Shown here: positions 1 to 30,948 of the stretch, piece after piece
How positions within the stretch are numbered: the stretch's first letter is position 1
How the letters are laid out: every line of letters begins with the position of its first letter
Assembly (NCBI GenBank): GCA_008632985.1
Contig: QPGO01000067.1
Coordinates: 124,001-154,948 of the forward strand
DNA length: 30,948 nt
Direction: 5' to 3'
Source: Psammoneis japonica
Lineage: Eukaryota
The notes under the pieces: generated by a model
What the model was told of the DNA's origin: nothing
Databases searched by the model: none
Seen by the model: the letters and a program-made list of their open reading frames with translations, nothing else
Program-made: the position numbers and the translations under genes

Positions 1-1197
1 CTGGGCGACGCCAGGAATTAACTCTGCTTCAGTACAGGCTTGCATGCCCTCAACGACTTGGACCTTGGCGAGCTCGGTAAAGTCAGGAATAGAGAAGGCG
101 TGCAACATGCCGTTGGGCATAAGTACCATTACGTATTCGCCATGACCAACTTCATAGGCAAAGCCACACTGGCGTTCCGTGCCGAGTGACAAGACGTGGT
201 CCTCCGTCAGCACCGTTTCGGACTGCTTGAAGGCCATTAGGTTGTAACTACCAGAGCCGCCAAAGTTGCCGACAACGTACTCTTGTTCGTGGTGGTCGGT
301 GAAGCTTCCCGTGCGGTGTTCCGGAAAGGAGTCTGGGTATTCGAGAGCCCGGGTCTGGTACGACATGGAGGGAGAGGCGTAGTCGATTCGGAGAATGCCG
401 CCGTGTTCAACGTCGCAGGCCAAGGCAAAGGTGTCCGCCTGGACAGCCTCTCCATGGAAACCAGAGCATGACGTATCAGGACTCGCGGTGTCGGCGATCT
501 CGTGCAAGACGTTACCCTCGTAGTCGACGACCTGAAAGGTGGCAGGCAAGGACGTGCTACCCTCGACTCCGTTGAGTCGGTCTTCAACAGGAAGGGAGTA
601 CAAAAGATGATCTTCATCGACCGAAATGGCCACACCGTGGTGGCTTCCTTCAAGAGTGATGTTGTGGATAATGGCACTCTCTGTGGCGGATCCGAACTTG
701 TCCTCGTCCAATACCCACACGGTTGAGTTTATCGTGGGATCCGCATCAAAGCTACCGTCGCAGAAAATGGCAATATCCCCATTGTGACGGACAAAATGGA
801 TAGCCCGAGCACATTGAAATTGCGCATTCTCCACCATGGAAAGAGGACCGTACTCGACCGCGTCGTGGTCACCGTGGGACTCGACGCGAACTCCAGTGTT
901 GATCCAACTTACCACGCCATCGGAATAGAACTTCTCTTCCATACCGCGGTAAATGGCTGCCACTGTGGCACCGTCCGAGGTCAAACCAAAACTGACGCCC
1001 GGGCCAGCCGCACCGGGGACGTCCATGGTGGTTTCCTGGACCAAATTGGCAAGATTGCCATCCGACACGTCAAAGATGCGGACCGTGGCATCGTCCGTTG
1101 ACGATAAAAAGAGCTTGCCATGAGTGCATTCGAGCTCGGCGACTGCGCTCTTTGCCATGAGCCAAGAGCAAAAGAGAGCAAAGGATGGAAGCTTCAT
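1..1197 (-). CDS. Secreted AztD-like (zinc metallochaperone-like) beta-propeller protein, 3'-partial (399 codons visible, runs off the window)
   Basis: Manual translation; it is missing from the ORF track because there is no stop in the window. ATG at 1197 gives MKLPSFALFCSWLMAKSAVA (signal peptide), and the frame is open to base 1. Motifs INTGVRVESHGDH, AIHFVRHNGDIAIFCDG, SHHGVAI and CSGFHGEA..FALAC resemble the His-rich motifs of bacterial AztD. Confidence 0.75.
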   Translation of the reverse strand, partial: MKLPSFALFCSWLMAKSAVAELECTHGKLFLSSTDDATVRIFDVSDGNLANLVQETTMDVPGAAGPGVSFGLTSDGATVAAIYRGMEEKFYSDGVVSWINTGVRVESHGDHDAVEYGPLSMVENAQFQCARAIHFVRHNGDIAIFCDGSFDADPTINSTVWVLDEDKFGSATESAIIHNITLEGSHHGVAISVDEDHLLYSLPVEDRLNGVEGSTSLPATFQVVDYEGNVLHEIADTASPDTSCSGFHGEAVQADTFALACDVEHGGILRIDYASPSMSYQTRALEYPDSFPEHRTGSFTDHHEQEYVVGNFGGSGSYNLMAFKQSETVLTEDHVLSLGTERQCGFAYEVGHGEYVMVLMPNGMLHAFSIPDFTELAKVQVVEGMQACTEAELIPGVAQ

Positions 1198-1831
1198 GGT
1201 ACAATCGATTGTTTGTTTTGGTTGCTGTCTCGAGAAAATGAGAACTGCGAATGGCCTCGAGCAAACGCCGCAGCAAGACAATACCAGATGTACCTGTACC
1301 TACTGTATCATAGGATTCGGATCTGGAAGGACCACAAAAGATCGTGAGAACGCAAATACTGGATACTACTTGTTGACACTTCGTCGCAGACGCGCGGGAA
1401 TCTCGTTTGAAATTTCACATGTTTAGGCCAAAAGTGGCCTTTTGAGGCTGTTTTGGGGCTATTGGATACGTCAGCTCAGTTTAGGTAACAAGAGCTCCAG
1501 GCCTAAGAGAGGCTAAGTTTCACCGATGTTTTGACGGTGAGTACTAGTAGAGAGCTAGTAGTAGAGTCGCACCGTAGATCCAATCAATTGTGTTCATCAA
1601 GAGCATGATTGGTGCCGATCTTTCGGTTTCAGGGCCTGGTAAAGCCTCATGACGCTCCGGTAGCTTCAGAACAAGGGACTGACGGCCATTTTCGCACGAT
1701 TCAGTCACGATGGAAGTGAGGAAAGGGACCGGAGTTACCCGCACAACGTAGTTCAGAGCGAAAGAATTGAAAAGACATCACCGAGCATCCATCATTTCCC
1801 GATTAGAGAGCAAATCGTTGCCGGCTTGACA

Positions 1832-2449
1832 ATGAATAACCCGTGCAAACAGATTTTCATTATGGTCACTCTCCTTGCGATCCGCGTTGCGCCTGCCGAG
1901 GTGTGCAATTCCAATGCTGACTGTTCCAATGGGGGTGCATGCGAATCTTTTGATTTCGCCTCTGGAGGTCACCCTGCCATTGAGGCAAAGTGTAAATGCC
2001 AAATGGGCTTTTGGGGCGAACGGTGCGAGAAAACATGCCCCTTGCGGTGCGAGAATGGCGGTCAGTGCGAGCTCGAATCGGATCTTCACGGGAATTTGTC
2101 CGAAGCGTCTGATTTTGTCTGTGAATGTCCAAAATCCTTTCAAGGTCCACTCTGTAAGGACCTTAAAAATGACAAGGGGGAGTCTTCGCCCGCAGCGGCT
2201 CCAACACCAAACACAAACGACAGCAGTTCCAGCTCACCCTTGTCCGCCGGGGCTGTTGCTGCGATTGTGGTCGGCAGCATCGTCCTAGTGGCACTGTTTG
2301 TATTTGGTGTAGCCTTGAGAATTTATAGAAGTCGCAATGCAGAAACACAGAAAGGACGTGAGGAGACGGATGAAGCGGTCCTTCCACATGACGAGGGAGC
2401 TGCTCAAGAAGACGACACGTCATCTTTTAAAGATGAACCTATAGCGTAG
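1832..2449 (+). CDS. EGF-like domain single-pass membrane protein
   Basis: Signal peptide, two EGF-type Cys patterns (CSNGGAC...CKCQMGFWGERC and CENGGQC...CECPKSFQGPLC), a Ser/Pro linker, a TM helix AVAAIVVGSIVLVALFVFGVAL and an acidic tail. First ATG at 1832. Confidence 0.85.
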   Translation: MNNPCKQIFIMVTLLAIRVAPAEVCNSNADCSNGGACESFDFASGGHPAIEAKCKCQMGFWGERCEKTCPLRCENGGQCELESDLHGNLSEASDFVCECPKSFQGPLCKDLKNDKGESSPAAAPTPNTNDSSSSSPLSAGAVAAIVVGSIVLVALFVFGVALRIYRSRNAETQKGREETDEAVLPHDEGAAQEDDTSSFKDEPIA

Positions 2450-2450
2450 G

Positions 2451-2821
2451 TTAGTGATAACGTTCAACAAAGAGTATGCTACAGATCGGATGAACCGCAC
2501 TTGGTCGCAAGTAGGCTGACAGGATGCTGAATTTGAGCGCGAAGCCTCCCGCCAAATTCACGGATCTAGCAGGGAAGACAAGAACAATGAGATGTCTAGA
2601 GGGTGCCGTACAATTGCGGTGTTGGTCGCCCTTTCCGCAAGCTCGTCTTGACAGACAATGACCATGCCCACAAACACATGAAACACTTCTTGTTAAACAT
2701 CATTTTCACCATTTTCAGTTGCAATGCCCCTCCCTGGTGCAGCACTGTAGAAGTGGAGCATTCACTGGTCACCTCTTGCACACGAAAAGCACTGTGAAAG
2801 TTCAGCACCATGCTCAACACA
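2451..2821 (+). repeat. Dispersed ~370-bp repeat, copy 1 (paralog at 20184-20551)
   Basis: Collinear shared blocks such as cgttcaacaa, atgctacagatcggatgaac, cacggatctag, ttgcggtgttggtcgcccttt, acctcttgca and tcagcaccatgctc, in direct orientation with small indels. Confidence 0.9.
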
Positions 2822-4820
2822 AGAAACCAGATGCAGCAAACCCAGCAGCGAGTTCACTTCTGGGAAGTGCCACGGTGATGCCTTCTTGACGTGCTCTTTG
2901 AGCAGCCATGTCTCAAATTCCAGCTGGAACCCACAGGGGATGAAGTGATTTTTGGACATGTCAATGAGTTGGATGGGGCAGAGGCAGCTGTCATGTGAGA
3001 GGGAGTCAGCAATCACATTCTGTTTTCCCAGAAATCACCAGCCAGAGTGTGTGCAATCTCCAGTGGGATGATGGCACTGTCATCATCAAAGTTTGACATC
3101 TGGATCTAGCCAACGGCTGATGTGCCATTGCCATCAGAGCCAGCAGCCCAACTCCACTTGAGGGAAGTCCAAATGAAGGTCCATGCAATGCATGGTCATT
3201 GTCAGGCAACAATGCAGCATGCCAAAAATTTCAGTGTGTTGAGGGCAGCATGATGGCACAAGTGAGGTGGCCGTTCCCAGCATCATCACAGGGCTGCAGA
3301 TGTGGCACAGAGTCTCCCACCAAGGCAGATTTGATTTGGAGCAAAGCATGACAGCACTCAGGCTGGTGCCACCTGGTGCTGCACAGTGGAGAAATGTCAA
3401 CCAGAGAAACAAGGCAGCACATTGAGCCAGGGACAGTGGTGCTGCACTGTGACATTGTTTTGAGCAGTGTGCAGAGCCTGCCAGAGGTGACTGAGGAAGT
3501 GATGTGTGTGTGGCAGGCATGACAAGTGCCATGTGGTTAAAGCATCTGACCAACTCCAGCTGGGGCTGGCTGGGCAAAAGCCATGCAAGGACAGTGTGGA
3601 TGTTGGAAGCTGTCCAGGCCACTGCTTTGTTGTGTGACAAGGTGGTGGACAAGTCACATGTGCTGAAAAGCCAGCCAAAAACTGCTTGTGCTTTGGCAGA
3701 GGGGTGGCTTCAACTGGAAATTTGGCAAGGGAAACAAAGAAAACCCTTCTGACAAATGGCCTTGAACTTGAACTGCAAAGCTGGTTGGCCAAGTGAGTGC
3801 AAGACAAATGGGATGACCATGCTGCCCTGACCACAGCTCTGCTCAAGAAAGGTGCTGAAGATGCTGTTGACAAAGCAGCCAAACTTGGGGAGATGAGTCA
3901 AGCAGAAGGAAGTGACAGCCCACTCATCAGTGGGAGAGAAGGCAATGTCAGCACTGTCTGGTGGCAGTGTGGAAGCTGCTAAGATCAATGTTTGGCAGAG
4001 AGAGACTTCAGTGCAAAATTTTGTGCTGGAGTTGCCACACAGAGCAACCTCACAATTTGGCTCATCCCCAAGAAAGGCTCCAAAATCTGGGAAAGATTGC
4101 AGCAAAACACCTGATGTGGGTCCAGCTGGGCTCTGCCTTGCCATCAAAAAAGACAGACCTGTTGAGCACATGTGGTGGCATTTCCAGTGGCAGCAACAGT
4201 CCTCTGGCTGGCTCTGGAACATGCATGACAACACACAAGACAAATGGCCTGCCTGACAACCATGTTTTCCATTGAAAAGACTTGGGTGGGCCCCAAGAAC
4301 AACCCAGTGGTTTGGTTTGCTGGGATCTGCAGCAAGAAGTCACAGAATCACACACAATGCAGTGGCAGCACCACCCTGCTTGCAAGGCGCACCCAGCAAA
4401 TGGAGCTGAGGAGGCCAAGAAGGTTGCACAACCACCATGGTGCAACAAGTTGTGCACAACTTGCCAACAAGACACTGGCTGATCTGGGGCCAAGTGGTGT
4501 CAAGACACATCTCCAAAATGCCTGCAATGTTGGCCTGAATCTTGTCCATCATGATCTGGGAGCAGGTGATGTTGAAGTTGCCCCCACTTTTGTTGCAGGA
4601 TTGCCTGCTCTCACCAAAGGCCCAATGCCTGGTCCAGCAGCTGGAGCTTTTTGAAGACAAGGGATTGCCAACTGCTTTGTTTGCAGGAAAGTTGGAGCAA
4701 CCAATCATTGGACCCCTGGAAGGGGTGTGGGATGACAGCCAAGAGCTGAGCAGACTGCCAAGCAGCAGCTTGCAAACATGGGAAAGAGCTCTCACTCATG
4801 GTTGGGGAACTGCTTCCTTG

Positions 4821-4821
4821 A

Positions 4822-4868
<47 letters not shown>
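4821..4868 (+). repeat. (AAAG)12 microsatellite
   Basis: Perfect tetranucleotide run read directly. Confidence 0.97.
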
Positions 4869-4869
<1 letters not shown>

Positions 4870-7800
4870 GAAAAAGGCACACAGCTTGCATCAAACTGAA
4901 AAGGCAAAAGAAACAACTTGCCCTGCCTCAAAGAAAACCCCAGTCATTTTGAGTCATGTCAGTGACAGCTGGCATCATTCAGAGGAGCTTTCACTGGTGA
5001 GGAACCAGCAGAAGAACAAACCAACTGCTTCTTCTGATGAGGAGACCCTGATGGTCTTTGACTCACAAAGCTGTTGGAGCTGCACAAAGGGATGCATGGC
5101 CCAACAGGAGCTCTGTTTGTGTGCACATCTGGCATGTTTTGTTCTTTCCACATCCTGCTCAGAGAACAAAGCATTCATGTCATGGATTCATGTCATGGTG
5201 TCAAAGCCAACAGTCTTTTTCTGGATGCACCAAATCAGCAGGATCAAGAGCTGCACACATGACCAAATGATGAGGCAACACATTTGCAAAAGCCTTGTTT
5301 CACATGATCAGGCATGTTGACACCTGAACAACTTGTCAATTGGCAGTGCTCAAGCAGCAGCCAGCAAAGAAGTCACAATGAGAACAGGATTCCAAGTGCC
5401 TCAAAAGAACAAGAAGAAGGAGGCTGTCCAAGTGCTGGGTCATTGAAGTCAATGAGGGGAGGCTGTCCTTCACTCATTGGGGCCCATCTCCAAAGGTGGT
5501 GCTGCAGGATGTGCAGAGCCATTGCTTCCAACTGCAGCATGGCCAGCCACAGATGACCTGCAAACTTGATGAGAGCAGAAATGTGGGCCACCACCTGCAA
5601 AGCCAAGGATGACTTCTAAGCACAAAGCATGCACAAGCATGCTTCAAACACAAAAGCATTGAGTTTGGGCCAGCTTGCAGCAAAGGTTCAGTGCCCATCA
5701 CAAAGAAGAGCAGACACCTCCACTGGAGACAAAGCTTTTTTGAAGGAACAAAAGCAACTTCCAACTGCTGAGTGGAGGTTGCAGAGCAGCCTTCAACCCA
5801 GGAACACGTCAAACCCAGAAAAAGCACACACATGCAGATGCTTCTAGAGAAGACATGTGGAGCTTCTCCATGCAGAAACTGCCAATGTGCAGTTGCACCA
5901 AAAAGTGGGCATGTCAGTTGCAAGAATGTGGGGGATGAGGCACAAACAGAGAGGTGACTGTGCCATGAAGCCACACTGGGAGCCTGTGTTGCTGACCCAT
6001 TGGATGGAGCTTCAATTGTCCCTCCTCAGCATGGGAGCCTGTGTGGTGCAGGGATGAGCAGGGGCCATTTGCCACCAGCCTGCAGCAGAAATTTGTTCAA
6101 AATGTTTGTTGCATGGGCTGTGGGAGTCCAACAAACTTGGAGCAGTGGCGCCATCAAGCACAGGTGGAGGAGGTGGGTGTGCATTCATGGAGTCACAACT
6201 GGGATGCAAATTGACTCACCTGAGAGCCATTTGGTCCCCACCTCAAGGCATGTGCAGAGTGGGAAGAACCTGGTTTCCAAGCAAGCAGTGCCCAGCACAT
6301 CACAAGCAGCAGTGTCCATGTTTTCTTTTCACCACACACACCATTGCTGTTGACTTGGCCCTGTGCCAAGATGCAGAAAGGACTGCAGCAGAGACATGTG
6401 ACAGGCAATGAGCTGATGGGCTGCATGAGAGCTGGGTCCATGTGCCAGTCAACTGGGCTGGAGCTGGGGCATTGAAATTCACTCTTCTGGGATCAGGCAA
6501 CCCAGTTTGCCAAATTTTTCATGTCGGGGTGGTTGAGACAGGGTAATTTGTGTGACTGTCATTCTGGCTGCAGTTTGCACAACAAGGTCCAGCAAAGAAT
6601 TGTCTGGCACAGACCACTGAACCAAAAAGTTTGGGGCAGTCTCTGACACAGCACATGGTTTTCCTTGCACTGTGAGTCAGGTGTTGCTGTGCCTCAGTCA
6701 TGTGATCATTCTTGACTGTAGGACAGGAGTTTGTTTGGCTTTTTGGCGTGCTGTGGCTTTGCCCTTTGCCTGCTCAGTTTGACGATGCTTGATGCATTCC
6801 AGCTGCAGATGGGACTCTGTGTGGTGCTGGGCCTGCAGAGTTGTGCAGTGCATCAGCTCTGCAGTGAAGCTAGGGGCAACTTTGTGCTTGTTCAAGCTCC
6901 TCCATGCTTGAAGCACATGCCATTTCTTTTGCCTGGCTGCACTCTGCAGATGTTGAAGAGCACAACCAGCCAATTCTTGTTGTTGGAAATGGCTGCAACA
7001 AAAAGCCTTTGGCTTTGCAAGCAGAGAGTTTGAGGCCATTTTGCAATGGAGCACATGTGGAAATGCATCACATGATTTGACAATGTTCATGCTGCAGCCC
7101 AGCAGTGAAAGGTCCCACCCAGAGCTGGGGAGTGTGTCATGCATCTGCCAGGCTTCCTGGTGAACTGGCCAAGGTGAGGGTGGGCATCACAGCCGAAGCT
7201 GGTGCACTGCAGTGCACAAGAAAGGAGTTGCCTTGTTTGTTGCCCAGGTGGTGTTTCATGCCCTCTGAGAGGTCATTTGGCAGGTGAGAGGGGCTGAAAT
7301 GAACACCAGCAATTTTCTTTGCCAAAGACAATGAGATCTTGATTGTGAAGCATGGGTGACCCAACTGCTTGTGCATGTCTTGGACCCTCACATGTCATCT
7401 CATCTAGATGGCTCTCTGGGTGGCTCTCTTTTGGGCCTGAGCAATGGCTGTGTGAACATGTGGCAAGTTTTGTTGATGGGCTGCTTGGCAACATGACATG
7501 AGCTTCTGCAAGCAGTTTGCACTGAAGTGGCCACTTGGTGAGAAGTTTGTTTTGTGGCACTGGTGCTCCTGCACCCCTGCAGCTGGGTTGCTGCTCCTCC
7601 TTGGTTTGCTGCAGCAGCTGACAAGGAAAGCAGAAACAGGGGTGCTGCAAGGCAGCCACTGTCTTTGTCCTTTCAAGCTGTCTGCTTTTTGTCATCATGC
7701 AAAAGCCACAAAGAACAGCTGTGCTGGTCACAGCTTGCAAGCATTTGATGGTTCTGGAAGGAGGTGAGTCAGGCAGCCATCCATGAGTGGGCAGACATGA

Positions 7801-8929
7801 GCTGGTCAACAGCCCTTGCATCATCTCCTGTTCTGCAGGAGCACAGTTGTTGAAGAACTTCTCATTTGTCAGCATGTGCAGCCCCCCCCCCCTCCTTTTG
7901 AATTGCTGCCCATCATTGCAAACCACAACAGCACTGATGGATCAAATTTTAACCCATCAAAGCTCAAAACATGCCAGCATTGTTGACTGTCCCATCTCAA
8001 TGGCCCTCTTCCATCAAATGGCTACAAAAATTTAGCATCTGCTTTCTCACAAAGTGAAGAGTGAGCTGACAAGTTGATGTTGAATCCAGTGGTGCATGTG
8101 ACATTGACATGACAGTGTCTGACAAATTGTCTCGGTCATGGTTTCATGTCAATGCACAAAAACACTTTTTGAAAAGATGTGATGGCTTGACATTGCTGAT
8201 CAGACCCCACTGGTTGCTGCACACAATGAATTGAAAGAGCCACAGTCAGGGGCAGCTGTTCCCAAGTCCAACATTGGATGTTGAAATCACTTCCATGTCA
8301 ATGACAAGACAATCAATGGTTTTTCCAAGCCTTGGTGCCAAGCATCAAGAATTTGAGATGAACGTTCAAGAACTCACAATGATGGGAGCTTGCACACTTC
8401 AAAGAAAACATTGACATGAACATGAGGCAGAAGGCATCAAATGTTCCCCAGAGTTGGCAACCAGTTGCATGATTGGTGACACCTGTGCAGCTTGGGTGAT
8501 CCTCTCTCTCAGAAGCCAAAGAAGTGAACATGGCACAGCAGTGACATTTAGATTCTTGCTCGAACTGTTGTCAATCGAGAAAATTCATGGTGAATCCTGT
8601 GGTTGACAATGTCACAGTTTGTTGTGCAAAAAGCTTGAGAGACTTTGCAGCACACCTGCATCACTTTTATCCTTGGACAAGGGGGGGGGGCACACCCCTT
8701 GTGCATGACAGCTGCACCAGAATTCCTTTGCATGTTGCTTGGTGTCAAAAAGCATGCACCAAATCTTTGAGGCACCAAAGAAGTCAAAACCCATCCACTC
8801 AAGTTGCAAACGCTCATCGCATTGGTCATGCAACTGTGAAATGGACAGGCATGGACAGCCACACCCCTGCTCATGTGATGAAAATGCAAATGCATTGTGC
8901 ACATGTGAGAGGACAAAAAGGCCAAGGTT

Positions 8930-11137
8930 GTTGGCTGCCACCCAGACGGGAAACATTTGCCGTCTGGGCATCCAGCACAATTTGGGGCACAGTCTTCATG
9001 ACATGCAAATTCAGAGCAACAACAGCAACTGGCAATGCATCCACCAGAGCAGCTTGGGCTGGGACAGTCTGCTGTCATGGCACACTGGACGACATCAGAC
9101 TTCCAGCCAAAAAAGCAGCATTCACCATCAATGCATCTGTCGAAATGGCCATCAGACTTTGGGTCATGCTGCTCACACTGCCTGTCACTTGTGCATGGCA
9201 GCTTGCAAATGTTGTGGGTGCACTTCACGGGAGCTTCTTCACATTCCCCTTGAATTTCTCCAGTGCACTTCCAGTCGCAAGGCACACATGGCATGCACTC
9301 AATGTGCTCTGAACATCCCCCCCGTGCAACATCCTCACCTTGCATGCAGATGTTGCAGAATCGCAAAACGCTTGTTCATCAGACATGCAATGATCATTGT
9401 GATCACATCTTCCTGTGCAGGTCTTGTTGATGCACTGGGGCAATCATGACAGTCAGTGCATCATCTTGATTTGGAAGGTAAAACTTGCTTGTGCTCTGCA
9501 CCTTTGTTGGACAATCATCTTCCTCAAACTTTAGCATGTGAGTCACACTGCATTCAGACTTCCCCTGACCAGGAAAAGTCATGCTGTTTGTCAGATTGAA
9601 CTCTGTGTCGACACATGACTCGTTGTCCAAACCTTTAAATGAGCCCTTACTTGCTCCAATTGTGCGAGACTCTCCCTCAGCATTGACTTGTTTCCGACCA
9701 TCTGGAAACAATGTCGTTGCAACTACAAACCAACCCTGTTCTTGCCATAAGAATTTAGAGACGATTTTGCAGGTTCCAGTGTCATCTGGCCTCAACTTGC
9801 CTTTCAGAGTTTCATTCTTCTTATCTGTGGTCTCTCTCTCACTGACAGGGGTCTGTCCACATTTGTCAAGAGGGGTTTCAGTGTCGAGTCTGTAGAAATG
9901 TGACTCCACTTTGCTGACGTGAGTGGTTTTTGCTGTGTTTGCAGCAGTGCACTCAATTTTCTACAAGGACGAGCTTTTTGCAAGGGCAGAGGCATTGTTC
10001 CGCTGCAGCAATGTTGTCATTGACTTCTTGAATTGCCACAATCGAATGTCAGAGCTCCTCTCTGACAAAAGGATCATTGTCACTGTGGCAGAGTCTAGCC
10101 GAAGCAGGAAGACAAACCATCTGCAACAAAAGAGCTTGAGCAAGAGTTCCAGCAAACCAGCGTTTGCAGCTCCGGTGCTGCACCGGGTCAGCGTTGTCCA
10201 TGAATGTGTCAAGCACACAGTTTTCATGCTTTGCACCATGCTGACACACTCCAGTTTCGCGTCCGCTTGTCTTGTCATTGTTTGCAAACTTGCATCTCTT
10301 GGGACAGGAAGAGCTGTCACCGCACGCACATCCACACAACATCCGGATGAGATCTTGGGGACGATTCTGCAGCTGGTTGCAGACAAAAGGAAAGTCATCA
10401 CTGCAGAGCTCGGCAAGCAACTTTAACTCAGGATCAGGTGCACCACCTTGATCCACAGAATCAAGGAGAAAGCAAATGGAGCATTCACAGGCTGCGCATC
10501 CAGAGCAGACGTGGTCCAACTGAATCCTGATGTCGTCCAACACGTTGTCATTGATCACATCCTCTGTGTTTCAAAACTGACTTGCTGTCTGCGTGGCCAT
10601 CTCATCAAGCTTGGCATTCAGCTTGCTGAACTCCTCCTTGATGAGCACTTGCGTTGGGTCCATAGATTCACGCCCTGGAAATGGAGAAGCCAGGGACAAA
10701 GCAGGTCCGAGAACACTGCTTGCGGCTGCCAAACCCTTCACCAGATTACCCAGATCTGCAAAGACATTGGCAGCATCCAAGATGGCATCAAAAACAGTGC
10801 CGTAACTTGCAAGAAGAACTGAGGCCTGATCGGTCAATTTGTGCTTGGTGAGAGACTTGGAACAGATCATTTCTCCTCCGTCGCACACTGGATCACTGGG
10901 GCTTAAAGGGAATCCTCTTGAGTCCACCACACACAGGGGGACAAGGTCATCACTGTCTGGATCATTGCTTTTCTCGCCTTTCTTCAAGGCGCGGGTTTCC
11001 TCAAAACAATTGCTGGTGAGGAGGGGTCTGGAACAAGCATCCACAACATCCATCCTTGAGCCACAAACATTCCCAGCAAGGACAGCTCATGGGAGGAGGA
11101 GTGCCAGGGCAGGAAGCACCAAGATGGAGATTTTCAT
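8930..11137 (-). pseudogene. Decayed large secreted protein gene: signal peptide, cephalotoxin/rapunzel-like helical segment, Cys-rich C-terminal repeats
   Basis: ATG at 11137 gives MKISILVLPALALLLP*AVLAG (TGA probably from CGA). It continues through ORFs 10571-11053, 10049-10558, 9403-9909, 9225-9443 and 8548-9366 with stops and frameshifts. Contains LGPALSLASPF..DPTQVLIKEEFSKLNAKLD and repeated C-x3-C / C-xDGxC units. The 3' end is approximate. Confidence 0.65.
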
Positions 11138-12605
11138 TTTGTGAGAGCATGCATTGGGTTCAGTTTGTTCATGCCAGAAAGAAGCAATGAAACAAAAGTT
11201 GACAATGCAGGATGGATGATGGAGTTTGGGCTGCCCCGACAACCGGGTTTGCATTGACAAATGCAATTCCAGCCTCTGCCGGCAGTTGAGTTTCGTTCCA
11301 TGCATTGACAGCCCACAAGATCCCTTTGGCTTTGCATCAACGATGATGTTTTTGCTTTCATCCACTTTGCGATGTGCAACAATCTGATGTGCACTTTGAT
11401 CCACATCATTTTCATTCTCACCTTTTTGTGTGTGTGTTCGGACAAGGTTTGGACGCGACTCTCTGAACAAAAATCATGCAAACCACCACATCACATGGAT
11501 TGATTGCAGAATGTTCCAAAGAAAGGCATGAGTGAAAAAGACAGAAAAACATGCCGAAGGCATGGTTTGGCAGAAAATTCCTCGCACATGTGCAAAATGT
11601 CACGTTTGCATCAACAAACTACACACACCATGCACTGCACCTGCTTCCTGCCTCACTTGACGTTAAAGGGCACACGAGCACACTGCTGCTAGAGCCTGGA
11701 GAGTGGACCACTCCTCTCCACTGGCAGCAGAGCTCTGGCACTTGCAGGGCCCTGCATCATCATGCCTGCCGCAGTGCATTCCTTGTGTCTGTGCGTGAGT
11801 CATCGTCAGCGCTTCTGCATGCACTGCATTGCAAGCCCCAAAACCCGCACTGCGGCATTTGCTGGCTCTGTCTAATCCAAAGATTTGAGCATTGTGATGA
11901 CCCCCCAAACTTGCTCCTTTCCCCCTTTCCTCTTTTTGTTGCATGCCCAAGCAGCAACAGATGCCATGCCCATCACCACCTCCCCGCGCACTTTGTTGCA
12001 AGACATCTTGCAGCTTGTTCCACAAGGCGCGGCTTGAGAAGGTTTGTGCACCAATGCCAATGCACTGCCTCTTTCAAAGATGTTGCACAATTCAGTGGAT
12101 GCTGCCATCAATGCTGCAGGTGCAGTTTCAGTCATGCCGCTGTTGTCAACAACAGCTGCTGTGAGCCTTTTGCCGTGGAGCACCAAATTGTGCACCCTCC
12201 AAAAAGGAATGGATGTGCTCGACTCAAACCCTTTGCAAGGGTGGCCAGATTTCTTGGCACAAAACAGGCTGCTGGGAATGTCCGCAATGTCAAACAAGCC
12301 AGGGCAGCCCTTGATTCCTTGACCATGGCAACAAGCCCACATCAGATGGCCTGGTGGACAAAAAACGCAGCTTTTCAGAAGCCTTGGCAGCTGGGTTGCC
12401 CAACTCTCTAGATGAGCCTGGTCAGACAAAGATTTCACATCATGTCTGACCACACTGACTCACCTGGAGAGCTCCTTTGACCAAAAGGACTTTGGCTGAC
12501 ACATGAAGTGTTGTCAACAGTGTGGCAAAGAAGCTGTTCTCAGCACACTCTTCCAACCCCCCAGCATGACAAAACATGCACAGCTTCTTCTTTTTGGGGT
12601 CATCA

Positions 12606-13019
12606 AAAATGACTGTCTTTGAGAGTCAACACCAATCCAGCGTTGAGGTGTGCAATTTTTTCCATTTGCTCCACAAGCCGTGATGGATTAAAGCCCATGT
12701 CTGGCTTGCCATTTTCTCCCTTGAACACCTCAACATCTGGCTTGAATGTTGCAGAAGTTCCTGTTTTCCTCTTTGACTGCAACTTCTGGACAAGTTTGAG
12801 CTTGGAGTGCACCAAGTCATCATTGAGCAATGTCCGTGTCATCGGTGGCTGATGATGGCTTGCCTGAAGGGTGCTTTTCAAGTGTGCCCCCACTCAAATT
12901 TCATGTGACACATTTCTGTCCCCCTTGCAATCCACACAGTCATGTCTGCAAAAGCACTCAAGGCATTCACTGCTGATGCACTCACTCCATGCAAACCACC
13001 AGACACTTTGTGACCATCA
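12606..13019 (-). pseudogene. gyrB: DNA gyrase subunit B ATPase-domain exon fragment (nuclear, organelle-type), degenerate
   Basis: DGHKVSGGLHGVSASAVNALS matches GYKVSGGLHGVGVSVVNALS. KTGTSATFKPD..F and IAHLNAGL match LAYLNxG. Frameshift near 12890. Preceded by a pyrimidine tract and CAG acceptor (13020-13037). Confidence 0.88.
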
Positions 13020-13727
13020 CTGCCAAACAAAGAGAATTGTCTCTGACAAGGAAGGTGGTGCATTTTGTGGTCATTGACCAAACACCTCATTGTTGTCCCA
13101 GAAAACTCTCCAAGGAGGTGTGGGTGGCTTTTGTGGAATGCTTGAAAAATCACCTGGGTGTTGTGGTCTTGCCAAGGTCAAAGAGGAAACACTGTGGCTT
13201 TGAATTTGTGAGGACATCAGAGATGAAAACAAATGAGGGCTGGCAACACTGCATTTCTTCCAATGGCTCCAGCACAATGCCAAAAAATGAAGAACATCCA
13301 ACACAGGTGTTTGTGCAAATGTGGATTTTTTGCAAGAGTCATTGAGTGCATTTTGGCATCAATGTTTGATTTATTTGAAGGTGTGGCAATGTGCCAGCTT
13401 GGCACTGTTGCCAAAGAAGGAGTTGCCACAACTGCTGCAGAAAAAGTGCACATTGTGACATCTTGACCCAGCCTCTGCTCAATGCAAAATGGAAGCTTTT
13501 GATGCATCTGACGGTGCTCTTTGCTCCTGTCATCACAAAGGTGCCATGGCTGTTGTTGTTTGCCCTCCTTCAGCACAGCAAGTCAAGAGCTTCCACACTG
13601 GACATGCATCAGGCAAGTGCAGAAACTGCTCATCTTGTGCAGTGTGCAGTGCCAAATCTCAGACAACAAACTGGCAGGCAAGCACCAGCAACCACATTTC
13701 AACAACTGTCCAAAACATTGGGAGAAG

Positions 13728-13918
13728 TCTCCAGCCAGCTGCTGGCTGAAGAATCTTGAGCAGAATTTGCACTGAAAGAGTCTGTCAATCTGTGTGTTGA
13801 GGTTTTTTTGGTGAATGCTGGATGGACTCAATGTCTTTTGCGTACGTAAAAATTGTGCTGACAAACCCCCCAAATGCGCTGACAAGCAGACTTTTTTTAG
13901 CCAGCAGCTGGCTGGAGA
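13728..13918. repeat. Inverted pair of identical 20-bp arms (13728-13747 and 13899-13918), each containing the palindrome AGCCAGC-W-GCTGGCT
   Basis: tctccagccagctgctggct is the reverse complement of agccagcagctggctggaga. Confidence 0.8.
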
Positions 13919-15840
13919 GACTTCCACAAGACAGGGCACTCAACATGTGCACTGCAAAACATCCCAGCTGCTCCCCTGATCCTCAAGGGGTGGCATGATG
14001 AGGGCACATAAAACTTGAACCCACACATGGTGCAAAAGAAATCAGAGGCCTGCTGGAGCATTTTGCAAGGACTGTCAGCCCATGTTTCTCTGTTGAAAAA
14101 GTTGCAGTGTCATTTGCCTCACATTGTCATTTGGTGGGCAAAAATCACTGTGCTGAAATGCAACAGGAGGCTCACCTTGCCACTGGCTCTGGCATTTTAA
14201 CATTGGCAGATCACACTCAGAATGCTTGGCACCCAAGTTTAATCCATGGATTCAAGGCAACTGCCACAGCAATGGCCAAGCCATGCCAACAAAAGGGCAA
14301 GTGTGAAAAGTGAGTTTGTGGACAACAAAGGTCAGAAAACATGTTGCTGTCATCTTTTGCACCAGCCTCATGTCAAGACTGCACCACCACACATTTTCAT
14401 TTGAAATCATTTTTGCTTGATTAAAGCCAGTGGCCTGCTGTGTCAAAATGGAAAACAGCTCATGATGATCTGGGACAGTGCAAATGGCTGTGCTGCCAAA
14501 TGGCTCTGCAGCTGGTTGACACCACACTTTCCATCTGTGCAGAGTGCCAGGTTTGTTTTGACTGTGCTGTGCACACTCTGACCACAAATGATTTTTTTTT
14601 ATTTTCTTGTGAACTTCATTGTGATGAGCCAAACAAAGCTGAGATGCCTTCATCTCCCATCTTGTGACATTGCTTCACACCATTTTGCATTGACCAAGTG
14701 CAGCAAGACCAGCTGTGTCATGCCTGGGACGGGCCAGCTGTTTGGTGCGACAGTTGAGAAAGCCATTGCAAGTCTGTGATCACTCTGCTAGCACAAGTCA
14801 GCACTGGTGCTGGCAAAGATTTGCACTTGCAGAGGATGAAAAGGCTCTTGAAGTGTGCTGGTTGGCTCTCAAGGAGTGTTGTCTTCATTTGCAGATGAGC
14901 TTGCCAGCTTCATCTCAGCACTGCCAGGTTGAGCAGCAGATCTTTCACCTGATGCTGAGACTTTTTCTGAAAAAACTCTTTTGCAACAGCAAGCTTTTCA
15001 GCTGTGCTCACCACCTGGTTGGCTCCAGATGTTGCAAAAGCAAGCAAACCTGACATGCAGCTCTGCACTTCTGTCAATGCCCGCACTTCACAACAAGCAC
15101 TCTTCAAGGTTCTCTGTTGCAGCTGCCCCTCCCCCCTCCAAGTTGTTCACTTGCTGCATCTGTTGTGATTGACTGACAAGAAGGCCCCTGCTTGGGCCAG
15201 CTTGTCCTTGGCTTCTGCGCAGCAATGCAGAGATGCCACTTCTCCTCATGTGACCCCCCCGTTGATGCTTTGCCTTTTTTGTCAGCCATTCTGGCTGTGT
15301 GGCAGCTGCAGTGCTCTTCTTGCCAGACCTGCTCTTTTTGCCCTGGTGGGAGCAGAAAGTGCCTTGTGAACTCCTGCAGCAGAGTGCTGGTGGCATCTTT
15401 TGCCAACACCCTCTTCTTTCTTCTTCTTCTTGTTTGGGTGACCAAGGTGCTTCTTTTTGCAGAAGAAGTCTCAGTCATGAACAAGAGCTTTGCTTTCTTT
15501 GCATCTTCCTGCTTTTTTTTGGGGGGGGGGTTCGATTTTTGAAAGAGAGCACGCGGGATGTCCCTTGTTGGCAACCTGCTTGTCTTGCACCGTGCAGAGG
15601 CGCCATTGGCCATGGGGAAACATGAAACATCTCGAGGGAAAAAAATGACATCATGATGGAATTTCGGAATCGAAAATGATTTTTCCTGGCCAGCGCGGGA
15701 TGAGATCTTTCAAAAGGGCGGGAAAATAGAACATTGAAAATTTTCAGCTCTGAATTTCTGCATGGCAAGGCGCCGAAAATCTTTTGAAAAAATGACGGCG
15801 ACAGCACCCAGCACAGAAAGTTGATGAAATAGAAAGTGCA

Positions 15841-18800
15841 ATGGCGTCTCGTTCAACGCATCCTTCTCCTCAAGCCATGACAAAGACGGAAGACATCGAT
15901 GACCACTTTAAAGACGCAGTGACAACTCCAAAACAGGAGGAGAACTATTCCTGCATAATTGAACCCGGTGACGTTGTGTGGGCATTGAACGGAAACAGAA
16001 ATGAGGCTCACGAAGCGACCGTATTGAAAGTGGATGTAACCAACAATGTCGCACAAGTCAAGTGGCAGAGATCTCTCTACAAGGACATGGTACCGTTAGA
16101 TCAGATCCGACCCATGTTTGATCTTGCCGAGGTCAGTGGCGATAATACGAAGAATTCTTCAAGACGAACAAGACGCAAGTCTGGTCGAGTACTTGGACTG
16201 AAACAGTTTATTCAACGAAGAATCGCCATGTTGTTTGGTGGCCACGTCTATTTTGGGACAGTCACAGAATGTCGCGAAGGAGAAGATGGGGAAGAAACGT
16301 TGTGGCATGTCAAGTATGACGATGGCGATGCCGAAGATATGAATCGTCAAGAACTGGATGCAGCCTTGGAGTTGTACGAGTTGCGAAGGCACACGGAGTC
16401 GCCCTTACTCAAGGAAGATGGCAGTCAAGCCTTGTTGAAGCAAGACACGTCAGACGACGCTACTACAAGTATTTCGCCCGACAAAACCAAGTCAAAGCGC
16501 ATAAACAACACCGACCGTCCAACACCGAGTACCAACCGATGGTATGCCATGAGGCAAAGACGATTCAAGAAAAGAAGAAAGCTCATGTCGAATCATCAAC
16601 GTCCATCCTCTCAAGGTCTAGAGGATAATCATGACGATTCGTCACGCCGTCCGGGCTTGGTGCCACGGGTGTCTCTGTCTCCTGACCATGTTGATCACGA
16701 AGACGAGGATGCTGACCCCAACGTTGAAGGATCATGCACCACGTTCAAGGATCCGTTCGAATTTTCGGATGATAATGACGATTCTTCACGCCGTCCGGTT
16801 TTGGTGAAACGGGTGTCTCTGTCTCCTGACCATGCTAAACAAGATGACGAGGATGCTGACGACTCCAACGTTGAAGTTGATCCGTTCGAATTTCAGGATG
16901 ATACCGTCAGTGTTTCGGATTGTTCTTGTCATGAAGTTAATAGCGACAATTGTGATTTCTCTGATGAGGTATCTTCCACAAGCCGTGACTGTGAGTCGTC
17001 TTTTGAGTGTGACTCTTGTTGCAGCAGCAGTGACGTGTCATTTGACGGATACGAGGAGGAAGAGGAGGAGGAAGAAGAGGAGGATTCATCATTGTTGCAA
17101 GATGCTTTACTACCTTCTCCAGAGGAACAGCAGAGAATCTTGGACTCGATCGAGTCTCCGAGTGACAAGACTTTGCAATCTCTTCTTTGGTCCCTTGGTT
17201 TTAGCTTTACTCTGTTGCCCCATCAATTTGAGGGGGTGCGAGCGGTTGCGGGTGTTTCCAACACCTTTCCCTTGAACGATGCCGCCGCCGCCACCGCTGA
17301 AGATTACTTTAATTCTTCTACGGACCCCACCACAATTCTCAAAAATTATAACCCCACCGATGAGACTAGTACTCGGGGGATACTACTAGCGGATAGCATG
17401 GGCCTTGGAAAAACCGTTCAAGTGAGTACGACGTTTGCTGTATTCGTGATGTTTTTTGGTCTTCTACTCGTTTCTATTCACACTCATTGTTTGTGTGTCA
17501 AAGTCAATCGGTGGTGCTATACTTCGGAACAAGCTGTGCGAAGCACAAGGAAAGGAGGGTCTACCAACTGTTATTGTGGCTCCCAATGAAAACGTACTGA
17601 CGCAATGGGGGGAAACACTTCTAAATGCTGGTGTGAGTTCCGAGAAAATTTTCTATTTCAGACCCAGAAAACATTGTGGGTTTGACGGGCCGAACTTTAT
17701 CCTCATGACACGGTACAATCTCCAGGGTGAAACCAAGGCTTTGATGGAGAGAATTACCGATAGAGACAAGGGCAACCAAAGCTTGGTGTCGTCGAAGCTT
17801 TTCCCATATGCAACCAAAGATTTACTTTACAAAATGAAGAACCAATACGAGTAGGACCAACATCTTCTGCAAGCGTTGATTTGCTGTACGTTGCGCTAAC
17901 TCTCTCTTTGTTTTATGATATATCAGATCATTTGTCGGGAAAGCTAGGAATCAACTCAAGTTGCGCGATGAAAAAGAAGTGGCCGATGTTGTTGTCTCTC
18001 GGCTTCTCCTTCCGTTTGTAAACAGAGATACACTCCAACAAGTGTTTCGTACTGTTCTTATCGACGAAGCTCACTTTCTCCGGAGCATTTGCTCATATTG
18101 GGGCTTGGGCGCAGCCATGATGGGTCTTCACGGGGAACGTGTTGTACCCCTTACTGGCACGCCATACAACAACGGGCCCAAGGATATGGCGGCTTTAATG
18201 ACGTTTATCGACCCATCCAAGCCTGCTGCCAAAACACTTTGGTGGGCGAATGCTACAAAGTTGGGAACGCCAGCCGACATTGTTCAATCCGTCGGGGAAT
18301 GGAGAACGCATTACATGTTACGACGAGGAAAAGATGTGCTAAAGAAGCAGCTTCCTGATAAGAAGGTTTTCTCCATACCAGTGTCCTCGTATCCAGCTGA
18401 GCTGTATGTGTACAACTATTTCGAACAACAAATGTTAGAAAAGTTGGCTGAGTTTGGTAAACACGATTCATCGGAAATCATCATTCTAAGAAACCTATTC
18501 AAATCAATGCTTGCAACGTTGTCGTGTCAGCGAATGGCCTTAATCCACCCGATGCTTCCTGGTGGACGAGAGATGACAAAAATGTTCTCACCATCTCGCC
18601 GAAAAATGGTCAAAATGGAAGAACGGCCGTGTGTCTGTGTGTGCTGTACTCCAGTGTCCCGTCCTTCTGTACCATTACAGAGAAAAAGTGAGACAGGGGC
18701 ATCAAAACAGAGTCTACCAAACAAGGAATTGCGACTTTGTTACAATATGGACCTAGATGATTCAGATTTGGACGATGGCGGAGAGGAGGAAGTCTACGGT

Positions 18801-20028
18801 GCAACTTGCGAGGAAGACGAATTAGTGCCTCTCTGCGTTGAGGAGAGGTGCGACAGCACCGTTCCTCACTATGCACACAGGAAGTGTCGAGACGAATTGC
18901 GAAGGGATAAACAGCAGTGCCCACGATGTGAGTCGCTTGTGATGCAGATCTGGCATATTGCTTGCCATCATCCACCTTTCCGCTTCTTGCTACAGTGAAC
19001 CTCATATTTCTTGTGCTCGTTGTTCGCCGTACCCCTGCAGGCGTGGATATGAAAAGGAGAGTCCACAACATGACCAACAATAATGAAGACGGTTCTGCTC
19101 CTTTTGTCTCCCAGCGCACTACTTATTGCCAGCATGTCAGTGTATCCCCATCAATGCCCGGTGGCTTCAAAGCATCCGCAAAGATCGAAAGTGTGATCAA
19201 TTGGTTTCGATGCGTTCCGACGGATGAGAAGGTAAATAATACAACAATGTGTGTTGATAGCAGATCTAGGCTCAGCGTCGTCTAACAGCGAGTCTTGCAT
19301 TACGTTTGATACAGGCGATCATTCTGAGCTTTTTCAAAGGTGGGCTAGACTTGATTGAGGGTATTTTGGTAGAGCATCTAGAGGTAGGCTGTGCTAGGTA
19401 AGAATCCGTGTCTCCATTGCAATCATACTTCAACATATGCGACGTACGTGCACTAAAGCCTTCGTCGGAAATGACAATCGCGTCTCTTAGGTTCGATGGT
19501 GATGTGAACGCAAAAGTCAGGGCACAGGAGCTACAAAGGTTCAAGACAAACGCTGATTGTCGCGTACTACTCGCAAGCGTTCAATGTGGGGGTACCGGGT
19601 TGAATATCGTCGAAGCAAATAATGTGTGCTTCGTAGATAGATGGTTTAATCCTTGTGTGCACGAGCAGGCCATGGATCGTTGTCATCGCATCAAACAGCA
19701 AAAGGAAGTAAAGGTTGTATTTCATGACTGTTCAAAGACTGTCGATCAAGTCATGTCGCAGATCAACAAAATCAAGTCCGAAAACGCCTCTATTGTTCTC
19801 GCGGACGGCACTGCACTAGGCCAAACTACGGGAGGAATTAAGTTCAAAGATATGAATGGTATGATTGGGAGTTTGCTCCGAGAGGTTAGAACGCAAAGGA
19901 TGGAATCGCCAAATGATCAGCCGCTGAGCCAAGCGAATCTAGATGACATGGAAACGGAAGAGAAACGAATGGAGAAAGAATTAGCTAAGGCTATCAAAAA
20001 AGCCAGAATGCGCGTCGGATCAAGCTAA
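15841..20028 (+). CDS. SNF2-family ATPase (Rad5/Rad16-like with a Cys/His RING-like insert) with two N-terminal Tudor-like domains; 6 exons, ~1246 aa
   Basis: Exons 15841-17421, 17504-17850, 17927-18927, 19041-19231, 19315-19397 and 19491-20028. All introns are GT-AG (76-113 nt) and the frame is preserved (3741 nt). Motifs LLPHQFEGV, GILLADSMGLGKT, LIDEAH, LTGTPYNN, MLRR, SAKI, FDG, GGTGLN, DRWFNP and QAMDRCHRIKQ. Tudor-like segments PGDVVWA..VKW and YFGTV..WHVKYDDGDAED. Confidence 0.92.
16624..16901 (+). repeat. Intragenic tandem duplication (~145 bp, ~47 aa unit) in SNF2 exon 1
   Basis: DDSSRRPGLVPRVSLSPDH...DPFEFSD is followed by DDSSRRPVLVKRVSLSPDH...DPFEFQD. Confidence 0.9.
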
Positions 20029-20183
20029 GAAAATAAAAATAAAGCAGACGTAGCCACAGTGGGTTTTGTTTCATCACAATCGCATTTGGTTTGGCACACA
20101 CAATTTCGCATGCAAGCTTGGTTGGGAAGGCTTTGTCCTCCTGCAGCATGCTGTTGCAGTCGGCCTCATTTTCTTCCATGGAC

Positions 20184-20551
20184 TTGGTGATGGCGTTCAA
20201 CAAGGAGCATGCTACAGATCGGATGAACAGGCACTTCGTCGCGACTAGGATGGCGGAATGCTGAATATCCCGCCAAACTCACGGATCTAGTAGGAAGAAC
20301 AAGAACGATGAGATATCTAGAGGTTGCCGCAGGCTTGCGGTGTTGGTCGCCCTTTCAGCGAGCAAGTCTTGAGATTGAATAGACAGCGACAATGCCCTCA
20401 AGTACACTCTAATTAACATCGTTTTCACTATTTTTAAGCAATTTCTTCCGGCAAACTACGTAGCGGTAATGCACATGGTAGTATTCATTGGTTACCTCTT
20501 GCATACGTAGAGTACTGTTCTAGTTCAGCACTCAGCACCATGCTCGACACA
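20184..20551 (+). repeat. Dispersed ~370-bp repeat, copy 2 (paralog at 2451-2821)
   Basis: Collinear with 2451-2821. Its right part retains TA and CG sites that copy 1 has lost. Confidence 0.9.
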
Positions 20552-20598
20552 TCCAATTATGGTCCACATTTCCGCAGCCTACATACCATATTTAAATG

Positions 20599-21315
20599 CT
20601 ATGTCTGTTTAGCCTTCTTAGAGGGTGGCTCGTGTGTTGCGCCTACCTCGTCTTTCTCCTTCGCGGTCTTCTGCTCCTTGTCGTCTTTTGAAGTATCAAC
20701 CTTACAAAGCAACACGAATCTGTCGGTGTTTACGTTGGGCTCCTTCCATGCGCTTGCCTTATAATCATCCTCTGGAAATGAAAACATGTCGCTTTCCTTG
20801 TCGACTATGAATCCACTTTCGGCCAGCTCTTCTCGAACAAGAGCTTCTTCGATTCGGTGAAGGTTTTTCGTGTCCGACGACCCACTTTTTGGTGCAGCCC
20901 GATGATCTACAATCAAAAACCGTCCCTCAGGCTTCAATGCGGTTTTAATCGAAGCAAAGAATTTGTTTCGATCGACAGACATGTCATAAAGGTCGTGAAA
21001 CGAATTCTGAATGGTAATCAAGTCGTACTCGTTGGAAGCAGAATCTGATGGATTTTCAAAGGAGGACCAAAAGTGGTGCATCTTGTAATCTCGTTCCAAC
21101 GAATCAATCACTTTCTGGATACCAAATGACTCGAATAATTCACGAAATTCACTCCCATTCTGCACGTCCACAACTTGGTTCGTCGTACCAGCAATGTGCT
21201 TGGCAAGGTATCCAAATCCACAAGAAACATCCAAGACTCTGTCACTTTCGGACAATCCAGCGAACTTTAACAGTTCAGCGGGTTTACGAAAGGCATCTTT
21301 CGAATCGTTGCACAT
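20599..21315 (-). CDS. Class I SAM-dependent methyltransferase, COG4798-like (238 aa, intronless)
   Basis: First ATG at 21315 (MCNDSKDAF). Motifs RKPAELLKFAGL, VLDVSCGFGY, HDLY, LKPEGRFLIVDH, LHRIEE and TDRFVL. Confidence 0.85.
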   Translation of the reverse strand: MCNDSKDAFRKPAELLKFAGLSESDRVLDVSCGFGYLAKHIAGTTNQVVDVQNGSEFRELFESFGIQKVIDSLERDYKMHHFWSSFENPSDSASNEYDLITIQNSFHDLYDMSVDRNKFFASIKTALKPEGRFLIVDHRAAPKSGSSDTKNLHRIEEALVREELAESGFIVDKESDMFSFPEDDYKASAWKEPNVNTDRFVLLCKVDTSKDDKEQKTAKEKDEVGATHEPPSKKAKQT

Positions 21316-21638
21316 TGTTGGTGTATTTATGGAATAGAAAAGTACGATCTTTGGAACAAATAATGAGACGAACGAACTTGAACTTCGATGAAGGCTTGGC
21401 GTGTCGGAGGGAAGTTTCGAGGTTGCACCAAGCAACGCGCGAAGAAGCACATCGAACAAACGCTCTGTCCGTCCACCGAAAACGGGAGACGTACGGACAG
21501 CACTGACTCACAGTTGCGTTCAATTTTTGCCGCCGACCGCCGACACATCAACACGCAAACCTCATTTTTCTAACCGAGTGATGATTCATCACTCACACAA
21601 GACAACAACGACTCTTGTGCAACTATCGAAGGAATCAC

Positions 21639-22796
21639 ATGCGTCTAGGAAGAGCTATCGTCATGTCTTGTGCTCTTCTTATCGGCAGCAGCAGGACATT
21701 AGCATTTCAACAAGTTGCACGATCCGTGCCGAGGCAATCGAAACTTGGAGCTTCGTTCTTGGACGATATTTTTGAAAAGACCTTTTCAACAATGGCTGGA
21801 AAAGCAAAGAGTCCCTATTATACGGTTGGAATCACTGGATCCTCTGGATTATTGGGCACGGCTATTATTGATGAGTTGTCGAAGCAAGAAAAACTGAACG
21901 GCAAGGAGGTTCGTATTGTCAGATTCCAGCGAGGTGAAAACGTTGGGAGCGGTGACGATGTTGTTGCGTGGAATCCATACGGATCTTCGCCTGAAGAGGT
22001 GATTGATCCTGCTGCCTTGGAGTCTATGGATGCAGTCATTCATTTGGCAGGTGAAAATGTGGCAACAGGGCTTGGACCATTGGGCTTTCTTGGAATCCGT
22101 CCTTGGACGGCCGAGAAGAAGCAAGAGATTCTCAAGTCTCGAGTCGAGCCCACAAAAGGATTGGGCAGCGCCATTGCCGCGTGTAGCAGCCCTCCCGATT
22201 TTCTTGTCGCCTCTGGTGTCGGCGTGTACGGTGCTGACTTTATTGGTGACGAATCTTTTGCAGTGGATGAAAGCATGGACACGTCAACTACGGGTGGATT
22301 TCTAGCACAGGTTTCGCGTGAATGGGAGGCTGCCGCATCTACCAACAACAAGAGTCGCGTTGTGAAACTACGCATGGGAGTAGTAATGTCTAAACTGGGT
22401 GGTGCACTCGGTAAGCTCTACCCCATTTTCTTCTTGGGCGGTGGCGGAAATGTTGGCTCGGGTCAGCAGTACTTTTCATTCTTGTCAGCAAGGGATGCAG
22501 CACGGGCCTACGTTCACGTCCTTTCGACACCATATCTCTCGGGACCAGTCAATGTTTGCTCTCCAGAACCCTGTACTAATGCTGAATTCACCAAGGCACT
22601 TGGAAAAGTGTTGGGTCGACCCACCATTTTACCGTTTCCTGGTTTTGCCGTATCGCTTCTGTTTGGAGAAATGGGAGAAGAGATGCTCTTGGGAGGAGTC
22701 CGAGCAATCCCGACAAAGTTGATGAAGAGTGGGTTTGAATTTCTCCATCCTACCATTGAGCAATCATTGCAGAGTGCTGTTGACGAAAGCATTTAA
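21639..22796 (+). CDS. TIGR01777 / SDR39U1-like NAD-dependent epimerase family protein, probably plastid-targeted
   Basis: Motifs ITGSSGLLG, AVIHLAGENV, WTAEKKQEILKSRV, ASGVGVYG, GFLAQVSREWE, GGGGNVGSGQQY and GPVN. The N-terminus is a signal peptide ending TLA|FQQ, the heterokont ASAFAP-type motif. Confidence 0.92.
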   Translation: MRLGRAIVMSCALLIGSSRTLAFQQVARSVPRQSKLGASFLDDIFEKTFSTMAGKAKSPYYTVGITGSSGLLGTAIIDELSKQEKLNGKEVRIVRFQRGENVGSGDDVVAWNPYGSSPEEVIDPAALESMDAVIHLAGENVATGLGPLGFLGIRPWTAEKKQEILKSRVEPTKGLGSAIAACSSPPDFLVASGVGVYGADFIGDESFAVDESMDTSTTGGFLAQVSREWEAAASTNNKSRVVKLRMGVVMSKLGGALGKLYPIFFLGGGGNVGSGQQYFSFLSARDAARAYVHVLSTPYLSGPVNVCSPEPCTNAEFTKALGKVLGRPTILPFPGFAVSLLFGEMGEEMLLGGVRAIPTKLMKSGFEFLHPTIEQSLQSAVDESI

Positions 22797-22937
22797 GATT
22801 GTCCCTTGGTACGCACTTTGCTATCAAGACAAAGCTATCTAATAGGTTAGAAATCATCGTTTGATCAACTCTGCTGCCGTCATGAATATTTTCGAGAGTA
22901 TGAAGCCCCCTTGCAACAATACCAAAGCACAAAGATA

Positions 22938-25253
22938 TCAAAAGAGAGGCGTCGTAGAAGCACACGAGCGCTGATGGGGAAACATCCCATCGTCTAGGTC
23001 GCCACGGCAAAAATCATTTGCAAGAACTGTAGCTTTCTCCGGCACACGACCAAATGGAGGTGCGCCACTTTCCTTGCCACCATAGATCTCAAAGCGCCTC
23101 TTGGCATGTAAATCTGCTTGAACAGAAGCAGATTCTGACAGTCTCGGCCTCATGGACAAATCAGTCATGCTGCTCGATTGATAAAGTGTCTCTTGATTAA
23201 TGAGGCGTTCTTTGGAGGGCAACCGTTGCCTCTCAAGCGCCTCTTCCATGCGCTGCGTGGTCTTGGCAGCATTCCCTTCCACTTGAGCCACTTGACGCTT
23301 CACATCGCAACCAAGACGCAACGACAATGGCATCTCGTGGTTTTTGTTGTGCTGCGAATGCCAAATACGGATACCGTCGAGATTTTGTCGCTGATGAGCA
23401 GAGTGCACGGCTTTTTCTAAAATCGCTTTGAGATAAATCTGAGTCGCTTCGCTCAAGACCGCAAGCGTCTCGTCGTTTGCAGCCTTTTCGTCATTGATCC
23501 ACACAACATTTCTGGGAGGTGGCGGTATTGGCATCCGAGCGTTTGTAGCATCATACTTTGGCTTGCCGGCATACTTTGGCTTGCCGGGAAGCTTGAAACC
23601 GCCCACGACAGGGTTTCCGCTGGCAATCACTTCAAGTCGATATTCCTGTAATTCTCGAAGACGCACCCTAGCCCAAGCCGGCCGTGCCGAAAGGACATTG
23701 CGGTTGTTCCATCCTTCGAGGAAACCTGGAAGAGATACCTGTTGGCCAGATACACGGGCAACAGCCTTTGGAGTGCGGCATAGGGAGGATAGGACGCCGC
23801 CTTCTCCATATAATAGCTTCTCTTGTTGCTCATCCAGATTGACATCTGCCTTATAATCCGTACCAAGGAGGGTTCCACAAGAAATCCAATCATAGCTGAC
23901 GGCGTGATCCAGAGTTTCCATCAAGTTCGAGTATTCACGTGGTGGAGATAATTCCGTACGTGTCGGTGATGCCGTTTCCACAGTAGGTTTTGTGGCCTGC
24001 TGCTGCTGCTGCTGCTGCTGTTGCTGCTGCTGTTGATTGGCTGGAGATTTCGATCTGCTTCTCTTTCCAGCTTTACCTCCCGCAGCGGAATTGGCGGGGG
24101 CCATTTTCCTCTTGTTGCGTTCCTTCTTTTTCGTTGGCTCTTTGGTAGCTACTGCTTTGCCAGGTGTAAGGCGAACGGCTGTTGCCTGAGACACAGATTG
24201 ACCACTTGCTGGTAGAACCTTTTTTCCATAGATCGATGCATGTTGCTTTGCGGCTTGAGCTGGACTGTGATTAGGTGGAGTTGCTCTCGTCTGAGCCGAT
24301 TGCTCCGCAGGAGATTTCGCACCCACCGCCACGTCTTGTCGTTGCTCTTGTGTCGCGGATATTTTCTGCGTCGCTGCATTGTGGCCTGAACTTGATACCC
24401 CATGATCTGATTGATTCGCTGCGGCTTGTCGAGCCATTTTCAACTCATGATGCTTCTTGGCTCTCTCCATGAATCGATTCATGAGCGGATTCCAATAGTC
24501 GTCACCGACAAGACGCCTGAGCTCACCGAACATGACGTGCGTAACACTTTCGTATCCAGCTTGACCCTGAGCCTGCTTCTCGCGAACCTCCTTGAGAATT
24601 ACCTCGGATTGAGTATACTTGTCGGGATGGGTTCGTTTCAATTCTCGTAATAAATACTTGGAAAAGAGGACTTGGAACGCCTTTTTCTGTTTCTCACTTT
24701 TCAATGCTGGTGGACTTGATATAGTGGCAGTCTTGGCGGCAGACGGATTCGGTAAGCTTCCTAGAGACAGAGGTGTACCATTGCTTCCGGTAGTTCCCAC
24801 GCTTAAGCTACCTGGCGTACTACACGATGGATTCTTTGGAGTGCCGGTTTGCTGCATTGGTGATATTTGATATGCGAAACGATTGGCACTATTCGCCTCA
24901 CTGGTGCCACTTGCGGGAGAAGCAAAGGAGAACTGTCGTTGAAGCAACCTTTCGTGATGCACAGCACGATTGTGCGTTGTTGTTGTTGGCGTCTGACGAA
25001 CCAGCGGAGACTGGGTGCTGCCAGTCGTGCGTACAGATAGCGGCGATTGGAGACTGATATTCGATCTGCGCGAGTCTCCTGTGGATGGAACCCCCTCGTC
25101 TGACGTCAAGTGAGCCTTTGATGGAGACATTAGCTGTTTTGCAGCCGTGGTGGAATTTGCCTCTGTGGTTTGATGGCTGTTCTCGTTATCGCTGTCATCA
25201 TCCGTCGAATCGCCCATTAGCATCGCCTCCATATGGTTTGGTGTTGTCGACAT
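22938..25253 (-). CDS. TAF4: TAF4-like TFIID subunit (low-complexity N-terminus, polyQ, C-terminal histone-fold-like region)
   Basis: Long open frame with probable start MSTTPNH at 25253. LAVLSEATQIYLKAILEKAVHSAHQRQNLD resembles the TAF4 histone-fold helix. Helical domain KYLLREL...LRRLVGDDYW. Confidence 0.6.
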   Translation of the reverse strand: MSTTPNHMEAMLMGDSTDDDSDNENSHQTTEANSTTAAKQLMSPSKAHLTSDEGVPSTGDSRRSNISLQSPLSVRTTGSTQSPLVRQTPTTTTHNRAVHHERLLQRQFSFASPASGTSEANSANRFAYQISPMQQTGTPKNPSCSTPGSLSVGTTGSNGTPLSLGSLPNPSAAKTATISSPPALKSEKQKKAFQVLFSKYLLRELKRTHPDKYTQSEVILKEVREKQAQGQAGYESVTHVMFGELRRLVGDDYWNPLMNRFMERAKKHHELKMARQAAANQSDHGVSSSGHNAATQKISATQEQRQDVAVGAKSPAEQSAQTRATPPNHSPAQAAKQHASIYGKKVLPASGQSVSQATAVRLTPGKAVATKEPTKKKERNKRKMAPANSAAGGKAGKRSRSKSPANQQQQQQQQQQQQQATKPTVETASPTRTELSPPREYSNLMETLDHAVSYDWISCGTLLGTDYKADVNLDEQQEKLLYGEGGVLSSLCRTPKAVARVSGQQVSLPGFLEGWNNRNVLSARPAWARVRLRELQEYRLEVIASGNPVVGGFKLPGKPKYAGKPKYDATNARMPIPPPPRNVVWINDEKAANDETLAVLSEATQIYLKAILEKAVHSAHQRQNLDGIRIWHSQHNKNHEMPLSLRLGCDVKRQVAQVEGNAAKTTQRMEEALERQRLPSKERLINQETLYQSSSMTDLSMRPRLSESASVQADLHAKRRFEIYGGKESGAPPFGRVPEKATVLANDFCRGDLDDGMFPHQRSCASTTPLF
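23998..24036 (-). repeat. CAG/CAA trinucleotide repeat encoding polyQ
   Basis: A (ctg)n/(ttg) run on the + strand gives about Q13 in the TAF4-like ORF. Confidence 0.9.
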
Positions 25254-25533
25254 TATTCCGGTGTGGTGGTCGGTCAGAGACTCAGGGCGATAGGAAGGAC
25301 TATCGTTCAGTGTCAGTAGCAATAAGCACAGGCCGAAGACTTTGTTGTTTCTGCTGCTGTTTGTTCGGAAAGTGCAACAGCAGCGGAGTTGTGTCGGGTG
25401 TCGGTGTCGCTCGGCACCAAGATCTCGAAATCGAATCGCGAGCTGTTTTGCAGTGTTTGCATTTTGCATGCATGTCTGAGCGTCTGCCCATCTCGTCTAT
25501 TTTTTTGGCGCGCGGTCGGTCGCTGGCTGCGTT

Positions 25534-25689
25534 GACTCCAACGATTGACGTCACCGTGGACATGATTTTTTGATAAATACAAATTATTTTAAAGTCTGAA
25601 TAAATTTATTTTTCACGTTTTGAAATACTTAGGTGAGTTTTGAGTTTGTTCTGACTTCAACCCGCGTGGCGAAGGTTGTCAGCCTTCAC
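25534..25689. repeat. 156-bp direct repeat, copy A
   Basis: Identical base for base to 30601-30756. AT-rich, with TGACGTCA at 25546-25553. Confidence 0.97.
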
Positions 25690-27900
25690 ACCTTCCGGGC
25701 AGCATTCTGCAGTCCAAGATGCTGCAACCGCGAGGCCATTTGGTGAGCAACTTGCCAGGCGGATTCCTCATTAGCCCCCATTCCGCGCAAGTCATCAACG
25801 AATGTTTTCATGTCGCCAGCAATTTCCTTGCGACGAGAATTCCACTTCATCACGAATGGTTTCTCCGTCTGGAAGTTGGGATCCCCTGGCAAGTTTAGGA
25901 GCAGCTTGTCGCATCCCATGACACTGGAGAGTCAGTTTGGATCGCCTCTGGCAATCTCATCGGCCCAACAAAATGCCCTCACCACCAAGTGAGGGCTGGG
26001 CCGCATCCCCATGAACAAACGGTTCCAACACTCGAACCAGGGCGTGCCCGTCGAGATCGACTCCTGGGACCCGAGACATGGCTTGAGAGGCGTTAAGTCG
26101 ATCCCCGCATGTGGCCGAATGTTGGGATCCATGAAGAAGTTTAAAAACATGTCGCCTGGGTCGAGATCCACTGAAAAGGTGGCACAAGTCATGCACCCCA
26201 GAACCGACGCAGGAGTGGGCAAGAAAAACGAGGGTGCCCAGAGGGCGTCGTTTGACCCCGAGGAGGTTCCGTCACAAACCATTCGCACGTCTTCAACGAT
26301 TTCCACCAAGCGACCATTCTGGGGTTCCACACGGACGGTTTTTGGGACCCAAAAACAATCAGTTAGACTGACCACCCTCCCACGATGGATGCAACCTTGG
26401 TCTCGGACCTTTTGAATCTTGTCCACCATCCTAAGAATCTCGTGCTCGGACCCCCGGATTCTCTGCCGTTGGCGATTGCGAGGGAGAGGGCCCTTGACAA
26501 ATGTCTGGATCCCATCTCGAGCCCCCACCCGCTGTTCCGGAGTGGGCCACCGCCAGAACAAAAGAGACGAACCTCGGTCCCAACTCCACCAGGAGCTGTC
26601 CAACACTTGCACCAACACCTCAGTCCCAAGGTGTGCGTCTAGAAGCAAGGGTGGGAGTGGAGGGTGGCGGCAAACCCCCCCCCTGAAGACGCCCGGTGGC
26701 GTCCCCAAAACGTCGGCGTTGTGTCGCCAGCATGGCGACCCAAGTCGGACCATGCTCCCGGCACAGATGGCCCAGAAAAGACTGAAGGGTCTTTCGCCGC
26801 CACCACCGGTGCGCCAAGTCCCAAAGGGCTGGCAAAGCCTCACCAGACCCCGGGAAAATCAAAGTGATCCTCTCATCCCACAACCGGAAAGGAGGGGCTG
26901 CCGCATCCCCCTTTGCAGCTTTCACCGTTGTGAGGGACACGTCGATCCAAGTGTGGGGCAAATGGCGTCCGAGAGTCGGCAGCCACGTTCCGGCCTGGCG
27001 GACCGGGACCCCGACCTCCGTGTTGTCACACACCATGCCCCCAGGTTGCAACGAATTCCGGGGCGTGTGATCAACAAGCGCCTCCACAAAAAGTGTGAGG
27101 AGATTCAACGGAACAAGAGGAAATCCCCGCTCGAAAGCCTGATGCACCTGAGGCATGCGGAAACGCAGGGGAAAATCCCAGGCCGCCAATGTCTCATCCA
27201 CAGACAGTGTGCGGGTGACCCAACCTGTCGGCGACCGATGCGATGGGTGCACGACTGGTCGGGTCAGAAACTGTGGGTTGAGATGGTCGCCCTCATTGTA
27301 AAATTCCCCACTCGGGTGTTGTGGCGATGGCGACCCGGGTGGCTTGTGGTCGATGATGTGCCCAATGGACCGCCGCAGGCCTCCATCAAAGACCGGAGTG
27401 GGAACCCCCCGCCAGAAGAGTGCAGTCCGAAAGGAAGTGACACCGCCCACCACCGCATGTGCAATGTCCCACCGCTGCAACTGGTTTGAACCTAGAAGAC
27501 TGCGACGCGAAAACGCTCCCACAGGGATCATGATCAAAGATCCCGACCGCATTGCATGAGCTGCGGACTCAAGGAACGAAGGTGGCCCCGACACGAACAC
27601 AACATCAACCCGCCTGGTCAGTTGTTCAACCCTTGCCCATGAGACCCGTGCCAAGGAGGCATTCAATTGGTTCCGAAACAGTTCCACCAACAGAGAACCC
27701 CAGTGGGAGTCGTCGCAGCAGTGACAAATGGCAGGCCATTCCTTTGGTCGCAAGGACAAGAGCCAGATTGGGGGACCGGAGGCGAGAATCAAGCAAGATC
27801 CTTGAAAACAGAAGGCCTTTCTGCCCCGCATGATGTGCCTTGGGTTGTTCGGCCTGTCGAACGAGACCTGGCCCTCCCCCGTGTCCTCCGTTCCCCATGA
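25690..27900 (-). pseudogene. Retroelement pol/reverse transcriptase, frameshifted, with one internal stop and 3' truncation
   Basis: Motifs SSWWSWDRGSSLLFWRWP, FWVPK, DVRMVCDGTSSG.NDALWAPSFFLP, DLDPGDMFLNF, MGMRPSPH, FVDDLR and LQHLGLQNAARK. TGA at 25932-25934, frameshift near 26640-26700. Confidence 0.85.
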
Positions 27901-27903
27901 ATT

Positions 27904-30343
27904 TCACTTCTTGCTCTCCAGAGCCTTAAGCCGACGAGTCAGGTCCTTAATTTCCGTTCGCAATTTGCCCAGCTCGACGTGCGCCGAGTCGCCTCGGGCC
28001 TGGGCTGACTTAGCCTCTGAGCCAGCGTTCTTGGCTTTCTCCGTTGGCGTCAGCACCGAAGATTGCAAATCAGTTGCCACCTCGAATCCCAAGTTTGTGG
28101 CCAGAAACTTGACGCATTCCGATGCCGTGGAAGGGTGGTCGGTAAATCCTAGAGAGGTGCACTCTGCCACAATGTCGTGGGTCCGAAACACCGCCCACAA
28201 AATCTTGCTGCACACTGCATCTGGGTCCGTCCCGGAAATGGAGGTAAAAACCCCGGAGCGCGCCTTGTGGATGTCCTCGAAAATGCGGTGAGTCAATTTA
28301 GTCGTCAAGGACCATGCTTGCTTCTTGGAGAACTTGCTCAGGTCGGTGAGTGATGCACAAGCAGAGTCCATAAACTGAATTAGCGCCCGAAGAAATGCCA
28401 CCGATTTCGACAATGCATCCCGGACTGCCTGACTTTCAAATGTTCCCGGTCTGATGCGTTGGCCAATGTCTTCCACAATGTCGCTCTCCGTTGTGGCGAT
28501 CTTCCCCTCGATGAAGTGCTTTGTTCCGACATTCCCCGAAGACCAGTGTTCGTGGGTCTCGATTTTATCCAAGCAAGAGGGGTGCAAACCCAAGGTCTGA
28601 GACGACTTCACAGATCCTGAGTCGAAGATCCGAGGCATGCGATGCTGGAAACCCGCCAGAGTTCGCGCGTCTTCCTCGGTGGCGATGTTCACACTCATTC
28701 GCTTGGCCCACTGAGATAAAAAGTGATGCAGAGCGGTCCAAGAGCAAGACGACATCAGTTGAGCACCCGCATGCCCTCGAGGGGAAATGCTGTGTCATCC
28801 AGGCTTGACACTCCTCGTAGGATGATGCGCCAACCCCCGAGAACTCAATGGCAGACTTGTCTGACTTTGCACGCAACTCACTCACAGCATGGTCCAGGCA
28901 TGTGACCCTTGCTTCCACGGACCCTTGATCGAATGAAGCGCTGTGAGGTGCAAACCCCGAACCAAACTGGGACTTGATCGACCTGACCTTTGAAGTGAGC
29001 TGTGTGCACACCCGAAGCATGTCATTCTTCAGGTTTTCCAGATCCGTGCGGCCAGCCGTCGATCCCATCCGATCTTGCATGTGTTGGAACTTCTCGTTGA
29101 AAGTTCTCACCAGATTGTTAGATTGGTTTCGCCACCCCGTCTCCACTTGTGTGACACGCTCGACTGGGCCCGGAGATTGGGTTCCGGCTTCCCGGGATGC
29201 AACGTTCGCCAGCACACCCCAAAGAGCAGGGGCAAGAAGAGCCTCATCAAACCCCTGGGTCGGTTCCCCGACAGACGCGTCGAGCTGATCCAGCTTCCGG
29301 CTTAGAATCTCAATCATGGACTCCGCAGCATGGAATCGCCAGCCAGCTTTGTCGCCAAAGTCGGCTGGCACTTCCCCGGCTTGCCTCAACCCATCCTCGT
29401 TCAACTGGACCACACGGGCCAACGCGGACGGACTTTTGTTTGCCGCTGGGAACTGCGCCGGGGCAGAGAGCATTCGTTTCTCGTACGGCGTGAACCCCTC
29501 CAGCACGACATCCTCTTGAAGGGTTGATGGTTCTGGCCACTGCTTCCGAGCCAGTGTCTTGAACTCGGCCGCCCTTTCATGCTCCCTCAGGGCGGGTTCG
29601 ACCTCGTCCTCGGTGGAGAAAGGTTCACCATTGCCCAGCACCAAGAATTTCTGCCGCCAACCGGCTGGTGCACCCGACTCGGCTTCCCACTTGACCAACA
29701 ATCCACCAGACATGTTCCCGCCGCTTGGGATGGGTTGACAAAAACCCGTGTCCGGGGACTTGAGGATTGCTGCCACACCCGACGCCGGAACACTCATCTT
29801 GCTGCCCTTGTGCCTTGCATTACACTCGCTTGCCTTCTTGAGACAGAAGGTGGCTCCTCTGCCCTTGATCCCCAAGCACCGGGGTGCCCCAATGGCCTCC
29901 AGCCAGGTGATTTGACAACGAGGCACATGCGAGGACAAAGAAGACGCACCTTCCCTCTCCGACTCGACCGTGCCTCCGACATCACCTGACAAATCCCGCC
30001 CAAAGAAACCAACCCGAGACGAGCGGGTTTCCCTCTGAACTGGGCGGGATGCGTTTCCTTCCAAAACGTGAGTTCCTGGAGGGTGGGGAATGACTTCTCC
30101 CAACTCCGCCCTGTCAATGTCCGACTGGGGATGACCACAACCCCCCGAAATGTCATCGCTTGTGCCTCGAGGATTTAAGCCCTCGTGACCCCCCCCCTGA
30201 CGCGCAGCCCCAGAGGGGCGAGCCTGAGGAGAGGGAGCCGCCGGAGAGCTCGACGAGAAAGGCGAGACAACATCCGACTCCAGTTGACGAGCTAAATCAA
30301 CGAACGCATCATCCGAGACACCCGAGGCGAAGAAATCCGACAT
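27904..30343 (-). pseudogene. Retroelement ORF1 (gag-like), frameshifted near 28740
   Basis: ORFs 28565-30397 and 27904-28755 join into one decayed frame from the ATG at 30343. Contains a Cys/His knuckle-like CLG..FCLK..C..RH, AWSLTTKL.RIF, ILWAVFRTHD, DHPSTASECVKFL and a C-terminal coiled coil. Confidence 0.7.
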
Positions 30344-30600
30344 GACAAGGGAGACTAAAAAGAAGAGTGCTTTTCCGAGCTTGAGTGATCCAGTCACGAT
30401 GATCAGGGTTCCTGTTCCAACAAAGCTGGAAAAGTGAGAGAAAAGAAAACCGAAGTTTGACCGGTCACAGTCAGAAGACTAGACCGAGTCATCTTGAGTC
30501 GGAAGTACCCTACTTCCGTCGCGGATCCAGCGAGAGGTCATAGTCATCGAGCGAGGTCGGTTTGAGTCAGTCCGTCTCCATCTAAACTTGGGTACGAGGA

Positions 30601-30756
30601 GACTCCAACGATTGACGTCACCGTGGACATGATTTTTTGATAAATACAAATTATTTTAAAGTCTGAATAAATTTATTTTTCACGTTTTGAAATACTTAGG
30701 TGAGTTTTGAGTTTGTTCTGACTTCAACCCGCGTGGCGAAGGTTGTCAGCCTTCAC
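30601..30756. repeat. 156-bp direct repeat, copy B
   Basis: Identical to 25534-25689. Confidence 0.97.
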
Positions 30757-30948
30757 GATGTGTTGGCACGGCATCAGCACGGCATTCTCCTTTCTGTTGA
30801 GCGCTTGCAAAGCGAGGACAGAGTCAGATTGACGCCAGACAAGTGCCTTTGCTTAGTCACAGATTGAAATCGTGACGCAATGAAACCAATGCCTGTTGTT
30901 CACAAACAGAGCAGCCAGTTCCGACGGTAGATGACCATGCTCCCACCC

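Follow-up and report, generated by a model that had tools for sequence, protein, structure and literature searches.

Introduction

In ascomycete fungi, RIP is a RID/DIM-2 dependent and dinucleotide-specific transition hypermutation. It saturates bounded, non-functional DNA, and coding capacity is lost. The changes are from C:G to T:A, mainly CpA to TpA. Hence, TpA becomes enriched. APOBEC enzymes are deaminases that hypermutate retroelements and can spare LTRs. Retroviral single-strand cDNA editing also leaves LTRs spared. Adenosine is deaminated in RNA by the ADARs, a metazoan family that prefers a 3' G, and by tRNA adenosine deaminases, which act on A after U (U33-A34). Diatoms possess RID-related DNMT4 genes of unknown function, and methylate transposons at CpG via DNMT5a, according to the available text of PMC9998398. 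In dinoflagellates, 5hmU replaces T preferentially in TA and TC; together with 5mC it marks repeats, and it silences transposons (PMC11572971, available text). For mutation accumulation in Phaeodactylum, the available text of PMC6604790 describes a GC to AT bias, with CG, CC and TG being mutagenic, and no TA effect.

Here, we describe diatom DNA from which TpA has been erased. All of the evidence comes from one 31-kb window, the whole stretch analysed, of Psammoneis japonica contig QPGO01000067.1. The window is diatom nuclear genome DNA. We favour, with moderate confidence, an explanation in which two context-specific mutation processes hit dead intergenic DNA in place. These are methyl-CpG decay and a novel process that makes A:T to G:C changes at TpA.

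Results

TA and CG are depleted from an island between two genes

The following features describe the depleted island and its surroundings. Contigs X1 are built from short reads of a public run; contigs X2 are cDNA-like.

1826..2449, plus strand: left flanking gene, EGF-like domains, normal TA and CG; an X2 contig spans 1-2518
2652..15726, no strand: island of TA/CG to CA/TG change, filling the gap between two genes, defined by counts, position lists and X1 contigs
7000..7130, no strand: short dispersed repeat of high copy number, within the island; diverged copies are numerous elsewhere in the genome
8401..12700, no strand: middle block with milder decay; CG o/e is 0.15-0.5, and TA survives at 0.16 in mixed contexts and at 0.45 in YTAR
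13720..13920, no strand: second short high-copy dispersed repeat in the island
15841..20028, plus strand: right flanking gene, Tudor, SNF2 and Helicase_C domains, with introns, normal TA and CG

The core of the island (2800-15400; 12,601 nt) contains 46 TA steps (o/e 0.06), with approximately 438 expected from flank density. There are 109 CG (o/e 0.14), while CA and TG number 1464 (o/e 1.83) and 1418 (o/e 1.84). The original prediction was that TA almost disappears from 2610-15720, with about 45 remaining, and that the flanking genes keep it. We counted 48, and TA o/e is 0.53 on both sides. Briefly, the left flank (1-2400) has 72 TA and 164 CG (o/e 1.00), and the right flank (16000-25500) has 342 TA and 534 CG (o/e 0.98). 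Accompanying loss of CG is an addition to the earlier account. There is no shift in G+C (0.46-0.52 in the core, 0.45-0.55 in the flanks). On the right, CG is back from 15533 and TA from 15727. CG is nearly gone in 3000-8100 and 12900-15200, with partial loss in about 8400-12700. The middle block is probably younger than the rest of the island.

Mechanically, erasure of TpA destroys all Tyr codons, TAA, TAG, and TATA or TA target sites. Of the six-frame codons in the core, 0.08% encode Tyr, compared with 2.05% of those in the flank. Codons for His, Cys, Gln and Trp are more frequent, those for Arg are halved, and 631 of 702 stop triplets are TGA. The island has no long ORF, and TGA stops and frame changes disrupt the genes that can be recognised in it.

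Sequencing reads support the assembled bases

X1 contigs match the window at 1-4809, 4880-12801, 12777-13747 and 13888-20000, with 0, 5, 0 and 3 differing letters, respectively. Both island edges are bridged. The X1 pieces over 1-20000 are single and unbranched, with a mean word depth of 59-67, similar to contigs of the flanks. The first dispersed repeat has joints and loose ends at 7020-7131, and summed word depth reaches 876 in bin 6671-7337. For the second, summed depth is 2978 in bin 13341-14007; its joints are at 13719-13918, and one leads to 7131. Within the island, the assembly and X1 differ at six positions: four are CG versus TG/CA, one is TA versus CA and one is a transversion. CpG sites in the island are still changing.

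These data bear on a technical explanation. Systematic miscalls at modified bases are known for some long-read platforms, and calling 5mC as T, or modified A/T as G/C, would give an apparent excess of CA and TG. The island is probably methylated. Furthermore, the window may have been assembled from the X1 sample itself, so the comparison tests the assembler and the bases rather than an independent individual. Against this, the read-built contigs carry the same bases, unbranched and at the depth of the flanks, and conversion is essentially complete rather than partial. The pseudogenes described below also have frame changes, indels and substitutions outside TA and CG. We consider an artefact extremely improbable.

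Intact relatives reveal the direction of change

Direction was set by three comparisons, using the following features.

2451..2821, plus strand: dispersed repeat copy straddling the left island edge; the first 200 nt keep most TA and CG, converted from 2652
9965..11086, minus strand: degraded gene, from a diatom protein family whose function is unknown; a single reading frame containing two in-frame TGA
12581..13177, minus strand: GyrB pseudogene fragment, ATPase domain, two frames, identified by PDB matches (approximately residues 88-210 of bacterial GyrB)
20184..20551, plus strand: unmutated counterpart of the left-edge repeat (2451..2821), located outside the island; the two align over 393 columns at 71% identity, and this copy serves as direction reference

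In the GyrB pseudogene, Tyr residues conserved in solved GyrB structures have become His or Cys. Two such losses were named by the original prediction and both are real: GHKVSGGLHGV aligns with GYKVSGGLHGV of 4urm_A (E 1.5e-6), and IAHLNAGL with VAYLVAGL of 1kij_A (E 1.5e-4). An intact GyrB copy exists elsewhere in the genome, represented by a second X1 contig (4483 nt) and an X2 contig (6254 nt), both approximately 87% identical to the pseudogene over 12581-13016. We rebuilt this copy from the listed substitutions alone, and about seven further differences in the stretch, with 51 entries overall, lie outside that list. Among the differences listed, the intact copy retains its TA, while all six of these steps are lost in the pseudogene, five to CA or TG. 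Of the 29 differences listed, 18 are not of the TA/CG type. The two copies have thus also diverged over a long time.

The degraded gene at 9965..11086 has 40 hits at E<=1e-3 (best P0002, 1.1e-35; tblastn 2.9e-40). Its family cluster includes a protein from the diatom Extubocellulus spinifer; no Pfam family was found for the product. Consensus columns from eight homologues contain six Tyr, all replaced (Cys five times, His once), and eight Cys, all retained. In the closest homologue's DNA, TA o/e is 0.52-0.56 and CG o/e is 1.03-1.06, and Tyr content of the homologues is 1.15-3.84%. Together with the TA kept by intact GyrB, these values indicate that intact relatives are not themselves poor in TA or Tyr, the concern raised with the original prediction.

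The repeat at the left edge gives a similar picture. From 2652 onwards, 16 TA steps of the outside copy have become CA at ten positions, with one kept and five changed otherwise. Before 2652, four of seven steps are kept, two are converted and one is changed otherwise. The domain is bounded, and its edge does not coincide with the edge of the repeat element. The X2 contigs of the flanking genes end at 2518 on the left and begin at 15832 on the right. The right-hand contig omits four GT..AG stretches, as in spliced cDNA. The start of conversion inside a repeat, along with the ends of these contigs, argues for action in place, within a domain.

These polarised samples comprise few sites, namely 22 TA steps and 6 Tyr columns. 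Counting, for GyrB, the differences listed, 15 of the 22 reference TA steps became CA or TG and one survived. Transitions occurred at 9 of 180 A/T sites outside TA (odds ratio 41, p 9e-12). Thus, the predicted excess of TA to CA/TG over other A:T to G:C changes exists and is about 40-fold. With the same restriction for GyrB, 8 of 11 CG were converted compared with 9 of 139 other G/C sites. In per-site excess, the TpA process equals or surpasses methyl-CpG decay. The comparisons establish both the direction of change and its specificity for TA.

Foreign or special-purpose DNA might instead have always avoided TA and CG, for instance to escape a nuclease or RNA decay. The identical repeats flanking the second domain, described below, would allow for such an inherited TA-poor state. 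However, direction is evident against an intact copy in the same genome, eight homologues and a repeat copy, and replacement of invariant Tyr by Cys or His already contradicts native avoidance. The region has no long ORF and its genes are broken. In addition, a search for viral relatives of the 9965..11086 family and of the second domain found none. We give native composition very little credence.

Loss of TA depends on tetranucleotide context

TA loss is approximately 93%, with a sharp gradient from RTAY to YTAR. About 0.7% of RTAY sites survive, compared with 9% of mixed-context sites and 33% of YTAR sites. The respective numbers of survivors in the core are 1, 19 and 26, compared with 141, 219 and 78 predicted with coding flanks standing in for the island's original composition (chi-square p 5e-12). 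Each of the three sub-blocks shows this ranking. The best survivors are YTAG and YTAA. Back-mutation from CA or TG predicts near-equal shares over the 16 contexts (each 4.9-7.8%).

Support for a strand-specific half-site model, in which A changes to G in TAY (equivalent to T to C in RTA), is mixed. In favour, RCAR plus YTGY outnumber RTGR plus YCAY in the core by 904 to 590, a ratio of 1.53 (flanks 1.25 and 0.94, pooled about 1.18), and Tyr became Cys five times and His once. The model is weakened by a ratio of 0.89 in the second domain and by the polarised mixed-context events, three of six of which fit.

A second domain lost TA and kept CpG

The window contains another TA-depleted domain, R2, which the original prediction did not include.

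25534..25689, plus strand: first of two 156-nt direct repeats on either side of R2, sharing 100% identity with the second, keeps eight TA
25700..30480, minus strand: R2; TA o/e 0.13, CG o/e 0.80, G+C about 0.58
30601..30756, plus strand: partner 156-nt direct repeat, 100% identical, keeps eight TA

R2 has four long minus-strand ORFs, with three Tyr in 1668 residues; searches for families and for homologues of these ORFs found neither. TA survivors number 1 in RTAY, 8 in mixed and 19 in YTAR contexts (p 2.5e-11), the same signature as the island. In the middle block of the island and in R2, TA survival is similar and CG survival is very different. We conclude that TA loss and CpG decay are separate processes, and that the former is independent of CpG loss. 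The identical, TA-keeping repeats would fit either a burst or a TA-poor state that was inherited; they do not fit slow decay in place.

Such repeats also lend themselves to editing before integration. Here, the RNA or minus-strand cDNA of retro-copies would be edited at U-A or T-A by an ADAT/TadA-like or ADAR-like deaminase. The island would be a pile of edited, integrated copies that later lost CpG by methylation. This would account for a TA-poor R2 interior between repeats that keep TA, and for local strand bias: ten CA and no TG in 2652-2830, and the five Cys to one His in 9965-11086. Retroviral cDNA editing spares LTRs in a comparable way, and the A after U targeted by tRNA adenosine deaminases also fits. 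However, conversion begins within a repeat copy and not at its end, and the island edges adjoin the ends of the neighbouring genes' cDNA-like contigs. GyrB was hit on both strands within 120 nt (three TG and three CA, among the differences listed). We looked for reverse transcriptase and integrase in the island and R2 and found neither. Finally, the best survivors are pyrimidine-preceded TAG and TAA, the opposite of the ADAR preference. On balance, we regard editing as unlikely.

Alternatively, frequent repair of deaminated 5mC in methylated DNA could recruit an error-prone, Pol eta-like polymerase with a WA motif, making A:T to G:C errors in patches. Pol eta tends to err at an A that is preceded by T or A, TA and CG losses coincide in the main island, and efficient but error-prone repair could leave CpG in R2. 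Yet AA is not depleted (o/e 1.18 in the core, compared with 1.16-1.17), so the target is TA rather than WA. Polymerase errors have a much less specific spectrum than this context gradient, and TA survival is uncoupled from CG survival across blocks. Collateral damage from repair therefore seems highly unlikely.

Discussion

We return to two processes acting in place. The 13-kb gap holds dead DNA: a GyrB fragment, a degraded diatom-specific gene, dispersed repeats and unrecognisable sequence. Process one would be ordinary decay of methylated CpG to TpG or CpA. Process two would turn TpA into CpA or TpG by A:T transitions, with RTAY strongly preferred, mixed contexts intermediate and YTAR weakest. 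It does not need process one: the neighbouring 4.8-kb R2 lost TA with the same signature and kept its CpG. As the cause, we infer an enzyme that acts at TpA, or a base modification that an enzyme places there. Candidate chemistries include deamination of adenine, by which T-A becomes T-I and is read as T-G, symmetric marking of R-T-A-Y, and thymine oxidation to 5hmU or 5-formyl-U, mispairing with G. Chromatin state would set the domain limits.

The original prediction was of a second, targeted process in silenced or repeated DNA. Context-specific A:T to G:C change at TpA, beside CpG decay in bounded dead DNA, stands. A role in genome defence, targeting of repeats and any particular chemistry stay conjectural. 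As to repeats, the intact GyrB copy is unaffected, and over most of the island we saw no second contig at least 80% alike, although gaps in contig cover are weak proof. Our literature search found no description of a TpA-erasing A:T to G:C process. The Phaeodactylum spectrum described above has no TA effect; hence, the island pattern is not the general diatom spectrum.

RIP, 5mC deamination, ADAR and APOBEC each do not fit the TA part of the island. Methyl-CpG decay, described for transposons of vertebrates, plants and diatoms, accounts for the CG to TG/CA half (8 of 11 reference CG). However, it cannot remove TA, and R2 loses TA while CpG stays. An indirect lowering of TpA o/e by CpG decay was reported by Duret and Galtier 2000, as described in the available text of PMC3829696. 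This is a mild ratio effect, while the island has a tenfold absolute drop in TA. A-to-I editing by ADAR, by TadA/ADAT or of fungal sexual-stage mRNA is alike in its net A to G change at A after U/T. These editors act on RNA, whereas both strands and non-transcribed spacer DNA are affected here; furthermore, the 3' G preference of ADAR contrasts with survival of YTAG and YTAA. APOBEC is alike in deaminase-driven hypermutation of mobile DNA, but makes C to T or G to A changes in TC/CC. In the island, C changes occur only at CpG, and it is the A:T to G:C component that is novel.

We know of neither 5hmU nor TET/JBP enzymes in diatoms. In dinoflagellates, another SAR lineage, 5hmU made by TET/JBP thymine dioxygenases is alike as an enzymatic T modification favouring TA. 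However, the available text of PMC11572971 reports no mutational erosion of TA, and the island shows no depletion of TC (o/e 0.94). RIP shares dinucleotide-specific transitions that saturate bounded, non-functional DNA. It differs in enriching TpA, which the island erases by A:T to G:C change (15 of 22), and in mutating both copies of a duplication, whereas the intact GyrB copy is untouched. "Reverse RIP" is thus a label for the direction of change only.

Composition of the island

The island is a TA- and CG-poor domain at approximately 2652-15726. It lies between two genes:

1826-2449, plus strand: EGF-domain protein (left flank)
15841-20028, plus strand: Tudor, SNF2 and Helicase_C protein, with introns (right flank)

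We compared its core (2800-15400) with the adjoining normal DNA (the flanks). The core contains 46 TA (observed/expected, o/e, 0.06) and 109 CG (o/e 0.14), with o/e values of 1.83 for CA and 1.84 for TG. In the flanks, o/e is 0.53 for TA and approximately 1.0 for CG. G+C is the same in both. This agrees with the original prediction that TA nearly vanishes over 13 kb (2610-15720) between genes that keep it; we counted 48 TA where about 45 had been estimated by eye. CG is nearly nil in 3000-8100 and 12900-15200 and only partially lost in a middle block (approximately 8400-12700). GC-biased gene conversion was rejected as a cause, since AA, AT and TT show no parallel depletion, and CG is lost too. 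In six-frame translation, tyrosine falls from 2.05% in the flanks to 0.08% in the island, and His, Cys, Gln and Trp rise. TGA accounts for 631 of the 702 island stop triplets and the longest ORF has at most about 290 codons.

Other flank genes encode a SAM-dependent methyltransferase and an epimerase-family protein. An 843-residue ORF (22938-25469) has one homologue, a Pseudo-nitzschia multiseries protein with 38% identity, and the island gene family includes one member from the diatom Extubocellulus spinifer. The window was treated as diatom nuclear DNA because of its eukaryotic flank genes and these diatom homologues. The right flank gene fuses a PTM/DIR17-like Tudor domain to SNF2 ATPase and Helicase_C, a chromatin-remodeller architecture, and carries a 94-nt internal direct repeat (16623-16716 and 16767-16860, 87% identical). 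That this gene adjoins the island is probably coincidence.

Contigs of run X1 reproduce the assembled bases

Contigs from two public sequencing runs, X1 and X2, were matched to the window. X1 contains 94% of sampled words from 11000-15000. Its contigs differ from the assembly by 0, 5, 0 and 3 letters over 1-4809, 4880-12801, 12777-13747 and 13888-20000, respectively. They have mean word depths of 59-67 and cross both island edges. Hence, the assembled bases are supported by reads; X1 may be the assembly's own sample, so the comparison checks bases and joins rather than a second individual. Within the island there are six differences: four CG to TG/CA exchanges in either direction (6771, 7409, 9431 and 13933), one between TA and CA (11664) and one transversion. 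The first five may reflect alleles or strains that differ precisely where the sequence is hypermutable, or else polishing errors. That four of the six fall at CpG is an indirect hint that the island may be cytosine-methylated. X2 contigs, which omit GT..AG stretches of the SNF2 gene in the manner of spliced cDNA, cover neither 2669-12006 nor 14008-15341; this has no bearing on whether the island is transcribed.

Contents of the island

Five segments of the island could be assigned:

2451-2821: dispersed-repeat copy over the left island edge, with a partner outside the island at 20184-20551
approximately 7000-7130: high-copy short repeat (X1 contig matches)
9965-11086, minus strand: degraded gene, one frame with two TGA (protein homology)
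12581-13177, minus strand: GyrB fragment in two frames, matching solved GyrB/ParE ATPase domains (E 1.5e-6 and 1.5e-4, PDB sequence search)
approximately 13720-13920: high-copy short repeat (X1 contig matches)

Two further contigs, one of 4483 nt from X1 and one of 6254 nt from X2, share approximately 87% identity with 12581-13016. Because these separate, and in the X2 case cDNA-like, contigs match the fragment, we place an intact GyrB copy elsewhere in the genome. When homologues of the fragment were sought among longer proteins by word index, 0 of 172 candidates reached E<=1e-3. A search of 1.8 billion representatives with the degraded gene gave 40 relatives at E<=1e-3, led by P0002 (886 residues, E 1.1e-35). 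No Pfam family was found in 8 of 8 relatives, and a search for viral relatives of P0002 found none. The locus scan for this family used a single protein as query, the family alignment being too diverged.

The two high-copy segments match very many diverged X1 contigs, with summed depths of 876 and 2978 against approximately 60, and 7131 is linked to 13719 by one X1 contig. Both segments are members of a short, high-copy repeat family, and its copies in the island are depleted of TA and CG. The two copies of the dispersed repeat (71% identity over 393 columns) sit immediately behind the stop codons of the EGF-domain and Tudor-SNF2 genes, and the repeat may be mobile or represent a 3' region that both genes share.

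Six-frame Pfam scans, run on the entire island and on 56 stop-to-stop ORFs, matched nothing in the remainder; the sole hit, FOXO_KIX_bdg, was sub-threshold and rejected as spurious. An Rfam scan of the window gave no match. The middle block holds a Cys-rich open frame of 275 codons (8551-9375, minus strand) for which no family was found; part of its cysteines may be former tyrosines. The only tandem repeats in the island are a 13-mer in two copies and a perfect (GAAA)12.5 microsatellite (4820-4869), where the X1 contigs break (4810-4879).

Direction of change

Intact relatives allow changes to be polarised, in small samples from this one window. Between the GyrB fragment and its intact copy, 29 differences are listed: 6 change an intact TA to CA or TG (3 each), 5 change an intact CG to TG or CA, and 18 are other. 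Within 12581-12880 the intact copy has 6 TA, none of which remains in the island copy. The intact reference was rebuilt from the listed differences only, so a few are missing.

In the repeat pair, the outside copy served as reference. From 2652 inward, its 16 TA became CA in 10 cases, were kept in 1 and otherwise changed in 5; CG became CA or TG at 4 of 6 sites. Before 2652, 4 of 7 TA and 8 of 13 CG are kept. We pooled the GyrB stretch with this inner part of the repeat. TA steps became CA or TG in 15 of 22 cases, with one survivor, against transitions at 9 of 180 other A/T sites (odds ratio 41, p 9e-12). CG changed at 8 of 11 sites against 9 of 139 other G/C sites (odds ratio 38.5). The predicted excess of TA changes over other A:T to G:C changes is therefore present.

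Protein alignments point the same way. As had been noticed by eye, the GyrB fragment reads GHKVSGG where solved structures have GYKVSGG, and IAHL where VAYL is expected. In the degraded gene, consensus columns were those on which at least half of at least four homologues agree. All 6 Tyr columns are replaced, five by Cys and one by His, and 8 of 8 Cys columns are kept; two of the replaced columns are Tyr in 8 of 8 homologues. The relatives were not already TA- or Tyr-poor: they contain 1.15-3.84% Tyr, and the DNA of the closest has o/e values of 0.52-0.56 for TA and 1.03-1.06 for CG.

Surviving TA steps define a four-base signature

Survival of TA in the core depends on the neighbouring purine (R) and pyrimidine (Y) bases. 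Expected counts take the coding flanks as a stand-in for the island's original composition.

Survival of TA in the island core by four-base context
RTAY: 1 survivor; 141 expected from flanks; survival approximately 0.007
Mixed (RTAR/YTAY): 19 survivors; 219 expected from flanks; survival approximately 0.087
YTAR: 26 survivors; 78 expected from flanks; survival approximately 0.33

The distribution over contexts differs from that of the flanks (p 5e-12), and the ranking recurs in three of three sub-blocks. TTAA (10) and CTAG (8) are the commonest survivors, making up 39% of the 46 surviving TA against 10% in the flank. Survivors span 3107-14789; there is one GTAC and no ATAT, ATAC or GTAT. Were they back-mutations from CA or TG, the 16 contexts would have near-equal shares (4.9-7.8% each). 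No such dependence on context is seen among the surviving CG (RCGY 33, mixed 52, YCGR 24; flanks 134, 386 and 178).

Evidence is mixed on whether each strand is changed separately, with A to G in TAY or, equivalently, T to C in RTA. In favour, core RCAR and YTGY together number 904 against 590 for RTGR and YCAY, a ratio of 1.53 compared with 1.25 and 0.94 in the flanks (pooled approximately 1.18), and Tyr became Cys five times against His once. Against it, the ratio is 0.89 in R2, a second TA-depleted domain, and 3 of 6 polarised mixed-context events fit. Strand bias can be local: CA outnumbers TG by 10 to 0 in 2652-2830 and equals it, 3 to 3, in GyrB.

A second domain lost TA but kept CpG

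R2 (25700-30480) is flanked by two direct repeats:

25534-25689: 156-nt repeat
30601-30756: 156-nt repeat, 100% identical to the first

Each repeat retains 8 TA. In R2 itself TA o/e is 0.13, with 1 RTAY, 8 mixed and 19 YTAR survivors (p 2.5e-11). CG o/e is 0.80 and G+C is approximately 0.58. Because R2 lost TA and kept CpG, TA loss does not depend on CpG loss, and the claim that deamination of 5-methylcytosine (5mC) cannot explain it is upheld. R2 TA may have been lost in a burst, or the R2 copy may have inherited a TA-poor state. TA survival is approximately 17% in R2, 16% in the middle block and 6% in the outer blocks; for CG the values are approximately 0.8, 0.15-0.5 and 0.03. These values are consistent with a sequence of events in which TA would go first and CpG would decay afterwards.

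Four long minus-strand ORFs in R2 (637, 296, 427 and 308 codons) encode 3 Tyr in 1668 residues. They have no Pfam family above threshold and no PDB match better than E 0.5. The 427-residue ORF has no homologue among 8000 scored candidates, and viral relatives of the 637-residue ORF were sought and not found. A weak protein-atlas hint of a C5 DNA methylase scored below the accepted level and is a lead only. With identical direct repeats at both ends, 25534-30756 is a 5.2-kb unit and could be a hypermutated mobile element of unrecognised type.

Mechanism

The island fills the gap between two genes. X2 contigs of these genes stop at 2518 on the left and start at 15832 on the right. Conversions begin at approximately 2652, within the dispersed-repeat copy; on the right, CG returns at 15533 and TA at 15727. 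Because the island fills the intergenic gap and its edge ignores the element boundary, we favour a process that worked on a chromosomal domain in situ. Evidence on passage through an RNA or cDNA intermediate, which would make the sequence a retro-copy, is mixed. On one side, a search of island and R2 for reverse transcriptase or integrase found neither, and the edge lies inside a repeat copy; on the other, the terminal repeats of R2 are identical and keep TA, and strand bias occurs locally.

The window shows TA-specific A:T to G:C transitions that prefer RTAY, are confined to bounded domains and can be separated from CpG decay. We infer an enzyme or enzymatic mark because 40-fold site specificity and a palindromic four-base preference are unexpected from spontaneous chemistry or polymerase error. 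A WA-type polymerase signature is also opposed by AA, which is not depleted in the island. One candidate would be deamination of the adenine in T-A, a context in which tRNA adenosine deaminases work. Another would be a mark placed symmetrically on adenine or thymine of R-T-A-Y, with a miscoding product. A third would be thymine oxidation to 5-hydroxymethyluracil (5hmU) or 5-formyl-U, which pairs with G.

It is conceivable, if rather unlikely, that diatoms, or at least this one, have a dedicated DNA-level hypermutation system. Such a system would recognise the palindromic R-T-A-Y step in silent or newly arrived DNA and convert A:T to G:C, either by deaminating adenine or through a mutagenic modification of thymine or adenine. 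It would work quickly: a 4.8-kb element would lose its TA while its two 156-nt terminal repeats were still identical at every base. A single pass would leave no Tyr codon, TATA box or insertion site of the TA/TTAA type.

Comparison with known systems

To our knowledge, all targeted DNA hypermutation in eukaryotes (RIP, AID/APOBEC, 5mC decay) is C to T. A natural, context-specific process that changes A:T to G:C within bounded chromosomal domains would add a new class to known mutagenesis, and possibly to genome defence. It would imply an enzyme or base modification new to science at TpA in a major marine algal group, and would alter the reading of pseudogenes, transposon ages and isochore-like composition in diatom genomes. 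The preferential loss of RTAY over YTAR is a concrete, searchable fingerprint with which the question can be tested in whole genomes and between species.

Fungal RIP depends on RID/DIM-2 and is premeiotic; acting on duplicated sequence, it mutates both copies from C:G to T:A, mainly at CpA, and TpA is left in excess. The island shows the opposite direction (TpA o/e 0.06; 15 of 22 reference TA to CA or TG). Nor are both copies hit: intact GyrB keeps the 6 TA lost in 12581-12880 and the outside repeat (20184-20551) keeps 16. Hyper-editing by ADAR produces clusters of A to G changes, with 5' U or A and 3' G preferred. This footprint is not matched. Here a 5' T is required (AA is unchanged), a 5' pyrimidine with a 3' purine protects (survival 0.33 for YTAR against 0.007 for RTAY), and YTAG and YTAA survive best.

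Diatoms methylate transposon CpG via DNMT5a, and many have a RID-related DNMT4 with no assigned function (PMC9998398). Decay of methyl-CpG accounts only for the CG half of the pattern (8 of 11 against 9 of 139; CG o/e 0.14); TA loss is outside its scope. CpG decay also lowers TpA o/e indirectly (Duret and Galtier, as summarised in an excerpt of PMC3829696). That effect, as described there, cannot yield the island's roughly tenfold drop in absolute TA count, and the low TpA o/e as a mathematical artefact was rejected for this reason. A diatom mutation-accumulation spectrum has a GC to AT bias and, in the portion of PMC6604790 consulted, no TA effect. The full-text literature searched, which includes few subscription journals, held no description of domain-restricted TA to CA/TG mutation.

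Thymine oxidation has a precedent in context and function: in dinoflagellates, TET/JBP enzymes produce 5hmU, preferentially at TA and TC, and this base acts with 5mC in silencing transposons (PMC11572971, in part). As far as that extract describes the system, only the TpA context is shared with the island. If the proposed diatom system is real, it would be the chemical mirror image of fungal RIP: a natural A:T to G:C DNA editor and a counterpart to engineered adenine base editors.

Follow-up and report, generated by a model that had tools for sequence, protein, structure and literature searches.

A two-copy repeat at the edge of a TA- and CG-depleted domain in the diatom Psammoneis japonica is consistent with position-dependent mutation at TpA

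A stretch of 30,948 nucleotides from the diatom Psammoneis japonica (hereafter the window) contains a domain in which TA and CG dinucleotides are nearly erased, and one of the two copies of a repeat found in this window (copy 1) runs into that domain. The comparison of both copies makes it very probable, as judged from their sequences, that copy 1 lost TA and CG dinucleotides on entering the domain. The explanation that we consider likely for this pattern is a region-restricted TpA mutator, accompanied by a separable CpG decay and triggered by position, which would have converted the in-domain part of copy 1. The repeat pair hence constitutes a natural before-and-after control in a diatom, giving the likely direction of change, and provides evidence for a process that is tied to a domain and not triggered by homology, unlike repeat-induced point mutation (RIP). 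The features on which this analysis is based are listed in Table 1.

Table 1. Position of the features and of the individual sites discussed in the text, in window coordinates.
Feature	Position	Strand	Remarks
EGF-domain ORF	1826-2449		EGF Pfam matches; stop codon at 2449
Copy 1	2451-2821	+	Delimited by alignment; begins 2 nt past the EGF-domain ORF stop codon
Copy 1, out-of-domain part	2451-2559	+	Left 110 nt, unmutated
Copy 1, in-domain part	2560-2821	+	Right 260 nt, inside the hypermutated domain
Hypermutated domain	~2560-15530	.	~12.9 kb; TA and CG nearly erased, CA/TG doubled
Right edge zone	15531-15830	.	TA o/e 0.09, CG o/e 0.97, CA+TG 0.155
SNF2-type gene	15841-20028		Start at 15841, stop at 20028; right of the hypermutated domain
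TA-free, CA/TG-rich patch	20054-20213	.	160 nt; shares its last 30 nt with the start of copy 2
Copy 2	20184-20551	+	Flanked by the 3' ends of the SNF2-type and methyltransferase genes
Methyltransferase gene	20599-21459	minus	
TA in copy 2, CA in copy 1	2570		ctagTAgg/ctagCAgg
TA in copy 2, TG in copy 1	2594		gaTAtct/gaTGtct
TA in copy 2, CA in copy 1	2710		cacTAt/cacCAt
TA in copy 2, CA in copy 1	2759		gTAttc/gCAttc
TA in copy 2, CA in copy 1	2770		gtTAcc/gtCAcc
TA in copy 2, CA in copy 1	2781		gcaTAcg/gcaCAcg
TA in copy 2, CA in copy 1	2790		agTAct/agCAct
CG in copy 2, CA in copy 1	2586		aacgat/aacaat
CG in copy 2, CA in copy 1	2816		ctcgac/ctcaac
TA in copy 1, TG in copy 2 (left end)	2453		tTAgtg/tTGgtg
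TA in copy 1, CA in copy 2 (left end)	2475		gagTAt/gagCAt

The hypermutated domain and its edges

The hypermutated domain occupies the gap from the EGF-domain ORF stop codon to the SNF2-type gene start. Between positions 2650 and 15530 (12,881 nt) it contains 48 TA, 110 CG, 1494 CA and 1443 TG dinucleotides, as opposed to 432 TA, 738 CG, 881 CA and 984 TG in 12,652 nt of flanking sequence, with CA and TG adding up to 2937 in the domain and 1865 in the flank. In terms of observed-to-expected ratios (o/e), TA stands at 0.06, CG at 0.14, CA at 1.82 and TG at 1.83 in the domain, versus 0.52-0.54 for TA, approximately 1.0 for CG and approximately 1.2 for CA and TG in the flank. The remaining dinucleotides are shifted far less (o/e 0.81-1.30), and the G+C content of the domain stays at approximately 50%.

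The left edge of TA loss can be placed between 2512, where a GTAG instance is kept, and 2570, that is, within approximately 60 nt, and a GTAT instance is also kept at 2475, both being contexts susceptible to conversion. The loss of CG is more gradual, with five CGs kept and two lost in 2451-2559, four kept and two lost in 2560-2650, and one kept and four lost in 2651-2821. On the right edge, CG density is normal from 15533 onwards and TA remains scarce up to approximately 15830, in a zone where the CA+TG content is not raised. TA and CG loss are also separable elsewhere. The segment 10001-11000, within the domain, retains 31 CGs and only six TAs, and TA loss without CG loss was further observed in the patch at 20054-20213, which has four CGs and no TA, and in the region 25690-30600 (TA o/e 0.15, CG o/e 0.81), where 21 of the 34 surviving TAs are in YTAR context. 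Four long ORFs located in 25932-30397 presented only sub-threshold Pfam matches (E up to 1).

A six-frame Pfam search of 2600-15700 yielded a single sub-threshold match (FOXO_KIX_bdg, E 0.0014) and no signature of transposon or viral proteins. No internal repeats of note were identified in the domain, and an atlas search with a 275-aa Cys-rich ORF returned no match.

A two-copy repeat spanning the left edge

The alignment of copies 1 and 2 shows them in direct orientation, at approximately 78% identity and interrupted by several indels. Blocks of 20 and 22 nt are identical between them, and the shared 22-mer occurs exactly twice in the window and in none of 100 shuffled versions. Homology between the copies breaks off sharply at both ends, with none detected past the repeat limits. 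The best explanation for these segments, based on their alignment, is that they represent old paralogous copies of one sequence of approximately 370 bp; as a sign of their age, 44 of the 68 mismatches between them are not of TA or CG type. With regard to a possible mobile element such as a solo LTR or MITE, copy 2 starts near a TG and ends in CA, and only two copies were found. Inspection of the sequence around copies 1 and 2 did not reveal a target-site duplication, and the fold computed by RNAalifold for the 210 nt at the left of the repeat did not gather convincing support.

The repeat pair is not an assembly quirk. In an independent contig build from run X1, copy 1 is carried with its own flanks and has the same depth as the copy 2 locus (59.4 versus 60.1). 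The window may derive from the sample of run X1, and this build is therefore not an independent sample; its contigs total 141 Mb and contain 99% of the words sampled from 15800-25700. No RNA run was listed for this segment.

Searches for a third copy of the repeat in the window, in the X1 contigs (at least 80% likeness) and in three public collections did not return one. A scan of the window after purine/pyrimidine recoding, which is blind to transitions, reached a best score of 67, versus 68-78 in the shuffled nulls, and likewise identified no third copy. When the contigs of runs X1-X3 were compared with 19900-20800 at a minimum of 80% likeness, nothing was recovered beyond this locus and two fragments of copy 1; these contigs can document presence and not absence, and copies below 80% likeness would escape the comparison. 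A scan of a viral contig collection produced no matches, and an index of other DNA windows contained no look-alike of copy 2 or of the segment 3600-15500.

Several candidates arising from these searches were rejected as copies. A metagenome match obtained with a degenerate 22-mer corresponds to a bacterial gene in which similarity is limited to the seed. A scan of prokaryotic genome contigs returned seven matches in bacterial metagenome-assembled genomes, three of which span 35-38 nt at approximately 82% and coincide with the terminal part of a bacterial ORF for a small membrane protein; because of this location and of the 2-nt gap needed to align them, these short matches were attributed to chance. 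With only two copies to compare, the ancestral state of every site in the repeat is inferred and not observed.

Site-by-site differences between the copies

The 68 mismatches between the two copies in 2451-2821 comprise 28 transversions and 40 transitions. Eleven of these transitions present TA in copy 2 and CA (ten) or TG (one) in copy 1, and another eight present CG in copy 2 and CA (seven) or TG (one) in copy 1. In the opposite direction, TA in copy 1 faces CA or TG in copy 2 at five sites (2453, 2459, 2475, 2609 and 2748), and no CG in copy 1 faces CA or TG in copy 2. The remaining 16 transitions are of other kinds. All 11 site pairs quoted in an earlier, sequence-only reading of this region were located in the sequence (Table 1). 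Among the 20 copy-2 TAs that align without gaps, 11 are CA or TG in copy 1, four are kept and five differ by a transversion, and the 19 copy-2 CGs divide into nine kept in copy 1, eight converted to CA or TG and two that differ otherwise.

The enrichment of transitions in TA context that the same reading had put forward for testing was confirmed for 2560-2821, with transitions affecting 11 of the 39 bases in copy-2 TAs and 13 of the 186 other bases (Fisher p 0.0005). For bases in copy-2 CGs the corresponding figure is six out of 25 (p 0.014). From 2560 onwards, TA or CG in copy 2 faces CA or TG in copy 1 at 17 sites and the reverse occurs at two (binomial p 0.0007), in what is a small sample of 19 directional sites. 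A conservative set, restricted to sites at which 12 or more of the 16 flanking columns are identical, maintains this direction (12 to 1, p 0.003); four of the 11 TA sites (2652, 2675, 2743 and 2790) fall below this cut-off. The only TAs common to both copies in 2560-2821 are two CTAG instances (2567 and 2597) and a TTAA instance (2694). The left part of copy 1, on the other hand, has TAs at 2452, 2458, 2475, 2480 and 2512, and in 2451-2559 two copy-2 CGs are CA in copy 1 and three copy-1 TAs are TG or CA in copy 2.

The left end of the repeat

The sequence-only reading had also described a flip in polarity at the left end of the repeat, with copy 2 mutated inside a TA-free patch of its own. 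The site pairs behind this proposal are present, and a reciprocal flip is not established by them, as it involves three TA sites only. The evidence that the left end of copy 2 was hypermutated within a small patch is suggestive, and we regard the matter as evenly poised. The patch in question (20054-20213) contains 37 CA+TG, a density equal to that of the domain, and this exceeds the maximum of 36 reached by the 160-nt windows sampled in the flank (their mean being 23.6, with an sd of 3.5).

It is quite possible that copy 1 instead acquired ordinary G:C-to-A:T mutations at the three left-end sites. The stretch 2451-2495 contains five differences, all with A or T in copy 1 and G or C in copy 2, and two of them (2460 and 2471) are not at TA. 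Furthermore, two of the three TA sites (2452, 2458 and 2475) break the context rule set out below, one by lying in a protected YTAR and the other by being an RTAR with TG where CA would be favoured, and TA-free gaps of at least 159 nt are not rare in the flank, with four of them in the approximately 10 kb of 15800-26000. Against this alternative, the CA+TG count of the patch surpasses that of all the sampled flank windows, in combination with a complete lack of TA.

Direction of change

The proposal that mutation follows local position rather than the sequence family is supported by the asymmetry that starts between 2512 and 2570, by the YTAR context of the surviving TAs, by dinucleotide composition and by the intact body of copy 2. 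Copy 1 retains all three copy-2 TAs that align to the left of 2570, and to the right of it two are kept and 11 converted (Fisher p 0.018, computed on the polarity counts and thus on the same table). In-domain copy 1 contains 21.0 CA+TG per 100 nt, close to the 22.8 of the domain, and copy 2 (13.7-14.4) is close to the pooled non-coding flank (13.7). From 20214 onwards, copy 2 has the composition of an ordinary non-coding flank, with 6.2 TA, 5.4 CG and 14.4 CA+TG per 100 nt.

The opposite direction of change would be expected of a RIP-like process, in which CA or TG would be ancestral at these sites and TA would have arisen in copy 2 through C-to-T mutation at CpA. On the plus strand, ten of the 11 TA differences are indeed C/T. 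TA is abundant in the right part of copy 2, at 7.4 per 100 nt versus 4.8 in the non-coding pool (Poisson p 0.04), and the RIP indices of this part are borderline with respect to the RIP thresholds (TpA/ApT 1.18, (CpA+TpG)/(ApC+GpT) 1.03), so that some TA gain may have taken place in copy 2. The non-repeat DNA adjoining copy 2 on its right (20552-20700) is nevertheless just as TA-rich, with 10 TAs in 149 nt. The asymmetry sets in where copy 1 meets the TA/CG-free domain, and there is no reason for changes in copy 2 to follow, or to end at, a boundary through which copy 1 exits the domain 17.7 kb away. In addition, the eight CG sites find no explanation in RIP, which does not make CpG, and their one-sidedness (8 to 0) hence supports a loss in copy 1. 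The YTAR context of all three TAs shared inside the domain is similarly left unexplained, and the ancestor would have needed approximately 20.7 CA+TG per 100 nt, versus a non-coding background of 13.7. RIP would also be expected to mutate both copies, according to the available text of PMC2621366, and the asymmetry observed here is 17 to 2. Taken together with the points in its favour, this evidence makes a RIP-like origin of the differences very unlikely.

Sequence context and strand bias

The TAs that survive in the domain follow a marked context rule. Grouped by flanking bases, the domain and the flank contain respectively 27 and 80 YTAR, 10 and 109 RTAR, 10 and 108 YTAY, and one and 135 RTAY. 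Counted per strand by the base that follows, the domain-to-flank figures are 42/178 for TAA, 32/199 for TAG, 15/261 for TAC and 7/226 for TAT. These counts fit a process in which the two strands were mutated independently, approximately 4.5 times faster with a pyrimidine after the A. The repeat presents the same tendency, with three YTAR sites kept and one converted, and none of the non-YTAR sites kept and ten converted (Fisher p 0.011). The three TAs shared by both copies inside the domain are all YTAR, as opposed to 80 of 432 in the background (chance 0.006). Two YTAY sites (2710 and 2770) became CA, where the context rule favours TG.

Within the repeat, a local strand bias was detected, with 17 changes to CA and two to TG on the plus strand (CA in 10 of 11 TA changes and in seven of eight CG changes). 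A change to CA on the plus strand corresponds to A-to-G and C-to-T changes on the minus strand. For TA changes, the bias is significant under a strand-symmetric context model (p 0.005), and for CG changes the one-sided p is 0.035; both values refer to a post-hoc observation. Across the whole domain, there is no clustering of CA and TG by strand (runs test z +1.5), and the overdispersion of CA/TG among bins is not above that of control dinucleotide pairs or of the flanks. In 2560-3500, RCAY and RTGY occur 28 and 32 times, respectively; the comparison of RCAR with YTGY is confounded by a purine-rich plus strand.

The context of the surviving TAs bears on a selective explanation, according to which TA and CG are not tolerated in the domain, for instance as targets of nucleases, transposases or binding factors, and copy 1 was purged of them. 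The palindromes CTAG (8) and TTAA (11) are enriched among the 48 survivors, and the depletion is almost total and sharply bounded, in favour of this explanation. Pfam and Rfam searches detected no coding or RNA function in the domain, however, and the replacement is always the transition product, with CA and TG doubled and the other dinucleotides at an o/e of 0.81-1.30, which is the signature of a mutational route. Moreover, according to the available text of a recent preprint (10.64898/2026.01.13.699255), Bigelowiella natans lines gave the same TpA-to-TpG/CpA spectrum as new mutations in the absence of selection. We therefore consider selection a distinctly improbable origin for the pattern. 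Ordinary neutral divergence of old copies, by chance and normal CpG hypermutability, is extremely improbable, since the age of the copies, the small sample and the occurrence of TA-to-CA/TG differences in both directions (11 and five) speak for it, but it is at odds with the direction of change from 2560 onwards (p 0.0007), with the enrichment of transitions at TA bases (p 0.0005), with a background CG o/e near 1.0 that indicates no general CpG decay in the flanks, and with the 48 TAs of the adjoining 12.9 kb as opposed to 432 in the flanks.

A proposed mechanism

Under the position-triggered mutator proposed here, the two copies would first have separated, and the DNA to the right of approximately 2560 would then have joined a silent, gene-free domain of 13 kb. 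In this domain, TpA would be converted to CpA or TpG, through an A:T-to-G:C change affecting the A of 5'-TA-3' in either strand, and CpG would decay to TpG or CpA. Copy 1 would have been converted solely where it lies inside the domain, and copy 2 would retain the ancestral TA and CG, perhaps with the exception of its first 30 nt, which may belong to a small patch of like kind. Position, in the form of a chromatin or domain state, would be the trigger; homology of the copies would not, given that copy 2, although of the same family, appears untouched in its body. The changes at TpA may reflect enzymatic adenine deamination in DNA, with inosine read as G. The loss of CpG could in turn be due to 5-methylcytosine deamination, and the domain may correspond to heterochromatin.

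A more unified version of this mechanism can be envisaged, in which one strand-directed diatom deaminase system would remove both A (in TpA) and C or 5-methylcytosine (in CpG) in marked chromatin domains, acting on one strand only at their edge. Action on a single strand at the edge would fit the predominance of minus-strand changes in the 260 nt of in-domain copy 1. The 5'-to-3' direction of the minus strand points away from the domain, which would be in keeping with transcription or resection that proceeds outwards and leaves DNA single-stranded. The preprint 10.64898/2026.01.13.699255 cites ADAT2-type enzymes able to deaminate A as well as C in DNA. This unified system nonetheless strikes us as unlikely.

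Comparison with known mutational systems

The closest precedent for these observations comes from mutation-accumulation lines of B. natans, a chlorarachniophyte. According to the available text of the preprint by Mettrop et al. (bioRxiv 10.64898/2026.01.13.699255), A:T-to-G:C mutations in these lines are limited to TpA and to two integrated viral regions; the targets are giant-virus and virophage DNA, and an ADAT2-type DNA adenine deaminase with a role in genome defence is proposed. In that text, as in the diatom window, TpA changes to TpG or CpA on either strand in discrete regions, with the remainder of the genome normal, and the long-term signature consists of depressed TpA alongside elevated CpA+TpG. 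The signature reported here also consists of TpA transitions confined to a region, in the direction that the repeat pair makes probable. Beyond the difference in lineage, TA loss is near saturation in the diatom domain (o/e 0.06), whereas a Rho of 0.45 is given for the B. natans NCLDV region in the available text. CpG loss accompanies TA loss in P. japonica, and the term "CpG" is absent from the main text of the preprint. The diatom target has no viral or transposon protein match in Pfam, in contrast with the integrated viral DNA targeted in B. natans as described in the available text. The edge of approximately 60 nt and the preference for a 3' pyrimidine likewise set the diatom domain apart from a main text in which "flanking", "trinucleotide", "neighbo" and "boundar" do not occur. 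Finally, the signature is a fossil one in the window, whereas new mutations were measured in B. natans, as reported in the available text.

The changes in the window bear several likenesses to RIP, which is known from ascomycete fungi, where it converts C:G to T:A, mostly from CpA to TpA, generates an excess of TpA and depends on a RID-type cytosine methyltransferase and on the sexual cycle. Both are transition-only, specific for dinucleotides, ruinous to non-genic or repeated DNA, strongly skewed and sharply delimited. Their chemistry is opposite, as the CpA-to-TpA change enriches TA and TA is erased here. No TpA excess was found in the domain (TpA/ApT 0.07) or in in-domain copy 1 (0.38), the right part of copy 2 being the borderline case mentioned above. 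RIP mutates both copies of a duplication, in the available text of PMC2621366; in the window only the in-domain part of one copy was affected, in an organism that is not a fungus, and copy 2 from 20214 onwards is at background composition.

Two further systems share part of the signature. In methylation-driven CpG decay, the deamination of 5-methylcytosine converts CG to TG or CA. The CG o/e of 0.14 in a presumably silent domain located beside genes with a CG o/e of approximately 1.0 matches such a decay, as does the conversion of eight of the 19 copy-2 CGs to CA or TG in copy 1, with no instance of the reverse. This decay cannot remove TA, and the loss of TA is separable from that of CG in the window. 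ADAR enzymes deaminate A to I on double-stranded RNA, in several contexts, and generate A-to-G changes, preferably where a U or T stands 5' of the A. The A-to-G changes and the preferred 5' U/T are features in common with those observed here, but ADAR acts on RNA and the change in the window is fixed in genomic DNA. Changes in several contexts, as in ADAR editing, were not observed in the repeat, where transitions outside TA and CG are at background (13 of 186 bases), and the domain-wide runs and overdispersion tests gave no sign of clustering on one strand.

As far as our searches show, the 2026 preprint on a distant alga contains the one description of A:T-to-G:C mutation targeted to TpA in DNA, and full-text searches of the literature returned no description of such TpA mutation in diatoms. 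The sharp edge, the two-copy control, the local strand bias and the loss of TA without CG loss elsewhere in the window are new here. The preference for T-A-pyrimidine represents a constraint that any candidate enzyme must reproduce. Were an adenine deaminase acting on chromatin-marked DNA to be responsible, it would constitute a second eukaryotic genome-defence mutator, chemically opposite to the first, and a natural A-to-G DNA editor. In practical terms, domains of this kind contain long stop-free, Cys/His-rich ORFs that are not genes.

Genes in the window

A tRNA search of the window returned no hits, and no Rfam family was detected at gathering thresholds in the whole window or at E up to 1 in 20000-20650. 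The gene content of the window resembles that of diatom nuclear DNA. Pfam analysis of the window ORFs identified EGF, SNF2/helicase, TAF4-like, methyltransferase and epimerase/DUF1731 domains. The named homologs of the epimerase ORF are from diatoms only, including Seminavis, Mayamaea, Amphora and Attheya, with best identities of 65-71%.

Edges of the hypermutated domain

At the left edge of the hypermutated domain, which is crossed by the first of the two repeat copies, conversion of TA begins at 2570 and CG is kept to 2644, so that TA conversion extends further outward than CG loss. At the right edge, CG is normal again at 15533 and TA is rare up to about 15830; CA+TG is not raised in this zone (15531-15830) despite the rarity of TA. 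The further outward reach of TA scarcity relative to CG loss is thus common to both edges.

Between 2560 and 2821, plus-strand CA is the product of 10 of the 11 TA changes and 7 of the 8 CG changes, meaning that both deamination types fell locally on the minus strand. No such strand bias was detected domain-wide by a runs test, bin overdispersion or the comparison of RCAY with RTGY. The sole TA-to-TG change (2594) lies in a short inverted repeat found in both copies, where it pairs with a TA-to-CA change (2570) and stem complementarity is kept; with n=2 sequences, this pairing may be due to chance.

Features in and around the hypermutated domain
Feature	Position	Description
Short inverted repeat	2565-2601; 20286-20322	TCTAG(C/T)A ... 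T(G/A)TCTAGA
Stop-to-stop ORFs in domain	3710-4339; 7273-7941; 8545-9449; 11536-12411	209-291 aa
SNF2-family helicase gene	15841-20028	split over three ORFs
Direct repeats bordering 25690-30600	25534-25689; 30601-30756	156 nt each, 100% identical

Domain interior and adjoining gene

Several of the stop-to-stop ORFs in the domain are visibly Cys- and His-rich, and in 8545-9449 three overlap in different frames. These ORFs are by-products of TA loss, which removes TAA and TAG, and of the CA/TG excess, and gene callers could take them for genes. The sub-domain 8500-12500 retains part of its CG (e.g. 31 in 10001-11000) with TA erased, and a 480-nt island (9479-9962) retains 10 TAs (one more by 500-nt bins), several in YTAY or RTAR contexts. 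This island may represent a younger or less exposed piece. The domain also contains a perfect (GAAA)12.5 microsatellite (4820-4869).

The SNF2-family helicase gene directly adjoins the domain. Its three-ORF split probably reflects introns, its N-terminus presents a PTM/DIR17-like Tudor domain, and a 94-nt stretch is repeated within the gene (16623-16716 and 16767-16860, 87% identity).

A second TA-poor segment

The analysis also revealed a second TA-poor stretch at 25690-30600 (TA observed/expected 0.15; CG observed/expected 0.81; G+C 0.57), in which 21 of the 34 surviving TAs lie in YTAR, the context surviving most across the domain. No Pfam family was identified for the long overlapping ORFs within this segment and, since conversion of TA to CA/TG creates no sense-frame stop, its open frames are no evidence of function. 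The bordering direct repeats are AT-rich and not depleted, each presenting eight TAs in all contexts.

Follow-up and report, generated by a model that had tools for sequence, protein, structure and literature searches.

RIP in Neurospora and other fungi, which is premeiotic and dependent on RID/DIM-2, converts C to T, chiefly at CpA, with new TpA and a lower GC content as the outcome. ADAR and APOBEC carry out deaminase-type hypermutation of mobile elements; they edit a single RNA or cDNA strand, the integrated copy then showing changes in one direction, and ADAR favours U before the edited A. A further process in silenced repeats is CpG decay, that is, the deamination of 5-methylcytosine, whose products are TpG and CpA.

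It has been reported by Mettrop et al. (bioRxiv 10.64898/2026.01.13.699255) that integrated giant-virus and virophage DNA of the chlorarachniophyte Bigelowiella natans undergoes TpA hypermutation, and the new mutations of mutation-accumulation lines bore this signature. As described there, nearly all changes are A>G or T>C transitions, they are restricted to TpA and fall on either strand; the targets are foreign or silent DNA, with ordinary genes spared; in the long term TpA is low and CpA+TpG raised, and reverse transcriptase (RT) and transposase domains are enriched among TpA-poor coding sequences. The locus analysed here resembles this system in signature, target choice and long-term composition. 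It differs in that the host is a diatom and the target is a tyrosine-recombinase retrotransposon instead of viral DNA, that the depletion is deeper (o/e 0.13, and 0.00–0.15 in 1-kb windows of an older island, against a Rho of 0.45 in the NCLDV region), and that it is known from sequence and not from mutation-accumulation lines. A 3′-neighbour (TAY) preference and a comparison with CpG decay are absent from the abstract, Results and Discussion of the preprint.

As for the target, the definition of Ngaro elements was taken from PMC8547959, and DIRS-type elements use a cDNA intermediate (PMC5890265). In the same article, de Mendoza et al. (2018) described SymbioDIRS-Dnmt3 of Symbiodinium, in which, as in the family studied here, a cytosine-5 methyltransferase-like fold and RT are joined in one ORF.

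The window, i.e., the whole 30,948-nt stretch analysed, comes from the diatom (stramenopile) Psammoneis japonica (GCA_008632985.1, contig QPGO01000067.1, forward strand 124,001–154,948). All positions below follow the numbering of this stretch, in which the element body is 25690–30343 (4654 nt). It is proposed, with a probability of about 0.8, that this body belongs to a TA-stripped, dead copy of a tyrosine-recombinase retrotransposon, the lineage of which passed through a process mutating TpA to TpG or CpA on both strands.

Structure of the element copy and its relatives

The TA-poor body of about 4.8 kb, which overshoots 30343 and extends on the minus strand from 25690 to about 30479, is a dead, 3′-truncated copy of a multi-copy tyrosine-recombinase (Ngaro/DIRS-like) retrotransposon (Table 1); 698 contig pieces of 80–100% likeness are present in the same sample.

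Table 1. Features of the window and their positions.
Feature	Position	Strand	Description
Older gene-free repeat island	3001..15700	.	Both TA and CG nearly erased; "late stage" comparison
Repeat R, copy 1	25534..25689	.	156-nt perfect direct repeat flanking the insert
Pol ORF remnant	25690..27903	-	N-terminal cytosine-5 DNA-methyltransferase-like fold, then RT; cut off just past RT
ORF1, gag-like position	27904..30343	-	About 810 codons; stop TGA 27904–27906; one frameshift near 28722–28732
Element 5′ leader	30344..30479	-	Within the TA-poor tract; 1 TA against 9.0 expected
121-nt TA-normal segment	30480..30600	.	Between the TA-poor tract and R; belongs to a very abundant repeat
Repeat R, copy 2	30601..30756	.	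156 nt, 100% identical to 25534–25689

The first-pass annotation, made from the sequence before the present analysis, had called this body a retroelement, and the homology search bears this out: pol matches positions 20–722 of a 1245-position profile of 38 full-length homologues (20–410 and 421–722, in two frames), with 1542 pol homologues at E ≤ 0.001, and the best protein relative is 50–53% identical. ORF1 also matches in two frames, at positions 75–461 and 468–736 of a profile built from the ORF1 sequences of 36 relatives, and behind 28732 there are 23 extra letters in at least one sister copy. The pol remnant carries a frameshift in a C-run (about 26648–26710) and an in-frame TGA (25932–25934), so the copy, truncated at pol-profile position 722, has two frameshifts and one in-frame TGA; the RNase H, the C-terminal domain, the recombinase ORF and the 3′ terminal repeats of the relatives are missing.

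The only repeat of the window copy is the TA-normal R, found twice by repeat search at a distance of 5067 nt, with 8 TA against 15.3 expected in each copy. Copy 1, upstream of a TAF4-like gene, is intergenic and host-like. Because sister copies run on past 25690, where a loose end reads on into pol, R is not the end of the family. A contig of run X1 terminates exactly at 25689, and the unique flank shows 0 differences from run X1 in 690 nt. The segment 30480–30600, with 6 TA against 6.5 expected, is carried by four contigs up to 30593, where the contigs diverge, and the summed contig depth is 4042 in the bin 30373–30571 against 69 in the flank; it may be the terminal repeat of the element or unrelated DNA.

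Intact relatives contain ORF1, pol (a methyltransferase-like domain, RT and an RNase H-like part) and a recombinase ORF. The RNase H motifs of the relatives were identified by eye only, in a region missing from the window copy. The predicted model of the pol N-domain of the relatives (pLDDT 81) has a cytosine-5 methyltransferase-like fold, its best 56 fold matches (E ≤ 0.001) being led by M.MpeI, M.HhaI, M.HaeIII, Dnmt2 and DNMT3 (probability 1.00). However, unlike SymbioDIRS-Dnmt3, the domain has no conserved column for the catalytic Cys (none reaching 50% Cys among 37 sequences) and no Pfam DNA_methylase hit. The hosts differ as well, being diatoms and marine metagenomes here, while the words "diatom" and "stramenopile" have 0 occurrences in the accessible text of PMC5890265. 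The tyrosine recombinase, ORF3, is present in 49 loci, all of them relatives, and the window copy ends before it. The ORF3 model predicted from 38 sequences (pLDDT 83) has XerH, lambda integrase and Cre as best folds (probability 1.00, E = 6e-5), and the alignment has Arg, Lys, Arg, Trp and Tyr columns that vary little or not at all.

The likeness to Ngaro/DIRS elements lies in this set of ORF1, pol and a separate recombinase ORF, in an RT too divergent for Pfam (RVT_1 is a weak match, with E = 7e-4 in P0020 and a precomputed hit in P0157), and in the repeats of one relative. Among the seven relatives examined for repeats, L009 has the exact A1-ORFs-B1-A2-B2 split direct repeat layout; L037 has two repeat families in a different order, L045 carries 174-nt repeats at each end of its contig, and no repeat pair spanning the element was found in L023, L052, L067 and L008. 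The window copy departs from Ngaro/DIRS elements in having neither recombinase nor terminal repeats.

Loss of TpA and tyrosine codons

By count, the body holds 27 TA (about 28 had been estimated by eye) against 210.7 expected from base composition, an approximately 8-fold depletion (o/e 0.13), and 308 CG against 380.8 expected (o/e 0.81). Pol has 9 TA (TA o/e 0.09, CG o/e 0.77) and ORF1 has 18 (0.16 and 0.85, respectively). The baseline is formed by 80 metagenome relatives of the family, in which TA o/e ranges from 0.40 to 0.80 around a median of 0.60; even for the most TA-poor of them (0.40), the Poisson probability of 27 TA is 3e-13. Their median CG o/e is 0.81, with 40 of the 80 below the window copy, and rises to 0.89 among the 28 with GC ≥ 0.5. 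CA+TG o/e is 1.23 in the body against a median of 1.09 in the relatives, and this surplus of about 80 sites (0.14 × 572) nearly matches the roughly 99 sites by which TA falls short (0.6 × 210.7 − 27); about three quarters of the family-typical TAs have been lost.

Tyrosine has nearly disappeared along with TA, as the first-pass annotation had noticed: five stop-to-stop frames contain 2+0+1+0+0 = 3 Tyr in about 1,700 residues (overlapping parts counted twice), against a mean of 2.74% in 150 homologues and a median of 2.5% (lowest 1.13%) in the 80 relatives. Ancestral states were inferred from composition and from distant relatives, the best of which is 50–53% identical at the protein level. In the 11 Tyr-majority columns the window copy has no Tyr at all (5 His, 3 Cys, 2 Phe, 1 Ala; His or Cys in 8 of 11), including a column with Tyr in 38/38 homologues, while 224 of 338 other conserved columns are kept (Fisher P = 9e-6). 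Most of the motifs in which a Tyr had been expected do fall on such columns, namely RMVCDG (Tyr in 35/38), RPHAG (26/38), PSPH (26/38), QHLG (25/38) and GCI (38/38); SECVKF is the exception, its column being Tyr in just 12/36 and most commonly Leu (14/36). Since no relative lies below a TA o/e of 0.40 and no Tyr-majority column keeps its Tyr, the TA poverty is mutational and not a family trait.

Among 213 mismatched conserved columns, former TpA sites hold 12 of the 16 inferred T>C changes (P = 9e-5 against the 4 elsewhere) and 11 of the 21 inferred A>G changes (P = 0.009 against the 10 elsewhere). The sense-strand split at TpA, 12 T>C to 11 A>G, is even, as is that of Tyr>His (5) and Tyr>Cys (4), so both strands were affected, which had been claimed earlier and which argues against one-strand RNA editing; unlike in ADAR or APOBEC hypermutation, both directions are equally common. 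The surviving TAs follow a neighbour rule: 18 of 27 are YTAR against 64 of 346 in the adjoining genes (P = 2e-7), and 1 of 27 is RTAY against 111 of 346. Tyr>His codons are preceded by a purine in 3 of 5 cases, not significantly different from the 52% baseline.

In 1-kb windows, the genes at 16–25.5 kb have TA o/e of 0.4–0.67 and CG o/e of 0.78–1.21, and the island at 3001–15700 has 0.00–0.15 and 0.02–0.49; in the island, CA+TG o/e is about 1.5–2.1 (500-nt windows), 26 of the 46 surviving TAs are YTAR, and none of six ORFs of at least 200 aa has a Pfam family. Of 61 windows of 500 nt, 34 are TA-low and all of these lie in the island, in the element or at the island edges (2501, 15501), gene windows being TA-normal; TA-low with normal CG occurs in 12, and the reverse pattern in 1, which is borderline. 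TpA loss is thus confined to silent or foreign DNA here, and ordinary genes are spared, as a process of the B. natans type requires. Fungal RIP is likewise a transition hypermutation limited to repeated or foreign DNA, killing transposons and leaving a dinucleotide skew, but its direction is opposite: here TpA is destroyed and GC is raised (57% in the element against 46–51% in the adjoining genes). RIP as the process was therefore rejected, on the 8-fold TpA depletion and the higher GC.

CpG decay has the same TpG/CpA products in the same DNA and reaches its full extent in the 3–15.7 kb island, but it differs from TpA loss in substrate and direction (G:C to A:T), and in the element CG o/e has barely moved (0.81, the family median) while TA stands at 0.13. 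TpA erasure is real, mutational, separable from CpG decay, as first supposed, and much further advanced; because CpG is still at the family norm while TA is stripped, the two processes are distinct both in their chemistry and in how fast they act per site. The companion statement that the element "kept CpG" holds for composition but not in detail: in the best 40 of 813 places varying from sister copies, 15 have CA/TG in the window where others have CG, against 6 with CA/TG where others have TA (5 of these 6 in the slow YTAR contexts), and CpG transitions would explain 17 of the inferred residue changes. CpG decay in the window copy has begun but is slight. The proposed order, TA loss "earlier" than CpG decay, is better read as faster per site, since both processes acted on the copy. 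The further conclusion that open frames make the element young does not hold as argued. TGA is the only common stop (147 TGA, 27 TAA and 17 TAG in six frames), and the near-absence of TAA and TAG keeps frames open, even non-coding ones (e.g., a 357-aa plus-strand frame); moreover, the copy carries the two frameshifts, the in-frame TGA and the truncation.

Mechanism and competing explanations

In the proposed mechanism, TpA in the lineage of the element would be changed to TpG or CpA by A:T to G:C transitions hitting either strand of the DNA, fastest where a pyrimidine follows A (5′-TAY-3′, equal to 5′-RTA-3′ for T). All conserved tyrosine codons were recoded, mostly to His or Cys, and most TAA and TAG stops were removed. 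CpG, the substrate of methyl-cytosine deamination, is still at the family norm with its decay just begun; the island 3001–15700 shows the end state, with TA and CG both gone. Directly visible in the sequence are the dinucleotide deficits, the CA+TG surplus that goes with them, the Tyr recoding, the even strand split, the neighbour rule, and the intact TA of the adjoining genes and of both R copies. We infer that the cause may be an enzyme that targets silent or repeated DNA, e.g., an adenine deaminase as proposed for B. natans. A-directed and T-directed chemistry leave the same trace in sequence alone.

Where the loss took place is a separate matter. It may have occurred at the present locus or been inherited from a progenitor copy, both being compatible with the data, and most of it may be shared with sister copies, i.e., inherited, as the best 40 of the 813 variant places contain 6 TA losses. 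The two R copies (16 TA, none changed) and the adjoining 121 nt are TA-normal, a state that mutation before arrival explains no less well than a process acting on site within sharp bounds. There is close to an even chance that an already stripped, dead copy or fragment was brought here by a DNA-level event, for example by homologous recombination of a circle carrying R or by template switching during repair, in which case the youth of the insertion would be uninformative on the speed of TA loss. Normal retrotransposition of the window molecule is unlikely because it is cut off in pol and lacks the RNase H, the C-terminal domain, the recombinase ORF and the 3′ terminal repeats; a perfect 156-nt direct repeat is not the expected product of recombinase elements; TA counts as normal as those of the R copies and the 121 nt have P = 5e-6 and 2e-4, respectively, under the depletion of the body; and about 190 letters of loose ends and insertions of sister copies hold 1 TA by eye. 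The private TA losses point both ways, being just 6 and mostly in slow contexts, but also indicating a process still active after the split from the sisters; shared and private losses are countable in the best 40 of 813 variant rows only.

Editing of the retroelement RNA or single-stranded cDNA before integration, following an ADAR-like or APOBEC-like logic, would account for a depletion that ends near the ends of the element and leaves the host flanks untouched, and a cDNA intermediate is expected in the relatives, being stated for DIRS-type elements in PMC5890265. It is nevertheless improbable: a single-stranded substrate predicts one direction of change and not the even split found, 12.7 kb of the island is depleted regardless of element borders, the B. 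natans mutations arise in integrated DNA during culture (10.64898/2026.01.13.699255), and a truncated copy is unlikely as a direct product of retrotransposition. It is very unlikely that the deficit is an artefact, with TpA in silent chromatin bearing a modified base that long-read calling turns into TG or CA while TA persists in the genome. The YTAR dependence could suit a modification motif, and no platform is recorded for the assembly or for run X1; however, the unique flank is identical to run X1, indels and truncation are as expected for a truly dead element, and the same signature came from Illumina NovaSeq resequencing of the B. natans lines (10.64898/2026.01.13.699255). An active lineage selected for low TA as a native trait, through codon usage or the avoidance of a TA-specific nuclease or of the mutator itself, would agree with the long frames and the family-level CG, but this reading can hardly be maintained at all against the TA o/e and Tyr floors of the 80 relatives (0.40 and 1.13%), the 11 lost Tyr columns, the two frameshifts, in-frame TGA and truncation, and the long non-coding frames that follow from the rarity of TAA and TAG.

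Significance for diatom mobile DNA

The signature described here matches the process of the B. natans preprint, and the diatom copy is an added case in which TpA is nearly erased while CpG is at the family norm. The one earlier description known of a TpA-erasing process in mobile DNA is that 2026 preprint, which deals with an unrelated alga. The present case means that such erasure is independent of methyl-cytosine decay and not its by-product, with a per-site rate several times that of CpG decay. The neighbour rule, by which YTAR survives and RTAY does not, is a fingerprint against which candidate deaminases can be matched. There is a practical caution as well: in such genomes the length of open frames does not indicate that an element is young or active, since mutation has removed two of the three stop codons.

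A further reading, tentative and with somewhat less than even odds, is that diatoms possess an enzyme-driven, repeat-directed mutator, which turns 5′-TAY-3′ into TGY on either strand, disables transposons fast and is independent of cytosine methylation, that is, a second RIP-like defence with opposite chemistry. If this is true, transposons would be disabled before one ordinary substitution appears in the 156-nt flanking duplicates, and the mutator would be shared with, or convergent on, the process reported in the chlorarachniophyte.

Structure and family of the truncated copy

The coordinates of the retrotransposon copy and its flanking repeat are collected in the following table. At E ≤ 0.001 the reverse transcriptase frame found 1542 homologues with identities of up to 53%; many are 1,200–1,400 aa long, and those with a named source belong to the diatoms Cylindrotheca and Attheya. 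Since the closest protein relatives are only 50–53% identical, they are too distant for a DNA-level table of substitutions by context. Eighty related loci were taken from metagenomes. These relatives share a three-ORF plan, namely ORF1 (~750 aa, 36 loci), pol (~1,240–1,370 aa) and an overlapping ORF3 (~520–550 aa, 49 loci). Pfam matches were limited to a sub-threshold DUF7100 hit among the element's five frames and a sub-threshold RVT_1 hit in one of 8 full-length homologues, with nothing meaningful in the relatives' ORF1, pol and ORF3. The frame at 26620–27903, which has no homologue of similar length at E ≤ 0.001, was placed by the profile of longer homologues.

Features of the insert and its flanking direct repeat (window coordinates)
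Feature	Position	Strand	Remarks
Insert	25690–30600	minus-strand reading	leader, ORF1, pol; between two R copies
R, perfect direct repeat of 156 nt	25534–25689 and 30601–30756		found by repeat search
ORF1	30343 to TGA 27904–27906	minus	frameshift near 28722–28732
pol ORF	27903 to 25690	minus	frameshift in C-run ~26648–26710; in-frame TGA 25932–25934

The identity of ORF3 came from a fold search, as a sequence search against PDB gave 0 hits. Its model, based on 38 sequences (pLDDT 83), is predicted to fold as a tyrosine recombinase, with XerH, lambda integrase and Cre as the best matches (probability 1.00), and the Arg, Lys, Arg, Trp and Tyr columns are invariant or nearly so. According to PMC8547959, split direct repeats of the form A1-ORFs-B1-A2-B2 define Ngaro elements. 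This layout is found in relative L009, and six other relatives have no clean version of it; L037 carries two repeat families arranged as B-A-B-ORFs-A, and 174-nt repeats lie at either end of the L045 contig. Such differences may mean that the Ngaro layout varies within the family, or that circular or tandem assemblies are present among the contigs. In pol, the N-terminal ~430 aa (window 26710–27807, minus strand; in relatives, L009:2539–3828 and 36 others; model pLDDT 81) are predicted to fold like a cytosine-5 DNA methyltransferase (M.MpeI, M.HhaI, Dnmt2 and DNMT3; Foldseek probability 1.00); neither a conserved catalytic Cys nor a Pfam hit was found in this domain. Of the elements described so far, the SymbioDIRS-Dnmt3 retrotransposons of Symbiodinium come closest; they are DNMT-carrying DIRS elements, and the report on them does not mention diatoms (PMC5890265).

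The pol copy matches the profile of 38 full-length homologues at positions 20–722 of 1245, and ends just after the reverse transcriptase; the RNase H-like part, the C-terminal domain and all that would follow them are missing. Family members on contigs of the same sample (sister copies) extend beyond 25690 and read on into pol; therefore, 25690 is the truncation point and R is not the terminal repeat of the family. The sample has three sequencing runs, all in the form of contigs, which give neither copy number nor expression. At the ORF1 frameshift, 23 extra letters are present in at least one sister copy, and in the pol C-run, at 26675, four contigs of sister copies are one letter shorter. 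There are no further copies of the element within the window, and no convincing terminal inverted repeat was found at 30340–30620 when a MITE was considered. The segment 30373–30600 is a very abundant short repeat, with a summed contig depth of 4042 against 69 in the unique flank and 235–950 in the body. Its last 121 nt (30480–30600) are not TA-depleted though they adjoin the depleted tract; they may represent a terminal repeat of the element or DNA unrelated to it. Contig joints skipping ~100–134 nt at 30439–30574 were not relied on, their sides being only 20–29 letters at 80% likeness.

Loss of TA and recoding of Tyr

The scarcity of TA and Tyr that the first-pass annotation had noticed in 25690–30343 was borne out: there are 27 TA against 210.7 expected from base composition (o/e 0.13), and five minus-strand stop-to-stop frames hold 3 Tyr in ~1,700 residues. 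CG stands at 308 against 380.8 expected (o/e 0.81). In the neighbouring genes at 16–25.5 kb, TA o/e is 0.4–0.67 and CG o/e 0.78–1.21 in 1-kb windows. The TA-poor tract reaches ~30479, with 1 TA against 9.0 expected in 30344–30479, and the next 121 nt (30480–30600) hold 6 against 6.5 expected. Among the 80 relatives, the pol region has a median TA o/e of 0.60 (minimum 0.40) and a median Tyr content of 2.5% (minimum 1.13%), so that the element lies outside the range of its relatives, with P = 3e-13 even against the lowest of them. None of the 11 Tyr-majority alignment columns is Tyr in the element, which reads His at 5, Cys at 3, Phe at 2 and Ala at 1, whereas 224 of 338 other conserved residues are kept (P = 9e-6). 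Five of the six motifs earlier read as recoded Tyr do fall on Tyr-majority columns; the sixth, SECVKF, falls on a column where only 12 of 36 sequences have Tyr. In addition, CA+TG o/e is 1.23 in the element and 1.09 at the family median, and this surplus of ~80 sites comes near the ~99 TA sites that are missing. Together with the TA and Tyr ranges of the relatives and the recoding of Tyr columns, this identifies the TA poverty as mutational.

Strand use, flanking bases and relation to CpG decay

Both strands are equally affected. The element departs from the family consensus at 213 conserved columns, among which T>C on the sense strand occurs 12 times at former TpA against 4 times elsewhere (P = 9e-5), and A>G 11 times at former TpA against 10 elsewhere (P = 0.009). 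The 12:11 split agrees with the two-strand action proposed earlier and disfavours editing of single-stranded RNA or cDNA. Strand patches among the Cys/His replacements are not proven by the 4 runs counted by eye among 12 sites, and CA and TG counts in 300-nt windows of the element gave no clear strand-patch pattern.

The bases flanking TA also matter. The 27 surviving TAs comprise 18 YTAR, 8 mixed and 1 RTAY, which differs from the 346 TAs of the neighbouring genes (64, 171 and 111, respectively; P = 2e-7). The island, a gene-free repeat tract elsewhere in the window, shows the same bias, with YTAR at 26 of its 46 surviving TAs. If a family-typical ancestor is assumed, TA survival would be ~0.59 for YTAR, ~0.13 for mixed and ~0.03 for RTAY. 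From these values the process prefers 5′-TAY-3′, the A and its paired T being indistinguishable by sequence as the chemical target. A purine precedes 3 of 5 Tyr>His codons, which is not significant.

For CG, the element (o/e 0.81) sits at the family median (0.81), 40 of the 80 relatives being lower; the median among the 28 relatives with GC ≥ 0.5 is 0.89. By composition, CpG loss in the element is about a tenth at most. CpG decay appears to be present in the element all the same: among the 40 best-supported of 813 places that vary against sister copies, the element has CA/TG against CG at 15, CA/TG against TA at 6 and CG against CA at 1, the others being 13 further transitions and 5 transversions. 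Per site, the private loss in these 40 places amounts to ~6 of 33 TAs and ~15 of 323 CpGs, and 5 of the 6 private TA losses are in the slow YTAR contexts. TA loss was thus supported as separate from CpG decay and faster; that it formed a distinct earlier stage, as had also been suggested, was not. When 61 windows of 500 nt across the whole stretch were sorted by TA and CG status, 26 were normal in both, 22 low in both, 12 low in TA only and 1 (borderline) low in CG only. This nested pattern fits TA loss reaching saturation before CG loss.

In the island (3001–15700; 12.7 kb, gene-free) both dinucleotides are almost erased, with TA o/e 0.00–0.15 and CG o/e 0.02–0.49 in 1-kb windows, and CA+TG o/e is near 1.9. 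At ~10001–12000 and 15501–15700, TA is already low and CG intermediate (0.33–0.9, 500-nt windows). Six ORFs of at least 200 aa occur in the island, none with a Pfam family. Right at its edge lies a plus-strand gene (15796–20028) with at least three exon-like frames and PTM/DIR17-type Tudor, SNF2-related and Helicase_C domains, which looks like a chromatin remodeller. The window also contains a host gene of an epimerase family; its best named relatives, at 62–67% identity, belong to Attheya, Mayamaea, Seminavis and Amphora, all diatoms, which marks the genome as that of a diatom.

Age, place of mutagenesis and meaning

The youth of the element had been argued from its open frames, and this argument fails. 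Stops over the six frames number 147 TGA, 27 TAA and 17 TAG, long open frames also occur in non-coding frames, and the element is broken four ways (two frameshifts, an in-frame TGA and the truncation). R is a better clock, with 0 differences in 156 nt and an upper 95% bound of 1.9% divergence, but it dates the insertion or duplication rather than the TA loss.

Each R copy has an ordinary TA content (8 against 15.3 expected). The two copies keep all 16 TAs (P = 5e-6 if the fate of the body were shared), and the 121 nt adjoining R keep 6 (P = 2e-4). Either the TA-loss process is sharply bounded at the element locus, or the fragment was already stripped of TA on arrival by a DNA-level event; this second reading is given about even odds. 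Prior stripping is favoured by the arrangement itself, since an element that is truncated, has neither recombinase nor terminal repeats and is surrounded by a 156-nt duplication is no normal product of transposition; such an arrangement would result if a circle integrated through homologous recombination, or from template switching. Among the matches listed (10 out of 726 pieces, 15 out of 23 joints), no contig bridged an empty site. R itself is TA-normal, host-like DNA, which is not the expected footprint of recombinase-type retroelements, and lies in the upstream region of a TAF4-like frame. This 852-codon open frame (22938–25496, minus) follows the insert directly on its downstream side and shares its orientation; its match to the TAF4 family is weak (E = 0.009, under the Pfam cutoff), and it contains a poly-Gln run.

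On the whole, the first-pass observation was confirmed and its interpretation only in part. One preprint (10.64898/2026.01.13.699255) describes how giant-virus and virophage DNA integrated in Bigelowiella natans is hypermutated, as measured from new mutations in culture lines, and proposes an ADAT2-like adenine deaminase for this TpA hypermutation. The element resembles that case in the restriction to TpA, the A:T to G:C direction, the use of both strands and the foreign DNA, as well as in low TpA with high CpA+TpG; in contrast, fungal RIP runs in the opposite direction. Apart from this preprint, no description of TpA-specific hypermutation was found among the papers listed by full-text search, the others being judged on titles and the beginnings of abstracts. 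Within these bounds, the process acting on the element is of a kind described once, here seen anew in a diatom and on a retrotransposon. The locus adds a family-based baseline, with CpG at the family norm and TA four- to five-fold below it, and equal strand use of the TpA process; it also warns that open frames do not date TA-stripped elements.
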